Source: a bacterium | GTDB taxonomy: Bacteria > Babelota > Babeliae > Babelales > RVW-14 | Assembly: GCA_016699045.1 (NCBI GenBank) | Contig: CP064957.1 | Span: forward strand, 409,784-473,783 | DNA length: 64,000 bases | Direction: 5' to 3' | In this document: piece after piece, positions 1 to 64,000 of the stretch | Numbering within the stretch: the stretch's first letter is position 1 | Layout of the letters: the number at the start of each line of letters is the position of its first letter | Notes under the pieces: generated by a model | Told to the model about the DNA's origin: nothing | What the model saw: the letters and a program-made list of their open reading frames with translations, nothing else | The model's database searches: none | Made by a program: the position numbers and the translations under genes

Positions 1-905
1 ATTTAAGTAACGTTCCTGGACCATTACGCGATCGTATGGAAATTATTCAACTTTCTGGTTATACCAACGATGAAAAATGCGAAATTGCGCAAAAACACTT
101 GGTTTCCAAAGCTATCAAAAATTCAGGCCTTAATGAAAAAGGCATGGTTTTAAGCAAAGAAATTATTGATTACATAATCCGCCATTATACCCAAGAAGCT
201 GGGGTTCGTGACCTTGATCGTTACATTCAAAAGCTCTGCTCAAAATACGCACGCCACTTGGTTGAAAAAAATAAGAAACTTGTTTTTACCGAAGACAACA
301 TTCAAAAGTATCTTGGACCTTCTCGCATCAGCCCAGAAGAATTAGTTAAATCACACAAAATTGGCGTCACTAACGGCCTTGCATGGACACCATTTGGTGG
401 CGAAATTTTGCAGGTTGAAGCAGCATTGATGCCAGGCAGCGGCAAGCTCTTGCTCACCGGCCAATTGGGCGATGTTATGAAAGAATCAGCTCAAGCCGCT
501 TTGACGTACGCAAAATCGCATGCACAAGACTTTGGTATTGCCGATAGCATGTTTACCAGCTACGATTTACACATCCATCTACCTGCAGGCGCCATTCCTA
601 AAGACGGCCCATCCGCCGGCATATCATTGCTATCATCAGTGCTTTCGGTTTTAACAGGCCGCCAAATTAATGGCGATTTTGCGATGACCGGCGAGCTCAA
701 CTTGCAAGGCAAAGTACTTCCGATTGGTGGACTTAAAGAAAAAATTTTGGCAGCAAAACAGCACGGACTCTGCAATGTTATTCTGCCAAAACTTAATCAA
801 AAGGATTTAACCACCTTGAAAAAAGTAGCTGAAGGTATGAATATCTTTTTGGTTGACGATGTTAAAGAAGTATTAAATCACGTTCTCTTGCCAAAACTAG
901 TCTAA
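1..905 (+). CDS. lon: Lon protease, C-terminal part (5' end outside window)
   Basis: The frame is open to the window edge. The product has the Lon lid region (IQLSGYTNDEK) and a proteolytic domain with catalytic Ser motif DGPSAGISL and Lys motif GGLKEKILAAKQHG. Confidence 0.9.
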   Translation, partial: LSNVPGPLRDRMEIIQLSGYTNDEKCEIAQKHLVSKAIKNSGLNEKGMVLSKEIIDYIIRHYTQEAGVRDLDRYIQKLCSKYARHLVEKNKKLVFTEDNIQKYLGPSRISPEELVKSHKIGVTNGLAWTPFGGEILQVEAALMPGSGKLLLTGQLGDVMKESAQAALTYAKSHAQDFGIADSMFTSYDLHIHLPAGAIPKDGPSAGISLLSSVLSVLTGRQINGDFAMTGELNLQGKVLPIGGLKEKILAAKQHGLCNVILPKLNQKDLTTLKKVAEGMNIFLVDDVKEVLNHVLLPKLV

Positions 906-913
906 TTAAAAAA

Positions 914-945
914 GGGGTGGCGCTGAGACAGCGCCACCCCTTTTA
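914..945. terminator. Bidirectional rho-independent terminator between convergent lon and 961..1479
   Basis: Perfect 10-bp GC-rich stem ggggtggcgc (914..923) / gcgccacccc (931..940) with a 7-nt loop, an A-run upstream and TTTT downstream. Confidence 0.65.
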
Positions 946-960
946 GCTAATCTTTACTTT

Positions 961-1479
961 TTATTTCTTACTCTCATCATCAGCAGCCAACCGATATCCA
1001 CGCAACAGTTCTTGCATATCCGCAATATTATAATCAAGAACTTCCATGTAGTACATCAGCGCCCGATATTTTTTCACTGGCATGGCCGAGCGCGAACCAC
1101 CTTTAACTTCCCAAATATATTCCCGCAGCTTTGTCCGTTCAAAAAGCAAGCGCTGCAAGATGCCAGAAACATAATCAACATCTAATTTTTTAGGATGCAT
1201 ATTATCAAAGCGGGCAACATGCTCACGCTTAACTGCCGAGCAATTATCAATCAATCTAATTAATTCGCCAAAATCGAAGGAGCTAACTTTCCCGCCAACA
1301 AGGGGATCTGAACCTTCGGTCAGCTCGCGAATACGAACTTTTTCAAGGTGATAAGGCAGGGGCGTACGAACGACATCGCCTTCTTCATGCAAAAAGCGAT
1401 AGGCTGCCCTCGTCGCAATTACGGCGGCAAAGGCGGTAAAAATGAGATACAAAAGGTACTTTTTAGTTAAATATTTCAT
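961..1479 (-). CDS. Hypothetical membrane-anchored protein
   Basis: 172-aa ORF with an N-terminal hydrophobic anchor (YLLYLIFTAFAAVIATRAA). No recognisable domain. Confidence 0.5.
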   Translation of the reverse strand: MKYLTKKYLLYLIFTAFAAVIATRAAYRFLHEEGDVVRTPLPYHLEKVRIRELTEGSDPLVGGKVSSFDFGELIRLIDNCSAVKREHVARFDNMHPKKLDVDYVSGILQRLLFERTKLREYIWEVKGGSRSAMPVKKYRALMYYMEVLDYNIADMQELLRGYRLAADDESKK

Positions 1480-1697
1480 GTTTCATACCTTACTCATGCC
1501 CTTCAAAATTAATTCAAAAAACAACTTTTTGGGTACTCCCTGCACAAAGACATACCTCTTCAATTTCTAATTGTAAATCATTTCAGCAAGAAAAGCAATA
1601 AATAAATGGCTCAAAATGCCGATTTTAAAACCATTTCTTAGACTTTTTTCAAACAATTGCAGGGCTATTAAGCCAAAAAGCCGATCTAAAGCCGGTA

Positions 1698-3425
1698 TTG
1701 ACAGAGTCCCTCAATCTTGATTACATTGTAACCACTATGAATATTTTTAGCCTAATTTTAGGTATTTTTTTTACTTTTATCAGCACGGCGACCTTGTCGT
1801 ATATATCGATTGCCACGATGGTTGGACCATGGATGGCCCCAACCCTCGTTTTGCTGGGCAAAATACTCTTTAAAATGTATCCAGCTTCTCTTAGCACTGA
1901 CAAGGTTAAACAAGAACTAGTTTTTACTCAAGCCGTAGGTGCTGTTGGCGGGACCATTGCAACCGGTATTGGCTTCACGTTGCCAATGCTTTATTTTCTG
2001 GATGAACACATTTTAAACTCCTGGCTTGCAAGCCCTGTTCAATTTTGCCTTTTTATCGCACTCTGCTGCCTTGCTGCCGGCAGCTTTGGCATCATGCTGG
2101 GACGCTTTTTTGTAAAGCCAATGATCCAAGAAGAAAAACTGTCCTTCCCTGTCAGCCAGCTAACGTACAGCGTAGCTAACTCAGATGCCAATGCCACGCA
2201 AGCAAAAAGCCTTGGCTGGGGCATAGCAAGCACAACCCTGCTTTGCGTAGCCCGAGACGGAATCTTTGCGCTCAAGGGATTTATACCCAAAACCGTAACA
2301 CTCCTTCCATCAGTTTTTGGCAGCGTCTTTGCGTTGTCAATTTGGCCCACCCTCTGGTCGATCGGCTTTACCGCAGGCCTTGGCGTTGCCATTCCGCTTT
2401 TGGTAGGCATTATTTCGCGCTATTATGTTTTACAGCCACTCAACGATCACGCAAATTATCTTTCCTTCAATTTGTTTACCCCTTTTGATTTTGTAACATT
2501 TTCGACCGCTTTTTGCTCCGGCCTGGTCCTGACCGATTTTCTTGCCGGCCTAGCAAAAAACCCCGCCATCATGGTCAACCGCTTTAAATTGTATGCCGCC
2601 AACATTGCCTACGTGGTAAATATTGCGGCTTCCACCATTAAAAATGCACTCGGCCTAACACAACGCTCAACAAAAACAAAACACGGGGCTGTTTTCAAAA
2701 ACATCAGCTTGTTCCATATTGAAACGGTTGCCGCCCTTGCAAGTTCAATAGGTCTTTTATGGTACTTAGAATTCAGTTGGTTGGCTCAAGGAGTATTTCT
2801 GCTCTCTACCGTTATTGCCACCTACGAAATTTGTTTTATTGGCGGCGAGATTGGGCTTATCCAATTTGGACGCTTTGCAACCTTTGTCTTAATTCCTATG
2901 CTGCTCTTTTTCAAACCGAACCCCATTCAAATTACCGTTATTTGCATGTTTTTTTCAATCTGCGCTTCAACCGCCTCAGATTATCTTTTTGATTTTAAAA
3001 CCGGCGAGCTTGCCGCCAGCAACCAACGCCGCCTGCACGGCGCGCAATGGCTGGGCCTTGTGGTAACAGCACTTTCCGTCGGCGCCATTTTATACTTACT
3101 GTTTACCAAGCTTGGCATTGGCTCGCAAGATCTTTTTGCACATCGCGGCAGAACCAAAGCGTTGCTCATTCAAACACTCAACTTTAATCCGTACGTTGTT
3201 GGTATGGGCTTTTTGTATGGCTTGTTTTTGAGACAAATAAAAGTTAACCCAACCATGACGTTGGGCGGCATTATCATGCCAAACCATATTTCTTTCGGTC
3301 TTATTCTTGGCGGCTTGTGCACAAAGCTTGTTAAAAACAAACAGCGCTACATGCCATTTTGTGCCGGTGTTTTTGCTTGTGAATCGCTTTGGATTTTGAT
3401 TTCTTTAATTCTCAAAATGTTCTAG
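1698..3425 (+). CDS. Polytopic membrane transporter, OPT (oligopeptide transporter) family-like
   Basis: 575-aa protein with many hydrophobic helices. The segment EEKLSFPVSQLTYSV resembles the conserved LxFPSGxA loop of OPT transporters (from memory). TTG start at 1698, alternative ATG at 1737. Confidence 0.5.
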   Translation: MTESLNLDYIVTTMNIFSLILGIFFTFISTATLSYISIATMVGPWMAPTLVLLGKILFKMYPASLSTDKVKQELVFTQAVGAVGGTIATGIGFTLPMLYFLDEHILNSWLASPVQFCLFIALCCLAAGSFGIMLGRFFVKPMIQEEKLSFPVSQLTYSVANSDANATQAKSLGWGIASTTLLCVARDGIFALKGFIPKTVTLLPSVFGSVFALSIWPTLWSIGFTAGLGVAIPLLVGIISRYYVLQPLNDHANYLSFNLFTPFDFVTFSTAFCSGLVLTDFLAGLAKNPAIMVNRFKLYAANIAYVVNIAASTIKNALGLTQRSTKTKHGAVFKNISLFHIETVAALASSIGLLWYLEFSWLAQGVFLLSTVIATYEICFIGGEIGLIQFGRFATFVLIPMLLFFKPNPIQITVICMFFSICASTASDYLFDFKTGELAASNQRRLHGAQWLGLVVTALSVGAILYLLFTKLGIGSQDLFAHRGRTKALLIQTLNFNPYVVGMGFLYGLFLRQIKVNPTMTLGGIIMPNHISFGLILGGLCTKLVKNKQRYMPFCAGVFACESLWILISLILKMF

Positions 3426-3433
3426 GAACAGAT

Positions 3434-4183
3434 ATGTACCCAAATAAAATTAAAGAAGCTGAAGCTCTCCAGCAAGAGATTGCCAGCTATCGCCCACTTA
3501 ATGATTTTCAACGCAATCAACTCAAAGAATATTTCAGAATCAGTTTAACGTACACCAGCAATGCCCTTGAAGGCAACTCGCTCACAGAAACTGAAACAAA
3601 AGTTATTTTAGAAGATGGCATTACCATCGGCGGCAAAACACTGCGCGAACATTACGAAGTTGTGGGCCATGCGCAAGCGTACAATTATCTGCTCACATTG
3701 GTACATCAAGATGGTTTTACCGAAGACGATATCAAAAAATTGCATCAACTTTTTTTTGAAAAAATAGACCGTTCAAACGCAGGCGTTTACCGCGCAGTGC
3801 CTGTTTTTGTTACTGGCTCAGATTTTGAATTTCCCGCTCCTCATAAAATTGCTTCGCTCGTGAACGATTTAGTCAACAATCAAAAAATCTTAAAAGCACA
3901 ACATCCCATTGAATATGCCGCCATCGCGCATAACCAATTAGTTACCATCCATCCCTTTGTTGATGGCAATGGTCGCACCGCACGCTTACTCATGAATCTT
4001 TTACTGATACAAGCCGGCTATCCAATAACTATTATTCCACCCGTTGTCCGAACCGACTATTTAACAAGCGTTAAGGCTGGCAACAAAGGCAATCACGAGC
4101 CTTTGATTAATTTTCTTTCCTGTATGACGTGGAAAAGCGCCAAAGATTACTTGAGAATGTTGCGCACCCTCAATCAAAAATAA
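3434..4183 (+). CDS. Fic-domain protein (AMPylase family), class II with intramolecular inhibitory helix
   Basis: Canonical Fic motif HPFVDGNGRTARLLMN. The N-terminal inhibitory motif (S/T)xxxE(G/N) is present as SNALEGN. The ATG at 3434 avoids overlap with the upstream transporter (the ORF track starts at 3389). Confidence 0.9.
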   Translation: MYPNKIKEAEALQQEIASYRPLNDFQRNQLKEYFRISLTYTSNALEGNSLTETETKVILEDGITIGGKTLREHYEVVGHAQAYNYLLTLVHQDGFTEDDIKKLHQLFFEKIDRSNAGVYRAVPVFVTGSDFEFPAPHKIASLVNDLVNNQKILKAQHPIEYAAIAHNQLVTIHPFVDGNGRTARLLMNLLLIQAGYPITIIPPVVRTDYLTSVKAGNKGNHEPLINFLSCMTWKSAKDYLRMLRTLNQK

Positions 4184-4283
4184 TCCACATTCATAATTCC
4201 CTTGTATTTCAAAATTACCTTTTCTTATAGTTAACTTACGTAGAATGTCTTTTATGAATTTATTTTGGGGAGAAGGGGACTTT

Positions 4284-4964
4284 ATGAATAGAATAAAGTT
4301 ATTTTTAGCATCGGCCTTACTGGTAAACGCAAGCATGCAACTTAACGGGGCAGCTCACGAAGAATTAAAACTCAAAAAAAACTGCGAAGGAGCAGCAATC
4401 GTTATTTTTGTTCACAATTCTAACGAAGATTATGAAGGCACACGCACGAGCGACATTATCACCGCCGTAAAAAAACTGCACAAAACAAACAAGATGTTTG
4501 CAAAACTTTTAACACACGAAGTAGACGCAGCAAAACACGACACCAGTAACGAATACTTAGCGGCATTAAAAACAGCTTACGAACAAGCGGGCGCTCGAGC
4601 AGTTAAGATAGTTTACCCTGAAAACCATACTCTCGAATTTCTTCAAGAACTCAATTCACAGGTCGCAGCCCCAAACAGCCGTGGATTCGACATTCATCAA
4701 ATGGAAGAAGACGTTCAAGACGTGGTAAAATTCGCCAACGAAAATTCAGAACAAATCCACGGTGCCTTGGAAGGAGCAACAGCTCTGGGCGATATTATTC
4801 AAAAACAAAGCGCAGAAAATGCCGCATTGCCACCAGCACAAAAAAGAAAATGGTACCAACGTGCGGGTGCTTGTATTTGTACCGCAGCTCAAGATCCAAA
4901 GGTACAAGAAGGCGTTGTAGATGCCGCTAAACTGGCTCTACAACTTGCTATGATGTTTGCTTAA
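4284..4964 (+). CDS. Hypothetical secreted protein
   Basis: Signal-peptide-like N-terminus MNRIKLFLASALLVNASMQLNGAA at an internal ATG of ORF 4245..4964. No known domain recognised. Confidence 0.5.
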   Translation: MNRIKLFLASALLVNASMQLNGAAHEELKLKKNCEGAAIVIFVHNSNEDYEGTRTSDIITAVKKLHKTNKMFAKLLTHEVDAAKHDTSNEYLAALKTAYEQAGARAVKIVYPENHTLEFLQELNSQVAAPNSRGFDIHQMEEDVQDVVKFANENSEQIHGALEGATALGDIIQKQSAENAALPPAQKRKWYQRAGACICTAAQDPKVQEGVVDAAKLALQLAMMFA

Positions 4965-4984
4965 AAAAACTAAAGGAAATAATT

Positions 4985-6064
4985 ATGAAAAGGCTTTTTT
5001 TTCTAAGTATTTTTGCTTTCGCTGCTTTTACACGCATGCTGCACGCTCAAGACGCCATCATTCTTACACATGGCGCTTTTGCTGCCTCAAACACCTGGAT
5101 GCTGCCTGGCTCAGCATTTTATAAAAACGTCGAGCTTGCAACTAAAAACACCGCCGATATTTATCCGTACTACTGGGAGCAACCATTTGGCGGCCTTTTT
5201 GATATTGAAAAAATTAACGCAGCCAAAGAACTCGCAACGTTGGTGATTATGCTCAAAGCAAGCGGTTACGATAAAATTTCTATCATTGCACATAGCTACG
5301 GCGGGCATGTAACAGCTCTTGCAAGCCAACTTTTAAATGCAAATAAGCCATCGATAGAAGTAGTCGATACCACACAACAACCAAGCGCACGCATCGCAAC
5401 AGATGCCTTGATATATTCAAACGATAACGAACAATCTTTTAATCAAAATTTTTGCAACGCACAGCAACAAATCGCTCAAACAAGTAGCTTGCTTAAAACA
5501 TTTGATGCCCTGCCAACAGCAACTCGCACCGAACAAGATGGCCAAAATTATTATATCAACATTGTTTACACGCTAGCAACCCCAACAGACCCGGTAGAAT
5601 TCCCAATCGACACGACCACCGTTCAGTATATTATTAATGGCTGGTCTGAAAACGATCTCGTACAAGAACTCGTAAGCGGCCAAAAAATAACAATCAATCC
5701 ATCGCGCGCCATTAATCTTGAATTTTTTATACCAGAAAACGAACAAGACACAGAAGGATTTTGGAACATTATGCTTGATTTTATTAACTGGCTTCTTGGT
5801 TATGAACAAGAAGCCAGCCCCGACCATATCGAAATGCGTAGCAGTATTATCGGTCGCTGGCTGCCAAAGGTACCTTTTGAATTGCAAGCACAAGGCATTA
5901 ATGGTTTTGAAAATTTTACGTTTGAAAAAGATGGGATACTAACATTTGATCAAAACCCCGAACTACCACCTTTTATAAAAGTGAATAAATTAACTGCTAT
6001 TTTTAAGTCAAAAATCAACCATTCTGGGGAAAGGCAAGCCTTTCCCCAGAATGTCACTCCATAA
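4985..6064 (+). CDS. Secreted alpha/beta-hydrolase (lipase/esterase-like)
   Basis: Signal peptide MKRLFFLSIFAFAAFTRMLHA, nucleophile-elbow motif IIAHSYGGHV (GxSxG type), and an early THGAF oxyanion-like segment. Confidence 0.6.
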   Translation: MKRLFFLSIFAFAAFTRMLHAQDAIILTHGAFAASNTWMLPGSAFYKNVELATKNTADIYPYYWEQPFGGLFDIEKINAAKELATLVIMLKASGYDKISIIAHSYGGHVTALASQLLNANKPSIEVVDTTQQPSARIATDALIYSNDNEQSFNQNFCNAQQQIAQTSSLLKTFDALPTATRTEQDGQNYYINIVYTLATPTDPVEFPIDTTTVQYIINGWSENDLVQELVSGQKITINPSRAINLEFFIPENEQDTEGFWNIMLDFINWLLGYEQEASPDHIEMRSSIIGRWLPKVPFELQAQGINGFENFTFEKDGILTFDQNPELPPFIKVNKLTAIFKSKINHSGERQAFPQNVTP

Positions 6065-6212
6065 TATTTTACAAAATCACTCAGAAACTAAAAATTAGTC
6101 AAAAAATCTAATACCATTTGTCGAGTAACGCCAAATAAAAAAATAACGTAAAAGCCCTATTTTTGATCTTGCACTATCTCTTTTTACTCAAAAAGGCCCT
6201 TATTTCACCCGT

Positions 6213-6240
6213 TTGACTATCTGAAAGCTTTAGTTAGAAT
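6213..6240 (+). promoter_or_regulatory. Candidate sigma70-type promoter upstream of the LexA-like gene
   Basis: TTGACT (6213..6218), 16-nt spacer, TAGAAT (6235..6240), about 90 nt upstream of the ATG at 6334. Confidence 0.3.
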
Positions 6241-6333
6241 AATAAGACATCTAAGTTACAAAATTAGCACCTTTGCGTCTAATAGCAATTAAATTTAGGG
6301 ATTTAAGTACTATCAATTGTAGGGGGAACTACC

Positions 6334-7008
6334 ATGTTATTATCTACAAGATTACGCGTTAAAGAACTCTTGAGAGAGCGTCGTTGGACGACTAAAGTTC
6401 TCGCGGAGAAAACAGGGATGTCAGAAAGTTATCTGACTCACATTAAAAATGGAACACGTCGCTGGAACGAAGACGCACTTAAAAAGCTGGCGGCAGCATT
6501 TGAACTTCTTCCTACGGATCTTTTTGATTATAAAAAAGACCGCACCAACGAAGTAAACGCAGACATTCAACTGCCATCAAGTGCAGAAAAAATCGATTTG
6601 GCTATTCAAGTAGTGCCTGTTGTTGGGCAAATTCCAGCACAGCCATCGGCTTATAATAACCAAATTACGCAACACGCTACCGGCTATAACAACCAATTTG
6701 TTCCGGTTTTGGGTACCAATGATGACGCCATGTTTTGTCTTCATGTCAAAGACAACATGCTTGCACCACGCTTTGCAAAAGGCGATTTCCTTGTTATTTC
6801 TCCTGGTCAATGGACCAATTCAGGCGATTTAGTTGCTGTTGAGTATGGCGATGAAAGCCCGGTTCGTGAAATTGCACAGGTAAATTACATGGAAGAATTT
6901 GTGGTTTTTGAATCAGTGAACCATAAAAAGGCGCCAATCGCCCTGGTACGCGGCAAAGACTCCTTCCGCATTATCGGCAAGGTAATTTATCGCTATCAAG
7001 CACTGTAA
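6334..7008 (+). CDS. XRE-type HTH regulator with LexA/S24-like C-terminal domain lacking catalytic residues
   Basis: N-terminal HTH (TKVLAEKTGMSESYLTHIKNG). The C-terminal segment FCLHVKDNMLAPRFAKGDFLVIS...LVAVEYGDESPVREI...RIIGKVIYRY aligns by eye to the LexA S24 fold, but the Ser position is Asn (DNM), the Lys position is Arg (VRE), and there is no Ala-Gly cleavage site (VGQIPAQP). Confidence 0.65.
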   Translation: MLLSTRLRVKELLRERRWTTKVLAEKTGMSESYLTHIKNGTRRWNEDALKKLAAAFELLPTDLFDYKKDRTNEVNADIQLPSSAEKIDLAIQVVPVVGQIPAQPSAYNNQITQHATGYNNQFVPVLGTNDDAMFCLHVKDNMLAPRFAKGDFLVISPGQWTNSGDLVAVEYGDESPVREIAQVNYMEEFVVFESVNHKKAPIALVRGKDSFRIIGKVIYRYQAL

Positions 7009-7169
7009 AATATCGAGTTGGGCCTTGAAGAAAGGCCTTTCTTTTGCTATAATATACTTTCTATTGAAATTCTTTGGGTACCGTTAGTAATGCATTGTTT
7101 GCATTGCTATCTCCCCCAATGTTGAACGTTTTATAGTTTAACCACCACCTATTCGGGAGAACCTGTATT

Positions 7170-7649
7170 ATGAATATTCGTTACGAAACACTTATGCTCG
7201 CGCCAACCGAGATTACCGATGACGAACTTTCAGCGATTGAAAGTAGCATTGAAAAAATCGCTGCTAACGCGAACGGTCAATTGACCAGTTTTGACAAATG
7301 GGGTAAGTTTCAACTTGCTTATCCAATCAAAGGCCATAGTTATGGCGTTTATGCTTTGGCACGCTATGAAGCACCAAAAGCAGTCCTTTTCCAAACGCTT
7401 GAAGAAATCAAAAGCCTTTTGCTTATCAAGCACAGCGAAACCATCATCAGACATGTAAGCGTACGGATTCCTGCTGATGCTCCTGCTGAGTACCATCGTC
7501 CAGATTCGCTTGATGCTACAAGAAGCAACAATAATTTCGATTCTTTCCTAAAAGAAAACAAAATCGAAAATTTACTTGATAGCGTAGAAGCAAATAGCAA
7601 TGATTTCGGTGCTGACGACTTTAATGTCGACATGAGACCATCCAAGTAA
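7170..7649 (+). CDS. rpsF: 30S ribosomal protein S6 with acidic C-terminal extension
   Basis: MNIRYETLMLAP...FDKWGKFQLAYPIKGHSYGVYALARYEAP matches the S6 core. It lies immediately upstream of rpsR. Confidence 0.85.
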   Translation: MNIRYETLMLAPTEITDDELSAIESSIEKIAANANGQLTSFDKWGKFQLAYPIKGHSYGVYALARYEAPKAVLFQTLEEIKSLLLIKHSETIIRHVSVRIPADAPAEYHRPDSLDATRSNNNFDSFLKENKIENLLDSVEANSNDFGADDFNVDMRPSK

Positions 7650-7670
7650 CCAGATTTAAGGAATTTCATT

Positions 7671-7961
7671 ATGTCAAAAAGATTTAGTCTTCGTATTAGC
7701 TCACGTCTTGTTAAGAAAAAATCACGTAAACAATCTTACTCAACGTCAAAGCATTGCCGCTTTTGCTCAAAGCCAGAACAAGAACGCTTGCTTGATTTTA
7801 AGAACACCGGACTCTTGAAAGTGTTTTTGACTGAACGTCACAAAATTCTTCCTTCACGCGTTTCCGGCAATTGTTTTTTCCATCAACGTACACTTTCTAG
7901 TGCCATTAAAACTGCTCGCAGTATGGCATTGTTACCGTTCTGTGCAATTCACCACATTTAA
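7671..7961 (+). CDS. rpsR: 30S ribosomal protein S18
   Basis: CRFCSK...LDFKNTGLLKVFLTERHKILPSRVSGNC..HQRTLSSAIKTARSMALLPF is the conserved S18 core. Confidence 0.9.
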   Translation: MSKRFSLRISSRLVKKKSRKQSYSTSKHCRFCSKPEQERLLDFKNTGLLKVFLTERHKILPSRVSGNCFFHQRTLSSAIKTARSMALLPFCAIHHI

Positions 7962-7972
7962 AATGGATATCC

Positions 7973-9778
7973 ATGAATAATCAGCAAATACGTACCGATA
8001 TTAGAAATATTGCTATTATAGCACACGTTGACCATGGCAAGACTACGTTAGTTGATCAAATGCTTACTCAATCTGGCACAGCTGTTGAACATGCTGAGCG
8101 GGTCATGGACTCCGGTGATATTGAGCGTGAACGTGGTATTACTATTCTCGCTAAAAACACCTCCATCCAACTGCCAAATGGCAAGATCAACATTGTTGAT
8201 ACCCCAGGCCACATGGACTTTGGTGGAGAAGTTGAACGAACATTACAAATGGTTGAAGGCTTCTTGTTGCTTGTTGATGCGGCAGAAGGCCCACTTCCAG
8301 GCACTCGTTTTGTATTACAAAAAGCATTACAACTCAATTTGAAACCAATTGTTGTTATTAATAAAATCGATCGTAAAGATGCCGACATCGAAAGAACAGA
8401 AGCCCTCATTCACGATTTATTTTTAGATTTGGTAACACATGAAGACCAATTGGTATTCCCAATTGTTTACGGATCTTCACGTGGCGGCTACATGTCCACA
8501 TCGCCAAACGTTACCAGCGGCACCATGCAACCATTGTTTGATGCTATTTTGGAACACATTCCGGCCCCAGTTGCAAAAGCAGAAACCTTACAATTGCTGA
8601 TTACCAACTTGGACTATTCAGACTACATGGGCAGAATTGGTATTGGTAGAATCTTTAGCGGCACGCTAAGCGTTGGTCAGCAAATTATTATTTGCAAGGG
8701 CGAAAAAGCAAGTGCACCGATCAAAGTAACCAAAATTTACCTTTTCGAAGGCCTTGAACGTAAAGAAACACAAAGCGCACGCTTTGGTGATATCGTTGCG
8801 GTTACCGGCTTTGCGGAAGAATTAACCATCGGCTCGACCTTGTGCGACGTTGGTTTCCCAATCCCATTGCCATACATCGACATCGATGAACCCACCTTGT
8901 CCATTTACGTTTCCGTAAACGATTCTCCGTTTGCCGGCAGAGAAGGCAGCTTGCTGACCTCGCGTCAAATTTGGGACCGCCTGGAAAAAGAAATTAAAAC
9001 AAACCTTGCGTTGCGTATTGAACAAACTGAAAACGGCGACACGTTCAAAGTGTCCGGTCGTGGCCAGCTTCATCTTGGTATCTTGATTGAAGAAATGCGT
9101 CGCGAAGGATTTGAATTGCAAGTTTCAGCACCTGAGGTTATTTATAAGACCGTTAATGGTGCTCGTCACGAACCATTCGAATTGTTAACGTTGGACGTTG
9201 AAGAAGAACACCAAGGCGTACTCATGGAAAACATTGGGAAGCGTAAAGGTCTCATGGAAAACATGACCCATTACGGCACGAACAAAGTTAAACTTGAGTT
9301 CAAAATTCCTGCTCGAACCTTGATTGGTTTCCGTAGTGAATTTGTGACCGACACGCGCGGTACCGGCTTGATGAGCCACCGTTTCCACAGCTACGGGCCT
9401 TATGCTGGCGACCTTGATCGTCGTTCAAAAGGCGCTATGATTTCTATGGAAGGCGGCAAAATTACCGCGTACGCGCTTGATGGCTTGCAACCTCGTGGGA
9501 TTCTGTTTGTTAAACCAACTCAAGAATGCTATGAAGGCATGATTGTTGGTGAACACAGCCGCGATAATGACCTTGACGTTAACCCAACCAAAGGTAAGAA
9601 ATTGACCAACATGCGTGCTTCAGGCACTGATGATGCGGTTAAACTTGCCCCACCAAAAGTCATGATACTGGAAACAGCACTTGACTGGATTAACGACGAT
9701 GAACTTATCGAAGTTACGCCGCAATCAATTCGCTTGAGAAAGCGTTATTTGAAAGCAGGCGAACGTAAACGTAAGTAA
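7973..9778 (+). CDS. typA: Translational GTPase TypA/BipA
   Basis: IRNIAIIAHVDHGKTTLVDQML G1 motif, DTPGHMDFGGEVER, NKIDR, about 600 aa, with the BipA-specific C-terminal domain. Confidence 0.95.
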   Translation: MNNQQIRTDIRNIAIIAHVDHGKTTLVDQMLTQSGTAVEHAERVMDSGDIERERGITILAKNTSIQLPNGKINIVDTPGHMDFGGEVERTLQMVEGFLLLVDAAEGPLPGTRFVLQKALQLNLKPIVVINKIDRKDADIERTEALIHDLFLDLVTHEDQLVFPIVYGSSRGGYMSTSPNVTSGTMQPLFDAILEHIPAPVAKAETLQLLITNLDYSDYMGRIGIGRIFSGTLSVGQQIIICKGEKASAPIKVTKIYLFEGLERKETQSARFGDIVAVTGFAEELTIGSTLCDVGFPIPLPYIDIDEPTLSIYVSVNDSPFAGREGSLLTSRQIWDRLEKEIKTNLALRIEQTENGDTFKVSGRGQLHLGILIEEMRREGFELQVSAPEVIYKTVNGARHEPFELLTLDVEEEHQGVLMENIGKRKGLMENMTHYGTNKVKLEFKIPARTLIGFRSEFVTDTRGTGLMSHRFHSYGPYAGDLDRRSKGAMISMEGGKITAYALDGLQPRGILFVKPTQECYEGMIVGEHSRDNDLDVNPTKGKKLTNMRASGTDDAVKLAPPKVMILETALDWINDDELIEVTPQSIRLRKRYLKAGERKRK

Positions 9779-9795
9779 GTTTCGTGTTTATAGAC

Positions 9796-9850
9796 TGACA
9801 AAAATTAGGGCCCACAAGTTCTTGGAACTTGTGGGCCCTAATTTTTGTCA
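9796..9850. terminator. Long perfect palindrome / typA terminator (copy 1 of a repeated hairpin)
   Basis: 26-nt arm tgacaaaaattagggcccacaagttc (9796..9821), 3-nt loop, perfect reverse-complement arm (9825..9850). The T-run lies within the right arm. Confidence 0.7.
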
Positions 9851-9950
9851 ACACTCATTCAAAAAACAGTTTTATTGATCAAAAATATTTTTAATGATAC
9901 GTTCTTAGTAGCCTGACAGGTAATTATTGTGAAACTCGTGGAGATTCGAC

Positions 9951-10247
9951 ATGATACCAACAATCGAAAACTATCAAGACAAATTACTTGAAATCATCAA
10001 CAAGCATCTTTCCGAATGCTCAGTATACCTTTTTGGCTCTCGAGCACGCAATACTCATCGAGAGGGTGCCGATATTGATTTGGCGCTTGATTGTGGGAAA
10101 AAACTCGATATTTCTACTTTATTCAAAATTAAATCTGATATTGAAGATTCAACCATTCCTATTTTTGTAGATCTCGTAGATCTGCAAGACGCCTCTCCAG
10201 ATCTAAAAAACGAAATTATGAATGACAGAATTTTATGGCAAAAATAG
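9951..10247 (+). CDS. Minimal nucleotidyltransferase (MNT; HI0073-type antitoxin)
   Basis: NTase signature LFGSRARNTHREGADIDLAL, C-terminal VDLVDL. Overlaps the downstream HEPN gene by 13 nt. Confidence 0.85.
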   Translation: MIPTIENYQDKLLEIINKHLSECSVYLFGSRARNTHREGADIDLALDCGKKLDISTLFKIKSDIEDSTIPIFVDLVDLQDASPDLKNEIMNDRILWQK

Positions 10248-10678
10248 AAGTAAAACATAAATATCTTTGCAAGGCCTTAGCTACCTTGGAAAATGCTATT
10301 GTAAACTTAGAAAAAGTAAAAAAAACAGCACCAAAAGAATACGCCGCCGATCTCGTACATGATCTCGAACTTCATATACGAGATTCCATGATCCAGCGCT
10401 TTGAATACACCATAGAAAATCTTTGGAAATATTTAAAAGATTACAGCTATGAAAAATTTAGAGTTGTACACGAAATTCAAGCATCAAGACCAATTATTCG
10501 CACATGTTGCCAAGCAATGATTATTTCTGAGCAAGAAGCAAGTCTTCTCATTGAAATGATTGATTATCGCAATGAGACCTCCCATCGCTACAAGGAAGAA
10601 GTTGCCGAAATTCTAAGCACCAAGATTGCACACTATTATCCAGCTATTGAAAAAATCGTTCGGCGCCTGAAACCATAA
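10235..10678 (+). CDS. HEPN-domain protein, HI0074 family (nucleotidyltransferase substrate-binding protein; putative toxin)
   Basis: RDSMIQRFEYTIENLWKYLK and the Rx4-6H HEPN motif RNETSH, typical of the HI0074 family paired with an MNT. Confidence 0.85.
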   Translation: MAKIEVKHKYLCKALATLENAIVNLEKVKKTAPKEYAADLVHDLELHIRDSMIQRFEYTIENLWKYLKDYSYEKFRVVHEIQASRPIIRTCCQAMIISEQEASLLIEMIDYRNETSHRYKEEVAEILSTKIAHYYPAIEKIVRRLKP

Positions 10679-10740
10679 AGAACGAATTTTATCTAACGTA
10701 AACTTAAGTAAGCTTCGTACACAAGTCCTGATAATTAAAA

Positions 10741-10771
10741 TGGCCCACAAGTTCTTAGAATTTGTGGGCCA
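10741..10771. terminator. Hairpin terminator, copy 2 of the typA-terminator palindrome (bidirectional)
   Basis: tggcccacaagttc / tta / gaatttgtgggcca, near-identical core to 9807..9839, flanked by an A-run and a T-run. It sits between the convergent HEPN gene and the antiporter gene. Confidence 0.6.
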
Positions 10772-10804
10772 TAATTTTTTTATAAGAAATAAAGATATTT
10801 AAAT

Positions 10805-12435
10805 CTATAGTCGTCTGCTTAACAAAGACAAAATTAAAACATTGCACACAAGCCCAGCGCCAAGCGAAGCGCCAGAGCTTATCAGCCATGAATGGCCGTT
10901 TGCCATCAACACACCGGCAATCAAAAATGCCAAAGCAGTTGAAATAATCGTTGGAAACGTAAGCTCAAATTGTGCACGCACCACATCAAGATGATACGCA
11001 CCCGCACTTGTTGAAGACATTAGCATCGTGTCAGAAATCGGCGAAACGTGGTTGCCCACCACCGCGCCAGAAATGATTGCGCCAATCAACGGATACAAAA
11101 TAGGCAAAGCCGCAACATCAATCGCCCCATGCACCGACGAAAAACTCGTTATCATAGGAACTGCAATCGGTACCAAAATGCCAATGCTACCCCAGGCCGA
11201 ACCCATCGTTGAAGCAGTCAAAACAGCGGTAACAAAAAACATGACCGGTAAAAACGCAAGCGGTAAGTGGCCAATTAAAACATTCGCCAAATACGTGCCA
11301 ATCGCCAAATCATTGATCATTAACTTACTTAATGTCCAAATTAAAATTAAAACAAAAACCGCTTGCCCCATCAATTTGATTCCGTCAACAAAAAGGCCGG
11401 GGATCTCGCGCAAATAAAATTTGCCTTCAATGAGGTAGAGCACCAAGCTGGCAATCAATGCAGCGACCGCACCCACAAATAAGGCCGGCGCTATTTTGGT
11501 TTGCTGCAAGGCCTCAATTAATGAGTTACTGCCACCCATGGCACTATAATTACCAAAATAAAGAATCCCAACAACAACGGCACCAAAGAGAACGCCAATG
11601 GGTAACATAAAATCAATGACAGAGCTTTTTTTCATTGAGTCATGATCAAGATTTCTCACGCGACGCGTAACTGGAATTTTTCCACCAAAAAGATTGCCAC
11701 TTTCAAGCGCTATGTTTTCATGCAATCTGACCAAGCCAAAAGACAAACGACTACTCACCATAAAAAACACAGATGCAACCAAAATGAATGAATAAAAATA
11801 AAGGGAATGACGTGCGTATAAATAAAAAATGGATCACCAACCACTAAAACATCAGATGCACCTGCTGCTGCAACACCAGACGTACGCAGCTGCATGGTAA
11901 TCTCTGCAACCCAACTTGAAACCGGCACGATAACCACCAACGGCACCGCCATCGAATTAACCAGTACCGCCAATTTGACGCGCGGAATACTGAAGCGGTC
12001 GGTAATGGCCTGCATTACCGATCCAACCGTTAAACAACTAAAATAATCATCAACAAAGAAAAAGAGTGACAGAACTAACGATGACCACTCGGCATGCTTT
12101 GGGCTTTTGAGACGCTTGCTCACCGCATCAGCGTAGGCGTACGCGCCACCTGATGCATTAATGACAACAATCAAAATGCCCAAAATTAATAAAAACAACA
12201 CGATAAAAAGATTCCACGTTGCCCAAAATGATTGCCATGAGGTAATGGTCCCCAACTCGGTTCGCGCCCAAATACGAGCGAGAAGTTGCGGCACCGCTTT
12301 CGTTATGGAAAAATCATTAACAATTAACAACGCGGTCAAAATACCAGACAACAGCGAAAATATTACACGCTGCGTCGTTGCTGCCAAGAAAACCACTATC
12401 AACGGTGGTAATAAAACAAGCCATGAGTTCTGCAC
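10805..12435 (-). pseudogene. NhaC-type Na+/H+ antiporter family gene split into two overlapping ORFs (frame disruption)
   Basis: ORFs 11755..12435 (226 aa, N-terminal half) and 10805..11782 (325 aa, C-terminal half) are both polytopic and together have the length and character of one NhaC-family transporter. The frames overlap in the T-rich tract 11757..11834. Confidence 0.55.
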
Positions 12436-12452
12436 ACAATTCCTTTATCTTT

Positions 12453-13337
12453 TTAATTTTCGACCATAACAACGTTATCAACAGGATCAATATAGCCATC
12501 AGCTTCAAGTGTTTCCATAAATGCTGCGAGAACTATGGCACTGATGCCAACAGTTGAACTACATTGAGTCAAATCCGCTACCGTACGATCAAAAGCAGGC
12601 TTCCAATAGTTTGCAGGGCAAGCTTGGTATGGCCAACGCTTCTCGTTATCGTAAATAGCATCTGCTATAAATTTTTTTACCGCAGATTCAACCTGAAGCA
12701 CTTCAACTTTATCACCAAGATTCATTTCTACAAGTTTATCCAAAAATGCATCGCTTTCTGAAGGAAAAAGTGCAAGTAATTCTTTCACAAACCGCCAACC
12801 ATAAGAGCAGTCAATTACTTCAGCAATTTCGTCCCAATACTTACTAACATCCCGAACTTCCCAATAATGTTTAAAAAACTGAGCAATAAGCGTTGTCGTA
12901 GCATCTTCAAAACTTTCCCTCGTAAATTTTCTTTTTTGCGAAGGAGATTTTATCCCACAAGACATTTTCAGAGCTTGAGAAAAAGATTTACTTTGTTTTT
13001 CATCAAAGTTCCCACGAAGACTCAATACACCAGAAATAAAAAGTTCAGCCAGATTTTGAATGTCAGCATTGGTATGTTTAAATTGAAAGCCTACTTTATA
13101 GTGACTATCAAACAGCTCATTTAGCTTATCTATATTGCCCGGCGTAAAAACTTCTTTTGCTAATTTTTCACGGACCTCATGACTAATTCCAACGGCTTGA
13201 GAGGCACAGACTCTTGCAATTCTTTGCTGTTCAAAATTTGCCATCAAATTGGATAGCCCAACTTCACAAAACATTGTAAAAACCAAGAAGCTCATTACTC
13301 TCTTCATTCTTCTCTCTCCCATAAAAAACACACTCAA
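12453..13337 (-). CDS. Hypothetical secreted protein
   Basis: 294-aa ORF. The internal start MKRVMSFLVFTMFCEVGLS (13307) looks like a signal peptide. No known domain. Confidence 0.45.
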   Translation of the reverse strand: MSVFFMGERRMKRVMSFLVFTMFCEVGLSNLMANFEQQRIARVCASQAVGISHEVREKLAKEVFTPGNIDKLNELFDSHYKVGFQFKHTNADIQNLAELFISGVLSLRGNFDEKQSKSFSQALKMSCGIKSPSQKRKFTRESFEDATTTLIAQFFKHYWEVRDVSKYWDEIAEVIDCSYGWRFVKELLALFPSESDAFLDKLVEMNLGDKVEVLQVESAVKKFIADAIYDNEKRWPYQACPANYWKPAFDRTVADLTQCSSTVGISAIVLAAFMETLEADGYIDPVDNVVMVEN

Positions 13338-13488
13338 TTAACGGCTACGTACAAACTATCTCTCAACTATTTTTTAATAAAAAAATTATTTCGAAAAACG
13401 CATGAATATTTTATCAGAAAACTTTAAATTTTTGTAAATATTTTGTATACCTTTATTCACTCTTCAAAAAATTATAATTAGGGATTTT

Positions 13489-13941
13489 GTGGCAACTGCA
13501 ATTAAACGATTAATATTTGACTGTATTAATCAAGAACATCGTTGGAAGATAACGCTTTTACAAAAGTGGGAAGATATCATTGGTCCCATGAAACAAAACG
13601 TTACACTTGAATCTATCACCAACGATTGTATTTATCTTGGCGTCACTCATCCCGCATGGGCTCAAGAGCTCATGATGCTGGCTCCAATGCTCAAAAGAAA
13701 AATTAATACGGTCTTACAAGAAGAGCGTGTTAAAGAAATTCGCTTCCGCATTTTAAAAACAAAAAAGCCGGACCCAACAAAAAAAAACCATCAGGACAAC
13801 AACTCCTTGCAAGAAGATGATCCAAAGCGATACGCTTTGAATAATGATGAATATGAGCACCTTGAAAAAGTTGAAGATAACGAACTACGCGCATCATTAC
13901 AAAAATTTCTTATTCATTGCAAAAAAACAAAGAGGAGTTAA
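13489..13941 (+). CDS. DUF721/DciA-like protein
   Basis: The N-terminal ~90 aa (LLQKWEDIIGPMKQNVTLESITNDCIYLGVTHPAWAQELMMLAPMLKRKINTVL...IRFRI) fits the DUF721 pattern W..ivG..l...t.p..l.dg.L.v.v.s.awaqeL (from memory). GTG start, basic/acidic tail. Confidence 0.45.
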   Translation: MATAIKRLIFDCINQEHRWKITLLQKWEDIIGPMKQNVTLESITNDCIYLGVTHPAWAQELMMLAPMLKRKINTVLQEERVKEIRFRILKTKKPDPTKKNHQDNNSLQEDDPKRYALNNDEYEHLEKVEDNELRASLQKFLIHCKKTKRS

Positions 13942-13943
13942 TT

Positions 13944-15545
13944 ATGAAGTGCTTAAGCACCTTCTTAGTTTTGATACTTGTTTTGGGAATTGAGTCATCA
14001 GCCAAATCATCAATTCAATTGAGTAAAGACACAACCAGTGGCAAGGCAGACCAATACGCACAATTTTTAGCCGCCAATTATCAGTACGGCAAAGGCAATG
14101 TTCAAAAAGCCTTGCAGAGCTTTCGTGCTCTTTTAGCAAAAAAACATTCGCCCTTCGTTTACGATTCATTCATACAACTATTGGCAGATACCGGTCAATT
14201 TGACGTCATAAAAAAACTCTACGCAACCAAAGGCAAAGAGTTCAAAGAACTTTTTAAAGATCAACACGAACATGATTTAATTCTTGCCCAAACGTACGCA
14301 TTTACCGGCCAAGAAGACAAAGCAGAAGATCTATTTCAAAAGCTGCTCAAAAAATTTCCCGACAATCCACAAATCGCTTACTTTACCGCGATGTCGTACA
14401 TCAAAAAAAATAATATCCCCAAAGCGCTCGAATTTCTTGAACAATGCATCAAAAATCCGCAACTTGCACAAAAACATTTTCTCTTTCTCTTTTTGCAATC
14501 AAAAATTTATTTGGATCAAAAAAAATATACCGAAGCCCTGCGCACCATCGAAGCAAGTATAAAAATGTTTCCTCAATTTGATCGCGGTTGGCTGGTCAAA
14601 GCGATGCTGATGGAACAACTGGGCAACACGAAAGAAGCAATCAAAGGCTATAAACATTTTCTCGATTTGACAGGCGGCGACGAACAAATAGAAAAACAAC
14701 TTGTTCAGCTCCTTTTTGTTGAAGAAAAATTTGATGAAGCTGCGTTGTACATGAGCCGCATCAAAAATGATACCCCGCGCCACCATTTTGATCTTGCACT
14801 CTTAAATTTTAGAGCAAAAAAATATGAAGAAGCACTCAAAGCCATCAACAACGTTGGCTAAAGAAGCTGGCTTTAAACAAGCACAATTGCTTAAAGTAGA
14901 AATTTTACTGGCTAATGCCAAACCAAAAGATGCCGTTTCCTTCATGGCCGGCCTGGTCGCCAACGACCCAATGAGCCAAACAACGCTGCACACATTTTTA
15001 TTGCTACGCAAAACAAATGTACCGGTCTCGCTTCTGGCTGATGCCTTACAAGAGCTGGTCTGCAAAATCCTGAAAATCTGCGATTAACATCAGCTCTGGC
15101 CGACCTTCATTTAGAAGCTGGACAAAAAGAGCAAGCGCTCCACGCGTACGAAAAAGTTTATAAGCTAGCGCAACACAACCAATTTAAATCACAAGTATTG
15201 TTCCAAATTGGCTACGTCCATTTTATGAACAAAAATGCCGATAGCGCACGCGAAAAACTTTTGCAAGCAATCCAACATGAACCGGCTTACCCTTCAGCCT
15301 ACAACCTCCTTGCCTATCTTTACGCCGACCAAGGCACCAAGCTTGAGCAAGCATTGGTTTTCGCGAATAAAGCACTTGAAAAAACACCCCAGCGCCATGA
15401 CTATTTAGATACCAAAGGATATGTTTTGTTGAAGCTTGGAAAAAACCAAGAAGCGACAGCCGTGTTTAAAAAGGCACTCGAACTGGCACCCAACGACAGT
15501 ATTATTGAACAACATTTAAAACAAGCAAAGTATGACATCAAATAA
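13944..15545 (+). pseudogene. Secreted TPR-repeat protein interrupted by two frame shifts (three ORF pieces)
   Basis: RBS agaggag plus ATG at 13944, signal peptide MKCLSTFLVLILVLGIESSA. TPR-like sequence continues through ORFs 13917..14861 (frame 0), 14824..15087 (frame 1) and 15042..15545 (frame 0 again). Confidence 0.6.
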
Positions 15546-16581
15546 AAGACCAACCATCGTTCTTGTTGGCGGCGGCTCTGGCGGCCATGTTATTCCCTGC
15601 CTCGTGCTTGGTAAGCGCTGGCTTGCACAATGCCCAGACGGCAACGTTGTGCTCATAACCGACGTTACGCGCCAGCGGCAATGGTTTAACGATGCGCTGA
15701 GCGACATGCCGACCACCAATTTTTCGACTAGTTTTTTATCACTGGCAAAACGCTCTGGCGGTCGTATTAAGCAAATGGTTATGCTGCCGCTCATGGCCGG
15801 GCAGTTGATAGCGGCGGTTGTAAAAAGTTTTTTTGTATTGCGCAAACTTAAACCGGAAAAAATTATTTCTACTGGCGGCTTTGTTTCGCTGCCGGTTTGT
15901 GTTGCGGCCTGGCTGCAAAGCTACCCAATCGAGTTGTATGAGTTGAATGCCGAGCCCGGCTTGGCGGTCATGTTTCTTGCACGTTTTGCTACAACCATCA
16001 TGCTGCCGTTTTCCATTACACACCCAAAGCTACCGGCAAGAAAATGCACAACGTACGATTATCCTCTGCGCTACAGTACGGCAGACCGCGATGATAGTAG
16101 TTTTAATAAACATGAATTTTTACAAACCATTGGCTTTGCTACCAACCGCACCACGTTGTTAATTTTGGGCGGCTCGCAAGGTTCGGTTTCGCTCAATAAA
16201 ACACTCAAAGATTTTTTTGTTACGATGCATGATGCGTCACAAAAAGTGCAAGTGATTCATCAGACGGGCGAGTACGATGCTGCCGGCTGGCAGGAGTTTT
16301 ATCGTGCACGTAACATTCCCGCTCACACGTTTGCGTACCAACAAAGTCTTAAAAATTTTTATCGCGCGGCTGATTTAGTAATCACGCGCGCTGGCGCTGG
16401 CACACTTTTTGAATTATTATTTTTTGGCAAGCACAGCATTGTGGTCCCGCTCATCACTAAAACAACGGCCCACCAACGAGAGAATGCGCTTGGTATCGCG
16501 CGTTTAAAACCTGAATTATTTACGGTTGTTCATGAATTGGCAGAGGTGCCAAAGACGCTTCAGTCCAAACTGATGGCGTAG
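15532..16581 (+). CDS. murG: Undecaprenyldiphospho-muramoylpentapeptide beta-N-acetylglucosaminyltransferase
   Basis: N-terminal VLVGGGSGGHVIPCL and C-terminal ADLVITRAGAGTLFELLFFGKHSIVVPL....HQRENA motifs. Confidence 0.9.
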   Translation: MTSNKRPTIVLVGGGSGGHVIPCLVLGKRWLAQCPDGNVVLITDVTRQRQWFNDALSDMPTTNFSTSFLSLAKRSGGRIKQMVMLPLMAGQLIAAVVKSFFVLRKLKPEKIISTGGFVSLPVCVAAWLQSYPIELYELNAEPGLAVMFLARFATTIMLPFSITHPKLPARKCTTYDYPLRYSTADRDDSSFNKHEFLQTIGFATNRTTLLILGGSQGSVSLNKTLKDFFVTMHDASQKVQVIHQTGEYDAAGWQEFYRARNIPAHTFAYQQSLKNFYRAADLVITRAGAGTLFELLFFGKHSIVVPLITKTTAHQRENALGIARLKPELFTVVHELAEVPKTLQSKLMA

Positions 16582-16919
16582 GGCTCTAATTGCCCAGCTT
16601 GTGCATAAACACGCTTTCCGCGTTTCTTAATGACGTAGCTCAGCGTAGAAGAATCTTGTGAATATTCGGCAAACTCTTCTGGGGTGTATACCAAAATATT
16701 TTTAGCAACATCAACACCAATCAGCGCTTTATGCCCCTCAGCCATCAAAGCATAACGCTGTTGAAGATTGGCATTTTCAACAATCACTAAAATGCTCACG
16801 TCAATTGTATAATCGTCGTTTTCAGGTTCAAGAAGATAGATAGCACGCGGATTATATGTTTTTACGAGACGCTTGTTTATCTCGTTGATCGTGCTTTGGT
16901 CTAATGGCTTGAGGTCCAT
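16560..16919 (-). CDS. MNT-like nucleotidyltransferase-fold protein with degenerate active site
   Basis: C-terminal VDVAKNILVYTPEEFAEYSQDSSTLSYVIKKRGKRVY matches the MNT/KNTase C-terminal pattern. The GS...DxD positions read LLEPENDDYTIDVSILV. The 3' end overlaps murG by 22 nt (convergent). Confidence 0.45.
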   Translation of the reverse strand: MDLKPLDQSTINEINKRLVKTYNPRAIYLLEPENDDYTIDVSILVIVENANLQQRYALMAEGHKALIGVDVAKNILVYTPEEFAEYSQDSSTLSYVIKKRGKRVYAQAGQLEPYAISLD

Positions 16920-16931
16920 GATCTGAATTTC

Positions 16932-17207
16932 TTACTTTTTTAAATCACGATAAAAATTTTCATGCGATCCAAGAGCAACTAATAACAAGCGTACTTCATT
17001 TTCATAAAATTCGTACGCCAACAACATCAGCTGATTAACCATTCTGAATTTATAAACTTGGAGACCATCCAAATCACCCTTTTTCATTTCACCAACCAAA
17101 GGGTTTGCTAAAATCGTACTGACAGCAACATCCAAATCTTTTTTTTGATTCTTGTGCAACTTTTTTACCTGCCGAGAAAAAGTTGGTGTTTGTACAATCT
17201 TAAGCAT
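16932..17207 (-). CDS. RelE/ParE-family type II toxin
   Basis: 91 aa. MLKIVQTPTFSRQVKKLHKNQKKDLDVAVSTILANPLVGEMKKGDLDGLQVYKF...LLAYEF fits the RelE/ParE addiction-module toxin pattern. Its start codon overlaps the antitoxin stop. Confidence 0.75.
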   Translation of the reverse strand: MLKIVQTPTFSRQVKKLHKNQKKDLDVAVSTILANPLVGEMKKGDLDGLQVYKFRMVNQLMLLAYEFYENEVRLLLVALGSHENFYRDLKK

Positions 17208-17431
17208 TATTTTTTGTCAAAAAGATATGGTTCTAAATCTTCTGATTTTGCTTCTTGCTGAGCTATGAGAATATTTTTAATAAACTCATACGTTAAATCG
17301 GGATTCTCTTCAGCAATTTTGCCAATCTTTGCCCAATGCTCAATCTGACCCGCCACCGAACGATTTAAAGCCTTTGAAATTTTCTTGGCTTTAGAAACAA
17401 TACTTTCTGACAATTTAACTGCAGTTGCCAT
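17207..17431 (-). CDS. ParD-like antitoxin
   Basis: 74 aa. AVKLSESIVSKAKKISKALNRSVAGQIEHWAKIGKIAEENPDL resembles the ParD-like antitoxin family. Located immediately upstream of the toxin. Confidence 0.6.
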   Translation of the reverse strand: MATAVKLSESIVSKAKKISKALNRSVAGQIEHWAKIGKIAEENPDLTYEFIKNILIAQQEAKSEDLEPYLFDKK

Positions 17432-17604
17432 GACTTCCTCCTCAAATTTATTGATAACAAGCTCTTATTTGGAGCATATCACAAACGGAAACCTTTTGCA
17501 ACTAATTTCAACCAAAGGGTGCTATTTGCTTACTTTGAAGCCATTCCGAACCATAGAAAAGGGGCCAGCCGCAAACCGCGATCAGCCCATTTCTAAAACT
17601 ATTT

Positions 17605-18633
17605 TTAATGCGAACTGAGCGCTACTTCAACCCAATTCATTGCGTCAGCGTCAAGTAAAAAATCAATATGAATATTTTTCATCAATTCTTCTGCTGGCGA
17701 TGCGGCAGCTTTTGCTGGCAACTGAACCTGTTGCCGCGCCATATCGTGCCACAGCATGGTTCCTAAAACTAAATCTGGCGATGTGCCAACACACTGTTCG
17801 GCCAAAAGACCGCGCCATGCCTGCGCCACTTTTTTGCCGGCAGCACCGTGCGGATCGGCACCAAGATTTTTCTTAATCTCTTGGTACAAACTTTCCCAAC
17901 GGCCAAGCCAATAAAACAGCAGCGCTCGTTGGAACCACAGATTACCTTCTCTGGTCAACGCCAAATCAGAAATATTGCCCACCTGGATGCTGCGTATGAT
18001 ATCAGCATTCAACTTGCGTAGTTGCGCAAGCGTGTCTTTGATTTTTTTATTAATATCAATCAATTGCAAAATAATCTCTTGCGCTTGCGCACTTTCAGGT
18101 TTGCCAAATTTCATCTCATTGATTTGCTCAATTAACTTTTCGTATAACTCAAATTCTTTGGGATGCTGCTTGCGAATCTCAATCCAATCTGCTAATTGAT
18201 TCTTATTAAGATTCTTTCCAGCCCATGTTTTCTTTATTGCTTCGCTCATACGATACCTTTCGATTAATGAAATTAAATCATTCCAATCGGGAATGCCTGA
18301 TGGTCCAAGACGAGCAATGACCGTTTCTAAAGCCTCATGTGCCTGACTCAACTGCGCCGCTTGTTCTTTGAGCATCTCTTGCTGCGCATGCAAATGTTGC
18401 CGAATCCCGAGCTTTTGTTGCAGCATGGTTTTAATCTGATTCAAATCAAAACCAAAAAACTTGAGTGCCAAAATTTGCTGCAACGTTGCCAAGTCTTGCT
18501 CATTGTACCAGCGGTACCCATTGGCCGAGCGCGCTGACGGTTTGAGCAGACCCATTTTATCGTAGTACCGCAACATGCGGACCGATATGTCCGTCAGATC
18601 GCTCATTTCTTTAATACGCCATTGTGCCATCAT
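17605..18633 (-). CDS. MerR-family transcriptional regulator with long C-terminal effector domain (TipA-like architecture)
   Basis: N-terminal MerR HTH IKEMSDLTDISVRMLRYYDKMGLLKPSARSANGYRWY plus coiled-coil dimerisation helix, followed by a ~230-aa C-terminal domain. Confidence 0.85.
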   Translation of the reverse strand: MMAQWRIKEMSDLTDISVRMLRYYDKMGLLKPSARSANGYRWYNEQDLATLQQILALKFFGFDLNQIKTMLQQKLGIRQHLHAQQEMLKEQAAQLSQAHEALETVIARLGPSGIPDWNDLISLIERYRMSEAIKKTWAGKNLNKNQLADWIEIRKQHPKEFELYEKLIEQINEMKFGKPESAQAQEIILQLIDINKKIKDTLAQLRKLNADIIRSIQVGNISDLALTREGNLWFQRALLFYWLGRWESLYQEIKKNLGADPHGAAGKKVAQAWRGLLAEQCVGTSPDLVLGTMLWHDMARQQVQLPAKAAASPAEELMKNIHIDFLLDADAMNWVEVALSSH

Positions 18634-18650
18634 TGTTCCCTTCTAAACCG

Positions 18651-18681
18651 ATCATAAAGTATGACATCGTGTCAGAGTCAA
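18651..18681 (-). promoter_or_regulatory. MerR-type promoter with 19-bp spacer and internal operator palindrome
   Basis: On the minus strand: TTGACT (18681..18676), 19-nt spacer containing the inverted repeat tgaca-tcg-tgtca (18662..18674), then TATGAT (18656..18651). Lies about 17 nt upstream of the merR-like ATG. Confidence 0.45.
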
Positions 18682-18837
18682 CAGGAAAAAAGCTCTTTTT
18701 AACTTTTAAAAAAGCACATAAATTAGCTAACATGCAATTTATGATGCTTTTCCATAGGCCTCTCGCTACAATTTAGAAGGACCTACATCGCCTTCTTCGG
18801 TTAATATAATAATATCTTCTTCAATATCATTTCCACT

Positions 18838-19425
18838 CTAGCCTTGCTCTTCAAGCTGTTTTTTGCCAGCTGCCTGAAGTATTTCCACACAAGCAACATG
18901 ACCTTTCAATTCAGCAAATTGCAAAGGTACTTGGCCATCATTATTCGCAAGAGTAACATCGGCACCATGTTGCATTAGCTCTAAAATACATTCAATATGA
19001 CCTTTTGCTGCTGCATGATGCAAAGGTGTATTGCCGTAGCAGTCTTGCACATTGACATTAGTAAGCGGTCTTTTAAGAAGCTCTTCCAAGCAAATAATAT
19101 AGCCCTTGCGAGCGACCATATGAAGCAGCGTACCCTGATCGCACTCTAGAACATCGGCATCAGCACCATGAACTAAAAGTACTCTCACACACTCAGCCTC
19201 GCCATTAATAACAGCCAGGGACAAAGCTGTATCATCATCCACGTTCTTAGCATCAACATTAATCCCAGGAATTTGTAGATGCTTCTTAACGCTTTTCAAA
19301 TCACCCCGCCAAGCAGCATCGATTAGATCCAACTCAGCCTCTGACGCTTTTTCAGCCGCTGGCATAGCATTGGTTGCACAAGCTAACGCAAGTAAAAATG
19401 ATCCTAAAAATTTTTTCTTCATCAC
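18838..19425 (-). CDS. Secreted ankyrin-repeat protein
   Basis: Signal peptide MMKKKFLGSFLLALACATNAMPA. About four ANK repeats (TALSLAVINGEAECVRVLLVHGADAD, TPLHHAAAKGHIECILELMQHGADV, and others). Confidence 0.9.
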   Translation of the reverse strand: MMKKKFLGSFLLALACATNAMPAAEKASEAELDLIDAAWRGDLKSVKKHLQIPGINVDAKNVDDDTALSLAVINGEAECVRVLLVHGADADVLECDQGTLLHMVARKGYIICLEELLKRPLTNVNVQDCYGNTPLHHAAAKGHIECILELMQHGADVTLANNDGQVPLQFAELKGHVACVEILQAAGKKQLEEQG

Positions 19426-19474
19426 ACAATCCTTCTCCTTACAATCAGCCTCTTTTGAAACTCACAAAAAAACA

Positions 19475-19702
19475 TTACTCATCTTTTTCGTCGCAAAATT
19501 TCAACAAATCACCCGGCTGACAGCTCAGTTCTTTGCAAAGTCGCTCCAGCGTTGCAAAACGAATCGCTTTCGCTTTTCCCATTTTTAAAATAGAAAGATT
19601 CGCTTCCGTAATGCCAACGCGCTCGGCCAATTCATTTAATCTCATTTTGCGCTCTACCAATAATGCATCAAGTTTCACTATAATACTCATAAAAAACCTC
19701 AA
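19475..19702 (-). CDS. Small XRE-family HTH regulator (YozG/COG3655-like)
   Basis: KLDALLVERKMRLNELAERVGITEANLSILKMGKAKAIRFATLERLCKELSCQPGDLLKF. The probable real start is MSIIV at 19690. Confidence 0.8.
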   Translation of the reverse strand: MRFFMSIIVKLDALLVERKMRLNELAERVGITEANLSILKMGKAKAIRFATLERLCKELSCQPGDLLKFCDEKDE

Positions 19703-20238
19703 ACCGTAAGATCTTGTTCAGATTTCAATTGGTACGCTTCATGCATCAATGAAGTAATCATTACCAAAAAACCAAACATAAAAATATTGAGCAGATCGTC
19801 ATGGCCAAACGTTATCGCAAGCACTCGATTACCCGACGAGTTGGTTGCGGTAGCCACCAACGTGCTCAAGGTTTTGCTGAGTGGTGAGTACACAGCCCAA
19901 CACAGCAATATTTTACTGATACGCTTAAAAAGTATGGTGGTGTGCAATGAAAAAAATTCGCCCCGCTGAAACAAACGCAAGCTTTTGGTAAACAACACAA
20001 TCCCGTAGCACAAAAGACCAAGGCCAACACCATCAATCATGATGCCAAAAAATCTAAAAATTAAAGGCAGCTCTACTGCTTCAAAATCGTATGCCAAACG
20101 AAGATAAAAATTACAAAAATTTCCGTCCATCGGAATTTTGCAAAAGAACCATTTCAATAAAAGAAAGCAGAAAGCCAGTGGCACCAAAGCCATACTTAAT
20201 AATTCGAGCCGACGAGCATAACGTTTAACGTTATTCAT
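19699..20238 (-). CDS. DUF2975-like integral membrane protein
   Basis: 179 aa, 4-5 hydrophobic helices, immediately upstream of the YozG-like HTH gene. This is the gene pairing I recall as typical for DUF2975. Confidence 0.45.
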   Translation of the reverse strand: MNNVKRYARRLELLSMALVPLAFCFLLLKWFFCKIPMDGNFCNFYLRLAYDFEAVELPLIFRFFGIMIDGVGLGLLCYGIVLFTKSLRLFQRGEFFSLHTTILFKRISKILLCWAVYSPLSKTLSTLVATATNSSGNRVLAITFGHDDLLNIFMFGFLVMITSLMHEAYQLKSEQDLTV

Positions 20239-20323
20239 AGAAAATTCCCTTCAGAAAAAGGTTGTTGATTTGTTTTACTCCGCTCAAATATTATCAGTTA
20301 AAATATCGAATATCAATAAGAAT

Positions 20324-20340
20324 TTATCGAATTTCGATAA
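20324..20340. promoter_or_regulatory. Candidate operator palindrome upstream of the DUF2975/HTH operon
   Basis: ttatcgaa-t-ttcgataa is a perfect 8+8 inverted repeat (20324..20340). A half-site-like atatcgaatat lies at 20303..20313. About 85 nt upstream of the start at 20238. Confidence 0.3.
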
Positions 20341-20516
20341 TTTTTTAATATAAAAAACAATTACAGAACATCAAACAAAAATTATTAAAAAAATTATTTT
20401 TCGACTAAATCGCAAACTATTGACTCGAATCAACAAAAAGACTAAAAATACTTGAAGCACGATCATACGATCATCTGAGGATATGCTTTATTGATTATTT
20501 AAAGAAAGGTATCCAC

Positions 20517-21464
20517 ATGCTTCTTATCGTTCCATTCTTTTTTATTGCCTTTCTCAGTATGCCACAGCTGCATTGCGCCGCCAACAAAGCAGAAAAGCCA
20601 GAAGATGGTAAAATAGCCATTCTGCACAACTTAAAAATTATTACCTATTTTTATAACCAATATGACAGACAAGAATCGCTTTTTAATGTAATTGTAACAA
20701 TCAAACAATTTATGACAGACGAAGAAATGTCGTCAGCACTATTTCCAAAACTGGGGCTGGGACCTAGCTTTCGGCAACAAGAAATTGACGAACTTGATAC
20801 ATTAGCATCCTTTCAACTGGATGGAGAAAAAAATCTTACTCCCCAAGAAACACCATCTTTTATTCAAGCTCTTACTATTCTCAAAGGAAGATTTTATTGC
20901 ATAAACAGTGATCTTTCAGAATTAGGAACAATGAACCGTGGCGATCGAGCATGGACGCAAAGCGTAATCAACCAAATTATAGAGAACATTAATAATGTTC
21001 TTCAGAGTTACCAGTACACCAGCAAATATAAAAATGCTATCATTGAAAGCATAAAAACTTTGTGGAGATTTCATACATACGCTCAGTCACATCCAACATT
21101 GCTTAAGTTGTTTCAGCAAATCAATTATTTCATTCGTTGCATAGCAACACCTTTAGAGCTCCTGCCACGGTTAGGCTTAGGACCAAATTTTACCAGTCAA
21201 GAAATAGACCTGCCGATCACTACGCCATTTGAAACTGATAATCAGGCATATACCAGCTTGATCAAGCAACTTAGAATCATCAAAAGAAATTTCTTACTCC
21301 TACAAAAAAAAGTCCGTTCATCAAAACATTATCTTTTGGCAGAGCAACAAAAAGATATCGAAAACCATATCGAAAATATACTAACATCAGTGAGCGAGAT
21401 TCTTACTCAAAATGACCTAGCAATACTGAATGTACAATTGAGCAGCATGAACTTTAATTATTAG
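20517..21464 (+). CDS. Hypothetical secreted protein, two-module member of a local paralog family
   Basis: Signal peptide MLLIVPFFFIAFLSMPQLHCAA. Two internal modules each contain LFPKLGLGPSFRQQEIDELD / LLPRLGLGPNFTSQEIDLP and ALTILKGRFYCI / LRIIKRNFLLLQKKV. Confidence 0.55.
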   Translation: MLLIVPFFFIAFLSMPQLHCAANKAEKPEDGKIAILHNLKIITYFYNQYDRQESLFNVIVTIKQFMTDEEMSSALFPKLGLGPSFRQQEIDELDTLASFQLDGEKNLTPQETPSFIQALTILKGRFYCINSDLSELGTMNRGDRAWTQSVINQIIENINNVLQSYQYTSKYKNAIIESIKTLWRFHTYAQSHPTLLKLFQQINYFIRCIATPLELLPRLGLGPNFTSQEIDLPITTPFETDNQAYTSLIKQLRIIKRNFLLLQKKVRSSKHYLLAEQQKDIENHIENILTSVSEILTQNDLAILNVQLSSMNFNY

Positions 21465-21550
21465 CAAGAACGCCACTCGAATTGAATAAATATTTTCAAA
21501 GTTTATAATCATAATCTGAAATCCTAACAATACCAACCCTCACCAAACTA

Positions 21551-22141
21551 TTGATAGAAAGACAACAGATGAATCGCATGATTTATATTTTATTGATCGC
21601 ATTTTTCAGCATAAAAACTCTTGTTGGAGCGGCAACAGAAACACATCAAAAAAAAGATTTTAAGACTACCATCTCGCTCAGCATGAAAACTATTCGCGAT
21701 TTTGATTTAAATTGCCTTCCTAAGACCACAAATAAAATAATGGACTTATTTGTCAAAATTCAACTGTTTATTGAAGAAGCAGATATTCACGGAAACAAAA
21801 AGTTATTTAAAAAGCTCAACATGGGGACAAGTTTTTCCCAAGAAGATTTGGACGATATAGATCTCCTCCCTCAACAATTTGAAAAGGACGTTACTCCAAA
21901 AAACAAAGAAAGTTTTTTGTATTTCATTAAAGCAATAAAAATTATCAAAAATAATTTCCATCTTTTACAAAAAAATATATCTCTAGCAGATTTTTTATCC
22001 TCTACAGAAAAAGAATGGCTCAACGATCAGATTGCAGAAATTATAGGTTTAGCAGGCACCATCCTCTACGGGGCTGAATTAGGGCGGAGAGTAGCAATAA
22101 TAAAGCTCAGATCCCAACAACAAAGTTTCCCTGCATCATGA
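21551..22141 (+). CDS. Hypothetical secreted protein, single-module paralog of 20517..21464
   Basis: Contains LFKKLNMGTSFSQEDLDDIDLLP and AIKIIKNNFHLLQKNI. Signal peptide at the internal start MNRMIYILLIAFFSIKTLVGAA (21569). The stop overlaps the mvaD start (ATGA). Confidence 0.55.
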   Translation: MIERQQMNRMIYILLIAFFSIKTLVGAATETHQKKDFKTTISLSMKTIRDFDLNCLPKTTNKIMDLFVKIQLFIEEADIHGNKKLFKKLNMGTSFSQEDLDDIDLLPQQFEKDVTPKNKESFLYFIKAIKIIKNNFHLLQKNISLADFLSSTEKEWLNDQIAEIIGLAGTILYGAELGRRVAIIKLRSQQQSFPAS

Positions 22142-23112
22142 AAAAGAACACCGTGTCTGTAACGACCACCGCCAACATCGCTCTCATAAAATATTGGGGC
22201 AAGCGCGACGAACGGCTCATGCTGCCAGCCAAAAGTAGTCTTTCTGTGGGACTTTCAGCACTCACAACGACAACAGAATTTGAAACAGCAGAGCACGACA
22301 AGATCGTAACAACAGAGCACCACCAATCAAATTTTGAAAAAAAAATTATGAACTTTGTCAACGAGTTACGCCGTGATTACGGTATTACCCAACCAATCAA
22401 AATCACCACACACAATCACTTTCCAACGGCAGCCGGCCTTGCTAGCAGCGCGAGTGGCTTTGCAGCTCTTACACTCGGTTTGAATAAATTATTTGATCTC
22501 AAACTCGGCAAGCAAGAACTTTCTCAACGCGCACGCTTGGGCTCAGGCTCTGCCGCTCGCTCAGTCCTTGGTGGCTTTGTTGTGTGGCATAAAGGCACTC
22601 TTGCAAACGGAAACAATTGCTTTGCCGAACAATTGTACGATGCCAACCATTGGCCAACATTACGCATTTTGGTGGTAGTCGTTGATGCATCAATAAAAAA
22701 AATGAGTTCACGAGACGGCATGCGCTTAACCGTTACCACCAGCCCATCATTTAACACCTGGTGCACAGAATCTGAAAAACGCATCAGTGCCATGCACCAA
22801 GCGATTGCAAAACGCGATTTAGAACAGGTCGGGATGTTAGCAGAAGCTGACTGGCACGGAATGTATAAGTCCATGCGCGATACACAACCACCACTCGAGT
22901 ATCTTTCAGGCGCATCGTGGGTAGTTATTAAAACGGTCCAGCGGCTGCGCGCTGCCGGCATACTCTGCTACTTTACCACCGACGCCGGCCCCAATGTTAA
23001 AATTTTGTGTGAAGAACGCGATGCGGCAATTATCGAACAAACACTCATGGCATTAAACGAAGTAAACAACATTATCCGTAATCGCATTGCATGTGAGCCA
23101 ATAATCACATGA
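22138..23112 (+). CDS. mvaD: Diphosphomevalonate decarboxylase
   Basis: TTTANIALIKYWGKRDERLMLPAKSSLSV and the GHMP motif PTAAGLASSASGFAAL, about 324 aa. Confidence 0.9.
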   Translation: MKKNTVSVTTTANIALIKYWGKRDERLMLPAKSSLSVGLSALTTTTEFETAEHDKIVTTEHHQSNFEKKIMNFVNELRRDYGITQPIKITTHNHFPTAAGLASSASGFAALTLGLNKLFDLKLGKQELSQRARLGSGSAARSVLGGFVVWHKGTLANGNNCFAEQLYDANHWPTLRILVVVVDASIKKMSSRDGMRLTVTTSPSFNTWCTESEKRISAMHQAIAKRDLEQVGMLAEADWHGMYKSMRDTQPPLEYLSGASWVVIKTVQRLRAAGILCYFTTDAGPNVKILCEERDAAIIEQTLMALNEVNNIIRNRIACEPIIT

Positions 23113-24185
23113 TTACCATTCACACGCCCGGCAAACTGATGCTCGCGGGCGAATGGAGCGTTCTTGAACCAGATAATCGCTGCATCGTTCTTCCTATCAA
23201 TCGTTTTGCAATCTGTCAGATTCAAGAAGCAACAGAATCAACACTATCAGCACCAACGCTGGGCATTGCCAATGCAATAATTACGTACGAAAATTATGCA
23301 TACAAAATTGCATCGAACGACTCACAACTTTTTATGGCACAAGCGGTACTCAACACCACATTGCGTTTTTTAAACGAACACAAGGTCACACTCAAAAAAT
23401 TTAATCTCACCATCAATACCGACCAATTTTTTTATCATCAACAAAAACTCGGCTTTGGCAGCAGTGCTGCCGTGTGCGTTGGCATAACACGCGCGTTACT
23501 TACGTTGCATCAATTTATTGCAGACGATCTTACTATTTTCAAACTAGCAACGCTGGCACATTATCACGCACAAAAAAAAATCGGCAGCGGGTTTGATATC
23601 GCTGCGTCAACGTACGCCCAGCCACTCAGCTACCAGCGCTTTGATGCCGCATGGCTTGCCACACAAAGAACCGATTCGATTAAAAAAATTATAGAACAAC
23701 CATGGCCAGGGCTGATCATCAAGCCAATCACACTGCCGCAAAAGTTTCATATGTGCGTCGGCTTCACCGGCGTAAGCGCTTCAACAACCACCCTTGCGCA
23801 GCGCATTTTACATTTTAAAAATGAGCATACCGAACAATACCAAAACTGGTGCACGACAACCAACAAAATTATTCTTGAACTAGAAACAGCTCTTGAAAAT
23901 AATAAACAACAAACAATTATTGATTTAATTAATCAACAACAAAAATCACTGCGAAATTTGTCAGATTTGTCTGACGCACAAATTGACATTCCCGTCATGA
24001 GTTCGCTTATTGCCGCGGCGCAAAAGCACGGCACTGGTGCCAAATTTTCTGGCGCTGGTGGAGGCGACTGCGTGATTGCAATCTGCTTTGAAAATAACCG
24101 CGAAAAAAACATCAATCACGAGTGGGCGGCAATGGGTATTAAAATTATCAACACGGTAATTTTGAACCCTATGAAAAAAAATTAA
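23109..24185 (+). CDS. mvaK2: Phosphomevalonate kinase (ERG8/MvaK2 type)
   Basis: HTPGKLMLAGEWSVLEP, GHMP motif KLGFGSSAAVCVG, C-terminal KFSGAGGGDCVIA. ATGA overlap with mvaD. Confidence 0.85.
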   Translation: MITIHTPGKLMLAGEWSVLEPDNRCIVLPINRFAICQIQEATESTLSAPTLGIANAIITYENYAYKIASNDSQLFMAQAVLNTTLRFLNEHKVTLKKFNLTINTDQFFYHQQKLGFGSSAAVCVGITRALLTLHQFIADDLTIFKLATLAHYHAQKKIGSGFDIAASTYAQPLSYQRFDAAWLATQRTDSIKKIIEQPWPGLIIKPITLPQKFHMCVGFTGVSASTTTLAQRILHFKNEHTEQYQNWCTTTNKIILELETALENNKQQTIIDLINQQQKSLRNLSDLSDAQIDIPVMSSLIAAAQKHGTGAKFSGAGGGDCVIAICFENNREKNINHEWAAMGIKIINTVILNPMKKN

Positions 24186-24240
24186 ATCTCTCTTAAAAAG
24201 TATCTACATTTACTTGACCAGAGCAGTTTTTTGTATCTTT

Positions 24241-24360
24241 CCGTTCGTGCTGAGCCTGTCGAAGCATCTGAACGGGCTCTTTTTTGTCTGTCTGAAAAGC
24301 CGAGAAGAATCGAAGCCCACTTCTATCCCGCCATACTTCGACAAGCTCAGCACGAGCGGG
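24241..24360. repeat. Pair of inverted extragenic hairpin elements (locus 1)
   Basis: Unit A is ccgttcgtgctgagcctgtcgaagcatctgaacgg (24241..24275). Unit B, inverted, is cccgccatacttcgacaagctcagcacgagcggg (24327..24360). The cores are complementary at 22/24 positions and both differences are transitions. Confidence 0.6.
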
Positions 24361-24594
24361 ATCATGATGCAAAAACAGAAAAATGTATGCAATCTTTTGG
24401 AATATACAAGTGTGGCCATCGACGGTGAGTAAAGGGTCAATCATTTAATTTACAAAAATCATAATGATCGAAAGAGCGTTATATAAACAGAAAACGTACC
24501 CCTACTTTTCTAAATAATATTCTTGGTGTAGCATAAAGAACGCTTGCTAGCCACCTGCCCTTATTTAATGTAATAATCAAACAAGGAGTTTTTC

Positions 24595-25344
24595 ATGTCA
24601 TTATTTTTCTATTGCCTCGTTATCGTCATTTTTGGCGTGGGGGTACTTTTTTACGTTCGCAGCACACAAGAAACATCAATACAGAAAACAACCACACGCG
24701 CACTGCGCACGTTTGGCGATCTCAAATATCCGTTTTCACTGCCAGCACTGCTGTATACTTACAATGCTCTTGAGCCACACATCGACGAAGCAACCATGAA
24801 TATTCATCACACCAAACATCATCAAGCGTACATCAACAGCTTGAATGAATGCCTTGAAAAACATCCAGAATTTCAAAGCAAGTCACTCGTTGATTTAATT
24901 GCTCACACCAAAACATTACCAGAAAGTTTACTCAAGGTCGTTGAAAATCATGGTGGTGGACATGCCAATCATTCAATGTTTTGGCTGATTATGTCACCAC
25001 AAGGCGGCGGACAACCTGAAGGCAAATTAGCACAAGCAATTGATAAGACATTTGGTTCTTTTGAAAATTTTAAGAAATTGTTTATTGAAGCAGCAAAAAC
25101 ACGTTTTGGCAGCGGTTGGGCATGGTTATGTGTTGATAGCGATAATAATTTGGTGATCACATCAACCGCCAATCAAGACAATCCCATGATGGATGGATTA
25201 ATCCCTGTTCTTGGCTTGGACATATGGGAACATGCGTATTATTTAAAATACCAAAACAAACGCATTGATTATGTTAACACGTGGTGGAATGTAATCAACT
25301 GGCCTGTGGTTGCTGAGTATTTTGCAAAGGCATGCTCAAAGTAA
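24595..25344 (+). CDS. Fe/Mn superoxide dismutase with N-terminal membrane anchor/signal extension
   Basis: FSLPALLYTYNALEPHIDEATMNIHHTKHHQAYINSLN and DIWEHAYYLKYQNKR are SOD core motifs. A ~45-aa extension contains the hydrophobic helix FFYCLVIVIFGVGVLFYV. Confidence 0.9.
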   Translation: MSLFFYCLVIVIFGVGVLFYVRSTQETSIQKTTTRALRTFGDLKYPFSLPALLYTYNALEPHIDEATMNIHHTKHHQAYINSLNECLEKHPEFQSKSLVDLIAHTKTLPESLLKVVENHGGGHANHSMFWLIMSPQGGGQPEGKLAQAIDKTFGSFENFKKLFIEAAKTRFGSGWAWLCVDSDNNLVITSTANQDNPMMDGLIPVLGLDIWEHAYYLKYQNKRIDYVNTWWNVINWPVVAEYFAKACSK

Positions 25345-26242
25345 CCGGCATCACAAAAAAATTTTGCGCTTGTAAAGCAGTAGCGACTTCGTGTTGCTGC
25401 TGCTTATTTTTTGTCAACGCAACAAGCGCCCCGCCAGCACCAGCTCCCGTCACTTTAACACTCAGCGCGCCGGCAGTAAGAGTCTTTTTGATAATAGCTT
25501 CAAGGTCCGCATTTGAAACACCAAGCTCTTTCAATAACTCATGATTCATGGTCATGCACATGCTCAATGCCGTAAGATTGCCTTGCTCAACAGCTTGCAC
25601 ACCCAACGAAAAAAGTTTCTCATAATCAGCACACAAGCGAGCAAAACATTCAGACCGCCTAGCACGATAACGTTGAACTGCAACCACTGCACCACTCGTT
25701 TGACTACGCATGCCACTGTCAATCACAACAAAGTGCAGGTCTGCTCGTGATCCAAAAAAATGTAGGTCTTTGCCTTTTTCAAAAATAAAAAAGCCACCAA
25801 ACGTTGCTGCCGTGTTATCAATCCCACTCGGGTTGCCGTGCGCTATTTTCTCAGCCTGCAAAGCAGCCATACTGATAGCATTATCATCAAGATTGAGATT
25901 ACATGTTTTGTTGATAGCTCGCGCAGTTGCCACCGCAGCTGCCGCACTGGAACCGGTACCGCCCGACATTACCACTAAATCGCCCGACAACGTAACTTCA
26001 AGCGATTGCGTGATGCCCAAAAAATTGATTATCGCTGATAAAAAATGATTCAGTTTTTCAGCCGAACATTTCAATGAATTATCAGCAAAACAACGCTGGT
26101 CAACAACGCGCGACGGACCACTAATAATTTTTGCAACCGCATGGGTTTGCTGCGGCAATGCAAATACAAGAGCTGGCAAGCCATACACAACAAAATGCTC
26201 ACCAAACAAAATTATTTTACCGTATCCACCCACATTACTCAT
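25295..26242 (-). CDS. mvk: Mevalonate kinase
   Basis: GKIILFGEHFVVYG, GHMP motif SGGTGSSAAAAVATARA, KVTGAGAGGALVAL. The 3' end overlaps the SOD gene by 50 nt (convergent). Confidence 0.9.
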   Translation of the reverse strand: MSNVGGYGKIILFGEHFVVYGLPALVFALPQQTHAVAKIISGPSRVVDQRCFADNSLKCSAEKLNHFLSAIINFLGITQSLEVTLSGDLVVMSGGTGSSAAAAVATARAINKTCNLNLDDNAISMAALQAEKIAHGNPSGIDNTAATFGGFFIFEKGKDLHFFGSRADLHFVVIDSGMRSQTSGAVVAVQRYRARRSECFARLCADYEKLFSLGVQAVEQGNLTALSMCMTMNHELLKELGVSNADLEAIIKKTLTAGALSVKVTGAGAGGALVALTKNKQQQHEVATALQAQNFFVMPVTLSMPLQNTQQPQAS

Positions 26243-26643
26243 GCGCGATGCTCCGGCACAAATTTAAGACCGTAATGAATGATGCCATTCAGTCCAGAAA
26301 CATAATATTTGCGCAGAGCTGCTCTTAAAGGCATACCAATGATCAGCTCTTCAAAATCAACATCAGCCAATTGCGTCATAATACGCGGACCATCTGCTAG
26401 TTGAACGAAACCAACACAGTACGGCTCATACATTTTATGCTCACGCGGCGCATGCATGACCTGCGTAAACGACAAGAGCGTCGCACAATGACTCAACTCA
26501 ACCGGCTTAAATTCCGTGCTTGCACACGTGCATAAATATTTTTTTGGATAAAATTTTTGATAACACACAGCACATTGCACCCCCATCAAGCGATATCGTT
26601 GAGGATACAAGCGCCAATCGATAATCGGACTATCGCTAAACAT
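26239..26643 (-). CDS. DUF35 Zn-ribbon/OB-fold protein (archaeal thiolase/HMG-CoA synthase scaffold type)
   Basis: RYRLMGVQCAVCYQKFYPKKYLCTCAST (rubredoxin-like ribbon) followed by the OB-fold segment PYCVGFVQLADGPRIMTQLADVDFEELIIGMPLRAALRKYY...IIHYGLKFVP. 4-nt overlap with mvk. Confidence 0.8.
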   Translation of the reverse strand: MFSDSPIIDWRLYPQRYRLMGVQCAVCYQKFYPKKYLCTCASTEFKPVELSHCATLLSFTQVMHAPREHKMYEPYCVGFVQLADGPRIMTQLADVDFEELIIGMPLRAALRKYYVSGLNGIIHYGLKFVPEHRA

Positions 26644-26701
26644 ACGCCACTCCTTATTTTTCTTGATCGATAAATATCACCAAAGTATAGGCGTATCTTT
26701 A

Positions 26702-26731
26702 TAAAAAAAAAGCCTGCGAATGCAATTCGCA
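26702..26731 (-). terminator. Rho-independent terminator downstream of ankyrin gene 26762..27265
   Basis: Stem tgcgaat / attcgca (26713..26729) with a 3-nt loop, followed on the minus strand by a run of T (complement of the A-run at 26703..26711). Confidence 0.5.
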
Positions 26732-26761
26732 AGCTCTCAATACATAACATTTCTATACAAT

Positions 26762-27265
26762 TTATTTATTACCAAAATTTTCAAGATCAGTAATCAACTC
26801 AGCAAGTTCTGCCGGCATAAGGCCTTCAAAATCTTTCTTTAAAACACTCGCCCCAGCATAAATTAGTGTTGCTTGAATTTCAACAAACTTGACTGCCACC
26901 GCAATATGCAAAGGCGTCCATCCACAACTTTTTTCTGGCTTATTAATAAAATAATGAAATTCGTCATCTGAAAGACATGCTCGCGCCCGTTTTATAAGAT
27001 TTTCTACCAATGAAAGATTTCCATCGTACACAGCACTATGAAGGATTGTAAGATCATTCTCGTTAGTTTCTAACAATAAAAAACGATCTCGTTCACGTGG
27101 CTCTAATTCGCGTCGCTCTAAAAAGGTCTGCTCAAAATTTTGCGAAAACTTTTGTATACAACCTTCAAAGTCTCCATACATTCGGCCCGTAAATTCTCGA
27201 CCAGCAAAAAGCAAACTCTGCGAACAAAGAAAAACAACTATCAATTTGACGTAAAAGTTACGCAT
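26762..27265 (-). CDS. Secreted ankyrin-repeat protein
   Basis: Signal peptide MRNFYVKLIVVFLCSQSLLFA. ANK-like repeats TILHSAVYDGNLSLVENLIKR and TPLHIAVAVKFVEIQATLIYAGASV. Confidence 0.8.
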   Translation of the reverse strand: MRNFYVKLIVVFLCSQSLLFAGREFTGRMYGDFEGCIQKFSQNFEQTFLERRELEPRERDRFLLLETNENDLTILHSAVYDGNLSLVENLIKRARACLSDDEFHYFINKPEKSCGWTPLHIAVAVKFVEIQATLIYAGASVLKKDFEGLMPAELAELITDLENFGNK

Positions 27266-27380
27266 AGAAAAATCCCTTGTTTCTTAGCTGTGTTTATAGA
27301 GTGAAGGCACATATTTTTTCCGTGCAAAAACTTTATCAAACAATGAGTTATTGTCAAACAACAAAAAATTATGGCATAAG

Positions 27381-27408
27381 AAAAGGCCGCTAAAAAAGCG
27401 GCCTTTTC
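27381..27408 (-). terminator. Hairpin terminator downstream of 27460..29256
   Basis: aaaaggccgc-taaaaaa-gcggcctttt: stem ggccgc (27385..27390) / gcggcc (27398..27403) flanked by A and T runs. Confidence 0.5.
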
Positions 27409-27459
27409 TTATTTTGCTAGCGAATTTAAAATTCACTCAAACTTAGTTAAAATTGGCGC

Positions 27460-29256
27460 TTATTTTTTGCCTTTTTTACCTTTGTATTCTTTCTTACCTT
27501 GGTATTTGTTGTATTTGTTGTATTTGCCACCTTGACCGCCTTGAGCTGCCATTGCTTGAAGATTTTTAACTTGGTCCATATAATACTGAATTGGCTGCAA
27601 CGCTGCCTGAACTAATGGATTATTTTGCGACTTAATATTCTTCAAATTTTGTAAATCTTCTTGTACTACAGTCACTACGGCAACTTGCTCATCAAGAGAT
27701 GTATTTGCAGCGTTTGGCATCATTTTAGCTACCACAGCAATATCAGTCAAAGTCTTAACAATCAACTGTGGCATTAGAGCAACAGTATTTCTCGCAGCCT
27801 GAATTGTTGGATTTTGATTTAAAGCAGCTTGAACTGATGAATCACTTGAAACCTCAGGAACAGCCAAAGCAGCATTAACCGCTTGAACTGCCGGTACTAC
27901 AGCAACCATATTTTTTACATTATTCCAATCCGAGATGTTAACTACTAGGCTGGCCAATGTTGCAATGTCAGTCAATGCTTGCGTAATTTGTTGAGCTGAC
28001 GCTGCTGATGTTCCAGAAACTTGAGTAACACCTTGTGGCACAACAAGAGCCGCTCTAATTGCTGGCGTCAAAGCAGCCACAACTGATGGATCATTAGCCA
28101 CAACCGGATCTGTTAAATCGTTGTTAACTGTTTGAACGGCTGACGTCATAGGAGCACCGGTAACTCCTGCATTAACAAGAACACTCAACGCAGCAATATC
28201 GCTCAATGTCCGCGTAACCGCTGGATTTGCAACTGGAGCTGGACCTGCCACTACGACTGGCGGCACTGGGTCAACAGAAACAACTACTGGAGGTACTGGA
28301 GTACCTGTTGGCGTTACTGGACTTACTGCAATCCTACCTTGTAAAGCAGTAATTGCTTGACTCAAAGCAGTTTGAATACTTGAATCCAACGATGGCATAC
28401 CTTGGAATGCTTGCAACGCATTAAGAGCTAATTGAGCTGGCGAAGAACCTGGAGCAGGGTTTGCCAACGCACTCAAAGCCGCTACTATTTTATCAGCTGC
28501 TACTTTTTCAGCTGCTGTTTTTTCAGCCAATATTTGAGCTGCCGCTTGTGTTGCTTGAGCTGCTGCTTGAGCTGCTTTATCTGCTGCTTGAGCTGCTTTT
28601 TCAGCTGCTGCTTGAGCTGCTGCCGTTGCATCAGGCGTTCCAGTCGAAGCTGCTACCGCCGCTGCTTGCGTCGCTGTCGCTGCTGCTTGCGTTGCAACCG
28701 CTGCTGCTTGTGTTGCTGCTGGCGTTCCTGTCGCTGCAGCTGTTACTGCTGCTTGTGTTGCTGCAGCTGCTGCTGTCGTTGCAGCTACTGCTGCTGCTGC
28801 CGACGTACCAGTCGCTGCTGATTCAGCTACTGCTTGCGTTGCCGAAGCTGCTGCTTGCGTTGCTGCTTGAGTTGCTGCCGCTGCTACCGGTGCCGAAGGA
28901 GTTGACCCCACTGCCGTCAAGCTTGCAATTACGGGAGTAATTGCTTTTTGATCAGCTTTTGATAACAATGGGGAAGAACTTAAAAATTGAAGCAATGTCT
29001 GTAATTGAGTAACACTCGCTGCATGTTCGCTTATCAATTGCATTAGCAAATTAGCAAACGCTTGCTGCGTTTGAGCAGTAAAAGTACCCGCGCTATTAGA
29101 AGTAGCCAACGATGTAACATTATTTATCAATGTACTATCAATCGATTGTCCACTGAATTGATTGATCGAATTTTGAACTGACGCATCATCTGCGTAAGCC
29201 ATGCTGGTTGCCAACATCGCAACCCCAGCAAGTGATTTTATAAACTTCTTATTCAT
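27460..29256 (-). CDS. Secreted Ala/Thr/Gln-rich repeat protein with Lys-rich C-terminal tail (family A, member 1)
   Basis: Signal peptide MNKKFIKSLAGVAMLATSMAYA. Conserved module AGTFTAQTQQAFANLL...SSSPLLSKADQKAITPVI. ~138-aa A/T/Q tract. Three ~65-aa LTDIA..L..LV repeats. Tail GGKYNKYNKYQGKKEYKGKKGKK. Confidence 0.6.
   Translation of the reverse strand: MNKKFIKSLAGVAMLATSMAYADDASVQNSINQFSGQSIDSTLINNVTSLATSNSAGTFTAQTQQAFANLLMQLISEHAASVTQLQTLLQFLSSSPLLSKADQKAITPVIASLTAVGSTPSAPVAAAATQAATQAAASATQAVAESAATGTSAAAAVAATTAAAAATQAAVTAAATGTPAATQAAAVATQAAATATQAAAVAASTGTPDATAAAQAAAEKAAQAADKAAQAAAQATQAAAQILAEKTAAEKVAADKIVAALSALANPAPGSSPAQLALNALQAFQGMPSLDSSIQTALSQAITALQGRIAVSPVTPTGTPVPPVVVSVDPVPPVVVAGPAPVANPAVTRTLSDIAALSVLVNAGVTGAPMTSAVQTVNNDLTDPVVANDPSVVAALTPAIRAALVVPQGVTQVSGTSAASAQQITQALTDIATLASLVVNISDWNNVKNMVAVVPAVQAVNAALAVPEVSSDSSVQAALNQNPTIQAARNTVALMPQLIVKTLTDIAVVAKMMPNAANTSLDEQVAVVTVVQEDLQNLKNIKSQNNPLVQAALQPIQYYMDQVKNLQAMAAQGGQGGKYNKYNKYQGKKEYKGKKGKK
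28483..28896 (-). repeat. Low-complexity GCTGC/TTG-rich DNA encoding the A/T/Q tract
   Basis: Imperfect reiteration of gctgc(t/c)gc(t/a)tg(a/c/t)g units. All frames on the opposite strand are also open, giving spurious Cys/Leu-rich ORFs. Confidence 0.7.
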
Positions 29257-29276
29257 GATTAAATTCTCCTATTTTT

Positions 29277-30074
29277 TTAATTTTGATCAGCGGATTGATC
29301 ATCTACAACTGAGTCTTCTGTCTCGGCATTGTCTGCTGCTACAGTTGTACCTGATGTGGCAGTAGTGGTACTTTTGGTTACTTTTTTCCCTTTACCTTTT
29401 TTACGTATTTTTTTGCCTGTTTTTTGACTACCAACATTGCCTACAGCTTTTTTACCAGCTTTTTTCACTTTGCCTACTTTAACTTTTCCGGCACGAGCTT
29501 TCTTAATATTCTTAGCGACTTGAGCTTTCGTAGAAACTTGTTTCTTACCAACGGAAGGTTGCCCCAACGTTGGAACATTTTGCATAGCTTGTGGCAAATT
29601 CGGTATCAATGTCGAGATAACATATTGTTGTTGTGCTTGTGCCAAAAGAGGCGAAGTACTTGCTTGTACTAACAAATTGCGCATTGCAGTTGTAAGATCA
29701 TTATGTTCTTTTAATACTTGTGCAACGCCACTACCAACCGCACGATGCGTTTTACCGGTAAAATCGCCAGCATCTGCTTCTGAGGCCAATTTAACCAATT
29801 CATTTATTTTATCAGCGTGCGATTTGTTACTTAAATCTTGCAATGACTTTTGAATGCTTTCATCGGTAAGATCTTTGGTAGAGGCTTTTGCCGAACCAGC
29901 CGGTTTAACAGCGACTAGCTTTTTAACTTTAACTACCTTCTTAGCTTTTTTCTTACCCGTTTTACCCGTCTTGACTGTCTTGACTGTCGAGTCTGATTTA
30001 GCTGCAAACATGGCACTTGATGCCAACGTAAGGGCTATTAACAAGAGCCCACTCAAACTTATCTTCTTCATCAT
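29277..30074 (-). CDS. Secreted Lys-rich protein (family A, member 2)
   Basis: Signal peptide MMKKISLSGLLLIALTLASSAMFA. Module AGDFTGKTHRAVGSGVAQVL...STSPLLAQAQQQYVISTLIPNL. Lys-rich blocks after the signal peptide and near the C-terminus, plus an acidic end. Confidence 0.6.
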   Translation of the reverse strand: MMKKISLSGLLLIALTLASSAMFAAKSDSTVKTVKTGKTGKKKAKKVVKVKKLVAVKPAGSAKASTKDLTDESIQKSLQDLSNKSHADKINELVKLASEADAGDFTGKTHRAVGSGVAQVLKEHNDLTTAMRNLLVQASTSPLLAQAQQQYVISTLIPNLPQAMQNVPTLGQPSVGKKQVSTKAQVAKNIKKARAGKVKVGKVKKAGKKAVGNVGSQKTGKKIRKKGKGKKVTKSTTTATSGTTVAADNAETEDSVVDDQSADQN

Positions 30075-30274
30075 CGATCTCCTTATTATTTCGATTCCTC
30101 AGCTTTCGCTGTAATCTCTTCCACTTCCTTTACTACTTTCTTACTTATTTACTTGTCGCTCATAATGAGATGCTTTGGTAACAGCGTAAGATTCTGTTCC
30201 TGCACCAAAGTTTAAAAAATAGCCTGCACTATGTTTCCACTCATCTCATATCTCCTCTTTTCATCATAATTCAT

Positions 30275-31549
30275 TTAATTCACACTATTCGTTTTAGGAT
30301 TTTTTTTCATCATCTTTTTGCCAATCTTGGCTCCCTTTCGAGCGCCACTTTTTTGCTGTTGAGCTTTTTTCCGTTGTTTTTTAGTGCCTACTCTTTTGCC
30401 AGGCTTGGTTGGAGTACCCGCTTGATTATCACGTACTACCACCACAGGCTTGATCTGCTCCGGTATCATGGTCGAAGAAACGTACGTTTGTTGGTCTTTA
30501 GTTAAAAGTGGAGACGTACGCGCTGCATTAAGCAAATCAAGTGTTTTCTTTGCAATATCTTTACTTTGCGTAGCAAGCGCTACCAATGCATCCGCATATG
30601 CTTGCTGCGTTGCGGTACTAAAAGCACCCGCACTAGCCCCTGCTGTTAATTTTGACAAAAAGCGCAACCGATCATCAAGCAACGGCTGTTTGCTAATACT
30701 TGCCAGCAAGCGCGTTACGCGGTCATCAGTCAATACTTGCTGCGTCACGTCTGCCGACTCAACCATTGATGCATTTGCTACCGTCGCAACCGCTGGCGAT
30801 ACACCAAGCACATTTGCTTGTTTTAAATCTTTGAATTTGTCCAACGCTGGCAATAATTGCTGGCTTACATACTGACGACGCACCTTATCCAGCAAAGGTA
30901 CATTGCCTTGCAAAACGTTTCGCATCAACTCACGCAATTGCGCTTGTGCCTGATCAGACTGACTGGCGCGTTGATCGTACAACTGAACAAGTGATTTATA
31001 AAACATATCACGAATGCCAGCATTAAGAACCACTCGCAAGCCACCCTTGGTAGAAAAGTTAGTTGGATTTGCAAGCGCTGAAAGACTTTGCAAACTATCC
31101 TGAAAGGTAGTTTTTTGTGCTGCCGCCATAACAAGACTCTTTAAAAGTCTTGGCACCATGGTTTTTGCCACATACTTTTGCTGGACCGGAGAAAGCAATG
31201 AACTCGCTTGTGCTCGAGAAAGAATCGGCAACATGGCAAGCTGCGTACCTTCAGTTGTAGCCAATTTGTTGGTAGCATCAAGTAAATTACCAAAATCAGT
31301 TTTGGTTCTAGCATTAAATGTCGCCCTACCAGAACGGTCAAGCAACAAAGATAGCGCTTGAATTTTCTGATCCACAACTGCCATAGCCCCAATTTTGGTA
31401 AAATAACTCTTAATAAGGGTATCAATATCTGCCTGACTTGCAAAATTGTCTGGAATATTAAAAGCCGCAAAAGCAACGGAATGCATTGTCAGCACAGCTA
31501 CCGCCAGCAACACACACACTTTCCTTACCATTGAGCACAATGTCGTCAT
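30275..31549 (-). CDS. Secreted protein (family A, member 3) with 2-3 copies of the family module and a Lys-rich tail
   Basis: Signal/anchor VCVLLAVAVLTMHSVAFA. Modules ...SSLLSPVQQKYVAKTMVPRL, ...VPLLDKVRRQYVSQQLLPAL and AGAFSTATQQAYADALVAL...RTSPLLTKDQQTYVSSTMIPEQ. Tail GKRVGTKKQRKKAQQQKSGARKGAKIGKKMMKK. Confidence 0.6.
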   Translation of the reverse strand: MTTLCSMVRKVCVLLAVAVLTMHSVAFAAFNIPDNFASQADIDTLIKSYFTKIGAMAVVDQKIQALSLLLDRSGRATFNARTKTDFGNLLDATNKLATTEGTQLAMLPILSRAQASSLLSPVQQKYVAKTMVPRLLKSLVMAAAQKTTFQDSLQSLSALANPTNFSTKGGLRVVLNAGIRDMFYKSLVQLYDQRASQSDQAQAQLRELMRNVLQGNVPLLDKVRRQYVSQQLLPALDKFKDLKQANVLGVSPAVATVANASMVESADVTQQVLTDDRVTRLLASISKQPLLDDRLRFLSKLTAGASAGAFSTATQQAYADALVALATQSKDIAKKTLDLLNAARTSPLLTKDQQTYVSSTMIPEQIKPVVVVRDNQAGTPTKPGKRVGTKKQRKKAQQQKSGARKGAKIGKKMMKKNPKTNSVN

Positions 31550-31680
31550 GATACTCCTTCCTTATTATTACCGCCTACTACTTACAAAAATATCAAATAG
31601 CAATTACTAATTGCAATGATTTTAGTAAAAATTATAAGAACGAAAGCATTTTCAAGAATAAAAGCCTCAAGAATAAGCAA

Positions 31681-31709
31681 TTGACAGAGGCCCGAATATC
31701 CATTACATT
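31681..31709 (+). promoter_or_regulatory. Candidate sigma70-type promoter of the HMGR-HMGCS-thiolase operon
   Basis: TTGACA (31681..31686), 17-nt spacer, TACATT (31704..31709), about 55 nt upstream of the GTG at 31764. Confidence 0.3.
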
Positions 31710-31763
31710 CCACGATATTCTTCAAATTAGAGATAAACAAGCAAGCCAAAATAGACTGATCTC

Positions 31764-33041
31764 GTGGTGGTTACATTGAAAGACAAAAACAGTCGAATCC
31801 CTGCTTTTCATAAAAAATCCCTCAGCGAGCGTTTAAAATACGTCGAAACCTTTGCCAACCTTACTCATCAAGAAATCAAAGAGCTAGAGTCGGGGGCCTC
31901 CCTTCCCATTCCTCTCGCCGAAAAAATGAGCGAAAATGTCATCTCAGTCATGTCTTTGCCTTTTGGCGTCGCCACCAATTTCATGATCAACGGTCAAGAT
32001 TATCTGATTCCAATGGTCACTGAAGAACCAAGCGTCATTGCAGCCGCCTCGCACGGCGCCAAACTCGCGCGAAATGCCGACGGTTTTACCACTAGTTGCG
32101 GCTATCCACTCATGATTGGCCAAATATTGTTAGCAAATATATCCAATTCTGCTAACGCACTCGAAGCTTTGAACAACAAAAAAAGAGAGCTCCTTGCGCT
32201 TGCCAACCAACTCGACCCCATACTGCTCGAGCATGGCGGAGGGGCAGTAGATCTGACTGCTCAAGAGCTTGTACTCAACAAAGACCTATGCCTTTCTATA
32301 AAATTGCACGTGAATGTCGGTGATGCCATGGGCGCCAACATTGTTAACACCATGACAGAATTTATTGCACCACTCATTCAAAAAGTATGCGGTGGCCTGG
32401 TCAGATTGTGTATTGTTTCAAATTTTTCTCCCGATCGCTTAGTCCACGTTACCGGCACCTGGGACCAAGAAACGCTGGGGTTACCAACTATCGATGCTAT
32501 CATACAAGCCAGTGCCTTTGCAGCAGCCGATATCTATCGAGCCGTAACACACAATAAAGGAATTATGAACGGCGTTATTGCGGTCGCGTTGGCCACCGGC
32601 AACGATACCCGGGCCATCGAAGCAGGAGCACATGGGTACGCCGCTCTCACGGGCCGCTACCAACCACTTAGCTGGTATGAAAAAAATGAAGCAGGCGATT
32701 TAGTGGGACACCTAGCAATGCCCCTACCCATCGCAACCGTTGGCGGAATAACTAAAAGTCATCCAACTGCCTGTATCGCCAGAAAAATTCTTACCATTAC
32801 CAGCGCACAAGAACTTGCCGGCGTTACTGCAGCTGTAGGACTGGCACAAAACTTTGCCGCCCTGCGTGCATTGGTAACTGAAGGAATTCAGCACGGGCAC
32901 ATGCGACTGCACAGCCAAAACATTGCCATTACCGCGGGCGCTACCGGCCAGGCTATCGACAATATTGCCCACCAAATGATCACAAAGAAAAAAATTTCAG
33001 TTGCGCATGCGCGCACACTTTTGACGAAAGGGTCCCTATGA
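31764..33041 (+). CDS. mvaA: HMG-CoA reductase, class II
   Basis: ENVISVMSLPFGVATNFMINGQDYLIPMVTEEPSVIAAASHGAK, VGDAMGANIVNTM, GNDTRAIEAGAHGYA, EGIQHGHMRLH. About 425 aa with no membrane domain. GTG start. Confidence 0.9.
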   Translation: MVVTLKDKNSRIPAFHKKSLSERLKYVETFANLTHQEIKELESGASLPIPLAEKMSENVISVMSLPFGVATNFMINGQDYLIPMVTEEPSVIAAASHGAKLARNADGFTTSCGYPLMIGQILLANISNSANALEALNNKKRELLALANQLDPILLEHGGGAVDLTAQELVLNKDLCLSIKLHVNVGDAMGANIVNTMTEFIAPLIQKVCGGLVRLCIVSNFSPDRLVHVTGTWDQETLGLPTIDAIIQASAFAAADIYRAVTHNKGIMNGVIAVALATGNDTRAIEAGAHGYAALTGRYQPLSWYEKNEAGDLVGHLAMPLPIATVGGITKSHPTACIARKILTITSAQELAGVTAAVGLAQNFAALRALVTEGIQHGHMRLHSQNIAITAGATGQAIDNIAHQMITKKKISVAHARTLLTKGSL

Positions 33042-34090
33042 TTGGTGGCATTATGGGCTACGGGGCTTACATTCCACGCTACCGAATCAGCGTTGAAAAA
33101 CTCGCACAAGCTCTTGACGACAATGCTACACAGATTATCAACTCACTAGCAATTGCCGAAAAATCAGTCCCGGGCAAAGATGAAGATAGCCTCACGATGG
33201 TCGTTGCTGCGGCAAAAAATGCTTTAAAACGGGCAACGTTACCAGCACCATCACTGCAAGCAGTTTATGTTGGCAGCGAAAGCCATCCCTACGCCGTCAA
33301 ACCTTCCGCAACAATTTTAGGTGAAGCTTTAGGGATTGGCACCAATTATATGGCTGCCGATTTTGAATTTGCTTGCAAAGGCGGCACCGCTGCCCTGCAA
33401 GCCGCTCTTGGTGTGGTTAAGGCTGGGATGGCCTCGTACGCGTTGGCCGCCGGCAGCGATACCGCTCAAGCAAAGCCAACAGATATTTTAGAATATGCCG
33501 CCGCCGCTGGGTCCGCCGCTTTTATTGTTTCAAACAATCTTGATGAAGCGTGCGCAATTGTTGAACGAACATTATCGTACAGTTCAGACACGCCAGATTT
33601 TTGGCGTCGTTCATCAGCTGCCTACCCAGAACATGGCGGACGTTTTACTGCACAACCAGCTTACTTTGCGCATGTTGTGGCGGCAACACAACAACTTTTA
33701 ACGGCACACAACCTCAAACCAACCGACATCGATCATGTTATTTTTCATCAACCAAATGGTAAATTCCCCGTGATGGCCGCCAGGCAACTTGGTTTTTCTC
33801 GGGCCCAACTGGCCAACGGCTTACTTGTTGAAAAAATGGGCAACTCGTACAGCGCTAATTCACTTTTGGGTCTTACGGCGGTACTGGACAACGCACTACC
33901 CAACCAAACTATTCTATTAGTTAGTTATGGCAGCGGCAGCGGCTGCGATGCTTTCGTAATTAAAACAACTGAAAAAATTTTATCGGTCCAAAATAAAGCA
34001 CGTCGCACCCAAGAATATTTGGCAGAAAAAAAGTATATTTCCTACGCAACATATCTTCATCATTTAACCTGCTTGTACGGTGCATTATGA
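33038..34090 (+). CDS. HMG-CoA synthase, short archaeal type
   Basis: 350 aa. GIMGYGAYIPRYRI, KDEDSLTMVVAAAKNAL, VGSESHPYAVKPSA, EFACKGGTAAL (catalytic Cys region). ATGA overlap with mvaA. Confidence 0.85.
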   Translation: MIGGIMGYGAYIPRYRISVEKLAQALDDNATQIINSLAIAEKSVPGKDEDSLTMVVAAAKNALKRATLPAPSLQAVYVGSESHPYAVKPSATILGEALGIGTNYMAADFEFACKGGTAALQAALGVVKAGMASYALAAGSDTAQAKPTDILEYAAAAGSAAFIVSNNLDEACAIVERTLSYSSDTPDFWRRSSAAYPEHGGRFTAQPAYFAHVVAATQQLLTAHNLKPTDIDHVIFHQPNGKFPVMAARQLGFSRAQLANGLLVEKMGNSYSANSLLGLTAVLDNALPNQTILLVSYGSGSGCDAFVIKTTEKILSVQNKARRTQEYLAEKKYISYATYLHHLTCLYGAL

Positions 34091-35244
34091 ACATTGCGAT
34101 TATCGGCATTGGCCAAACAAAATTCGGTGAATTGTGGGAAAGTTCGCTGCAAGATTTACTTGCATACAGCCAACTTGCAGCCCTCAAAGATGCTAATATT
34201 TCAGCACAAGAAATTGAAGCACTGGTGGTCGGCAACATGTGTGGAGAAAGTACCGGAGGTCAAGTACATCTTGGCGCACTAGCTGCACATATTTTAAATC
34301 TCAATGTTCCAAGTATGCGCGTTGAAGGAGCCTGTGCATCAGGTGCGTTAGCACTGCAACAAGGTATAGCACTTATTGAAGCCGGCAAGGCAGAAGTAGT
34401 ACTAGTCAGCGGCGTTGAAAAATTAACTGATGTTGATGCCGGCACACTGGCAACGAGTATGATTGGCGCCAGCTTACAGGAAACAGATCATTTTGTGGGC
34501 CTTACTTTCCCAAGCCTTTTTGCACTCATCACGCGTTTATATTTTAATGAGCACGGCATTACGCGTAAGCACCTTGCACACGTGAGCGTTAAAAATCATT
34601 TGCACGCAAGCTTAAACCCCAACGCACATTTTACCAAAGACATTTCTCTTGAAACGGCGCTACACGCACCAATGGTCGCCGACCCACTGGGTCTTTTTGA
34701 CTGCGCACCAGTTTCTGACGGCGCTGCATCGATCATTATCACAACACCAGAATTTGCGAAACGCAAAGGCATCAAGCCGGTGTTGATCATTGGCTCTGGC
34801 GTTGCCACTGATTCATTAATGTTTGGCGAACGCACGACACTCACATCTTTTGTCGCCACAAAATTAGCCGCACATAGTGCTTATCAACAAGCTGGCATTG
34901 AGCCGGAAAATATTGATCTGGTTGAAGTGCACGATGCATTTACCATGGCCGAAATTATGGCGCTTGAAGATTTAGGTTTTTTTGAACCGGGACAAGCAGC
35001 TTACGCAACACAAAAAGGCACCACAAAATTCAATGGCACCCTACCCGTCAACATGTCTGGTGGACTCAAAGCACAAGGACATCCCGTTGGCGCCACTGGC
35101 CTTGCACAAATTATTGAACTTATCAGACAGCTACGCGGCACTGCCGGCAAACGACAAATTGCCAATGCACGCACTGGCCTTGCACACAACATGGGCGGCA
35201 TTGGCTCTACCGTAGCGGTTCATATTCTTGCAAGTAACCATTGA
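34087..35244 (+). CDS. Acetyl-CoA C-acetyltransferase (thiolase), archaeal/SCP-x-like type
   Basis: MNIAIIGIGQTKFGE, RVEGACASGALAL (active-site Cys), NMSGGLKAQGHPVGATG, NMGGIGS. ATGA overlap with the HMGCS gene. Confidence 0.85.
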   Translation: MNIAIIGIGQTKFGELWESSLQDLLAYSQLAALKDANISAQEIEALVVGNMCGESTGGQVHLGALAAHILNLNVPSMRVEGACASGALALQQGIALIEAGKAEVVLVSGVEKLTDVDAGTLATSMIGASLQETDHFVGLTFPSLFALITRLYFNEHGITRKHLAHVSVKNHLHASLNPNAHFTKDISLETALHAPMVADPLGLFDCAPVSDGAASIIITTPEFAKRKGIKPVLIIGSGVATDSLMFGERTTLTSFVATKLAAHSAYQQAGIEPENIDLVEVHDAFTMAEIMALEDLGFFEPGQAAYATQKGTTKFNGTLPVNMSGGLKAQGHPVGATGLAQIIELIRQLRGTAGKRQIANARTGLAHNMGGIGSTVAVHILASNH

Positions 35245-35340
35245 CCAGCACTTCTTTTTTGGCATAATTTTTTAGCGTGCTATAATCCAGTCATAACAAA
35301 AGATCGAAATCATTTTTTTTAAAATTATGGAGAATCTGTT

Positions 35341-35982
35341 ATGAAGAAAACATTTCACTACTCGCTAATTTTTGCTGTAATATTTGCCAGCACCGCCATA
35401 GCAGCAGGAACTGCTACAGAAAAAGAATTTTCCATCTGCCCAAGCATTCCCGATGACTTTTGCCTTGAAGACAAACAACTGATCACGGCGGTAAAAAAAG
35501 GGCTTCACGAAGCATTAGAACGAATTCTTCTTTTCCATAAAAATGTTAATCTTGAATATGAAGAAGGCTCGTTGCTTCATCATGCAGCGAGTGAAGGACA
35601 TCTTAAATGTGCTGAATTACTCGTTAATAACGGTGCTGATATTTCTGCCACCACACCACACGGCGGCACACCTCTCCATTGCGCTGCATGGAAAGGCTAC
35701 ACAGACATCGTACAATTTCTTTTGAATAATAATGCACCAATTAATGCAATTAATTTCATTGAACAAGCAACACCATTACATTGGGCAGCAAAACAAAATC
35801 ACACTAATTGCATAGCGCTGCTTCTAGCTGCCGGCGCCAACCCAACACTAAAAAATGCCACAAACAAAACAGCAGCAGATTACGCAGAAGAACTCGGTCA
35901 CCAAGAGCTTGCAGCCCTACTACGCACAGCAGAAATAACATGGCAAAAAGAACATAAGCAAAAAGCGTGTACCATATCATGA
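35341..35982 (+). CDS. Secreted ankyrin-repeat protein
   Basis: Signal peptide MKKTFHYSLIFAVIFASTAIAAG. ANK repeats SLLHHAASEGHLKCAELLVNNGADI, TPLHCAAWKGYTDIVQFLLNNNAPI, TPLHWAAKQNHTNCIALLLAAGANP. Confidence 0.9.
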   Translation: MKKTFHYSLIFAVIFASTAIAAGTATEKEFSICPSIPDDFCLEDKQLITAVKKGLHEALERILLFHKNVNLEYEEGSLLHHAASEGHLKCAELLVNNGADISATTPHGGTPLHCAAWKGYTDIVQFLLNNNAPINAINFIEQATPLHWAAKQNHTNCIALLLAAGANPTLKNATNKTAADYAEELGHQELAALLRTAEITWQKEHKQKACTIS

Positions 35983-36677
35983 AAAAAATATTATTAAAAA
36001 TAGGCTTACTGTTTGGCATATTTTTTAGCTTTGGATCGTTATTCTCAACAAACATTTCAGATATAGACATGTTAATGTCGCTCAATTTTAATCAAAAAAT
36101 AGATACACTCAATCTACTCATTAAAACAACACCAAAAGACGCTTTAAATGAAGCAATACAACAAGATATTAAAGCTATTTTTATGAGTCTTTTTTACGAA
36201 CTGCCAACACAAGGGCCAGAAGAAAAACTTGCGTTCAAAAAACTCTTGCTCAATCTTTTGCAGTCACCACTTCCATCGCACGAGCAGCGAGATTACATAA
36301 CCAAATTGGTACTGCCACTCATAGACCCTTCAGGCAATTATGTTATTCCAACGCCAGAAACGCAACGCGCTCTACCAACAACAGAAGAAAAACAAGAACC
36401 GACAGTAAAAGATTCTGCCGAAGAACAAGGACGCATTTTGCAGGAACCACTCATGGTTCCTGTCATTACCAAAGCATGGGTGGTAAATGAAGATGGCAAC
36501 CGTGAACAAATAACTGATATTACCTTTAGAACTATCGCACCAAAAACAGCGCAACCAACATCAGAAAAAAAAACAACGGGTGCCCCGCCAAGTATCATAC
36601 CAACGCCAGAAGAAGGCGTGCGCTTTGGCAAAGGTCGCAGGCCACTGAGCAAACGAGCAGGCATTTATCGCTGCTGA
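35979..36677 (+). CDS. Hypothetical secreted protein, possible distant relative of family A
   Basis: The ATG at 35979 overlaps the ankyrin stop (ATGA). Signal peptide MKKILLKIGLLFGIFFSFGSLFS. The segment LLQSPLPSHEQRDYITKLVLPLI resembles the family A motif SPLL..DQQ.Y....(I/V)P. Basic C-terminal end. Confidence 0.45.
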   Translation: MKKILLKIGLLFGIFFSFGSLFSTNISDIDMLMSLNFNQKIDTLNLLIKTTPKDALNEAIQQDIKAIFMSLFYELPTQGPEEKLAFKKLLLNLLQSPLPSHEQRDYITKLVLPLIDPSGNYVIPTPETQRALPTTEEKQEPTVKDSAEEQGRILQEPLMVPVITKAWVVNEDGNREQITDITFRTIAPKTAQPTSEKKTTGAPPSIIPTPEEGVRFGKGRRPLSKRAGIYRC

Positions 36678-36705
36678 TATTATTTCACAAAAAACAAGGC
36701 CCATC

Positions 36706-37089
36706 ATGAAAAACGATACCAACACAACACTCCGAGAACTCAGCGAACTTACACAAAAATTCATCAACGAACGCGACTGGGCAAAGTACCACAGCCCAAA
36801 AGATATATCTGCCAGTTTAAGCGTTGAGGCTGGCGAACTTTTGGAATTATTTTTGTGGCGCTCAACCGAAAAAATTTATACAGAGCTTGAACAAAATGAA
36901 AAATTCAAAACTCAAGTTAAAGAAGAACTAGCCGATATTTTATTTTGCTGCCTAAATTTTGCGAACCTTACCAACATTGATATATCACAAGCATTTAGAG
37001 ACAAACTCGCCAAGTCGGCACTCAAATATCCGACATCGCAAGTCAACACAGTTGAAAAATATTTTGCACTCAAATACAAGGATAAATGA
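36706..37089 (+). CDS. MazG-like nucleotide pyrophosphohydrolase (dCTPase/DCTPP1-like)
   Basis: LRELSELTQKFINERDWAKYHSPKDISASLSVEAGELLELFLW and EELADILFCCLNFANLTNIDISQAFRDKLAKSALKYP are the two metal-binding helices of the all-alpha NTP-PPase fold. Confidence 0.8.
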   Translation: MKNDTNTTLRELSELTQKFINERDWAKYHSPKDISASLSVEAGELLELFLWRSTEKIYTELEQNEKFKTQVKEELADILFCCLNFANLTNIDISQAFRDKLAKSALKYPTSQVNTVEKYFALKYKDK

Positions 37090-37138
37090 GGCGAACTCGA
37101 TAATTTTAGCCTGCCTTCCCCCCAATGCACTATTTTTT

Positions 37139-37238
37139 CCGTTCACACTGAGGAGCGCCATAGGCGCATCTCGAAGTGTTGAATATACATCGACCCTTCG
37201 AGACGATCGATTACATCGATCTCCTCAGGGAGAACGGG
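37139..37238. repeat. Pair of inverted extragenic hairpin elements (locus 2, expanded-loop variant)
   Basis: Unit A is ccgttcacactgaggagcgccataggcgcatctcgaagtgttgaa (37139..37183). Unit B, inverted, is cttcgagacgatcgattacatcgatctcctcagggagaacggg (37196..37238). They share the CCGTTC...CTGAG...TCGAAG frame with locus 1. Confidence 0.55.
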
Positions 37239-37258
37239 ACTTAGAACATACCTATTTA

Positions 37259-39145
37259 TTATGTCGCTATTGTCTTGTTAATTATTGTTTGCAATTGCAA
37301 ATACGCTTGTTTCGCTTCTTCAAGCGACGCGCCATCTTCAAGCGTACTCACATCACCAACCGGCGATCCTTCAACAACCGCCTTAAGCAAGCGACGCATA
37401 ATTTTTCCTGAACGTGTTTTAGGCAATTTATCAACACAATAAATGCCACACAACATCACAAAAGCACCAATGTACTCACGCACTACCTGGGTAATCTGTT
37501 GTTTGACATGATCGTGAGATTCACTACCACTATTTTTCAAAATAACAAACAACACCACCGCCTCACCGCGCAATTCATCGTGCACGCCAATCGCTGCCGC
37601 TTCTGCAATCATCAGCAACGTTACCACAGCACTTTCTATTTCTGCCGTACCAATGCGATGCCCTGCAATGTTAACTACTTCGTCAGCTCGACCAAGTAAC
37701 CAAAAATAACCGTCTTCATCAACGCGCGCATAATCGCCGGTATAATACATGCCCTTAAAGCGACTCCAATAAACTTCTTTAAATCGCTCTGGATCATTGT
37801 ACACACCAATCGTCATACCGGGCCATGGTTTTTTGATAACTAAATATCCCTTGGTTCCTGCCGGCACTGGATTGCCATGCGTATCAACAACTTCTGCAGC
37901 TATGGTTGGCAGTGGCACGGTTGCAGAACCAGGTTTGAGCGCTACCAAATCAAGGCCCGCGGTTGGCGCAATCATAAAGCCACCAGTTTCTGTTTGCCAC
38001 CAGGTATCAATCACTGGACAACGCCCGGCACCAATGCGTTCATGATACCAGCGCCACACGTCAGGATTGATTGGCTCCCCAACGGTTCCCAATATTTTTA
38101 AACTTGAAAGATCGCACGCTGCCGGCCATTGATCACCATACTTTATGCACATGCGAATAGCAGTTGGAGACGTGTAAAAAATTGAAACACGATATTTTTC
38201 AACCAAACGCCACCATGCCGATGGATCTGGATAGTCCAACGTGCCTTCATGAATGACGGAGGTAAGTCCAAGCAATAATGGTGCATAGACAACATACGAA
38301 TGACCAGTAATCCAGCCAATGTCTGCCGTACACCAATAAACCGACGTATGATCTGGATCAAACGCCCACTCCATCGTCGTTCGTGCGTACGTCAAGTAGC
38401 CGCCAGTTGAATGCATTAAGCCTTTTGGTTTTCCCGTAGTTCCTGACGTGTACAATATAAACAACGGATGATTTGCTTCAACCGCAACCGGTTCAACAAA
38501 AACATTCTCTTCAAAAAAATCATCCGCAACAACATCACGACCTGGTTGTAAAAAAACTTCTTGTTCAAAGCGTTTTATCACCAACACTTTTTCAATTGAA
38601 GAACATTCGCTCACGGCATGATCGACAATTTTTTTAAGTTCAATTCTTTTCCCACGACGAACACCCGCATCAGCGGTGATAACAAATTTTGCTTGCGTAT
38701 CATCAATTCGATCTTTGAGCGCATGACTACTAAAACCTGAAAACACCACCGAATGCGTAGCACCAAGGCGTGCGATTGCCAAAATGGCTGCAATCGCTTG
38801 CGGAATCATTGGCAGGTAGACCATCACAATATCATTTTTGCTCACGCCAATTTTTTGCAACGCATGCGCATACTGATTAACTTGTTTATACAACTCGGCA
38901 TAGGTCCAAGTAACAGCATTTCCTTGCTCGTCTTCACAATGGTAGGCAACTTTATTACCAAGACCATTTTTGATATGCACGTCAACGCAAGCGTACGACG
39001 CGTTGAGCGTGCCGCCAGAAAACCAATGCGCGTACGGTTCTTGCCAATCAAGAACCCTCTTCCAACGCTTAAACCATGCTAACTTTTCAGCTTGTTGTTC
39101 CCAAAAATTTTCTCTATTTAATCGATCATCACGAGCGGGCATCAT
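37259..39145 (-). CDS. acs: Acetyl-CoA synthetase (acetate--CoA ligase)
   Basis: YTSGTTGKPKG AMP-binding motif, WWQTETGG, YYTGDYARVDEDGYFWLLGRADEVVNIAGHRIGTAEIE, KLPKTRSGKIMRR. The start is set at ATGATG 39145 behind the RBS aaggatga (the ORF track extends to 39244). Confidence 0.9.
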   Translation of the reverse strand: MMPARDDRLNRENFWEQQAEKLAWFKRWKRVLDWQEPYAHWFSGGTLNASYACVDVHIKNGLGNKVAYHCEDEQGNAVTWTYAELYKQVNQYAHALQKIGVSKNDIVMVYLPMIPQAIAAILAIARLGATHSVVFSGFSSHALKDRIDDTQAKFVITADAGVRRGKRIELKKIVDHAVSECSSIEKVLVIKRFEQEVFLQPGRDVVADDFFEENVFVEPVAVEANHPLFILYTSGTTGKPKGLMHSTGGYLTYARTTMEWAFDPDHTSVYWCTADIGWITGHSYVVYAPLLLGLTSVIHEGTLDYPDPSAWWRLVEKYRVSIFYTSPTAIRMCIKYGDQWPAACDLSSLKILGTVGEPINPDVWRWYHERIGAGRCPVIDTWWQTETGGFMIAPTAGLDLVALKPGSATVPLPTIAAEVVDTHGNPVPAGTKGYLVIKKPWPGMTIGVYNDPERFKEVYWSRFKGMYYTGDYARVDEDGYFWLLGRADEVVNIAGHRIGTAEIESAVVTLLMIAEAAAIGVHDELRGEAVVLFVILKNSGSESHDHVKQQITQVVREYIGAFVMLCGIYCVDKLPKTRSGKIMRRLLKAVVEGSPVGDVSTLEDGASLEEAKQAYLQLQTIINKTIAT

Positions 39146-39331
39146 ACGATCATCCTTTTTTATTAGCCACACATTACACTCACAAAAAGCGTTTATTACT
39201 AACTGCTTGCTGCACAATGTAACGGAAAAAATATGCTTGAGCAAACTACAATCTCACAACTCACAAATAACGAGAGGGGCACTCTTTTTCGAATGCCCCT
39301 CAGACAAAAATTCTCTTTAAATGTTAAAAAA

Positions 39332-42300
39332 TTATTCTTTAACCTGGCAGTTATCGCAGGTTTCATGCAAGTTTGCAACGCGAACATTCTTACACGTATC
39401 CTCATCTACCAACACTTTTGCTCGTCCGTTTTCATCCTGCATTTGCGCAGCCCTTGCATAAAGCTCAGGAGATACCGTAAACGATTTGTCTGAATCTAGA
39501 CACGGCATCACGTTTGTCCACAAAGACGAACGATGTGGCAATTGCCTCCAACGACGAGTACCATCTTCACACTTAAATACATCTACATTTGCTTCAGCAT
39601 GCGGCGCAAGAGCCCACGCCGTTTTATCTTTATTTGCAAAAAGTTCATTGCCATCATCAAGAGAGCAACAGTCATGATCCGCTAGCTCACAGGAAGCTGG
39701 GGCTGTATTTAGTAGCCACATGTGTTGTGCAGGATCCCACGTTGCAAAACGTGCACCATCATTCCACGTCACCAATTGAGATTTTGCAACGTCAGTTGGG
39801 CTGAAAAGCTCAAATTGACTGGCTTGCTCATTCAACTTAAACAACCGATTATCCGGGCCCAAACAATATTCTTGTCCCGCAAAGTCTTTACAATCAGGAA
39901 CATTGGCCCATCGTCCGGTTTCGTCTTCACTTTCTCCGCGATGCCAATATTTCACTGCATTATTTTCAGCGTCACTGTCTTCATTAATGCAAAACAATGC
40001 AGAGTCATTGTTGCAATCATCAGACATTAAAACCCATTCAGTCAAATCATCATTAAGTATAAAGACGCGACCATCTGGCCCCATACACATGCCATCGCGT
40101 TCATTACCAGTACACATTGGCGCATCATACCAACCATAATCATCACAATCTGAATGCCAATAATAAACATCGCCATTTAGATCACAATATGCCAAATTAC
40201 CTGCGTTATCAAAAAAGCAATCAGAACCGCTTAACGAAACCCACGCATTAGCATTATCATTTGGTATAAAGATTTTACCATCTTTACCAACAAATTTACC
40301 CGCACAGACTTCTGATGATTCCTCATCCCAATACGGAACATCTTGCCACGAAAGTACACCATCCTCAAAATGGCGGTAAAAAATACGCCCATTTTGCAGC
40401 ATACAATCTGCCTCTTCAAGCGTACATGGCATTCCCTCAGTCCAAACACCAGAATCTTTTTTTGAATAAAACGTTGTTGCATAATCGGTTCTGGTATCAA
40501 CTTCACAGATACCAGCACTCAAATCACACGGTGGATTTAACGAACAATGACCATTTTCATCACAAAATACATTTATCTTTTTGCCAGCTTTATTAACAAA
40601 ACGATACAATACTTGTTGATCATTCCAATCTTCAGGCGTATTTTGCCACTGCTGATTTGCCGCACTCCAAAATTCCAAAACACCGCCTAGATCGCATACT
40701 TCTCCCGATACACCAACACCACATGGAGAAACCTCACTATACGTTCCATCAGAACGCAAATAAAGCTTGAGATCACCAACACGACAAAGCACCGAATCTT
40801 TTTCACATGAAGGCTCTAAGCTCCATTGATTGCCATGGCGATACAGAATCGTTTTTTCATCACTTTGCCTACAATATGGCACAGATGATTTATCGCCACA
40901 TAAATCGGCCGGCTTCCATCCATCATTGCCAAACCAAAAATACGCACCATCTCCAAATCTAATCAAGCGAACATCTAGTGCAACATCAAGATTTAAAAGC
41001 CACAGCGTCTTGCCATCAAGCGTACCAGCATACAGTCTATTGCCATCATCAAGTGTACAATAGCCCTTTGTTTGACCAGTAAGCCTCATTAACAATCCAC
41101 CACTATTCGCTTTTTTACAAGCCTGCGGTGCATCATTAATAAGCCACTTCTTTTGCTCAGGATCCCAGGTTGCGTAGTTTCTACCATCGCCAAAATCAAC
41201 TAAACGAGATTTGATTACATCTTCAGGTTCTTTTAACTCAACAAAGTATCCGGCAGCATTGCGTTGAAATAACGTACCATCAACGCCCACACAATAATTA
41301 AGGTCGGCAAAATCATCACAAGAAGGGATATCACTCCACCAGCAGCCATTACCCATATTCTTCCAATATTTAACCTTGCCATCTTTGGTACAGTAGCTTA
41401 GGGTCGTTCCTTGAATCATGCACTTACTTGCATCTTCAAGACGAACCCAGCCCGTGCAATCATCATTTGGTATAAAAATACGTCCATCAGGTCCTTTAAA
41501 AACACCTTGGTGCGATACAGACCAATCCCACGCTGGCGTATCTTCCCAAGAACTGGTTCCATTCTTTATGTGAGGATAGTACACGGCATCATTTTCAAGA
41601 ACGCAGTATTTGTCCGAGTACGCATCGCACGGCATACCCTCAGTCCAACTCGAAGCATCTTTTTTTCTGAAAAATTCAGTCCCATCAACAATGCAAATTC
41701 CTTCACGCGGTTGGCAAGGAAATTTGACGCTGCAACTACCATCTTTGTTGCAAAAAACTAAAACGCCACTTTGATCAGATTTAATAAAGCGATAGAGCTT
41801 TTTGTTTGCAGCCCAATTAACCGGTTTATTCTGCCATTTTTTTTCTTGGTAATTCCAAAATTCTATGATGTTTTCATCAAAAATACAGACAGCCTCTGAG
41901 TGCTCGCCATCAGCACACGGCGACGTTTCTTTATACGATCCATCTTCATGAAGGTAAAATTTTAAATCATCAACAGTACAAATTTTAACACCATTGCCAC
42001 ATGGCGGGGTCAGCAGCATATCATTGCCATGTCGGTACAATCGCAAGCCATCTGGCAAATCACAATATAGCTTATCTCTATCACAAAAAGGTTTTTCAAC
42101 TCCTTCGCGAATCACCGGCAAGTTTTGAAAACACAAGCGACCGTCTGGTAAAAAATGAAATCCTTTTTTTCCAACGGAACAATGCCATGCGCCCGGAGTT
42201 ACATCGCCAACAAAAGCTAAGTTTTTCCCATTACAAAGTATTATTGGCAACAAACTTGACCCATCATTTTTCGACGCATTAATACAAGAAAAATCAATCT

Positions 42301-43237
42301 TATCATTAATCGAATATTCTTGTTTTTTGCAACGAATTTGCCATGCATTTATACACGTAGGTCCTGCAAACAGGTGGGTATCGCATTGATTTGGATTCCA
42401 TAGCGCATCTTTTACATCATGAGCTTTTTCTGAAATCGCCACACGATTTTCATAAATGCCAGCGCCTACCAACAATGCCAACAAACCATACCCACAAGCT
42501 TTGATGACCCATGATTGACTTTGAGCAGACTCATCGTCATACAAAATATGCGGACAATCAAGAATTTGATCGCCATTAATAAACGTCTCCGTAGGAAATG
42601 ATTTTGTTTCCATCGATTCTTTTTCATCGTCATATGAAATCAGAATCGTTACAAGTGGTGATTTTTTGACAAGAGCACCACCTGACCTATCATTCGTCAA
42701 TCGAACTTGTATCGAACGTGGATCAAAAAAATCGACAATCAAATTAAATAAGCGCTCAAGAAATTCTCGTTTATTATAATTTTTTACACTCATATGACAA
42801 TATGTACCACCACCATCATGCCTGTCAGCACGCTCACACACGGCAGCATTAATTAACATCAATTGCTGCTGAATTTGATCTTGAATACCAGGTAGCTCTG
42901 GCATTCTTGGCGTCAGCAACTTATCAAGCTCATCGGCAGAAAAACGAAACGCTTCACTGTATGCAAGATCAGTATAAAGATGTGCCATAACAGCAGGCAT
43001 CATCTCTGCTTGCAGCCGACTCAGTGATCGTTTTTGTAAATCTGTTAATTGATTTCCCCCGTCAAACACTACTTTTTTAAAAATGCTTTTCCATTTGGCA
43101 TCAAGATCAAACTGACACCGTTGTTTCAGAAAATTATTAAATTGATGATCGTACACAACATATTCATGCTTTACTGCATTCAATGACATTGAACATAAAA
43201 AAAGAACACTGAACAACAGCGCACGTGGCATACCCAT
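39332..43237 (-). CDS. Giant secreted Cys/Trp/Asp-rich protein with two tandem ~360-420-aa repeats, no recognisable domain
   Basis: 1301-aa uninterrupted ORF. Signal peptide MGMPRALLFSVLFLCSMSLNAV. One hydrophobic stretch at aa ~247-262. Repeat 1 is aa ~390-750 (nt 40988..42070) and repeat 2 is aa ~787-1210 (nt 39608..40879). The two repeats are alignable along their length. Confidence 0.7.
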   Translation of the reverse strand: MGMPRALLFSVLFLCSMSLNAVKHEYVVYDHQFNNFLKQRCQFDLDAKWKSIFKKVVFDGGNQLTDLQKRSLSRLQAEMMPAVMAHLYTDLAYSEAFRFSADELDKLLTPRMPELPGIQDQIQQQLMLINAAVCERADRHDGGGTYCHMSVKNYNKREFLERLFNLIVDFFDPRSIQVRLTNDRSGGALVKKSPLVTILISYDDEKESMETKSFPTETFINGDQILDCPHILYDDESAQSQSWVIKACGYGLLALLVGAGIYENRVAISEKAHDVKDALWNPNQCDTHLFAGPTCINAWQIRCKKQEYSINDKIDFSCINASKNDGSSLLPIILCNGKNLAFVGDVTPGAWHCSVGKKGFHFLPDGRLCFQNLPVIREGVEKPFCDRDKLYCDLPDGLRLYRHGNDMLLTPPCGNGVKICTVDDLKFYLHEDGSYKETSPCADGEHSEAVCIFDENIIEFWNYQEKKWQNKPVNWAANKKLYRFIKSDQSGVLVFCNKDGSCSVKFPCQPREGICIVDGTEFFRKKDASSWTEGMPCDAYSDKYCVLENDAVYYPHIKNGTSSWEDTPAWDWSVSHQGVFKGPDGRIFIPNDDCTGWVRLEDASKCMIQGTTLSYCTKDGKVKYWKNMGNGCWWSDIPSCDDFADLNYCVGVDGTLFQRNAAGYFVELKEPEDVIKSRLVDFGDGRNYATWDPEQKKWLINDAPQACKKANSGGLLMRLTGQTKGYCTLDDGNRLYAGTLDGKTLWLLNLDVALDVRLIRFGDGAYFWFGNDGWKPADLCGDKSSVPYCRQSDEKTILYRHGNQWSLEPSCEKDSVLCRVGDLKLYLRSDGTYSEVSPCGVGVSGEVCDLGGVLEFWSAANQQWQNTPEDWNDQQVLYRFVNKAGKKINVFCDENGHCSLNPPCDLSAGICEVDTRTDYATTFYSKKDSGVWTEGMPCTLEEADCMLQNGRIFYRHFEDGVLSWQDVPYWDEESSEVCAGKFVGKDGKIFIPNDNANAWVSLSGSDCFFDNAGNLAYCDLNGDVYYWHSDCDDYGWYDAPMCTGNERDGMCMGPDGRVFILNDDLTEWVLMSDDCNNDSALFCINEDSDAENNAVKYWHRGESEDETGRWANVPDCKDFAGQEYCLGPDNRLFKLNEQASQFELFSPTDVAKSQLVTWNDGARFATWDPAQHMWLLNTAPASCELADHDCCSLDDGNELFANKDKTAWALAPHAEANVDVFKCEDGTRRWRQLPHRSSLWTNVMPCLDSDKSFTVSPELYARAAQMQDENGRAKVLVDEDTCKNVRVANLHETCDNCQVKE

Positions 43238-43419
43238 AACTACTCTCCTCGTTGGATAAAAACCGAAAAATGTGAATAAAAAACATGCGCATAATGTAGC
43301 AAAACAATAATGGCCTGCAAATAAAAACTATCAACATTTTTTTTCAAATTGTGTACATCACGCATTATTTTTTGCAATATTTTTTGTTTTGATGCTAAAA
43401 AATGCTTTGTTATTGCCTG

Positions 43420-44065
43420 TTGTAAGCATTGTATGCAAGATGATCAACCAACATCTGCCGATACTCTGCAAGCTCAGAAACAGAAGCTCCCACCGTTTTT
43501 GCGCTTTCTTCTAAACGACGTATCATCAATTTTTCTTTAAACAATGGATCTTTTTCAAAAGCTTCAGCTTCTTGTTCAGTCATAGCCCCGCCTTGACGCT
43601 TTAATGTTTCCTGACTTGCGGGCGAAATCTGCTGTAAATAATCGGGTTGCCGAGAAACAAGATACCCGCTTGCACATGAGCTCCGACAAGTGCTGCAACA
43701 AGATCTGAAAATCCATGTTGTTTCAAAAAATCAGCGCCAATATCTTCATGATGCGCAACGCCATAGCCATCCATTTGCTCGCTATCTTTTGCAGCACACA
43801 AGTGGCCAATGTCGTGAAGCAAGGCAGCAATAACAATTTGGTCATCGCAGCCGGCCAACCTCGCTTGATACGCGCATTGAATGGCGTGTTCATACTGCGT
43901 AATTGCTTCGCCGATATAATCATAATCTTTACCTAACTCAATAATGCTCATGACTTTATCAACAACAGACTCTACCGATAGCAACTCATTTGGCATTGCT
44001 CGCAAAGATACAGAAAACACACAGAACACTAATAAACTCATAATTTTTGAAAATAAACGATTCAT
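43420..44065 (-). pseudogene. HD-domain protein of the PhnZ-like (HD phosphohydrolase/oxygenase) family, frame-shifted
   Basis: ORF 43601..44065 has QYEHAIQCAYQARLAGCDDQIVIAALLHDIGH and HHEDIGADFL...GAHVQA, then loses frame. The adjacent frame continues as GYLVSRQPDYLQQISPASQETLKRQGGAMTEQEAEAFEKDPLF...RRLEESAKTVG to a stop at 43420. The shift maps to the C/G run at about 43665..43668. Confidence 0.55.
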
Positions 44066-44264
44066 GACAATAATCTCCTTTCATAACTTTTTTAGACAAC
44101 ATTAACCAGCCAAAGCCTAGCACGAAAAAATGAAAGTCTAAAAAATTCTACACTTTCCTAAAATCACGCTCATGATTGTTTTTCTCGACATCACGCAACC
44201 CATCGGCTATAAAAATAAACATAGTATTTTTGAATGGTCTACGCATCACAACCGGAGAATTTTA

Positions 44265-44936
44265 ATGAAGAAAATAAGCTTATTGTTGTGCGCACTCTCG
44301 CTCATACTTTCGTCAGCACACAGCGTTACCACGCGATCGCAAGCAAGAAAAATAAGAGCCGTTTTTTTAAACTATGGCATTAAGTTATGCCAAGAAAATG
44401 AAACAAAAGAAGTCATAAACTTACTTGAAACAAATACGCCAACACCAAGCGAGCTCAGCACATTTATGGCCGCATGCACTCAGCAAGGAAACGTACAGTG
44501 CTTGAGCGTCCTTCTCGCTCAACCTGAAGTATCGCATGCCCTTAAAATTGATGGAGAACCATTGCTCAACGCACTTTATTGGTGGAATCATAATAAAAAT
44601 AACTGTGCATGCGTTAAACTTTTATTGCAATCCGGTGCAAACGCCAACCCTGCCACTGCATACAAAAATACCGCTCTTCATCTTGCCAGCAAAAGAGGTT
44701 GCCTTAAGTGCATTGAAAGACTCATCAAATCTGGCGCTGATATATTTGCAGAAAATTTTGAAAAAGAAACTCCCATAGAAATTTTTTACAACAATTACAA
44801 AGAATTTTTTAATGAAGGCACGATCGACCCGATTAATTTATTTATTAGTATGGTACCTAAATCTCACGATGAAGACACGTCAGAAGATGAAGACACCTCG
44901 GAATTTGTTAACATAGTCACCGAATCTCACTCTTAA
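44265..44936 (+). CDS. Secreted ankyrin-repeat protein with acidic C-terminal tail
   Basis: RBS ggaga plus ATG at 44265. Signal peptide MKKISLLLCALSLILSSAHS. ANK repeats (TALHLASKRGCLKCIERLIKSGADI). Tail HDEDTSEDEDTSEF. Confidence 0.85.
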   Translation: MKKISLLLCALSLILSSAHSVTTRSQARKIRAVFLNYGIKLCQENETKEVINLLETNTPTPSELSTFMAACTQQGNVQCLSVLLAQPEVSHALKIDGEPLLNALYWWNHNKNNCACVKLLLQSGANANPATAYKNTALHLASKRGCLKCIERLIKSGADIFAENFEKETPIEIFYNNYKEFFNEGTIDPINLFISMVPKSHDEDTSEDEDTSEFVNIVTESHS

Positions 44937-44949
44937 TAATTCAGACACC

Positions 44950-45615
44950 ATGATAAAACCAACCCACCAAGCCCTTTTATTATTGTTCATATTGACACTG
45001 ACCGTGCCGGCCAACCCGCGCACGGTCATCATGTTTGATCCAGCCGGGGACTCGCATGAGCTGGGCCGCAAACTTGCGCAAGGTTATGAGCGCGGCGCAA
45101 CGCTCACGCTGGCCGAAAAATTGCACCACGAGCTCTCGCAAGAACCAGGACTTTATCCGCTATTAAGCCGCCAACCAGGCGAGCAATGCCTCCCGCTACA
45201 GGCAGCATCTTTTGCCAACCGGCTTCAGACAAACCTGTTTGTGCGCTTGCATTGTTACCACGAGCTCACGGCAAAGCCGCGCATGTACATTTACTACAAG
45301 CTTCATAACCCTCTCACCGACCTTGCCCCCCGCCCGACCGTAAACGATCGTACGTTTACCCCCCTTTCCCAAGCCCATCTACCTAACCTGCGCCTCTCGA
45401 TCAAGCGAGCTGAAAGCATAAAAGAGACACTATCAAGCACCGACTACCAACAACTTTTCGATTGTTATGGCCCCTCTGGTCGACCGCTTAAGGCATTAAC
45501 CGGCATCCAGCCAAGCGCTCTGGTTATTGAAATTGGCCTGAGTGGATCAACCAAATTAGAAAGTCTAGTTCAACCCCTCAAAAATGCCATACTCAACGCC
45601 CTGCTCGTTGTATAA
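44950..45615 (+). CDS. Divergent Amidase_3 (N-acetylmuramoyl-L-alanine amidase)-like protein
   Basis: The layout matches AmiC/CwlD by eye: VIMFDPAGDSHELG (vs DPGHGG), YERGATLTLAEKL, NLFVRLHCYH (vs lfvSiHaD), PSALVIEIGL (vs psvLvEtgF). The first Zn-ligand His is displaced. Confidence 0.4.
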   Translation: MIKPTHQALLLLFILTLTVPANPRTVIMFDPAGDSHELGRKLAQGYERGATLTLAEKLHHELSQEPGLYPLLSRQPGEQCLPLQAASFANRLQTNLFVRLHCYHELTAKPRMYIYYKLHNPLTDLAPRPTVNDRTFTPLSQAHLPNLRLSIKRAESIKETLSSTDYQQLFDCYGPSGRPLKALTGIQPSALVIEIGLSGSTKLESLVQPLKNAILNALLVV

Positions 45616-45722
45616 AATAAATACACCAAAGCATACGATTTCTCTGGCCATTTTGGACTCCTCATGTTATGATTTTCATAACATATTATCTGTTTTATTT
45701 GAGAACAAAAAAGAGTTCCATT

Positions 45723-46229
45723 ATGATCTTTTTAGATTCACTCGTTGTTTTTTTCGAACAACTCCTTTACCCCCATTTTTCATCATTCACAACGCCTGAA
45801 GCCCTCATCAGCCTGGGGTGGTTTGTTCTTGGCATCTTTGTGCTCATTATTGAAATCAACATGCCGGGGCTTTTTTATTGCATCGCTTTGGCTTGTGGCT
45901 GTTTTACTGCGAGCGTGTTAGCACTGCTTGACTACAGCCTTTTTTCCCAGTGCCTTGTAGCGCTGGGCATTACAACACTCGCTTTTGCCAGCCTGCGCTC
46001 CTACTTTGGCGCACCAGCACAACCAACATTGCCCACCAACAGCGAAGCATTAATCAATAAACATGGAATTGTTGTAAAAACCATTGAGACCCATACCGCA
46101 GGCCGTGTAAAAATTAACGGTGAAGAATGGCCAGCATTAAGCGCCAACCACACGATCATTTTACAAAAAGGAACCTCAGTTCGCATTATTGGCATCAAAG
46201 GCAATAAAGTTATTGTCAAAACAGATTAA
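45723..46229 (+). CDS. NfeD-family membrane protein
   Basis: Hydrophobic N-terminal helices plus the C-terminal OB-fold segment GRVKINGEEWPALSANHTIILQKGTSVRIIGIKGNKVIV. Located immediately upstream of the SPFH gene, the classic operon arrangement. Confidence 0.75.
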   Translation: MIFLDSLVVFFEQLLYPHFSSFTTPEALISLGWFVLGIFVLIIEINMPGLFYCIALACGCFTASVLALLDYSLFSQCLVALGITTLAFASLRSYFGAPAQPTLPTNSEALINKHGIVVKTIETHTAGRVKINGEEWPALSANHTIILQKGTSVRIIGIKGNKVIVKTD

Positions 46230-46250
46230 TTAGACATAAAGGAACCCACT

Positions 46251-47237
46251 ATGATTTTTCTCATTTTTTTCGGCATTCTCTTTTTGTTCTTGGCTTTTTT
46301 GCTGATCAAAGCAACGTACGTTGTCAAACAAGCTGAAGTTGTAATCATCGAACGCTTTGGTAGTTTTCAACGTGTTTTAAAGCCAGGCCTCAATTTTGTT
46401 ATGCCATTTGCAGACAAACCCCGCCAAGTATTGTGGACATTTATTCAAGAAGAAGCACGCAGCGGAAAAATGTATCGATTCTCTCGCTATATTGAACGTA
46501 TTGATTTGCGCGAAAGCGTTTACGATTTTCCAAAACAAAACGTTATTACCAAAGACAACGTTACCATGGAAATTAACGCCCTGCTTTATTTCCAAATTAC
46601 CGATCCAATAGCTGCAACGTACGAAATAGACAACTTGCCACAAGGTATTGAAAAACTCACCCAGACAACCTTACGTAACATTATAGGCTCATTGGATCTT
46701 GATGAATCGCTCACTTCACGCGATATGATCAACGAAAAACTTACGCTCATTCTTGATGAAGCAACCGATAAATGGGGCGTTAAAGTTAATCGCGTTGAGC
46801 TCCAAGAAGTCAACCCACCACGCGATATTAGAGATGCGATGGAAAAACAAATGCGAGCAGAACGTGATCGCCGTGCCCACATTTTAGAAGCTGAAGGTTT
46901 TAAAACAGCTGCGGTTCTGGAAGCTGAAGGTAAAAAGAGTGCGGCCATCTTAGAAGCTGAAGGCGTGCAAATGTCTCAAGTCATGCGCGCAAAAGGTGAG
47001 TCTGATGCTCGTCGCTTGCTGGCGCAAGGTGAAGCAGATGCTATAAAATTGGTGCGAGATGCAATTCCAAACCAAGACCCACTGCCATACATGACCGCCA
47101 TCAATTACATCAAGGTATTACCAGAAATGATGAAAGATAAAAATGGCAAACTCATTGTAATTCCGTATGAAGCAAGTGCTGTTATGGGTTCATTAAGTGG
47201 CATTAAAACACTTTTTAAGGACCTTGATAAATCTTAA
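46251..47237 (+). CDS. SPFH/band-7 (stomatin/prohibitin-like) protein
   Basis: N-terminal anchor, then VVKQAEVVIIERFGSFQRVLKPGLNFVMPF...DFPKQNVITKDNVTMEINALLYFQITDP...RAERDRRAHILEAEG. Confidence 0.9.
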   Translation: MIFLIFFGILFLFLAFLLIKATYVVKQAEVVIIERFGSFQRVLKPGLNFVMPFADKPRQVLWTFIQEEARSGKMYRFSRYIERIDLRESVYDFPKQNVITKDNVTMEINALLYFQITDPIAATYEIDNLPQGIEKLTQTTLRNIIGSLDLDESLTSRDMINEKLTLILDEATDKWGVKVNRVELQEVNPPRDIRDAMEKQMRAERDRRAHILEAEGFKTAAVLEAEGKKSAAILEAEGVQMSQVMRAKGESDARRLLAQGEADAIKLVRDAIPNQDPLPYMTAINYIKVLPEMMKDKNGKLIVIPYEASAVMGSLSGIKTLFKDLDKS

Positions 47238-47262
47238 TTAATAAAAAAAGGAGCTTACAAAG

Positions 47263-47559
47263 ATGGTTAACCGCATTAAAATTCCTGTTATGTTTTTAGG
47301 CGGCTTACTGTTTTTTTGGTGGGCATTTTTATTATTTGCACGTAACAACACGGAAGATGCTCACCTTTATAGTAAAAACGCTTACTGCCAAAATACCAGT
47401 AAAATTTATGCTGATTTGGGCGAACTTGCGGAAAAAAGGCAAGACTTCCAGCAAGCAATTAGACACTATACAACAGCGCTGAATTTTCAGTCAGATCATG
47501 ACATTACTAAAAAACTTAATGCATGTTACAAGTTTCTGAATACAACTCATGCTACTTAA
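47263..47559 (+). CDS. Small membrane-anchored protein with one TPR-like motif
   Basis: 98 aa. Anchor IPVMFLGGLLFFWWAFLLFA. LGELAEKRQDFQQAIRHYTTALNF is TPR-like. Confidence 0.4.
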   Translation: MVNRIKIPVMFLGGLLFFWWAFLLFARNNTEDAHLYSKNAYCQNTSKIYADLGELAEKRQDFQQAIRHYTTALNFQSDHDITKKLNACYKFLNTTHAT

Positions 47560-47590
47560 AGAATAAACACGTTTTCTTATATTTATCGTA

Positions 47591-47623
47591 AAAAGGCACG
47601 GAACAAAATACCGTGCCTTTTTT
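47591..47623 (+). terminator. Rho-independent terminator
   Basis: Stem ggcacgg (47595..47601) / ccgtgcc (47611..47617) with a 9-nt loop, followed by TTTTTT. Confidence 0.55.
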
Positions 47624-47751
47624 GATTATAACCATAGAATCTAGACTATTTTTTATTCTAAAAAACATTATTTGCTTTTTTTTTAGTAACCATGCTACTG
47701 TACCTAAACAAGTAATTTTTTAAAATAATCTTTCATAATGCGAAGGAAAAA

Positions 47752-48423
47752 ATGCTTAAAAAAATATTCGTAGCATTGGGAATCTTCGTAAATATTTATG
47801 CTCCTTCCAATTACGGAGCAGCACCTCTAACGGCACGTCCCAAGCCCACCCACGAAGAATTAATCAAAAAAATGGTTTTTCTTACCGCGTCAGAAATCAA
47901 AATTCCCTACCTGTTATTTCAAGAAATACACGAAAAAATAGTCTACCTTTGTGAAATGTTTTATCGGGCAAAAACATATCACAAGCAAGAAGAAGCAGCT
48001 TGTTTGTTAATGTTATTAGAAGCTTTTCATACAAACGCACCAAAGACAGCCTTTTCTGAAAATGTCATCATCGCGGCTACGCGTTATGGCCTTACCAAAT
48101 CTTGCAAGCAATCACTCTTCTTCATTGGCGATGATAATACCATGTCGGACATGATTTATCACAGCATTCAACTGATACTTTACCAACAACAATCAGGCTA
48201 TTTTTGGTATAACATGATCTCAGATCTTGAGTATTGTAAAGCTGTGCAAATCTCAGATATCGTCAATCAATACAATCAACCTAAAAAAGAATCACAAAAG
48301 AAAAAAAATATTCGAATCAAAAAAAATGCAAAAAAAAGAATTGTCCTAACTAAAAAAGCAAAAAACAAATTCTGCCACAGGTCTTCTGAAAAGCACATAA
48401 GATTATGGAAAAAAAAACAATAG
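47752..48423 (+). CDS. Hypothetical secreted protein (family B, member 1) with Lys-rich tail
   Basis: Signal peptide MLKKIFVALGIFVNIYAPSNYGAA. Core IPYLLFQEIHEKIVYLCEMF...YGLTKSCKQSLFFIGDDNTMSDMIYHSIQLILYQ...FWYNMISDLEYCK. Tail KKESQKKKNIRIKKNAKKRIVLTKKAKNK. Confidence 0.55.
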   Translation: MLKKIFVALGIFVNIYAPSNYGAAPLTARPKPTHEELIKKMVFLTASEIKIPYLLFQEIHEKIVYLCEMFYRAKTYHKQEEAACLLMLLEAFHTNAPKTAFSENVIIAATRYGLTKSCKQSLFFIGDDNTMSDMIYHSIQLILYQQQSGYFWYNMISDLEYCKAVQISDIVNQYNQPKKESQKKKNIRIKKNAKKRIVLTKKAKNKFCHRSSEKHIRLWKKKQ

Positions 48424-48962
48424 CAGCTTTAAGCCTCATAAATATTTTTTATACAATAAGCGGATACGGAACAGCACGCGAACTTTTTCTGTACAGATCT
48501 AAAAGCGAATTATCTGCCGCTCAACAAAGCGTCATTATCATTGTTGCAACAAATACTCAAATTCCTTTTTTATATTTTAAAGAAATAGAAAAAAAAATTG
48601 ATACCATATTTTCGCATCTCGCTCATATAAAAAAATTACAACCACGCGAAGAAGAACGCTTTTTTAATTTTTTCAAACACCTTCTTGCCGCTCGACCAGG
48701 CCAAGCTCTTACTCACGACATTATGGTATTTGCTCAAGAATTTGGTTTAACACAATCAATGCATAATGCTTTTTTTCTTATCAAAAATAATGGCATGATA
48801 ACCGACATGGCACATCAATGCATTCAAGTAATTATTACCGAGCTCATTGAAGATTTTTATTGTCATTTCACTATTAATGAATTAGAAAAAATGAGAAAAA
48901 TAAAAATTAAAAAAAATAAAAACCAATATGGTAAAAAAGAATCAATTTTTCAACACAATTAA
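48405..48962 (+). CDS. Hypothetical secreted protein (family B, member 2) with Lys-rich tail
   Basis: Signal peptide MEKKTIAALSLINIFYTISGYG. Core IPFLYFKEIEKKIDTIFSHL...FGLTQSMHNAFFLIKNNGMITDMAHQCIQVIITE. Tail MRKIKIKKNKNQYGKKE. 19-nt overlap with member 1. Confidence 0.55.
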   Translation: MEKKTIAALSLINIFYTISGYGTARELFLYRSKSELSAAQQSVIIIVATNTQIPFLYFKEIEKKIDTIFSHLAHIKKLQPREEERFFNFFKHLLAARPGQALTHDIMVFAQEFGLTQSMHNAFFLIKNNGMITDMAHQCIQVIITELIEDFYCHFTINELEKMRKIKIKKNKNQYGKKESIFQHN

Positions 48963-48972
48963 CAACAAGACA

Positions 48973-49926
48973 ATGCAGATCGTGAAAAAAATAATATTCA
49001 TGGGATTAATGACAACACTCTCATGCCGCATAAAAATTCATGGTGCAGCCAATTTACCATTGCAATTTATTACACTTGATACAGAAGATCCTTCGAGCAA
49101 AATAGTCAAAATCGTCTCATCAAAAACAAAAGTTCCTTACCTTTTTTTTGAAGAAATACATAAAAAAATAGTTGAGTTATGCACATTGCTCGGCGAAACA
49201 AAAAAATTAAGACTTGAAACTGAAACAACAATTTTATGTTATCTGTGCAATTTTTTACTTACTTATCCAAAAGAATATCAAAAGCAAGATACCAAGATAG
49301 GGCTCCTTCTTGACAAAATAACCAAGTTTGTAGCCGACAAACTCCCCCCATCACCAGACATACCTGATATTGAAAAAATCTTAATAGATTACACTTTATA
49401 CTTTTTTGAAGATGATGAAAACATAAGATTGGCAGAAAATGTAGCCGAATGCATACAAATAATTTTATATAACGCCGGCAATAATTTTTATTGGTATAAT
49501 CTAATTGAAACATTAGAATACAACAAAGAAATCGTTATTTATACGCCACAATCACCCTTCTCTTCGCTCAAACAAGGCAGCAGCCGTATAAGATCGACTT
49601 TTTCAAACAGCCCGGTCAGCAGCAGCGGCAATGAATCAGACGATAAAATCAAAAGGCATTCAAGTATGCCAACTACGCCAACGATAGAACATGGATTATC
49701 CCTCAAACAACACCATCTCGACAGAATAGACAGAAGCCCAGACTGCGATGGCGACTTCACGCACAACCCTCCTAAACATGGATACTCGTCGCCACTCACA
49801 CGCATAAGCCCCGTAAAAAAAGTGGCTCCTTTAGAAATTCATCAGCCAAAAAGCAGCCAAAGCAATTCAACTAAAGTTACTATCATGGAATGCTTAATGG
49901 AAAAGAAATATCCCCAAGAACTCTAG
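48973..49926 (+). CDS. Hypothetical secreted protein (family B, member 3) with Ser/Pro-rich tail
   Basis: ATG at 48973. Signal peptide MQIVKKIIFMGLMTTLSCRIKIHGAA. Core VPYLFFEEIHKKIVELCTLL...RLAENVAECIQIILYNAGNNFYWYNLIETLEYNK, followed by an S/P/T-rich region. Confidence 0.55.
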   Translation: MQIVKKIIFMGLMTTLSCRIKIHGAANLPLQFITLDTEDPSSKIVKIVSSKTKVPYLFFEEIHKKIVELCTLLGETKKLRLETETTILCYLCNFLLTYPKEYQKQDTKIGLLLDKITKFVADKLPPSPDIPDIEKILIDYTLYFFEDDENIRLAENVAECIQIILYNAGNNFYWYNLIETLEYNKEIVIYTPQSPFSSLKQGSSRIRSTFSNSPVSSSGNESDDKIKRHSSMPTTPTIEHGLSLKQHHLDRIDRSPDCDGDFTHNPPKHGYSSPLTRISPVKKVAPLEIHQPKSSQSNSTKVTIMECLMEKKYPQEL

Positions 49927-50390
49927 ACGAAGAAAAACCTAAACGTCCCTCTCCACCACTCAAAAAATCAAGCGTTATCAATCCCCGCGGCAGCCTAGAT
50001 GAAGTTGTGCACAAAAAAGACACAAGCTCGCCTCCTCAAACAAATCCTTTGATAAAACGACTCTCTCTGCGCGAAGATGGACGCCCTTCTTCAGGAAGTC
50101 CTCACCGTCCAGGCACGCCATCGCAAAAATCTAGCGAAGAATACCCACCTCATGCACCAAGAAAAATGCTGGGCAATTTACGCATCAGCAAAGCACTTCA
50201 AAGAAACAAGACCGAGCTTCCATCGCAATTCAGCAGAAGCAAAGCCTCATCGCCCGCTGCTAACTCACCACACACGCCATCGCCACACAGCCAAAGCTCA
50301 ACATCATCGCTGCTCACATCAGCATCTTACTCAAAGCCTTTTGAAAGCGACAAAGGAGAAGAGGATGAGCAAAGCCGACAATTTAGTTAA
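49890..50390 (+). CDS. Ser/Pro-rich disordered ORF, probably the frame-shifted continuation of 48973..49926
   Basis: 166 aa with no signal peptide. Its composition (SPPLKKSS, SPHRPGTPSQKSS, SPHTPSPHSQSS) continues that of the upstream tail. The two frames overlap at 49873..49926. Confidence 0.4.
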   Translation: MLNGKEISPRTLDEEKPKRPSPPLKKSSVINPRGSLDEVVHKKDTSSPPQTNPLIKRLSLREDGRPSSGSPHRPGTPSQKSSEEYPPHAPRKMLGNLRISKALQRNKTELPSQFSRSKASSPAANSPHTPSPHSQSSTSSLLTSASYSKPFESDKGEEDEQSRQFS

Positions 50391-51961
50391 AAAATAGTTG
50401 CCAATGAACGATGATACGTAATGGCAAAATGATGAACGTAATCACGCAAACCTATCAGCAATTGGGCAGCATGCGTTTTTTGATCAAGCATTAACCCGTG
50501 GGGAAATCGTTTTGAAAAAACGGTTTCTTCGCGTTTTGCAAGGCTGACAAATTCGGTTTGAGGAAATAAGTGTTCTACGGCACTCAGTTGCCCCTTGCCG
50601 CCATCAATAACGATCAGGTCAGGTAGCTCGGCAACGTTGTGATAACGCCGCGACACAATTTCACGCAAGCAGGCATAATCATCTTGCCCGTGCACGGTTT
50701 TGATTTTAAAACGTCTAAAGTTATCTTTGTCGGGCTGCCCATCTTTAAATCGCACGCAGGCCCCAACCATAAACGTTCCTTGTTTGTGCGAAATATCAAA
50801 ACAATCGATAGTACGCGGCTCGAGAGGCAGCTTAAGTAACCGCTTAAGCTCTTTACCCAAAGTTGCATGTTTTTTAAGCTCTTCTTCGACATGAATGAGC
50901 GCCATGCGCACAATACCCGCGTGATGATCTTGCGTTGGCTTGCTGATCGAAATATCACCCTCTCGCTCATGCCAGGTTTCTAAAAACTTTTCAAGCAATG
51001 TGCGCTCATGTTTGGGAATATCAATGTTCGTTAAAATAGTTGAAGCGGGCGGCATCATGCGATAGTAACTTAAAAAATATTCTATAACAATCTCAAGCTG
51101 CGCATCTTTTTCGCTAAAAAATGGTAAATAAAAAAGTCGTTTTTTTTGCAACACGCCATCACGCTCAACAAAGAAAAAAAGCACGAGATTATCAAGCGAT
51201 AGTATCCAAACATGCTTAAGGCCAACTATTTCAACCCGAGTTGGTTTCACATCAAGCGTCATAAAAACACGCTCAAATGCCTGCTGATACCCGTGCAACT
51301 CACGCGCTTTTTCAAATTCACGGTTGGCACTATAATCTTTTATCTGTTTTTCAAGATAAGTAAAAAACTTTTTATGGCCTTGTACTAAGGCCTTTTTCGC
51401 TAACTCAAGCCGAGCTTTGTAAGCTTCTTGATCAAAATCTGCACGACACGAACCCGCACACATACCAAGATGGTAATACAAACAGCCATTCGCAATTTTT
51501 TTGCCACACAATTTTAAGCGAAATGTTTTCATCAAAAAATCAAAAACGCGACGCACGGGGCCCTTTTCAATAAATGGACCAAAATAAGTGCCCTTGGCTT
51601 TTTTTTGCCGTACCATAGAAAGCCGCGGCAAATCGCCCGATGAAATCATCAAATACAAAAAAGGCTGCCCCGTTTTGTACATGATATTGTGCTTTGGCTT
51701 GTGGCTCTGAATCAGCTTTGCTTCAAGCAGCATTGCCTCAAGCTCAGTATCGGTCGCCACAAAATCAAGCGCACAGCTGGATTCTACAATGGCATGCGCG
51801 CGAAAATCTGCATGAGCACTCACATAACTCCCCACACGCGAACGCAAATTTTTTGCTTTGCCAATGTAAACAATATCATCTAAGGCATCTTTAAAAAAAT
51901 AGACGCCCGACGTTTGTGGTAGGCGTTTTATCTGGTCGAGCAATTGATTTTTTTCTTTCAT
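50387..51961 (-). CDS. uvrC: Excinuclease ABC subunit C, short form lacking the C-terminal (HhH)2 domain
   Basis: GIY-YIG domain (SGVYFFKDALDDIVYIGKAKNLRSRVGSY), UVR-like helix pair (ANREFEKARELHGYQQAFE), and an RNase H-like endonuclease domain (FDISH...PDLIVIDGGKGQL). The protein ends right after the HHFAITYHR region. Start ATG at 51961 behind the RBS aagga. Confidence 0.85.
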   Translation of the reverse strand: MKEKNQLLDQIKRLPQTSGVYFFKDALDDIVYIGKAKNLRSRVGSYVSAHADFRAHAIVESSCALDFVATDTELEAMLLEAKLIQSHKPKHNIMYKTGQPFLYLMISSGDLPRLSMVRQKKAKGTYFGPFIEKGPVRRVFDFLMKTFRLKLCGKKIANGCLYYHLGMCAGSCRADFDQEAYKARLELAKKALVQGHKKFFTYLEKQIKDYSANREFEKARELHGYQQAFERVFMTLDVKPTRVEIVGLKHVWILSLDNLVLFFFVERDGVLQKKRLFYLPFFSEKDAQLEIVIEYFLSYYRMMPPASTILTNIDIPKHERTLLEKFLETWHEREGDISISKPTQDHHAGIVRMALIHVEEELKKHATLGKELKRLLKLPLEPRTIDCFDISHKQGTFMVGACVRFKDGQPDKDNFRRFKIKTVHGQDDYACLREIVSRRYHNVAELPDLIVIDGGKGQLSAVEHLFPQTEFVSLAKREETVFSKRFPHGLMLDQKTHAAQLLIGLRDYVHHFAITYHRSLATIF

Positions 51962-52091
51962 TTCGAATCCTTGCAATAAAATCATTCTCTCTCTCTTCAT
52001 TTTATGGTAATTTACAGAAAATAAAACCGTCGGTCGGGAAAGTAGAAAAAGAAATCAAAAAACACCTTTTTTCAATAAACAGAAAGACGCC

Positions 52092-53309
52092 ATGTTCCAC
52101 AAACTTAAAATTCCATTGCTCGTTATTTTTATTGGTGGTACCAGCTTTTGGTTCGGCAATAAAATGTATTTTTATTACACGCACGAAAGCGCACCTGTCG
52201 TCAGTTTGAGCGGCATTACTCAAGACGGAACGTATCAGGGTGTTGTTGCCTGTTCAATCTTTGCCAATAACGATTATAAAATTAGCTCTATCGCCCCATT
52301 TTTAGATGGCCAACCTTATAATTTGAATACCAATACCAACGTCCGCAGCCGTACTTTTACGCTACCATTTTCTCTCGATACAACACAATTGGCAGATGGT
52401 AAACACAGCTTTGAAATACAGGCACAAGATTCAAGCTATCACGCCAACAAAGCAAATCATCATTGGGATTTTTATGTGGACAACGTACCGCTTAAAGCTG
52501 ACTTTTTACGTCCAAGTTATAAAGTTGAGCAAGGCAAGACGATGCACGTCAGCATTCAAGCAAATAAAATTTTAGCAAAAGCATCTCTCTCCTTTTTGGG
52601 TAAAACGTTCAACTGCTACCAAAGTTCACCAACCAACACAACATACGAATGCTTTATTGGCATCGATTGTGAAGAACATCCAGTGGAACAAATGCTGGTC
52701 GCCGACCTTGAAGATGCTGCACAAAACAGTATCAAACTGACCGCCAAGGCAGAAGTAGCCGCCTTCCCATTTCCACGCCAAAAGAACGGCTTTTCAGTCA
52801 ACAGCAAAAAGCTTGAGCATGAAAAAGAAATCAGCATGAATACCAAAATTTTGGAAGAAGCGGTTGGCAAGTGGTCACAAGATTCTGCCAAGCAAAAAAT
52901 GTGGAATAGCCCATTTGAAATGCCAACACAAATTCGTCGCATTTCCACGCCATTTGGCGAAGTGCGCGTAACGCCTGAACGCGGCCGCTACCTCCACAAA
53001 GGACTTGATTTGGTTAATGATCCCAAGAGCGTTGTGTGGGCAAGCCAAAACGGCAAAGTGATTATTAAAGAACGTTATTTGATGACCGGCAACACGATGG
53101 TTATCGACCATGGCCTTGGCGTCACCACGTTGTACGCACATCTTGAAGAATTTATGGGCGACCTTGAAGTCGGCGATTTTGTTAAAAAGGGCAATCCAAT
53201 TGGCAAGATTGGTATGACTGGTTATGCCAGCGGCTACCATCTGCATTGGGAACTGCGCGTTAACAACACGCCGGTTGATCCAACTGAGTGGACACAAAAT
53301 ATTTATTAA
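52092..53309 (+). CDS. M23 (LytM-type) metallopeptidase with N-terminal anchor
   Basis: Anchor IPLLVIFIGGTSFWF. C-terminal M23 motifs LHKGLDL (HxxxD) and GYHLHWELRVNNTPVDP (HxH). Confidence 0.85.
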   Translation: MFHKLKIPLLVIFIGGTSFWFGNKMYFYYTHESAPVVSLSGITQDGTYQGVVACSIFANNDYKISSIAPFLDGQPYNLNTNTNVRSRTFTLPFSLDTTQLADGKHSFEIQAQDSSYHANKANHHWDFYVDNVPLKADFLRPSYKVEQGKTMHVSIQANKILAKASLSFLGKTFNCYQSSPTNTTYECFIGIDCEEHPVEQMLVADLEDAAQNSIKLTAKAEVAAFPFPRQKNGFSVNSKKLEHEKEISMNTKILEEAVGKWSQDSAKQKMWNSPFEMPTQIRRISTPFGEVRVTPERGRYLHKGLDLVNDPKSVVWASQNGKVIIKERYLMTGNTMVIDHGLGVTTLYAHLEEFMGDLEVGDFVKKGNPIGKIGMTGYASGYHLHWELRVNNTPVDPTEWTQNIY

Positions 53310-53360
53310 GAGCGTATCACATTAAATAAACAACACGTTAACCGAAGAGGAAAATACATC

Positions 53361-53795
53361 ATGCAAACAAAATTTTTAGGATCATTGTTCGTTGCCTTGG
53401 CTTTTGCTACCACCGCAACACTAGCAGCCAATCCGCTACATGAAGCAGCTAAAAATGGCGACAAGGCGAGTATAAGAAGATTTTTGGCAGACACAAATTG
53501 CAATATTGAAGATCGAGATGATTTCGGCAGGACGCCACTTATTTTGGCTGCTGAGTATGGCCATTTGAATTGTATCAAAATACTTACATCTTGTGGTGCT
53601 GATATTAAAAAAAATGGCACAACAGCTCTGCATGCAGCTGCTAAAAATGGCCATACTAGCTGCGTAGATTATTTGAAAGCTAAAATTACAGCTGATTGTG
53701 CAGCAAAAAATCCATATGGCAACACACCACAAGAGCTAGATGGAGAGTATCTTTTTGGTTATGAAAGCTATCTTTTTGACGATGAAGCATTTTAA
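53361..53795 (+). CDS. Secreted ankyrin-repeat protein
   Basis: Signal peptide MQTKFLGSLFVALAFATTATLAA. ANK repeats NPLHEAAKNGDKASIRRFLAD, TPLILAAEYGHLNCIKILTSCGADI, TALHAAAKNGHTSCVDYL. Confidence 0.9.
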   Translation: MQTKFLGSLFVALAFATTATLAANPLHEAAKNGDKASIRRFLADTNCNIEDRDDFGRTPLILAAEYGHLNCIKILTSCGADIKKNGTTALHAAAKNGHTSCVDYLKAKITADCAAKNPYGNTPQELDGEYLFGYESYLFDDEAF

Positions 53796-53855
53796 ACTTC
53801 TGAAATCAACAAATAAATCTAAAAATTACAAGGGCTGCAGAAATGCGGCCCTTTT

Positions 53856-55097
53856 TTATTCGTTAACCACACTTAAAAGTTCTTCAAGACTGATAATGCC
53901 AGCAGCAACTTTAAGCAGGCCATCATGCAAAAGCGAAGGCATGTTATCACGCAAGCCTTGATGCCGAATAAGATCGGCAGAAGCTTTTTTGAGAACCAGG
54001 TCGCGAATGCTGTCATTTAATAAAATTAACTCAAAAATACCCGATCGACCTTTGTGCCCAACATTAAAACATTGTTTGCAACCAACAGCTTTAAAGCGGG
54101 TATTAACGTCGATATTATACGCTTCCATAATTTTTTTCTCATCATCAGAAAGCGGCACTTCTTCTTTGCAGGCTCTGCATAAACTGCGCACTAAGCGCTG
54201 AGAAAGAACGCCGGTCAAGGTCGCATTAATTAAAAATGGCTCAACCTGCATATCCAACAACCGCGTTACCGCACCGGCCGCATCGTTGGTGTGCAACGTG
54301 CTCAGTACCAAATGGCCCGTTAACGCAGACTGCACCGCAATTTGCACGGTTTGTTTGTCGCGAATTTCGCCGATCATGATAACATCCGGATCTTGGCGCA
54401 ACATCGAGCGCAAGCCATTTTCAAAATCAAAACCGGTCTTACTATTAACTTGGCTTTGCGTAATGCCAGGCAAATCGTATTCAACAGGATCTTCCATGGT
54501 AACAATATTACGCTCAGTGCTATTTAAACGCGACAGCAGGGCGTAGAGCGTTGTTGTCTTGCCCGAGCCAGTTGGGCCCGTCACTAAAAAAAAACCTTGT
54601 GGATGGTCAACTATGGCCGCCAGCGCTTTAAAAATATCAGGACGCATGCCCAAAGATTCAAGGGCTAGAATATTTGTCGTGCGATCAAGAATTCGCACAA
54701 CAATTTTTTCTCCATAAATTGATGGAAAGGTGGCAACGCGCAAATCAATTGGTTGAGCATCTGGCTGGTCGAGTATAACTTTAAATTTGCCATCCTGCGG
54801 CACACGCTTTTCTGCAATATCAAGAGCAGCCAAGATTTTAACGCGTGAAAGAACTTGCGGCATAAGCTCGTGATCAAACGTTTCGTGATCGTGCAAAAAA
54901 CCATCAACACGCAAACGAACACGCAAAACACTATTGTCCGGCTGCAAATGAACATCAGAAGCACCCATGGCAATAGCCTTACACAACAAGGTATCAACAC
55001 TATCAACAACGTGATCGCTCACGATGCCTTGCTTGAGCTTTTGTTCGGCATCAAGCAAAACGTAAGCTCCGTGTTCTTCTCGTTCATTCCCAACCAT
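53856..55097 (-). CDS. GspE/PilB-family secretion ATPase (core only, no N1 domain)
   Basis: Walker A GPTGSGKTTTLYA, Asp box MEDPVEY, Walker B DPDVIMIGEIRD, His box LVLSTLHTND, tetracysteine CRACK...CKQC. 413 aa. Confidence 0.85.
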   Translation of the reverse strand: MVGNEREEHGAYVLLDAEQKLKQGIVSDHVVDSVDTLLCKAIAMGASDVHLQPDNSVLRVRLRVDGFLHDHETFDHELMPQVLSRVKILAALDIAEKRVPQDGKFKVILDQPDAQPIDLRVATFPSIYGEKIVVRILDRTTNILALESLGMRPDIFKALAAIVDHPQGFFLVTGPTGSGKTTTLYALLSRLNSTERNIVTMEDPVEYDLPGITQSQVNSKTGFDFENGLRSMLRQDPDVIMIGEIRDKQTVQIAVQSALTGHLVLSTLHTNDAAGAVTRLLDMQVEPFLINATLTGVLSQRLVRSLCRACKEEVPLSDDEKKIMEAYNIDVNTRFKAVGCKQCFNVGHKGRSGIFELILLNDSIRDLVLKKASADLIRHQGLRDNMPSLLHDGLLKVAAGIISLEELLSVVNE

Positions 55098-55121
55098 GCC
55101 CCACCCTTTTAATCTTTATCT

Positions 55122-55520
55122 TTAGCTAATTTTATAGCCAATCAAAAATCCTACGCTACCAGAAACGAAAAGAATGATGTTAGCCTTGATCCATGCAAAA
55201 ATTATTGATGAGATAGTCGTAAGATCGGCGGTTGGTTCAAGACCGACAAGCGCATTAACACCCGCCCAATCAATGGTGATTAATGCATTGTGCTCCAAAA
55301 CTTTGATGATTATGAACGCCATGAACAGCGATCCAAAAAGAAACTTAAAGTATTTCTTAAACAAAAATCCTACCGCAAAGGCCCCACCAAAAAATACCGC
55401 CGCTTGCAAAGCCTCTGCAGACGAACCCGCCATATTTTCTGACCATTGCTTAAAATCAAACGTTTGCCAATAAGTTCTGATTGTTTCGGTATAATAAGAT
55501 AACGTATCCATGATTGCCAT
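55122..55520 (-). CDS. Small integral membrane protein
   Basis: 132 aa, about 3-4 hydrophobic helices. No family recognised. Confidence 0.4.
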   Translation of the reverse strand: MAIMDTLSYYTETIRTYWQTFDFKQWSENMAGSSAEALQAAVFFGGAFAVGFLFKKYFKFLFGSLFMAFIIIKVLEHNALITIDWAGVNALVGLEPTADLTTISSIIFAWIKANIILFVSGSVGFLIGYKIS

Positions 55521-55765
55521 TGCTCAGCCTCCTGCAAAAAAATTACAAAATCAGACCATTTAAAAAATAGTACCCATACTTACATCATTTCAAATTTATA
55601 TTAGCAAATAATAATATACTAATACTAGCAAACCTAAACAAAATAAAAAAAGGCCCATACGTACAACTAATTATTTAGATCTTTTTTCGCCAGAATTTGA
55701 CAAAAAAAAGGGCAGGAATGAAAAACATCCCTGCCAAAACTATTATAAATAGTCGAGAAGGCTTA

Positions 55766-56044
55766 TCAGCCACCTTTAACTATGTCTTTAAGTTTTTTAC
55801 CTGCTTTAAATTTAGGCACTTTTTTGCCAGCAATTTTCATTTTCTTACCAGTTGCAGGGTTAATACCGGTACGTTCTTTTCTTTTAAGAACTGAGAATGT
55901 ACCAAAACCTGTGATAACAACTGATTTGCTTTTCTTAAGAGTTGATTCAATACCTCTCAATATTGATTCAAGTGCATCTTTGCATGTCGTCTTGGCAAGC
56001 TTAGTGTCTTTTGACATAAATTCAATTAATTCAGCTTTATTCAT
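55766..56044 (-). CDS. hup: HU/IHF-family DNA-binding protein
   Basis: MNKAELIEFMSK...VVITGFGTFSVLKRKERTGINPATGKKMKIAGKKVPKFKAGKKLKD, the canonical HU beta-arm. Confidence 0.9.
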   Translation of the reverse strand: MNKAELIEFMSKDTKLAKTTCKDALESILRGIESTLKKSKSVVITGFGTFSVLKRKERTGINPATGKKMKIAGKKVPKFKAGKKLKDIVKGG

Positions 56045-56354
56045 GAATAAAACTCCTTATTTAAAATCTAGATTACATCCAATAAAAATACTTGTGGCAG
56101 TCAACACACAATAAACACACGCTCATCAGAATTGTTCATCCCACAATTTTTGTCAAGCTTATGCAAAACAAAAAAAAGAGCACGCGACATCGCACGTTTT
56201 CTGCACTTCACGCAAATAGTTTAACCCTTCAACAAGCTCCGGGCATACGGGGATTCAAATTTATCTGTAAAAACTGACCGGACAAGCAAAGCAGAGAAAC
56301 TTATATTTTAAGTTTTACCACAGGCTAACTTGCCAGGCATTTTTCACAAATGAT

Positions 56355-56442
56355 TGGTGCCGAGGGCCGGAATCGAACCGGCACGAGTAAAAAACTCGAG
56401 GGATTTTAAGTCCCTTGCGTCTACCAGTTCCGCCACCCCGGC
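56355..56442 (-). tRNA. tRNA-Leu (anticodon UAA), CCA encoded
   Basis: Minus strand gccggggtggcggaactggtagacgcaagggaCTTAAAAtccct...gccggttcgattccggccctcggcacca. 7-bp acceptor stem (one G-U pair), anticodon loop cuUAAaa, long variable arm, TTCGATT T-loop. Confidence 0.9.
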
Positions 56443-56450
56443 ACACATAT

Positions 56451-56524
56451 TGGAGGCGGCACCCGGAATTGAACCGGGGATCGCGGTTTTGCAGACCACT
56501 GCCTTACCACTTGGCTATGCCGCC
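56451..56524 (-). tRNA. tRNA-Cys (anticodon GCA), CCA encoded
   Basis: Minus strand ggcggcatagccaagtggtaaggcagtggtCTGCAAAaccgcgatccccggttcaattccgggtgccgcctcca. Perfect acceptor stem, anticodon GCA, discriminator U. Confidence 0.9.
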
Positions 56525-56575
56525 AAAAAATTTCAAATTTCATAATAATAAGCGATAATACACAGTTTTGAAACT

Positions 56576-57982
56576 TTATACAAGCGTTCCAAACATATTT
56601 GCTACACCAGCCTCATTAATCTTTACATTAACGAAGGAACTAATGAGCGCATCATCGCCATCAAACAGAACTCGAACATTTCCTTCTGTTCTTGCTAAAA
56701 GTTTACCATTTGGGAGGCGTTTTTCAACTAAAGATTTCATTATTTTGCCAATATGTGCATCATTTTTTTCTCGAGAGATAATCCGCTGCCGTTCTTGCAG
56801 AGCTTCCAAGCGCTGCGTTTTAACTTCTGCGAGCGTAGAATCAACCAATTTGGCGGCTGGCGTATAGTTGCGCGGCGAGTAAATAAATGAGTAAACCAAG
56901 TCGTAGCGCACCTTTTCAAGCAGCGCCATCGTTTGCTGATAATCTTCTTCTGTCTCGCCTGGGTACCCAACGATCAAATCGGTCGAAATCGTAGCATCTG
57001 GCAAGCGGCTACGCAGCCAATCGATCTGTTCAAGATACAACTCAATCGTATGATTGCGACCCATTTCAAACAACATGCGCGTAGAACCAGACTGAACCGG
57101 AAAATGAACATAGGGCGGAATTTTATCACGATGCTGAGCGATCACATCAAACAACTCGATGGTCATATCTTGTGGATGCGGACTAACCCAACGAATCCAA
57201 AATTCTCCATCAATTGCCGCCACACGACGTAACAGCTCAGAAAAATCAGCCCCAGTTTGCGGATCACGATAAGAATTAACATTTTGTCCAATCAGCGTTA
57301 TTTCTTTAATTTCGCAAGCAACATCGTGCTTCACACGCTCAATAATTTCAGTCATATCATAGCTCACTTCACGACCACGCGTAAACGGCACAATGCAATA
57401 TTTACAAAACTTGTTGCAGCCGGTCATGATATTGATAAACGATGCGGCCATCTCTTTTTCTGTCTTAAATGGCTTAACATCAGCAGATGGTTTTTTAAAA
57501 AATGGCATCGATTTGGCAAAAAGACCCTTGCTTTGCACATACTGCTTCACGTTGCGGTCTTGCCCTCCCGATTTAACAATGGCCGTAGGATCTTCGCGAC
57601 GCATTTGTTTCTTGGTTTCAAGCTTAACGACCATGTCAGTCAAATACGCCAGGAACGTTTTCATCTCTTCCCGCGCACCATAAACAAAGTTAACTTGATC
57701 AAACCGCTTATAAATTTCGTCTTTTTTATAACTTGCAACGCAACCAATAACGCCAATATTAACGTACGGCTTTTGTTTCTTAATTTCGCTCAAGCGACCC
57801 AAATATGAAAACAGCTTCTGCTCGGCCTTGTCCCGCACGGCGCAGGTATTTACAATCAGCAGATCAGCCTCTTCTTCGGTTGCCACGTCATCACAGCCCA
57901 ATGATTTCAAAAATTTCGCTATTTCTTCAGAATCGGCAACGTTGGCCTGACATCCGTAAGTTTTAAAAAAAAAGGTAATCAT
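56576..57982 (-). CDS. miaB: tRNA methylthiotransferase MiaB (radical SAM, TRAM domain)
   Basis: FKTYGCQANVADSE (UPF0004 N-domain), radical-SAM cluster GCNKFCKYCIVPFTRGRE, C-terminal TRAM-like segment. ATG at 57982 (the ORF track uses the GTG at 57997). Confidence 0.8.
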   Translation of the reverse strand: MITFFFKTYGCQANVADSEEIAKFLKSLGCDDVATEEEADLLIVNTCAVRDKAEQKLFSYLGRLSEIKKQKPYVNIGVIGCVASYKKDEIYKRFDQVNFVYGAREEMKTFLAYLTDMVVKLETKKQMRREDPTAIVKSGGQDRNVKQYVQSKGLFAKSMPFFKKPSADVKPFKTEKEMAASFINIMTGCNKFCKYCIVPFTRGREVSYDMTEIIERVKHDVACEIKEITLIGQNVNSYRDPQTGADFSELLRRVAAIDGEFWIRWVSPHPQDMTIELFDVIAQHRDKIPPYVHFPVQSGSTRMLFEMGRNHTIELYLEQIDWLRSRLPDATISTDLIVGYPGETEEDYQQTMALLEKVRYDLVYSFIYSPRNYTPAAKLVDSTLAEVKTQRLEALQERQRIISREKNDAHIGKIMKSLVEKRLPNGKLLARTEGNVRVLFDGDDALISSFVNVKINEAGVANMFGTLV

Positions 57983-58145
57983 AAGTTCCCCACGCACACA
58001 CCAGATGGTACTAAATTCTTTCGAATATTATATCACTTTTTTCAATTCTTACCTACCAATCAAACTAACGGCCTTGGCAGCTGCCCAAAAAAACTATAGA
58101 ATGTAGAGTATATTTGCATATTATTTCACTAAACGAAAGGTTCTG

Positions 58146-59270
58146 ATGGGCATTCAAGCTGGACTTGTAGGTTTGCCAAATGTCGGTAAATCAACACTCT
58201 TTAACGCTTTAACCAAATCAAGTATCCCAGCCGCAAATTATCCTTTTTGCACGGTTGATCCGCACGTTGCCATAACGTACGTGCCCGACGAACGCTTGGA
58301 CAATTTGGCAAAGATATTTAAATCTGAAAAAAAACTTCCGACCATGGTTAAGTTTGTGGACATCGCAGGCTTAGTAAAAGGCGCGGCAGAAGGCGAAGGC
58401 CTGGGCAACCAGTTCCTTGGTACCATCATGGAAGTCGATTTGGTTTTGCACGTACTCCGCTGCTTTGACGATGGCGACATTACCCATGTTCAGGGAACCG
58501 TCAATCCCATTAACGATTTTGAAATAATCTGCGCTGAACTCATGCTCAAAGACCTTGAGTCCCTGGCAAAACGCGAAGAGCGGCTGCATGGGCTTATGAA
58601 AAAGAAGCTGGCAGCAAGCCCACAACAAGTTAAAGAATGGGAAGCTGAAAAAGAATACATTCCGCTTCTCAAAGACGCACTTAACAAGTTTGACTTGGCA
58701 AAAGTGCAAGAACTTTTCCGCAAAGCAAAAGCAGAAAAAATCCCACTGCAACCATTGCTTTCTGGCAAAAATTATATGCTCATCGCTAACTTATCAGAAG
58801 ATGATTATGCGGGCACTAACTACGAAAACAACCGACACTACCAAGCATTGGTAGCAAAGTTTGGCAAAGAAAACGTTATTCCTGTGTCTGCTAAAATTGA
58901 ATCTGAATTGGCTCAAATGGACGATGCCGACGCACAAGAAATGATGCACGACCTGGGCATTGTACAAAAAGGCTTGGATAATATTATCGCACGCGCTTAC
59001 CAAGAACTTGGTTTGATAACCTTCTTTACTTGTGGCCCCAAAGAGGCTCATGCGTGGAGCTTGCATAAAAATACCAAGGTGCCTCAAGCAGCTGGTGAAA
59101 TTCACTCAGACCTTGAACGCGGCTTTATTTGCGCTGAAGTGTACAACTATCGCGACATCTTGCAAGCTGGTAGCGAACAAAAACTTAAAGAAACCGGCAA
59201 AATGCGCACCGAAGGCAAAGAATATATTGTCCAAGATGGCGATCTGTTAAATATCCGGTTTAACGTTTAA
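58146..59270 (+). CDS. ychF: Ribosome-binding ATPase YchF
   Basis: GLVGLPNVGKSTLFNALT, DIAGLVKGAAEGEGLGNQFL, C-terminal TGS-like FFTCGPKEAHAW...IHSDLERGFICAEV. Confidence 0.95.
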   Translation: MGIQAGLVGLPNVGKSTLFNALTKSSIPAANYPFCTVDPHVAITYVPDERLDNLAKIFKSEKKLPTMVKFVDIAGLVKGAAEGEGLGNQFLGTIMEVDLVLHVLRCFDDGDITHVQGTVNPINDFEIICAELMLKDLESLAKREERLHGLMKKKLAASPQQVKEWEAEKEYIPLLKDALNKFDLAKVQELFRKAKAEKIPLQPLLSGKNYMLIANLSEDDYAGTNYENNRHYQALVAKFGKENVIPVSAKIESELAQMDDADAQEMMHDLGIVQKGLDNIIARAYQELGLITFFTCGPKEAHAWSLHKNTKVPQAAGEIHSDLERGFICAEVYNYRDILQAGSEQKLKETGKMRTEGKEYIVQDGDLLNIRFNV

Positions 59271-59282
59271 AAAAATAGTTAT

Positions 59283-59327
59283 AAAAAAAGAGCGGCTTGG
59301 AAGAAAATTCCAAGCCGCTCTTTTTTT
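59283..59327. terminator. Bidirectional rho-independent terminator
   Basis: Perfect 11-bp stem gagcggcttgg (59290..59300) / ccaagccgctc (59310..59320), flanked by A7 and T7 runs. Lies between convergent ychF and the PQ-loop gene. Confidence 0.7.
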
Positions 59328-59341
59328 ATATTTTTCTTTAA

Positions 59342-59968
59342 TTAACGTTTGCGATACAGATAAAATTGTAGGCAAAACAGGATATAAAAAAACAAGCCAC
59401 GAATTGCCATAAATTGCGTTGGCACGGGCAGTGGCTTTGCAAACGAAACTATCATTTCCAATATGGTACCAAAGCCCACAATAGAGACAAAAACAAAACT
59501 AAAGCCGTGCACACTTTTTTGACGATACATTTTCAACACTTGTGGAATCTGATTGGTTGAGAAAAAAATGGCAGCTATCCAACCACACACAGTCCCAAAC
59601 TCAAGCGGCCACCACAACCCCAACGGGAAGCTGACAACACCTAAAACAACATAAAAAGCGACAAACGCAAAAAATCTTTTGTGCGCTGCTAAACCTTCAT
59701 ACCACAATCGTTGACAAAGAATAAAGCACACGCCCGCCAATTCAAGCGGAACAAACACTTTATATGCCATCATCAAATTGCAATGAAAGACGTAGTACAC
59801 GCAAGTAATGTAGGCAATAAGAAACGAGAGAAGGTAGGCATCACTCAAGCCGGCGGTCGTTTTAAGCCGATAATTTTTTATAATTTGCGGCAAGAAACTG
59901 ACGGCATAGGACAACAATGATACCCACGCAAAAATACTAATAATAAAAGGAGACATTAAACACTTCAT
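59342..59968 (-). CDS. Seven-TM PQ-loop family membrane protein (two PQ motifs)
   Basis: Two PQ-loop signatures, SFLPQIIKNYRLKTTAGLS and TNQIPQVLKMYRQKSVHGFS, separated by ~3 helices. Seven hydrophobic helices by eye. Start taken at MKCLMSPF (59968), which avoids overlap with the ABC-F gene. Confidence 0.65.
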   Translation of the reverse strand: MKCLMSPFIISIFAWVSLLSYAVSFLPQIIKNYRLKTTAGLSDAYLLSFLIAYITCVYYVFHCNLMMAYKVFVPLELAGVCFILCQRLWYEGLAAHKRFFAFVAFYVVLGVVSFPLGLWWPLEFGTVCGWIAAIFFSTNQIPQVLKMYRQKSVHGFSFVFVSIVGFGTILEMIVSFAKPLPVPTQFMAIRGLFFYILFCLQFYLYRKR

Positions 59969-59975
59969 TTCGGTC

Positions 59976-61862
59976 TTACTTTGGCGGTTGAAGAGTCTCC
60001 CACTCGCCATAAGCAATCTTTAAATCTTTCTTAATCTGCTCAACCAAGTCGGCATTTTTGTCGAATTCCTTGGTTCCATACTCCAGAATGGCAAACTTTT
60101 CGCCACATTCTGTAAGTTGTTTTTCAAGCTTTTCAATATGACGCTCAAGCTTAGCCAATTTTTTAGCTGCGTCATATTGCTGCTTATCTTTTTGTGCTGC
60201 CTGCTGGCCTTCGGTTTCTGGCTCATCAGCAATGGGTGCATTTTGAGCCATAAGTGCTTCACGCGCTTCTTTTTGATACAAATACGAGCTATAGTCACCG
60301 CTGTAGCTAATAATCCCATCTTGTGTTAATTCAAAAATACGATTTGGCAACGCATCCAAGAACGTACGATCGTGAGAAACAAACAAAATAGTACCAGGAT
60401 ATTCTTGCAACGCTTTCAACAAAATTTCTTTAGATTGAAGATCCAAATGGTTGGTAGGTTCGTCCAATATTAAAAAGTTTGATGATTGCAACAGCACTTT
60501 AACCATTGCTACTCGGTTCTTTTCACCACCGCTTAACACACCAATCTTTTTGTACACATCATTGCCTGGAAACAAGAAGGCACCCAACAACGCACGAACA
60601 CGTGCACGTTGCTCACTTGTTTTACATACATCTTCAACGTCCTGCAAAATTTCTTTGTGTTTATTGAGCAACTTGTCTTGATCTTGTTCAAACATCGACC
60701 ATAGCACGTTGTAACCAAATTCAAACGTACCAGAATCTTGCTTGCACAAACCAGCAATAACACTCAACAAGGTTGTTTTACCTTTACCGTTGGCAGCCAC
60801 AATAGCAGCTTTATCGCCCCGATTCAGTTCAAACGAAACATTATGAAAAATAGTTTGGCTGTCATACTTTTTAGCTAAATTTTCAACTTTAAGTACCACA
60901 TTACCAGCACGCACCACATCAGGAAAATTAAATCTCACCGACTTATTCCGTCTGATCGGCTCAAGTACCTCCATTTTTTCAAGCGACTTGATCATACTTT
61001 GTGCCATTTTTGCTTTAGAAACTTTGGCACGGAAACGCTCGATCGTTTCTTTCTTTTCTTTTATTTCTTTTTGTTGACGCACATACGCCGATTCATGAGC
61101 AGCTTCTTCTTCTTCTCTTTGTTCCATATAGCGAGAATAGTTGCCATAATACAAACGACCCTTCGCGCGATCAAGCTCAAAAATATAATCTACCGCATGG
61201 TCAAGGAAATAACGATCATGAGAAACCAATAAAAAGCCGGCAGGACAATTTCTTAAAAAGCCCAAAAACCAATCTTTTGCCACAACGTCCAAGTGGTTAG
61301 TTGGTTCGTCGAACAGGAAAAAGTCTGGCTCTTGTAACAACAGCTTGGCCAATACCACCCGCATACGCCAGCCAACACTCAACTGATCAACGGTCTTGTT
61401 CATATGCTCAGGCGTAAAACCAAGACCTTCCAAAATATTGCGCGCTTTAAGGAGTTGTTGATCAAAATTCGCTTCAGCATACAAGGCTTGAACATGCGCA
61501 TAGCGCTCAATTTTATCTTCTGCAAAATCAGTAATGCCTGAATGAAAATAAGCATCCAATTCTTCAAGTTCTTTTTTAAGCGAGGTCAAATCAGCAAATA
61601 CTGTCATTGCTTCTTCAAGTACCGGCAAATTGGATGAAAGCACTACTTCTTGAGGTAGGTAGCCCACTTTCTTTTTCTTTTCAAAAGAAACGGTTCCACG
61701 ATCAAGACCAATATGTCCGGACAAAACTTTAAGCAAGGTTGACTTGCCCGCACCATTTGAACCGACAACACCAATTTTTTGATCGTCTTGAAAACAAAAA
61801 GAAATGTTATCAAAAACAAGCTTACTACCTAATTCTAAGAAAATATCATCTGCTATAAACAT
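59976..61862 (-). CDS. ABC-F family ATPase (two ABC domains, no TMD, C-terminal coiled coil)
   Basis: Walker A GVVGSNGAGKSTLLK and AIVAANGKGKTTLLS. Signatures LSVGWRMRV and LSGGEKNRV. Inter-domain linker rich in E/K/R. Confidence 0.9.
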   Translation of the reverse strand: MFIADDIFLELGSKLVFDNISFCFQDDQKIGVVGSNGAGKSTLLKVLSGHIGLDRGTVSFEKKKKVGYLPQEVVLSSNLPVLEEAMTVFADLTSLKKELEELDAYFHSGITDFAEDKIERYAHVQALYAEANFDQQLLKARNILEGLGFTPEHMNKTVDQLSVGWRMRVVLAKLLLQEPDFFLFDEPTNHLDVVAKDWFLGFLRNCPAGFLLVSHDRYFLDHAVDYIFELDRAKGRLYYGNYSRYMEQREEEEAAHESAYVRQQKEIKEKKETIERFRAKVSKAKMAQSMIKSLEKMEVLEPIRRNKSVRFNFPDVVRAGNVVLKVENLAKKYDSQTIFHNVSFELNRGDKAAIVAANGKGKTTLLSVIAGLCKQDSGTFEFGYNVLWSMFEQDQDKLLNKHKEILQDVEDVCKTSEQRARVRALLGAFLFPGNDVYKKIGVLSGGEKNRVAMVKVLLQSSNFLILDEPTNHLDLQSKEILLKALQEYPGTILFVSHDRTFLDALPNRIFELTQDGIISYSGDYSSYLYQKEAREALMAQNAPIADEPETEGQQAAQKDKQQYDAAKKLAKLERHIEKLEKQLTECGEKFAILEYGTKEFDKNADLVEQIKKDLKIAYGEWETLQPPK

Positions 61863-62005
61863 GACTCTGCGCCTCTAATGCTTTAATCACAACTAAAAAC
61901 CCTCACGGGAATAACCTTGTTTGCTAGAAAAAACCGAATGGCTCTTAAGAAAAAACAACATGTCTGATTGTAGCAGACAAAGGGCTTTTTCGCAAGAAAG
62001 ACCCT

Positions 62006-63163
62006 TTATATCCCAATACCGCGCTTTTTGATACTTTTTTGGGAGGCAAAAACCTGCTTATTGCGCTCTATACCAACTTTTCTGATAAGGCTAAAAAAGA
62101 ACTCCCGATCAGCACCTTTGACCACAGCCTGCTCATGAGCCTCGGCCAAAGCAACCGGATACCCCCGCCCTTTAATGGCCTGATCAATGAGAACCTTACA
62201 CACAAAATCTACCATCTGCGAATCCTTGACCATCCAGCCAGGCAACTCAACCCGTACCGTTTCTTTTTCAACATTCAAATAAAAAAAGCAGGGCTTTAAA
62301 AAACGGGGATAGAACTCGGTAATACTTGAGCGGCTAAAAAAAATCGTGGTTCGATGAAAAGGCGGCAGAAAATTTTGCAAAAGCTGCGTATCAACCAACA
62401 ACTCAAACTGCTTGCACGGACACCCAGCAACCCGTCCCTGACAGGGAACAAACGATTCTTTTTTATGCTCACACGCCCGCAACCTGATCATGTTCACCAG
62501 CTCTTTACTTTTGGGCATACTGATATATCCAGCAATGGGCAACTGCTGCTCATACAACCGGTGCAAATACAATAAATATTTTTGTAAAAAAGCATCGCGA
62601 ATTTCTTCTGGCTTACTTTCCAAATGCCAAAAAATTAAGCTACCATCAAAGAGCGTGAGTAAGGGCCGCTCAGCAACTCGTGCTTGAGCGGCCCGTTGAC
62701 TTGCAATCTCGAATTCCAGCTCTTCACGTTTTAAATCTACAAAATCGACAGAAAACGAAAGTTCGCTCGTTGGGGGCACTACCTGCTCGGGCAAAAATAA
62801 TCGTGGCTCAGAAAAAAAATTTGCCTTACTAGTATCTGAATACGAAAGCAAGACGCCACCACAATTGATCAGAAAACATCCCACGCCGGCAATATGCCGA
62901 TCGGGATAAATCTGTGATCCATCAACGGCCAAGACGTCATAATGCTTAAGATCATCAACTACGGCAACACGCGCGCCCAACTGGTCCATCCACACGGGCA
63001 AACCAGCAGCGCCGCGCGCTTGCTGCAAACGCTCAACAAATGGTTCATCTTTGAGCAAATGTTTCCATGCCTGCTGGCCTAAATTACTCTGCGGCGTATC
63101 GTGCAGGAATAATTTTTCGGCCAACCCTGAAACTTCTTGAGCCAATTTATCGTGCTTGAGCAT
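62006..63163 (-). CDS. NurA-like nuclease domain protein
   Basis: VLAVDGSQIYPDRH...LFDGSLIFW...GYISMPKS...YPVALAEAHEQAVV resembles the bacterial NurA-domain pattern (from memory). No HerA-like ATPase is adjacent. Confidence 0.45.
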   Translation of the reverse strand: MLKHDKLAQEVSGLAEKLFLHDTPQSNLGQQAWKHLLKDEPFVERLQQARGAAGLPVWMDQLGARVAVVDDLKHYDVLAVDGSQIYPDRHIAGVGCFLINCGGVLLSYSDTSKANFFSEPRLFLPEQVVPPTSELSFSVDFVDLKREELEFEIASQRAAQARVAERPLLTLFDGSLIFWHLESKPEEIRDAFLQKYLLYLHRLYEQQLPIAGYISMPKSKELVNMIRLRACEHKKESFVPCQGRVAGCPCKQFELLVDTQLLQNFLPPFHRTTIFFSRSSITEFYPRFLKPCFFYLNVEKETVRVELPGWMVKDSQMVDFVCKVLIDQAIKGRGYPVALAEAHEQAVVKGADREFFFSLIRKVGIERNKQVFASQKSIKKRGIGI

Positions 63164-63182
63164 GGTGCCTACTTTTCATAAT

Positions 63183-64000
63183 TTATGAACGACCGCAGCA
63201 ATGTTTATATTTCTTTGCTGATCCGCACGAACACAAATCGTTACGCCCTACTTTTGGCGCTTCACGTCGTACCGTTGCCGCATCAGGACTGCCTGAATCG
63301 TCGCCAATCAACTGAACTTCTGAAAGTTCTTTTTCTTTACGTTTTTCAATTTCATGAATTTGAGCAACACTAAAGTCGTCAGGCTTCATTTTGAAAATGC
63401 GGTACACAATGTCCCACATAATTTGGCCCATCATTTTTTCAAATTCAGAAAACGCTTCTTTTTTGTACTCAGTCAGCGGGTTCTTTTGGCCATAACCACG
63501 AAGACCAATACCTTCTTTTAAATGGTCAATGTTTTGCAAATGAATCTTCCACGCTTGATCAACCGTTTCAAGCAAGACCCATTTTTCAGCTTCATCGATA
63601 ATTTCTGGAGAAAGCGAGCCACGATATTGCTCATACTGATAGCACAAAAACTCAGAAATGCTCTGCTGCATTGAAGCATCTTTACTATTTGCTGCATATG
63701 CTTGCGTGAAGTAATGCTTCTCTAAGCCTGTCAAGCGCTCAAGTGCGTGCAAAATCTCTTCCAAGCTTTGCTGATCGCACGAACCTTGCGGACAATGAAT
63801 GGCAAATAAATGATGAACCATATCCGCAATCATATCTCGAACTAAGCCCTTGATCTGGTCAGCACCTTCAAGAATTTCACGGCGATATTGGTAAATAACC
63901 GTACGCTGATTGTTCAACACGTCATCGTACTCAAGCAAATGTTTACGCATATCAAAGTTACGTTTTTCAACTTTTTCTTGAGCCTTTTCAATGCTGCGCG
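63183..64000 (-). CDS. secA: Preprotein translocase ATPase SecA, C-terminal part (5' end outside window)
   Basis: The frame is open to the window edge (..EKAQEKVEKRNFDMRKHLLEYDDVLNNQRTVIYQYRREIL). C-terminal Zn-finger tail CSCGSAKKYKHCCG. Confidence 0.9.
   Translation of the reverse strand, partial: RSIEKAQEKVEKRNFDMRKHLLEYDDVLNNQRTVIYQYRREILEGADQIKGLVRDMIADMVHHLFAIHCPQGSCDQQSLEEILHALERLTGLEKHYFTQAYAANSKDASMQQSISEFLCYQYEQYRGSLSPEIIDEAEKWVLLETVDQAWKIHLQNIDHLKEGIGLRGYGQKNPLTEYKKEAFSEFEKMMGQIMWDIVYRIFKMKPDDFSVAQIHEIEKRKEKELSEVQLIGDDSGSPDAATVRREAPKVGRNDLCSCGSAKKYKHCCGRS

Follow-up and report, generated by a model that had tools for sequence, protein, structure and literature searches.

In the 64-kb stretch of DNA analysed here (the window) a Babeliales bacterium very probably encodes its own, functional pathway for isoprenoid precursors. 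Six enzymes and a separate DUF35 protein, all scoring above curated family cut-offs, cover the route from acetyl-CoA to isopentenyl diphosphate (IPP), as a preliminary description of the same DNA had proposed. NCBIfam scores and PDB matches agree with that description that the condensing enzymes form an archaeal-type, tripartite set (thiolase, short HMG-CoA synthase and separate DUF35 protein) and not the MvaS/MvaE type. The lower half is the classical series of mevalonate kinase (MVK), phosphomevalonate kinase (PMK) and diphosphomevalonate decarboxylase (MDD).

The source is identified by its genes as an intracellular bacterium of the Babeliales (Dependentiae/TM6). Among the best 120 matches listed, TypA is 93% identical to that of Ca. 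Babeliales, and the other named matches are, with one exception, labelled Babeliales, Dependentiae, TM6 or "bacterium". The named matches listed for MDD are all of Dependentiae type and synteny is shared with the Babeliales MAG GCA_019746485.1, observations that together place the organism in Dependentiae. The pathway trait is real, but mostly ordinary and already published for this phylum: the relevant passages of Hoshino & Gaucher (2018; PMC6107057) describe Dependentiae as lacking the MEP pathway and using the mevalonate (MVA) pathway as sole route, with archaeal-type thiolase (AACT) and HMG-CoA synthase, so that the novelty implied by the preliminary description was overstated.

Upper module

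The first three enzymes of the pathway are encoded together on the forward strand (31764-35244). HMG-CoA reductase (HMGR; 31764-33041, +) belongs to class II, as first described, scoring 392.8 bits with TIGR00532 (cut-off 260) against 45.5 bits with the class I model. Its best PDB match is the Pseudomonas mevalonii enzyme 1QAX (371 bits), and alignment to that structure shows conservation of the catalytic Glu, Lys, Asp and His, equivalent to E83, K267, D283 and H381 of P. mevalonii HMGR. A promoter-like site, TTGACA-17-TACATT (31681-31709, +), recognised purely as a consensus match, lies 55 nt upstream of the gene.

The 350-residue HMG-CoA synthase (HMGCS; 33038-34090, +) scores 429 bits with the archaeal-type model TIGR00748 (cut-off 353) and 477 bits with NF003274. 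Assignment as a bacterial MvaS was rejected, with TIGR01835 reaching 114 bits (cut-off 360), and the PDB matches follow the same order: 369 bits for the archaeal chain 6ESQ_I, 172 for PhlA and 57-62 for MvaS structures. The acetoacetyl-CoA thiolase (34087-35244, +) is likewise archaeal-type (SCP-x-like), with 465 bits for NF004720 (cut-off 420) and PDB matches of 298 bits to archaeal 6ESQ_A versus 113-125 to PhlC. Neither enzyme thus resembles the bacterial MvaS or Thl in profile scores or PDB matches. With catalytic residues listed as in PMC12960953, the E-C-H-N tetrad of the synthase is intact (GSESHPY, FACKGG, FHQPNG and GNSYS), and the CxS, HDxF and GH motifs of the thiolase are kept as CAS, HDAF and GHP. 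The synthase gene overlaps its neighbours by ATGA at both ends.

The third component of the module, DUF35 (26239-26643, -; PF01796, 58.6 bits), combines a zinc ribbon with an OB fold and is the putative scaffold of a thiolase/HMGCS complex. Its best PDB match is 6ESQ_E (79.8 bits, versus 46.9 for PhlB), and an AAGGAG ribosome-binding site precedes the gene. The zinc ribbon retains four cysteines with the spacing C24-x2-C27-x10-C38-x-C40, in which the second knuckle is CxC, not CxxC, a variant common to other Dependentiae and the archaeon L092. The gene is detached from those of its partners, lying 7.4 kb from the thiolase on the opposite strand, and this separation together with the CxC knuckle means that complex formation is not guaranteed. 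In the related loci L084 and L011 the three genes are adjacent; adjacency is typical for the family and not mechanistically required.

Lower half of the pathway

All three enzymes that follow HMGR score above the cut-offs of their families, in line with the classical route first proposed. MVK (25295-26242, -; TIGR00549, 207 bits, cut-off 163) has conserved motifs and PDB matches that agree, and its gene shares an ATGA overlap with DUF35 (26239-26242), by which it is predicted to be translationally coupled. A terminator-like hairpin, a 14-bp stem followed by a T-run (26708-26738, -), lies between an ankyrin gene and DUF35, marking the start of a separate predicted DUF35-MVK unit.

A further unit holds the genes for MDD (22138-23112, +; TIGR01240, 296.6 bits, cut-off 171) and GHMP-type PMK (23109-24185, +; TIGR01220, 223 bits, cut-off 166), joined by an ATGA overlap. 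PMK matches 3K17 and 1K47 in the PDB with motifs conserved, and the best match of MDD is E. faecalis MDD 5V2L (207 bits), with the SSASG, GSGSA and DAGPN motifs kept. Models for alternative lower-route enzymes scored low: with MDD the phosphomevalonate decarboxylase model gave 126 bits (cut-off 475), and the models for mevalonate-3-kinase and bisphosphomevalonate decarboxylase fell far below theirs. Ahead of MDD lies a 189-residue ORFan with a signal-peptide-like N-terminus (21569-22141, +), for which an ATG at 21569 replaces a TTG at 21551 as the start. Because its stop codon shares an ATGA overlap with the start of MDD, the ORFan is probably co-transcribed with MDD and PMK; the arrangement and the overlap are kept in L086/L087, and the dN/dS of the ORFan is 0.28. 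A promoter-like site is present ahead of it at 21482-21509.

Selection and base composition

The pathway genes show no decay, being intact and conserved in relatives. All seven are under purifying selection, with dN/dS against their closest relatives between 0.05 and 0.21 (HMGCS 0.05, thiolase 0.07, HMGR 0.08, MDD 0.13, MVK 0.19 and PMK 0.21). They had also been described as GC-richer than the neighbouring genes; this holds numerically (0.460, versus 0.402 for the ankyrin and unknown genes of the whole window, neighbours included, and 0.425 for housekeeping genes), but not as a hint of recent transfer. The difference is driven by GC2 (0.419 versus 0.351, p=0.0004) and reflects amino-acid composition, whereas GC3 does not differ (0.421 versus 0.403, p=0.37). 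With pathway and housekeeping genes equal in GC3, nothing points to a recent transfer.

Gene order

As noted at the outset, the genes fall into three units parted by superoxide dismutase (SOD), ankyrin and paralogous ORFan genes whose products have signal-peptide-like N-termini. The junctions inside the units are in every case 4-nt ATGA overlaps, and the units themselves are predictions based solely on such overlaps and on matches to promoter and terminator consensus sequences. Upstream of the MDD unit lies a 315-residue ORFan (20517-21464, +) with a hydrophobic, signal-peptide-like N-terminus and an LGP[SN]F motif that occurs twice; a paralog of the 189-residue ORFan, it is conserved in L086/L087 and returned no Pfam or NCBIfam match. 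A Fe/Mn SOD with a hydrophobic N-terminal segment (24595-25344, +) converges on MVK, their 3' ends overlapping by 50 nt, an overlap kept in L081 and L087. The gap between the DUF35-MVK and HMGR units is filled by four genes, all with signal-peptide-like N-termini: an ankyrin gene (26762-27265, -) and three paralogous ORFans (27460-29256, 29277-30074 and 30275-31549, all -), of which the 424-residue paralog has an ortholog adjoining HMGR in L081.

Comparison with related loci suggests that this scatter is secondary and does not record three independent acquisitions. HMGR-HMGCS-thiolase-DUF35-MVK is contiguous in L011, from a Dependentiae clade, and in the DPANN Iainarchaeum contig L062, while L084 has the order HMGR-HMGCS-thiolase-DUF35. 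In L081 four inserted genes separate HMGR-HMGCS-thiolase from DUF35-MVK and SOD, and L086 and L087 keep ORFan-MDD-PMK-SOD. From the four Dependentiae loci that inform the order of rearrangement, the older state would have been the contiguous five-gene block, with MDD and PMK located separately. Genes for predicted secreted proteins would then have split the block between thiolase and DUF35, and an inversion would later have moved the DUF35-MVK-SOD segment to the opposite flank of HMGR. A break at this point explains the odd DUF35-MVK operon.

Origin of the archaeal-type genes

In unrooted trees the HMGCS, thiolase, DUF35 and MVK sequences fall together with those of a Diapherotrites-like DPANN lineage (bootstrap 100% in the concatenated tree). 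It is quite possible, though we hold the view tentatively, that an Iainarchaeia/Diapherotrites-like DPANN archaeon and the ancestor of Dependentiae exchanged HMGR-HMGCS-thiolase-DUF35-MVK as a whole block, which would have taken over from the MEP pathway as the source of isoprenoid precursors in the phylum. The module might instead have been inherited vertically since ancient times, as a retained CPR-like or LUCA-like state, which we regard as rather unlikely. Passages of Hoshino & Gaucher (PMC6107057) place the Dependentiae AACT and HMGS with CPR and argue that an archaeal-type gene set was ancestral; in the trees of these genes Dependentiae form a monophyletic group (95-100% bootstrap), GC3 is fully ameliorated, and a root on the Dependentiae stem of the unrooted trees would place Dependentiae as the sister group of all archaea, among which the DPANN lineage would be basal. 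Against this stands the split that separates Dependentiae and the L092/Diapherotrites-type archaea from 61 further sequences, among them those of other DPANN and the one CPR sequence (bootstrap 100% concatenated and 89, 100 and 97% for single genes), as does a one-residue deletion in the DUF35 zinc knuckle common only to these two groups. Among the best 120 HMGCS matches, most of them nameless, none of the named ones carries a CPR label, and sequences from other bacterial MAGs are placed elsewhere among the archaeal ones, indicating that transfers of the block do occur.

Two further readings are much harder to reconcile with the data. Bacterial HMGS/ACAT/DUF35 complexes with functions outside the MVA pathway exist (PMC12960953), and with DUF35 unlinked from its partners the three proteins could have been repurposed like the Friedel-Crafts acyltransferases PhlACB and MucABC; this is very improbable, as PhlA and MucA carry mutations in the E-C-H-N tetrad that is intact here, the thiolase HDxF is kept, the archaeal complex outscores the Phl chains two- to threefold, and overlaps join the module genes to HMGR and to MVK. 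Recent acquisition of the cluster as an island is scarcely credible, and so is the reading that it is archaeal DNA brought in by mis-assembly or mis-binning. The synthase shares 48-55% identity with many archaeal homologs and overall GC exceeds that of neighbouring genes, but GC3 is indistinguishable from that of housekeeping genes, the pathway genes lie on one contig interspersed with ankyrin and ORFan genes typical of Dependentiae and flanked by MurG, TypA, UvrC and others, and the same genes and neighbours recur in several independent Dependentiae assemblies.

Acetyl-CoA supply and use of IPP

An AMP-forming acetyl-CoA synthetase (Acs; 37259-39244, -) scores 879 bits with NF001208 (cut-off 657) and 856 bits, also above cut-off, with TIGR02188; its true start is probably the ATG at 39145 given in the preliminary description. 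TM6 genomes are reported to be without other acetyl-CoA-forming enzymes (PMC4776705), and Acs is likely the acetyl-CoA supplier of the pathway. Carbon would then flow from acetate, activated by Acs, through a thiolase/HMGCS pair held by the DUF35 zinc-ribbon/OB protein, which would convert three acetyl-CoA to HMG-CoA, their coupling overcoming the unfavourable thiolase step. In the solved Methanothermococcus complex such coupling of both steps has reportedly been shown to overcome the unfavourable thiolase reaction. Class II HMGR would reduce HMG-CoA to mevalonate, and MVK, GHMP-type PMK and MDD would carry mevalonate to IPP by the classical route. The IPP probably serves undecaprenyl phosphate for peptidoglycan and tRNA isopentenylation; genes for MurG, an M23 peptidase and MiaB are present in the window.

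The observations on IPP isomerase (IDI), isopentenyl phosphate kinase (IPK) and the MEP pathway cover this 64-kb window of a 1.45-Mb genome. Within it the reported absence of isomerase and IPK is borne out: ORFs of at least 120 aa contain no Nudix, FMN_dh or AA_kinase domain, and tblastn with IDI-1, IDI-2 and IPK found nothing. No archaeal steps of the IPK, AcnX or UbiD type were found in the window, nor did an IPP isomerase turn up there or across related Dependentiae loci totalling 167 kb. No MEP genes were seen in the window; absence at genome scale is the statement of PMC6107057 for the phylum.

Relation to known systems and significance

The pathway matches that described for the same phylum in PMC6107057, where archaeal-type AACT and HMGS are combined with MVK, PMK and MDD. 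The passages of that paper on AACT and HMGS associate them with CPR, whereas the nearest relatives here are Diapherotrites-like DPANN archaea; beyond those passages, which do not treat gene order or fragmentation, HMGR-II, DUF35 and MVK travel with AACT/HMGS in one syntenic block. Like the complex of Methanothermococcus thermolithotrophicus (PDB 6ESQ/6ET9), the module consists of three separate proteins of the same families with conserved catalytic residues, each having the corresponding chain (I, A or E) as best or near-best PDB match; unlike it, the host is bacterial and DUF35 is distant, on the other strand, coupled to MVK and CxC-bearing. Class II HMGR, GHMP-type PMK and MDD are shared with the MVA pathway of Gram-positive cocci (MvaE/MvaS plus an MVK-MDD-PMK operon), and the best PDB matches of these three are Pseudomonas, Enterococcus, Listeria or Streptococcus enzymes, but there is no MvaS/thiolase II, no thiolase-reductase fusion, no adjacent IDI-2 and no single operon.

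The gene order HMGR-HMGCS-thiolase-DUF35(-MVK) is shared with clusters of DPANN Iainarchaeia/Diapherotrites-like archaea (L062, L092 and the P0091 contig). Sequence identity amounts to 45-53% (HMGR, HMGCS, thiolase and DUF35) and 34% (MVK), the same level as is seen between distant Dependentiae; L092 also has the DUF35 indel of Dependentiae. These archaeal clusters additionally carry IDI-2 and a polyprenyl synthase, and the lower route of L092 is AcnX/UbiD/IPK instead of PMK and MDD. If the en bloc exchange is correct, it would have carried genes across domains between two lineages that both depend on hosts, and with the neighbouring IDI-2 left behind Dependentiae would obtain DMAPP from the host or through an unrecognised isomerase.

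The published picture of isoprenoid biosynthesis in Dependentiae is unchanged, and what is added is modest: a link, by synteny and phylogeny, to one particular DPANN lineage, an account of the scattered layout and the question of DMAPP origin. Dependentiae live as parasites inside protist cells, with reduced genomes from which most biosynthesis has been lost, and the pathways they keep show what the host cannot supply. A full, selectively maintained MVA pathway with an archaeal three-protein front end is one such kept pathway.

Genomic setting of the locus

The window carries bacterial housekeeping genes, among them one for a TypA that shares 93% identity with a protein of Ca. Babeliales. The other named TypA matches among the best 120 listed come from Babeliales, Dependentiae, TM6 or an unclassified "bacterium", plus one MAG labelled Epsilonproteobacteria, and the named matches of diphosphomevalonate decarboxylase (MDD) are all of the Babeliales/Dependentiae/TM6/unclassified "bacterium" kind. 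The Babeliales MAG GCA_019746485.1 encodes seven proteins 70–84% identical to those of the window and retains local synteny, and on these matches the source is a Dependentiae genome. Two foreign labels probably belong to mislabelled Dependentiae MAGs: locus L011 (CAZSLQ010000009.1, "uncultured Pseudomonadota bacterium") has contiguous mevalonate genes that the tree places within Dependentiae (100% bootstrap), and the TypA labelled "Epsilonproteobacteria bacterium" (P0350) is 71% identical to that of the window.

Upstream of the locus lie genes for a Fic/Doc-domain protein (3389–4183), a LexA-like HTH and S24-peptidase repressor (6334–7008) and a toxin-antitoxin-like HEPN/nucleotidyltransferase-substrate-binding protein (10235–10678). 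The 64 kb also hold five ankyrin-repeat proteins (18838–19425, 26762–27265, 35341–35982, 44172–44936 and 53361–53795), at least two of which (167 and 213 aa) begin with a signal-peptide-like segment; this would fit effectors of a parasite that lives inside eukaryotic cells.

The mevalonate pathway genes and their arrangement

The preliminary description proposed a complete mevalonate pathway with archaeal-type condensing enzymes and a classical lower half, and an ORF map combined with curated family scans of the window recovers every gene in its list, each at the position given there. MDD (22138–23112, +) scores 296.6 bits to TIGR01240 (cut-off 171), phosphomevalonate kinase (PMK; 23109–24185, +) 223 bits to TIGR01220 (cut-off 166), mevalonate kinase (MVK; 25295–26242, −) 207 bits to TIGR00549 (cut-off 163) and class II HMG-CoA reductase (HMGR; 31764–33041, +) 392.8 bits to TIGR00532 (cut-off 260). 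HMG-CoA synthase (HMGCS; 33038–34090, +) reaches 429–477 bits with archaeal models and 114 bits with the bacterial MvaS model (cut-off 360). The SCP-x-like thiolase (34087–35244, +) scores 465 bits to NF004720 (cut-off 420), the DUF35 protein (26239–26643, −; PF01796) is indeed separate, and acetyl-CoA synthetase (Acs; 37259–39244, −) scores 879 bits. The lower half follows the classical MVK-PMK-MDD route, since matches to the models for phosphomevalonate decarboxylase, mevalonate-3-kinase and bisphosphomevalonate decarboxylase fall well short of the cut-offs. The proteins of the pathway are already annotated correctly at NCBI.

These genes form three units, with a 4-nt ATGA overlap at every internal junction (ORFan/MDD, MDD/PMK, DUF35/MVK, HMGR/HMGCS and HMGCS/thiolase). 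Unit 1 (+) begins with an ORFan of 189 aa whose N-terminus resembles a signal peptide and continues with MDD and PMK; unit 2 (−) comprises DUF35 and MVK, with a strong terminator-like hairpin and an AAGGAG ribosome-binding site ahead of them; unit 3 (+) comprises HMGR, HMGCS and thiolase behind a promoter-like site, TTGACA-17-TACATT. The genes between the units (SOD, ankyrin proteins and three paralogous ORFans) all start with predicted signal-peptide-like segments, in agreement with the described layout among secreted-protein genes.

SOD (+) and MVK (−) are convergent and their 3′ ends overlap by 50 nt (25295–25405 region), an overlap kept in the Dependentiae relatives L081 and L087, while a terminator-like hairpin for SOD with a 13-bp stem (25375–25405) lies inside the MVK coding sequence. 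Because of its hydrophobic N-terminal segment, SOD may be membrane-anchored or exported. Between PMK and SOD, about 300 bp (24186–24490) are missing from the close relative L087; they hold a single-copy 27-nt inverted repeat (24241–24267/24333–24359, 89% complementary, 65-nt spacer) and a minus-strand 83-aa ORF without a family, have no match in Rfam, and may represent a structured RNA or what is left of a small mobile element. Rfam and tRNA scans of the window returned only two tRNAs, both distant from the locus. ORFans with signal-peptide-like N-termini, unmatched in Pfam and NCBIfam, fall into three separate paralogous families: 315- and 189-aa proteins with a common LGP[SN]F-type repeat (20517–22141), 598-, 265- and 424-aa proteins (27460–31549), and 223-, 185- and 332-aa proteins (47752–49926). 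The 598-aa protein is 24% alanine, with a GC2 of 0.51 yet a GC3 of 0.26.

Functional integrity and the isomerase gap

All three condensing proteins match their counterparts in the Methanothermococcus thiolase/HMGCS/DUF35 complex (structures 6ESQ/6ET9) far better than those in the Friedel-Crafts acyltransferase complex PhlACB. The archaeal chain is the best PDB match for HMGCS (369 bits; PhlA 172, bacterial MvaS about 60) and for DUF35 (80 bits, PhlB 47), and for thiolase (298 bits, PhlC 113–125) it is a close second to 7YVY (303 bits). Neither HMGCS nor thiolase resembles the ordinary bacterial MvaS or Thl. In repurposed bacterial complexes, mutations affect the E-C-H-N tetrad of HMGCS and the CxS, HDxF and GH motifs of thiolase (PMC12960953), all of which are intact here; a Phl-type repurposed complex was therefore rejected on catalytic residues and relative PDB scores. 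In an alignment with the class II enzyme of P. mevalonii (371 bits), HMGR retains the catalytic Glu, Lys, Asp and His, and the GHMP and catalytic motifs of MDD, PMK and MVK are likewise preserved. Comparison with the closest relatives gives dN/dS values of 0.05–0.21 across all seven pathway genes and 0.28–0.34 in the neighbouring ORFans. Among solved structures MVK matches the Leishmania major enzyme best (2HFS, 154 bits), with MVKs of methanogens, streptococci and staphylococci far behind (about 93 bits), a hint of kinship between the Dependentiae/DPANN MVK type and that of trypanosomatids.

No ORF of at least 120 aa in the window carries a Nudix, FMN_dh or AA_kinase domain, and tblastn with the IPP isomerases IDI-1 and IDI-2 and with isopentenyl phosphate kinase (IPK) found no match in it; the window thus lacks both an isomerase and an IPK-type step, as first described. 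Domain search and tblastn found none of the three across 167 kb of Dependentiae loci either, and over this combined span the absent isomerase is the one real gap in the pathway. The ORF overlapping the MDD start was rejected as a missing enzyme such as an isomerase, given its signal-peptide-like N-terminus and its paralogy to the neighbouring ORFan. In another Babeliales genome (L084), two uncharacterised genes (3823–5034 and 7848–8858 of that locus) are translationally coupled to mevalonate genes, a 403-aa HD-like protein overlapping the PMK start and a 336-aa protein without a family overlapping the HMGR start; neither has a homolog in the window, and either could supply a pathway function that is missing.

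Origin of the block and of its scattered layout

The pathway genes are, as had been judged by eye, more GC-rich (0.460) than the ankyrin and unknown genes (0.402), with housekeeping genes at 0.425. The excess sits at codon position 2 (GC2 0.419 vs 0.351, p=0.0004) and mirrors the amino-acid make-up of the proteins; at GC3 the pathway genes are indistinguishable from housekeeping genes (0.421 vs 0.403, p=0.37), and the AT-rich outliers are the ankyrin and ORFan genes (GC3 0.347). The GC difference was accordingly rejected as a mark of recent horizontal transfer, and composition gives no indication that the genes were acquired recently.

Comparison of loci around individually retrieved homologs reveals a contiguous HMGR-HMGCS-thiolase-DUF35-MVK block in L011 and in an Iainarchaeum (DPANN) contig (L062). 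L084 has HMGR-HMGCS-thiolase-DUF35 with MVK and PMK nearby, in the 80%-identical relative L081 an insertion of four unknown genes falls precisely at the junction of thiolase and DUF35, and in the window the DUF35-MVK-SOD segment is inverted on the other side of HMGR. The scattered layout thus appears to be derived, and the break between thiolase and DUF35 would have left the thiolase/HMGCS scaffold gene translationally coupled to mevalonate kinase. The position of MDD varies, being solitary in distant Dependentiae, and the order ORFan-MDD-PMK-SOD is kept in close relatives.

In a concatenated neighbour-joining tree (66 taxa, 200 bootstraps, unrooted), Dependentiae sequences are monophyletic with 100% bootstrap and join the DPANN-like archaeon L092 with 100%; the corresponding unrooted single-gene values are 89% for HMGCS, 100% for thiolase, 97% for DUF35 and 99% for MVK, and an initial HMGCS tree placed Dependentiae with Diapherotrites sequences (98%). 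This grouping is supported by the second zinc knuckle of DUF35, which has lost one residue (CxC vs CxxC) in Dependentiae and L092 only. The L092 contig and the Diapherotrites contig of the homolog P0091 carry AcnX, UbiD, IPK or an intein-containing DHH nuclease, which identifies both as archaeal, and the nearest relatives of the block would be DPANN archaea, whereas Hoshino and Gaucher (2018) placed Dependentiae AACT and HMGS with CPR. The two archaeal contigs, from closely related DPANN lineages, have nearly the same upper block and different lower pathways, with the archaeal route (MVK, AcnX, UbiD/UbiX, IPK) in L092 and a classical-type GHMP kinase and MDD-like decarboxylase on the 625-kb P0091 contig.

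This affinity could have arisen by en-bloc exchange of the upper block between domains, with a DPANN lineage as the partner. The L092 and P0091 contigs carry IDI-2 and a polyprenyl synthase beside the block, and the exchange would have proceeded without IDI. We put this forward tentatively. The trees are unrooted and neighbour-joining, include a single CPR sequence and are biased in sampling towards query-like sequences. We regard ancient inheritance, with the root on the Dependentiae stem, as rather unlikely, and en-bloc exchange as somewhat less so.

Role of the pathway in Dependentiae

According to Yeoh et al. (2016, PMC4776705), whose main text makes no mention of mevalonate or isoprenoids, TM6 genomes are without pyruvate dehydrogenase and other acetyl-CoA-forming enzymes, which makes the nearby Acs the plausible source of acetyl-CoA. 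Working as a complex, thiolase, HMGCS and DUF35 would draw the unfavourable thiolase step forward, and HMGR-II, MVK, PMK and MDD would then lead to IPP. The peptidoglycan genes of the window (MurG, an M23 peptidase and a weak, below-cut-off amidase match), together with MiaB, suggest undecaprenyl phosphate and tRNA isopentenylation as sinks.

As reported by Hoshino and Gaucher (2018, PMC6107057), Dependentiae are the one bacterial phylum completely lacking the MEP pathway and using the mevalonate pathway only, with AACT and HMGS of archaeal type that clustered with CPR in that study's data; HMGR-II is described there as common in DPANN. The central claim is thus already a published property of the phylum, and the pathway in the window represents the state known for Dependentiae. 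The family scans and comparisons confirm the observation and support its interpretation. To the mevalonate-only state and archaeal-type front end known from that study, the present analysis adds the apparently derived scatter of the genes, the probable DPANN link and the DUF35 indel.

Follow-up and report, generated by a model that had tools for sequence, protein, structure and literature searches.

What kind of element is formed by the two short inverted hairpins that lie behind the diphosphomevalonate decarboxylase and GHMP-kinase (phosphomevalonate kinase, 23109-24185) genes, how far is it distributed, and can a function be attached to it? The first-pass annotation, which had placed the element correctly downstream of this gene pair, regarded it as a member of a widespread and functionally unexplained repeat class, and pointed to a related locus elsewhere in the window (the whole stretch of 64,000 nucleotides that was analysed). 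A gene for an Fe/Mn superoxide dismutase (24595-25344) is found on the other side of the element. Below we describe both loci, the structure and range of the repeat unit, its association with a clade of small GIY-YIG nucleases, and the extent to which other explanations can account for it.

Two loci of inverted hairpin units

Locus 1 extends over 24241-24359 and consists of two inverted units of the form CCGTTC-NNN-CTGAGCYTGTCGAAG-N'N'N' (Table 1). The initial description of two ∼35-nt units in opposite orientation, 51 nt apart, was accurate, and so was the comparison of their 24-nt cores, which agree at 22 of 24 positions with both mismatches being transitions. The inverted arms are 27 nt long (24241-24267 and 24333-24359), 89% complementary, and separated by 65 nt. 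Folded as a single unit, each forms the local hairpin that had been proposed, with CCGTTC paired to GAACGG on the left and CCCGC to GCGGG on the right, so that both tags are closed. The right unit alone folds at -19.3 kcal/mol (z = -3.25), and the whole locus at -64.6 kcal/mol (z = -7.05 compared to shuffled sequence). The left unit is an exact match to the pattern used for the genome scan, CCGTTCNNNCTGAGCYTGTCGAAG. With a covariance model of the short unit (R1), the left and right arms score 47 bits (E = 2.6e-8) and 40.5 bits (E = 5.9e-7), respectively. Four overlapping spurious open reading frames (ORFs) cover the locus, two on each strand (24193-24444 and 24210-24440, minus; 24214-24432 and 24231-24428, plus), and the peptides FVLSLSKH, FDKLSTSG, and LRQAQHER are present in their translations, as had been noticed.

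The units are far from a chance occurrence in the window. The 18-mer GTGCTGAGCYTGTCGAAG is found only in the two units of locus 1 within the 64 kb (0.12 expected), and CCGTTCNNNCTGAG, allowing at most one mismatch, has five matches versus 0.38 expected, four of them being the four units of the two loci. Scanning the window with R1 gave strong matches to the locus 1 units, weak matches to the locus 2 units, and no further credible unit in the 64 kb.

The related locus at 37139-37237 proved to be real, but it is built from a longer variant of the unit and is not the same sequence as locus 1. Its two units have the form CTGAGGAG-hairpin-RTCTCGAAG. Of the short unit they retain CCGTTC as tag, the free stem, CTGAG, and TCGAAG, and a second hairpin replaces C-YTG-T; the weak R1 match of the left unit spans the tag and the CTGAG motif. 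The inner hairpins of the two units are unlike in sequence, and pairing is retained in both. Inverted arms of 17 nt are separated by 65 nt, and the locus is bordered by two convergent genes, one for a MazG-like pyrophosphohydrolase and one for an acetyl-CoA-synthetase-like enzyme. Folding energies are -21.1 kcal/mol (z = -4.54) for the left unit, -21.5 kcal/mol (z = -2.74) for the right unit, and -55.5 kcal/mol (z = -8.03 compared to shuffled sequence) for the whole locus.

Table 1. Coordinates of the hairpin units and adjoining segments at the two loci of the window.
Feature	Position	Strand	Description
Locus 1, left unit (short variant)	24241-24275	+	tag CCGTTC, stem GTGCT/AGCAT, 11-nt loop GAGCCTGTCGA, CT bulge, GAACGG closing tag
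Locus 1, spacer between units	24276-24326	.	51 nt, begins GCTCTTTTTTG
Locus 1, right unit (short variant, inverted)	24327-24360	-	reverse complement CCCGCTCGTGCTGAGCTTGTCGAAGTATGGCGGG; tag variant CCGCTC closed by GGCGGG
Locus 1, outer extension of inverted repeat, TTTTTGTATC	24228-24237	.	pairs with 24366-24375; in minimum-free-energy stem
Locus 1, outer extension of inverted repeat, GATGCAAAAA	24366-24375	.	partner of 24228-24237; in minimum-free-energy stem
Locus 2, left unit (long variant)	37139-37183	+	CCGTTC-ACACT-GAG-(GAGCGCC ATA GGCGCATC)-TCGA-AGTGT-TGAA
Locus 2, spacer	37184-37193	.	10 nt
Locus 2, right unit (long variant, inverted)	37194-37237	-	reverse complement CCGTTC-TCCCT-GAG-(GAGATCGAT GTA ATCGATCGTC)-TCGA-AGGG

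The closest named relatives of the window belong to Candidatus Babeliales, and the presence of both loci varies among relatives. Locus 1 is absent from two relatives with 86% kinase identity and the same gene order, where the intergenic region at this site measures 102-106 nt, compared to 409 nt in the window. This gap is not a clean empty site, because the missing ∼300 nt exceed the 119-nt element. Relatives at 82% protein identity have locus 2 at the same position, with the inner hairpin of the right unit swapped for a different, still-pairing sequence. The locus is missing from a Babeliales relative at 63% identity, and an unrelated inverted repeat is found at that position. A Babeliales genome (GCA_019746485.1) carries a 42.9-bit unit at a different site, directly upstream of a gene start.

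Structure, strand, and range of the repeat unit

The short unit can be written as CCGTTC-NNN-CT-GAGCYTGTCGA-AG-N'N'N', where NNN pairs with N'N'N' and CT with AG. In the pattern used for the genome search, NNN and N'N'N' were left free, and the pairing of these positions is therefore informative. Among the genome matches listed, all three free stem pairs were complementary in 139 of 166 units, compared to 46 in shuffles, and compensatory stem types were numerous (GCC/GGC, GGG/CCC, GTC/GAC, GTG/CAC, GCG/CGC, GTA/TAC, and others). When only distinct sequences were considered, 91.4% of cells were paired versus 73.9% in shuffles, the covariation score was 0.50 versus 0.18, and none of 500 shuffles attained 0.50. 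Controls with slid partners gave at most 57% pairing. The covariation that the first-pass annotation had called for is thus present, both against stem-pair shuffles and against slid controls.

The structure under conservation is the hairpin of each unit. In orphan pairs of other genomes, the stem triplets differ between the two units in 38 of 40 cases, usually at four to five of six positions; it follows that a local hairpin per unit is conserved, and not a duplex between units. By this comparison, the long inter-unit duplex that constitutes the energy minimum of locus 1 is not the conserved structure. G.T and T.G pairs outnumber A.C and C.A pairs by 46 to 12, which identifies the CCGTTC...CTGAGC...TCGAAG strand as the one that folds. 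The CCGTTC or CCGCTC tag is confined to the 5' side and thereby orients the hairpin. GAACGG follows closely behind the unit in just 7 of the 166 genome matches listed, and CCGTTC is therefore usually an unpaired tag. Pairs of units among the matches listed were mostly convergent (43, with 25-73 nt from core to core), the remainder being tandem (13) or divergent (5), and the spacers in other genomes vary in length and sequence.

That the unit would be widespread was borne out in a bacterial collection with one genome per species, where the 24-nt pattern matched in several phyla. Taxa among the matches listed included Alpha-, Beta-, Gamma-, and Deltaproteobacteria, Chloroflexota/Dehalococcoidia, and Cyanobacteria. 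Units were also found in plasmid or chromid records of Sphingobium, Novosphingobium, Comamonas, Sulfuricella, and Polaromonas, mostly in unannotated stretches; locus 2 used as query gave no match against plasmids. In viral contigs, a complementary triplet together with a CCGTTC or CCGCTC tag accompanied many of the listed matches to the 15-nt core. Long variants are frequent as well; their usual form is CCCTCATC-CTGAGGAG-(GC-rich hairpin)-CGTCTCGAAG-GATGAGGG, with at least 15 different inner-stem sequences. Peptides derived from the unit (PELVEG, PSTSSGR, SFDRLRTNG, LRQAQ, LSLSK) occur in database proteins, in agreement with what the first pass had proposed, and searches of the literature with 15-mers and peptides of the unit returned nothing relevant. 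Neither in the searchable literature nor in Rfam did we find a description of the repeat, and the published definitions of REP and SRM contain none either.

Association with a clade of small GIY-YIG nucleases

A locus of Altererythrobacter fulvus connects the repeat to a gene. Here, a 94-aa GIY-YIG gene (PF01541) is bracketed by identical 27-nt units, and longer database versions of homologues of this nuclease continue into translated unit sequence (PELVEG, PSTSSGR, and SFDRLRTNG). To relatives of this nuclease belong 80 metagenome loci, picked by protein similarity alone. At a distance of at most 150 nt upstream of the gene, 51 of 75 loci have a sense unit, for which the commonest distance to the start codon is ∼27 nt; an antisense unit was found downstream in 59 of 77, at 2-38 nt past the stop. 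Units were present on both sides in 45 of 72 metagenome loci, and the background density more than 400 nt away from the gene was 0.08 units per kb. In addition, unit-derived peptides occurred in read-through extensions of 64 of 150 proteins representing the 50%-identity clusters of the clade. The first-pass view of a widespread class stands, but 'functionally unexplained' can be narrowed, as the repeat flanks a clade of GIY-YIG nucleases.

Stem triplets of gene-flanking units were identical in 19 of 49 loci and differed at no more than one position in 25 of 49. To judge by these triplets, the gene-flanking units look like terminal inverted repeats, unlike the orphan pairs. The two units of locus 1 differ at one of six stem positions and in this respect resemble the gene-bearing type.

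The clade is associated with both variants of the unit. A clade locus in Sphingomonas parapaucimobilis has CTGAGC-GAAG-TCGAAG units, and long-type units, CTGAGGTG-hairpin-CCTCGAAG, with unlike inner stems occur at those of Methylobacterium bullatum and M. aquaticum. Two further clade loci (L267 and L275) carry CCGTTC-GTC-CTGAGGAG-(AGG CTGAGCTTGTCGAAG CCT)-CGTCTCGAAG-GAC, which is a long unit with a short unit as its inner hairpin; this nested form ties the unit type of locus 2 to the same GIY-YIG clade. The order of units is sense-gene-antisense in Sphingomonadales and antisense-gene-sense in Methylobacterium. The hallmark residues Y6, Y16, R26, H30, and E63 are invariant in the clade.

The association of gene and repeat was observed only in Alphaproteobacteria and metagenome contigs. 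The 64-kb window holds no GIY-YIG gene of any clade. UPF0213-type GIY-YIG genes had no flanking units in any of five cases (Legionella lytica, Vibrio, Xanthomonas, Variovorax, and Cupriavidus). The long-variant pattern yielded 119 viral loci (∼49 of 128 distinct matches look genuine), in none of which a GIY-YIG gene was present, and a search of viral contigs for the nuclease gave one locus only. In a set of 240 unit-bearing loci, with 3411 ORFs at most 1.5 kb from the units, the only recurrent neighbour families were phage structural genes, with no transposase. The recurrence of phage genes near units mirrors the composition of the viral set.

A precedent for such a system has been described in Neisseria, where SsnA, a 94-aa single-domain GIY-YIG protein, cuts single-stranded DNA beside the NTS hairpin repeat, on one strand only; double-stranded DNA and RNA are not cleaved (Chenal et al. 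2025, PMC11893778). Related 'SRM' repeats, with the consensus HGTCWYN(0-2)YYVSBRHN(0-5)WNVSBRGN(0-2)RNCYNB, border SsnA homologues in many phyla, and the Ssn clade corresponds to CDD cd10448 (PMC11893778). For Ssn and SRM, an association of 81% has been reported. The two systems share a single-domain GIY-YIG gene of ∼94 aa with inverted hairpin repeats of 20-50 nt on both sides, a non-palindromic 5' tag that orients the repeat (here CCGTTC or CCGCTC), and hundreds of orphan intergenic copies, often paired, in several phyla. They differ in the sequence of the repeat. The SRM pattern has no match in the window and none on the units, and the six matches in 331 kb of unit-flanked GIY-YIG loci are all canonical NTS-like and far from the gene, whereas the same procedure, as a positive control, recovered NTS/SRM repeats next to ssnA of N. 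gonorrhoeae and next to a homologue in Azospirillum. Tags point away from the gene in Sphingomonadales, compared to towards the gene in Neisseria and Azospirillum.

Pairwise scores divide the single-domain GIY-YIG proteins into three groups: Ssn, UPF0213/YhbQ-like proteins, and the unit-associated clade. Members of the Ssn group (N. gonorrhoeae, Azospirillum, and S. meliloti) score 100-110 bits among themselves, and the unit-associated clade 100-106 bits internally. The latter reaches 55 bits (38% identity) to N. gonorrhoeae SsnA and 70 bits to PDB 1zg2 (BH0048). By these scores the clade is distinct from Ssn and closer to UPF0213 (PDB 1zg2, 1ywl). We conclude that the unit belongs to the same kind of system as Ssn/SRM, with another repeat and, by pairwise scores, another nuclease clade.

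This association bears on the two transitions between the cores of locus 1, which had been taken as compatible with G-U pairing in an RNA. That argument holds, but it does not single out RNA; single-stranded DNA fits as well, because the repeat flanks a GIY-YIG nuclease clade. Conversely, the strand bias and the G.T pairs fit RNA equally well.

Known repeat families, alternative explanations, and significance

At gathering thresholds, Rfam recognized two tRNAs in the window and no family on either locus, and in 20 further loci with units, none of its families covered them; as the first pass had anticipated, no described family was reached. When hits with E up to 10 were accepted, two sub-threshold small RNA (sRNA) families appeared on the loci, RF02901 (AaHKsRNA41 of Aggregatibacter; 29.2 bits versus a threshold of 97) and RF02823 (LPR69 of Legionella; 13.4 bits versus 40). 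The RF02901 consensus holds the inverted pair GCUGAgCUUGcCGAAGCAU...AUGgUUCGgCAAGcUCAgC, and RF02823 holds GGCGC..GCGCC-UCCUCAG-NNN-GAACG. Since these consensus sequences contain the unit, the AaHKsRNA41 and LPR69 sRNA candidates overlap copies of the repeat family. Each of the two models represents a transcript of one species and not the repeat, and neither has an assigned function.

Described REP classes were likewise not matched, as neither locus has a GTAG or CGTC tag. GTAG, CTAC, and CGTC are absent from both loci, a single GACG occurs inside locus 2, and no target-site duplication was found at the loci. Nevertheless, the likeness to REP sequences is considerable in form. A REPIN consists of two inverted REPs with a spacer that move as a unit (Bertels and Rainey 2011, PMC3116915), and both loci of the window have this form of inverted doublets of short imperfect palindromes with a spacer (PMC3116915, PMC3733652). 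Further features recall REP/REPIN-RAYT systems, namely the one-sided tag, covarying stems, G.T pairs, a location between genes, and an associated gene with repeats on its flanks. The differences are the missing GTAG/CGTC and the partner, which is a GIY-YIG nuclease instead of an HUH/Y1 transposase. QMITE2 of Coxiella burnetii resembles the unit in being small, intergenic, and located at gene 3' ends, in forming strong hairpins, in giving rise to annotated sRNAs and spurious ORFs, and in having versions common to distant taxa (PMC5896051). It is 150-190 bp long, with direct repeats of 7-11 nt and a GTAG REP that is targeted by IS1111 (PMC5896051). The unit has neither this size nor the direct repeats or the GTAG REP, a distinction made by description and not by sequence comparison. 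Coxiella QMITE1/2 and the GTAG/CGTC REP classes were rejected on the absence of their features. Lacking a GTAG/CGTC tag and a target-site duplication, the unit does not fit QMITE2 or any of the REP classes that Di Nocera et al. 2013 (PMC3733652) describe.

Several alternatives have to be weighed against a nuclease-associated repeat. The hairpins could primarily be RNA elements, i.e. terminators, 3'-end stabilisers, or processing sites, maintained by selection for such a role in the mRNAs of the preceding genes, with the nuclease association being incidental. We consider this unlikely. Both loci are situated just after genes, with locus 2 between convergent genes, a different inverted repeat takes the place of locus 2 in the Babeliales relative that lacks it, and the G.T wobble favours one strand. 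A role in RNA would also agree with the sub-threshold similarity to sRNAs that were defined by RNA-seq in Aggregatibacter and Legionella and that overlap such repeats. An intrinsic terminator is a GC-rich stem-loop directly followed by a T run. Behind the left unit of locus 1 comes GCTCTTTTTTG, where the T-run begins 4 nt after the stem, but no terminator-like site was called at 24100-24650 or 37000-37350, and most units elsewhere have no T-run. Moreover, a terminator function leaves unexplained why a 15-nt loop/junction and a 6-nt tag are conserved across phyla, nor does it account for units on both sides of one nuclease gene in 45 of 72 loci, and the Babeliales genome GCA_019746485.1 has its unit directly upstream of a gene start. 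A more specific version, in which the element is a stand-alone sRNA or a self-cleaving ribozyme, appears extremely improbable. It could draw on the very stable folds, on the two sub-threshold Rfam sRNA families, and on the long variant, which contains CUGAGGAG-hairpin-...CGAAG and whose CUGAGGA...GAA recalls a hammerhead core. A hammerhead needs GAAA directly after stem II. This reading of CUGAGGA...GAA was rejected, as RUCUC intervenes and gives the wrong spacing, and Rfam lends no support; no ribozyme family was reported even at E up to 10. Both sRNA families stayed below threshold, the paired element reads alike on both strands, and the promoter-like site within locus 1 matches the consensus only weakly (9/12).

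Mobility driven by a transposase has been considered in two forms. A classical MITE would have arisen by deletion from an insertion sequence and would depend on a DDE or other conventional transposase for movement in trans. This would be in line with the terminal inverted repeats, a size of 99-148 nt, and intergenic copies at many sites in other genomes whose presence varies between relatives. The lack of a target-site duplication argues against it, and no transposase family is enriched within 1.5 kb of the 240 unit-bearing loci. In addition, the stems usually differ between the two units of an orphan pair, which is not the case in true terminal inverted repeats, and the covariation indicates a folded single strand, which together make this origin improbable. 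The other form is a REP/REPIN served by a RAYT (an IS200/IS605-like Y1 transposase). The REPIN-like architecture, with inverted doublets of small imperfect palindromes, a spacer, orphan copies, and a one-sided tag (PMC3116915, PMC3733652), would be expected of it. We nonetheless find it very improbable, as the GTAG/CGTC tag is absent at both loci, no cluster of Y1 transposases occurs among the neighbours, and the gene between the units is a GIY-YIG nuclease.

Taken as a whole, the explanation that we favour, and hold to be probable, is that both loci are orphan REPIN-like copies of a widespread repeat that is cognate to a small GIY-YIG nuclease clade. Points against it are the window and the viral long-variant loci without a GIY-YIG gene, the lack of a target-site duplication and of a clean empty site, and the order of units around the gene, which differs between Sphingomonadales and Methylobacterium. 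The family would be the cognate flanking repeat of a clade of ∼94-aa single-domain GIY-YIG proteins related to UPF0213/YhbQ and Ssn. Its unit comprises a tag on the 5' side (CCGTTC), a short stem whose sequence is free, and CU-GAGCYUGUCGA-AG as conserved junction and loop; expansion of the loop into a second hairpin can give the long variant, CTGAGGAG...RTCTCGAAG. In the gene-bearing form, a sense unit, the nuclease gene, and an antisense unit follow each other. By analogy with SsnA and the NTS, the nuclease may bind the hairpin of one strand as single-stranded DNA and cut near the tag, and this interaction might drive the spread and upkeep of the repeat. Copies in the present genome are intergenic, downstream of genes, and gained and lost over time, and they may secondarily serve as hairpins at transcript 3' ends. 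No literature linking GIY-YIG proteins with REP, REPIN, or RAYT was found.

A broader proposal, for which we see the chances as evenly balanced, is that of a third single-domain GIY-YIG clade, separate from Ssn and nearer to UPF0213, with a near-invariant module of its own (CCGTTC tag, CU/GA-AG junction, and loop GAGCYUGUC). This module would be common to Alphaproteobacteria, Chloroflexota, Cyanobacteria, and Dependentiae, could be nested and expanded, and the 'PFDKLRANG / LSLSKHE' junk peptides would mark a pan-bacterial nuclease-repeat system that acts on single-stranded DNA. If true, the proposal would provide a second natural source of programmable, sequence-specific single-strand DNA nucleases. 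The present results would extend the 2025 Ssn finding past the cd10448-type clade and the SRM motif, and they predict a new specificity class of single-stranded DNA hairpin nucleases, with the probable recognition site given to the base. The link to a nuclease turns an annotation nuisance, the spurious 'hypothetical proteins', into a testable system. As a marker, the unit may be used to mask false ORFs and to trace the spread of the system into reduced intracellular lineages such as the Babeliales.

Lineage-specific sequence around locus 1

Immediately to the right of the hairpin element at locus 1, two copies of a 10-nt direct repeat, AAACAGAAAA, bracket ∼102 nt. This bracketed stretch is likewise absent in both of the genomes with 86% kinase identity that lack locus 1, and the lineage-specific segment (∼24186–24480) therefore exceeds the element. 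More than one event may be recorded in it.

Elsewhere in the window, a weak unit-like string near two adjacent tRNA genes is probably a chance match. G+C content is 0.33–0.34 at 20001–22000 and 48001–50000, compared to ∼0.41 elsewhere, and the ORF at 20517–21464 had no match in Pfam.

Coordinates of repeats, unit-like sequences and tRNA genes
Source	Feature	Position	Strand	Score
Window	direct repeat AAACAGAAAA	24373–24382 and 24485–24494
Window	two adjacent tRNA genes	56358–56442 and 56454–56524	−
Window	unit-like string CCGTTCTTGCAGAGCTT	56789–56813		9.4 bits, E = 2
L451	inverted repeat CCCTCGATAC...GTATCGAGGG	2888–3005
L451	cluster of unit-like sequences	5040–5185
L451	strong unit of the cluster	5152–5178

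Related Babelota sequences

The position of locus 2 is occupied in a more distant Babeliales relative by an inverted repeat, CCCTCGATAC...GTATCGAGGG, that is unrelated and has the same convergent genes on either side (loci L451 and L453; Candidatus Babeliales, GCA_019746485.1). A hairpin of some kind may be needed at this site. Assembly GCA_020049755.1, the source of both L241 and L446, contains one contig identical to the window and one from a relative whose proteins share 86% identity; this sample harbours two strains or species that are related to one another.

In L451, degenerate units lie upstream of the strong one, and a gene start that has a ribosome-binding site follows the cluster immediately; the occurrence of units is thus not limited to the 3' ends of genes.

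Units around nuclease genes

Unit order about the nuclease gene is opposite between two groups of loci: [-] gene [+] in Methylobacterium (M. bullatum, L455; M. aquaticum, L463), but [+] gene [-] in Sphingomonadales-type loci (L244–L323), often with an extra [-] unit ∼105 nt upstream and an extra [+] unit ∼100 nt downstream. Sphingomonas paeninsulae (L461) has a gene of the unit-associated GIY-YIG clade between rnc and era; this gene carries an in-frame stop codon, no units flank it, and it has the look of a decayed copy.

Three metagenome contigs with loci of this clade (L274, L280 and L292) carry canonical NTS/SRM-type repeats (CGTCAYYCC...), the repeats of the Ssn nuclease system, together with CTGAGC..TCGAAG units. 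Since both repeat types occur on the same contigs, one genome can hold two nuclease-repeat systems.

Follow-up and report, generated by a model that had tools for sequence, protein, structure and literature searches.

Spectrin repeats and the FIVAR-GA repeats of Staphylococcus Ebh are helical-bundle repeats that form the rods of giant proteins, while the HEAT, armadillo and PHAT families are chiefly eukaryotic and cytosolic. Histone H1-like Lys/Ala-rich proteins of bacteria (Chlamydia Hc2, the tails of AlgP and PhaF) reside in the cytoplasm, where their targets are the nucleoid or storage granules. Mycobacterial HBHA, the heparin-binding hemagglutinin, attaches to heparan sulfate through its Lys-rich tail. 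HBHA consists of an N-terminal hydrophobic segment (residues 5-18), an alpha-helical domain of ~85-90 residues (coiled coil, 24-109), a linker (110-159) and a C-terminal Lys/Ala/Pro-rich polycationic tail with KKAAPA/KKAAAKK repeats (160-198) (PMC3293801).

The locus described here lies in a 64-kb window, the whole stretch of DNA that was analysed. The ORFs of 598, 265 and 424 aa reported in an earlier sequence-only reading are present, all on the minus strand:

27460..29256, minus strand: A598 gene, 598 aa (ORF listing)
29277..30074, minus strand: A265 gene, 265 aa (ORF listing)
30275..31549, minus strand: A424 gene, 424 aa (ORF listing)

Their products share a module that defines a new domain family in proteins of a familiar kind; this analysis establishes the family, its repeat architecture, its predicted fold and its association with basic tails. 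Pairwise BLASTP with compositional adjustment gave E-values of 4e-12 (A265/A424), 8e-11 (A598/A265) and 3e-5 (A598/A424), and an iterated HMM recovered the copies in the three proteins at E-values of 5e-14 to 4e-20. By these comparisons the common module, first noticed by eye, is significant and not a low-complexity artefact. It spans ~92-100 aa (A598 aa 24-112, A265 aa 71-161) instead of the ~55 aa initially proposed, and is abundant in A, L, Q, T and N, with Cys nearly absent. No described family or domain matched significantly in searches of Pfam-A, NCBIfam and PDB sequences or in Foldseek comparisons with PDB and BFVD, in keeping with the first impression that no known family was involved.

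Searched with the profile, 1.84 billion representative proteins yielded 112 relatives at E<=1e-3, of which 64 reached E<=1e-10, and HMM E-values fell as low as 1e-134 for proteins of other genomes. The iterated HMM counted 571 module copies in 118 sequences (the 112 relatives, P0002, P0114 and duplicates of proteins encoded in the window itself). Relatives range from single-module proteins to proteins of 2.4-4.7 kaa with 20-31 tandem copies, the window members being short forms with 1-3 modules; tandem arrays have medians of 100 aa for the period and 6 aa for the gap. The taxon labels seen were Babeliales, Dependentiae or unclassified "bacterium" only, and restriction of the family to Dependentiae (Babeliales) is provisional because just 4 of the 30 relatives looked up carry a phylum-level label. 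The modules of A598 and A265 and the third of A424 are mutually closest non-orthologous relatives (30-38% identity), which fits an old local duplication and supports the claim of a tandem paralogous family.

AlphaFold2 modelled the A265 module as five helices (pLDDT 91.5, pTM 0.82). In the model of full-length A424 (pLDDT 82), helix 121-144 spans the boundary of modules 1 and 2, and a disordered tail follows at the C-terminus, with aa 384-419 at pLDDT <50. Tandem modules are thus predicted to be linked by one continuous helix, the last of one module being the first of the next, and since the helix continues from module to module, multi-module proteins are predicted to be rods. The most conserved columns of the module correspond to hydrophobic core and helix-cap residues, the pattern expected of a structural repeat and not of an enzyme.

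A598, of whose residues 24% are Ala, has the following parts in order:

29191..29256, minus strand: signal peptide, MNKKFIKSLAGVAMLATSMAYA before the cut and DD after it (by-eye reading of the sequence)
28921..29187, minus strand: five-helix module, aa 24-112 (BLASTP 8e-11 to A265; HMM E 5e-14)
28507..28920, minus strand: Ala/Thr/Gln low-complexity tract, aa 113-250 (sequence reading)
28216..28326, minus strand: Pro/Val-rich linker, aa 311-347 (sequence reading)
27532..28221, minus strand: three LTDIA repeats, ~75 aa each, aa 346-575 (shuffle z 3.4-5.6)
27463..27531, minus strand: basic Lys/Tyr/Gly-rich tail GGKYNKYNKYQGKKEYKGKKGKK, net +9 over the last 23 aa (sequence charge)

The ~138-aa Ala/Thr/Gln tract had been recognised correctly; it terminates in a AAEKAAQAADKAAQ-type helix-former and overlaps DNA tandem repeats at 28481-28878 (periods 12, 21, 33 and 87). 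The three LTDIA repeats are likewise real (alignment z 3.4-5.6 against shuffles), with a period of 75-77 aa and not the ~65 aa first given. They are not copies of the module (hhalign probability 0.2%) and had no relative among the sequences gathered for comparison, which makes them an orphan repeat. The sole database match to A598 in the profile search was P0030, identical in sequence.

A265 carries a signal peptide, then a Lys-rich stretch, the module, a second Lys-rich stretch and an acidic end:

29889..29999, minus strand: N-terminal Lys-rich stretch directly after the signal peptide, aa 26-62, net +12
29592..29864, minus strand: module, aa 71-161 (HMM E 6e-17; AlphaFold2 pLDDT 91.5, five helices)
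29373..29552, minus strand: C-terminal Lys-rich stretch, aa 175-234, net +24

The terminal segment is 31 aa long, acidic and Thr-rich (net -7). It is absent from the metagenomic ortholog P0023 (213 aa), whose module is 93% identical.

A424, identical to the NCBI hypothetical protein IPF37_01955, has a signal peptide, modules 1 and 2 with one shared helix, a disordered linker, module 3 and a polybasic tail:

31142..31423, minus strand: module 1, aa 43-136 (HMM E 8e-18)
30839..31150, minus strand: module 2, aa 134-237 (HMM E 2.5e-15)
30455..30727, minus strand: module 3, aa 275-365 (HMM E 4e-20)
30278..30454, minus strand: polybasic tail, aa 366-424 (59 aa), net +18 (predicted disordered)

The additional copies in this protein had been taken as partial; all three modules are full.

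The N-termini of A598, A265 and A424 show a basic n-region, a hydrophobic h-region of 12-18 residues and an AxA-like c-region, with cuts at AYA|DD, MFA|AK and AFA|AF. Called by eye and with a crude hydropathy test only, they are Sec-type signal peptides, as had been claimed. About 80% of family members begin with a signal-peptide-like sequence, and their first module frequently starts near residue 30. In diderm bacteria a Sec signal peptide delivers a protein to the periplasm only. Domain and sequence searches of the family proteins found no outer-membrane anchor, beta-barrel, T1SS/T5SS signature or lipobox.

Basic Lys-rich ends, attributed to all three proteins, hold for A598 and A424; in A265 the Lys-rich stretch precedes the acidic end and is not terminal. 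A net charge of at least +8 in one or more 30-aa windows following the last module was found in 70% of 84 members versus 5% of 102 background ORFs, which were raw ORFs rather than curated genes (Mann-Whitney p = 3e-15). In a distant genome, GCA_043822925.1, the order is also signal peptide, module and KKxAKK-type tail. Lys is favoured in AT-rich genomes, and other exported ORFans of the window (47752-49926) also have Lys-rich tails, which may be a general trait of this genome's exported proteins and not specific to the family. Tectonin heads occur in P0035, P0073 and P0103; in each of these the head comes first, followed by the module(s) and then the basic tail. A MIR domain is fused in P0011.

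Compared with the described systems, the small members (A265 and the proteins of locus L003) match HBHA in part order, and the tail of an L003 protein, KKTAAKKTVKKVVKKKTVKKLAAKKPAAKKPIAKK, closely resembles the HBHA tail in style. There is no sequence relationship detectable in Pfam, NCBIfam and PDB searches, the helical part is a tandem-repeating five-helix bundle where HBHA has a dimeric coiled coil, the family proteins bear cleavable-looking Sec signal peptides, and the organism, in which polyanion binding is putative, is a diderm that parasitises protists. With spectrin and Ebh the family shares tandem ~100-residue helical bundles with a continuous connecting helix (A424 121-144) and giant exported proteins made up of 20-31-unit arrays, but each unit has five helices versus three; Pfam spectrin matches were sub-threshold and on single sequences (E 0.055 and 0.0056), and Foldseek with the module and full-length A424 gave no spectrin or Ebh match. 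For the single module, the structures that Foldseek ranked nearest (SF3B1 HEAT repeats, designed armadillo proteins and the SAMD4A PHAT domain; TMq 0.53-0.59) were non-significant, all at E >1, the full-length A424 model reached TM <=0.25, and a Pfam search of the family found no HEAT or Arm match. Tail composition is similar to that of the histone H1-like proteins, and Pfam HC2 had a sub-threshold match in P0073 and a recorded match in a neighbour of P0035; in contrast to those cytoplasmic proteins, family members have signal peptides and some have lectin heads.

The A598/A265/A424 cluster is part of a variable island bordered by signal-peptide-bearing ankyrin genes, listed here with the fourth family member:

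26762..27265, minus strand: ankyrin-repeat protein with signal peptide, flanking the cluster (Pfam Ank 4.8e-10)
35341..35982, plus strand: ankyrin-repeat protein with signal peptide, directly upstream of A236 (Pfam Ank_2 8e-27)
35967..36677, plus strand: A236, fourth family member (HMM E 5e-4 at first pass, 6e-16 iterated)

In a Babeliales relative, the A598 and A265 slots are occupied by ORFans that bear signal peptides but are unrelated to these genes, and at least 12 ankyrin genes come next. A265 is the gene upstream of A598, and the two are probably co-transcribed because they are 20 bp apart. The window also has a T2SS/T4P-type ATPase gene. In the cultured phylum member Chromulinavorax, signal peptides are present on 44% of CDS and on 78% of ankyrin proteins (PMC6561590).

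By analogy with HBHA, we tentatively propose, at somewhat less than even odds, that these are exported stalk or adhesion proteins whose tail anchors electrostatically to polyanions. The genes encode Sec-exported proteins of a Dependentiae-type parasite, which would pass beyond the periplasm and be positioned in the envelope or on the surface, where the parasite meets its host. The helical module would serve as a stalk or as a scaffold for protein interactions, multi-module arrays would form rods, and the disordered polycationic tail could attach to the cell's own LPS or to host surface glycans or membranes, with lectin-type heads (Tectonin, MIR) added on some relatives.

It seems unlikely, though worth weighing, that the proteins are released into the host cell as soluble effectors, the module binding a host protein and the tail serving as a nuclear/nucleolar localisation signal or as a binder of host nucleic acids or acidic phospholipids. 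The neighbouring signal-peptide-bearing ankyrin genes belong to a presumed effector class in the phylum (PMC6561590), the island differs between close relatives, and modules are conserved while tails evolve fast (A265 versus P0023; A424 versus P0002). KKQRKK-like K/R clusters, read by eye, recall classical NLS motifs, but any Lys-rich sequence trivially yields these. Members of 2.4-4.7 kaa that are nearly all module are hard to imagine translocated, the Tectonin and MIR heads suggest glycan binding outside the cell, and our search found no translocation system for folded effectors here.

A role as periplasmic envelope scaffolds or spacers like TolA domain II or Lpp, with rods in or across the periplasm and basic tails binding peptidoglycan or anionic membrane leaflets, is rather improbable. 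It would agree with the presence of a Sec signal alone, no outer-membrane export signature having been found in the family. The AAEKAAQAADKAA / AADKAAADKAA helix-formers and Pro-rich linkers of A598 and P0035 recall TolA and TonB spacers, but no N-terminal membrane anchor like that of TolA is present. Judging from the period and the A424 model, arrays of 20-31 modules would be much longer than the periplasm is wide; lectin heads are not expected there, and scaffolds of the envelope tend to be conserved and present in one copy, unlike this multi-copy family with its tandem duplications and its variation between relatives.

Identification of the flanking genes bears out that the cluster lies between mevalonate-pathway genes: to one side are those for MVD, PMK, MVK and a DUF35-type OB protein, to the other those for HMGR, HMGCS and thiolase. 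In the Babeliales relative the A424 ortholog also divergently adjoins HMGR despite inversion of the segment there. A functional tie to these genes, for example in isoprenoid-lipid handling in the envelope, is nevertheless very improbable: members at loci L002, L003 and L004 have no mevalonate neighbours, the relative carries unrelated ORFans at two of the slots, the two genomes with HMGR linkage are closely related so that linkage may be mere inheritance, and the fold gives no hint of a lipid pocket. That the family is an artefact of Ala/Gln/Leu-rich sequence, as the Ala content of A598 and the simple DNA repeats of the region might suggest, is refuted by composition-adjusted BLASTP (down to 4e-12), profile-search E-values (to 1e-134 elsewhere), orthologs 89-93% identical across the module, the confident AlphaFold2 model and the location of the simple repeats outside the module.

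A236, which was absent from the original three-gene list, sits past the thiolase gene and probably starts at the ATG at 35979. Its product has a signal peptide, a module (36042-36326), a conserved C-terminal region and an Arg/Lys end, and its orthologs P0034 and P0062 are 89% and 48% identical across the module.

The proteins of three neighbouring minus-strand genes, together with a fourth on the plus strand beyond the thiolase gene, carry a real repeat family which matches no described family. The three minus-strand ORFs lie exactly at the coordinates first read for them. The fourth came to light when a first HMM, built from four copies, was applied to every ORF in the window, and the module HMM matched no other ORF of the 64 kb.

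27460-29256, minus strand: A598 gene, ORF of 598 aa
29277-30074, minus strand: A265 gene, ORF of 265 aa
30275-31549, minus strand: A424 gene, ORF of 424 aa
35967-36677, plus strand: A236 gene (236 aa; HMM E 5e-4), directly beyond the thiolase gene and an ankyrin gene with a signal peptide

The sequence-only reading had proposed a module common to A598, A265 and A424, and composition-adjusted BLASTP bore this out with E values of 4e-12 (A265/A424), 8e-11 (A598/A265) and 3e-5 (A598/A424); two further places in A424 match A265 at 2e-5 and 0.003. The unit is longer than the ~55 aa first assigned to it, the aligned region spanning about 92-100 aa. By iterated HMM, A424 contains three clear modules (aa 43-136, 134-237 and 275-365; E 1e-15 to 1e-20) and A598, A265 and A236 one each, and tandem arrays have a median period of 100 aa and a median gap of 6 aa. 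The top conserved columns are P89 (84%), L75 (80%), L20 (75%), Q79 (63%) and Q37 (61%). The best-conserved columns correspond to helix caps and hydrophobic core positions, a pattern typical of a structural repeat rather than of a catalytic site.

Comparison with described families, suggested as a check of novelty, gave no match above curated thresholds in Pfam-A (newest models dated 2025), NCBIfam (release 20) or the PDB. In Pfam-A, A598, A265 and A424 gave sub-threshold noise only and A236 nothing, and no Pfam family was matched by more than two of 66 module copies. NCBIfam returned no match for any of the four proteins, and a profile search of PDB chains with the module reached a best E of 0.21. 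The module is absent from these three resources, full-text literature searches yielded no description of it, and it constitutes a new domain family.

An exhaustive search of 1.84 billion representative proteins with an eight-copy profile yielded 112 relatives at E<=1e-3, of which 64 remain at E<=1e-10 and 15 at E<=1e-30. Many are multi-copy, a single protein having as many as 26 matched stretches.

Large relatives in the profile search
P0003: 2,897 aa, 26 matched stretches
P0011: 4,728 aa, 25 matched stretches
P0009: 2,938 aa, 21 matched stretches

After three rounds of local iteration the HMM detected 571 module copies, at most 31 per protein, in 118 sequences; besides the 112 relatives, these comprise P0002, P0114 and duplicates of the window proteins. 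A word-index homology search, its index too coarse for this family, returned nothing with the 66-module alignment and only two relatives with P0003. A424 is identical to the NCBI entry 'hypothetical protein IPF37_01955 [bacterium]'; used as a query, it found one distant locus among GTDB genomes, and its nearest homologue is P0002, from a Candidatus Babeliales MAG. Among the taxon labels of 30 relatives, four read 'Candidatus Babeliales' or 'Candidatus Dependentiae', three 'bacterium' and the rest were metagenome proteins; no other phylum appeared.

The fold is confidently predicted to be a helical bundle, with tandem units linked by helix. AlphaFold2, given an alignment of 66 diverse copies, modelled the A265 module as a five-helix bundle (pLDDT 91.5, pTM 0.82). 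Full-length A424, with a 31-row alignment, was modelled at pLDDT 82, with residues 248-274 and the tail 367-424 disordered. A helix at 121-144 runs unbroken across the boundary of modules 1 and 2 (pLDDT 96-97 there), so that neighbouring modules would have a common connecting helix, as in rod-forming repeats. Foldseek searches of the PDB with a single module gave nothing significant (best E 1.6; TMq 0.53-0.59 to HEAT, armadillo and PHAT fragments), full-length A424 reached TM of at most 0.25, and a single module had no match in BFVD.

The family is strongly associated with export signals at the N-terminus and polycationic tails at the C-terminus, and lectin-type heads occur occasionally. The signal peptides initially noticed on A598, A265 and A424 stood up to examination by eye and by crude hydropathy: each protein shows a hydrophobic stretch behind a basic n-region, with an AxA-like site after it (AYA|DD, MFA|AK and AFA|AF, respectively), and no lipobox of the form [LVI][ASTVI][GAS]C was found in the three, as expected of Sec/type I signal peptidase substrates. 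Across the family, 81% of the Met-initiated proteins pass the crude hydropathy test, a signal-peptide-like N-terminus being present in about 80% of members, and the first module often starts near residue 30. Past the last module, a 30-aa window with a net charge of at least +8 occurs in 70% of 84 members vs 5% of 102 background ORFs, these being raw ORFs from the same loci (Mann-Whitney p = 3e-15 for tail charge). The tails of the window proteins carry +9 to +24 after the helical module. Lys-rich basic ends had been attributed to all three neighbours, which holds for A598 and A424; in A265 a 31-aa acidic end comes after the Lys-rich stretch (+24).

The same plan was found in a distant genome, GCA_043822925.1, where two adjacent small genes (locus L003) each encode a signal peptide and module(s), the first with the tail ...KKTAAKKTVKKVVKKKTVKKLAAKKPAAKK. 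This MAG encodes both the 24-module protein P0013 and P0035, in which a signal peptide is followed by a Tectonin propeller, a Pro-rich linker, two modules, an AADKAAADK helix and a poly-Lys tail. Three independent Tectonin fusions (P0035, P0073 and P0103) all have the order head, module(s), basic tail, and in one MIR fusion (P0011) the MIR domain is N-terminal to most modules. A Pfam scan of the large members P0003 and P0006 found no domain at all, and P0009 gave only a sub-threshold chance match. Stand-alone genes of Tectonin-domain and of Methyltransf_FA/HC2 type also lie beside family members at two unrelated metagenome/MAG loci, L002 (6781-7821, minus strand, adjoining the 2,897-aa P0006 at 8001-16694) and L004 (5006-7036 and 10259-11422), which hints at a recurring lectin partnership.

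The closest functional analogue appears to be the mycobacterial heparin-binding hemagglutinin HBHA, in which a hydrophobic N-terminus precedes a helical domain of ~85 aa and a linker leads to a Lys/Ala/Pro-rich tail that binds heparan sulfate (PMC3293801). The helical module followed by a C-terminal Lys-rich cationic tail, enriched family-wide, resembles this arrangement, in which the helical domain of HBHA serves oligomerisation. Pfam, NCBIfam and PDB searches gave no match of any kind and so no sequence relationship to HBHA; the likeness is therefore one of 'works like' and not of 'is a member of'. Among known proteins, the large members come closest to helical rods of the spectrin or Ebh type, in which, as predicted here, tandem bundles are joined by a continuous helix; those are three-helix bundles, whereas the module has five helices. 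Foldseek found no spectrin or Ebh match in the PDB, and Pfam spectrin matches to the family were sub-threshold and confined to single sequences. Pfam searches of P0003, P0006, P0009 and P0011 for autotransporter or T1SS RTX features (beta-barrel translocator, RTX repeats) found none; modules occupy the large members over nearly their whole length, and signal peptides are present, unlike in RTX giant adhesins.

We infer that the family proteins work outside the cytoplasm, on the surface of the bacterium or where it meets the host. There the module would serve as a stalk or scaffold, and the tail would anchor the protein electrostatically to polyanions, which could be LPS of the bacterium itself or glycans and membranes of the host. 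This surface or adhesion role is the favoured reading but held tentatively. Soluble effectors, with tails directed to the nucleus, nucleic acids or membranes of the host, are a possible though unlikely alternative. A similar composition is found in histone H1-like proteins of the Hc2 type, with a sub-threshold Pfam HC2 match in the relative P0073 and none in the window proteins; unlike those cytoplasmic nucleoid proteins, the proteins described here have N-terminal signal peptides. A part as periplasmic scaffolds seems improbable. A functional tie to isoprenoid metabolism is judged very unlikely, even with the cluster placed, as originally observed, between the two halves of the mevalonate pathway: MVD, PMK, MVK and a DUF35-type OB protein at 22138-26643, and HMGR, HMGCS and thiolase at 31764-35244. 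HMGCS, thiolase and a DUF35-type OB protein together form an archaeal-style arrangement. A compositional artefact can be practically dismissed.

The locus of a Babeliales relative, the MAG that encodes P0002 (L001; GCA_019749895.1, JAIEPG010000005.1, 1-21557), is syntenic with the window for SOD, MVK, the DUF35-type OB protein, thiolase, HMGCS and HMGR, from which the organism of the window would be a Babeliales-type member of Dependentiae. Compared with the window, an inversion affects the segment that carries HMGR, HMGCS, thiolase and the A424 orthologue, and the A598/A265 slots are occupied by four unrelated Ser-rich ORFans with signal peptides; at least 12 ankyrin-repeat genes then follow in an array. 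The cluster therefore lies in a variable island of exported proteins inside conserved mevalonate genes. Another family member, a partial one, is found at the end of that locus (21349-21555). Within the window, the modules A598.1, A265.1 and A424.3 are mutually the closest non-orthologous copies (30-38% identity), which would fit an old tandem duplication, and A236 falls in a separate branch with P0034 and P0062. Modules are conserved between orthologues, at 93% identity for A265 vs P0023, 89% for A236 vs P0034 and 57-64% for A424 vs P0002, but tails are not: P0023 lacks the acidic end of A265. In P0002, modules 2 and 3 are separated by an inserted Thr/Gly-rich segment of about 130 aa.

The Dependentiae live as obligate parasites of protists and are widespread; to our knowledge almost nothing is known of their host-interaction machinery past ankyrin proteins. 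In Chromulinavorax, signal peptides were reported on 44% of CDS (PMC6561590). A large share of the exported proteome of Dependentiae is unannotated, and one block of it now becomes a coherent repeat-domain family with a confident predicted fold, very large members and a recurrent plan of signal peptide, optional lectin head, modules and polycationic tail. Annotators gain a new profile, and experimentalists a set of surface or adhesion candidates with a testable electrostatic-anchor hypothesis. No principle is overturned, helical rod repeats and Lys-rich adhesive tails being devices already known.

A bolder proposal, which we regard as a long shot, is that members with 20-31 modules are Sec-dependent alpha-helical surface fibres on the order of 100 nm, held by polycationic tails and not by a known outer-membrane anchor, with the short forms of the window as accessory or capping subunits. 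If true, these fibres would represent a novel type of surface appendage in a diderm, used in catching or entering its protist hosts, and would be of clear interest for how Dependentiae engage them. As a separate observation, the window contains a gene for a T2SS/T4P-type ATPase (53856-55097, minus strand; Pfam T2SSE 3.9e-126), and this genome may therefore have an outer-membrane export or pilus machine. Near it, at 52092-53309 on the plus strand, is an M23 peptidase gene with an N-terminal hydrophobic segment.

A598 also has parts outside the module. The Ala/Thr/Gln tract seen at first reading was located at aa 113-250, with DNA tandem repeats of period 12-87 at 28481-28878. Plus-strand Cys/Leu-rich ORFs over this gene (28432-28821 and 28461-28940) were rejected as by-products of the opposite-strand GCN-rich repeat. 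In the C-terminal half, the three LTDIA repeats (aa 346-575; 27532-28221, minus strand) are real, with alignment z of 3.4-5.6 vs shuffles, at a period of 75-77 aa and not the ~65 proposed. That they are diverged modules was ruled out (hhalign probability 0.2%, no module HMM match there), and no relatives of this half were found among the sequences gathered here. A265 and A598 are spaced by 20 bp and probably co-transcribed. Over 26600-36800, scans for consensus promoters and terminators stayed at chance level (22 found vs 17.4 expected; 14 vs 13.0), and Rfam and ARAGORN found no RNA genes in or near the cluster.

Other putatively exported proteins are encoded in the window. Directly upstream of the MVD gene, adjacent plus-strand ORFs of 315 and 196 aa (20517-21464 and 21551-22141) with hydrophobic signal-peptide-like N-termini and a common motif, PKLGLGPSFRQQEIDELD / KKLNMGTSFSQEDLDDIDLL, form a second small paralogue family with no Pfam match. 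Three overlapping or adjacent plus-strand ORFs of 223, 185 and 332 aa (47752-48423, 48405-48962 and 48928-49926), with N-termini of the same kind, a common N-terminal region ...IPYLLFQEIHEKIV... and equally no Pfam match, are a third tandem family; at least two have Lys-rich ends, so that basic tails recur on exported ORFans of this genome. A 1,301-aa signal-peptide protein (39332-43237, minus strand), in which Pfam found no domain, is rich in Cys, Trp and Asp and internally duplicated, with repeated ...LYRHGN...L.P.CG... blocks. Finally, an Fe/Mn superoxide dismutase (24595-25344, plus strand) has an N-terminal hydrophobic extension of ~45 aa, suggesting that it may be exported or membrane-anchored, and the 3' end of its gene overlaps the convergent MVK gene (25295-26242, minus strand) by 50 bp.
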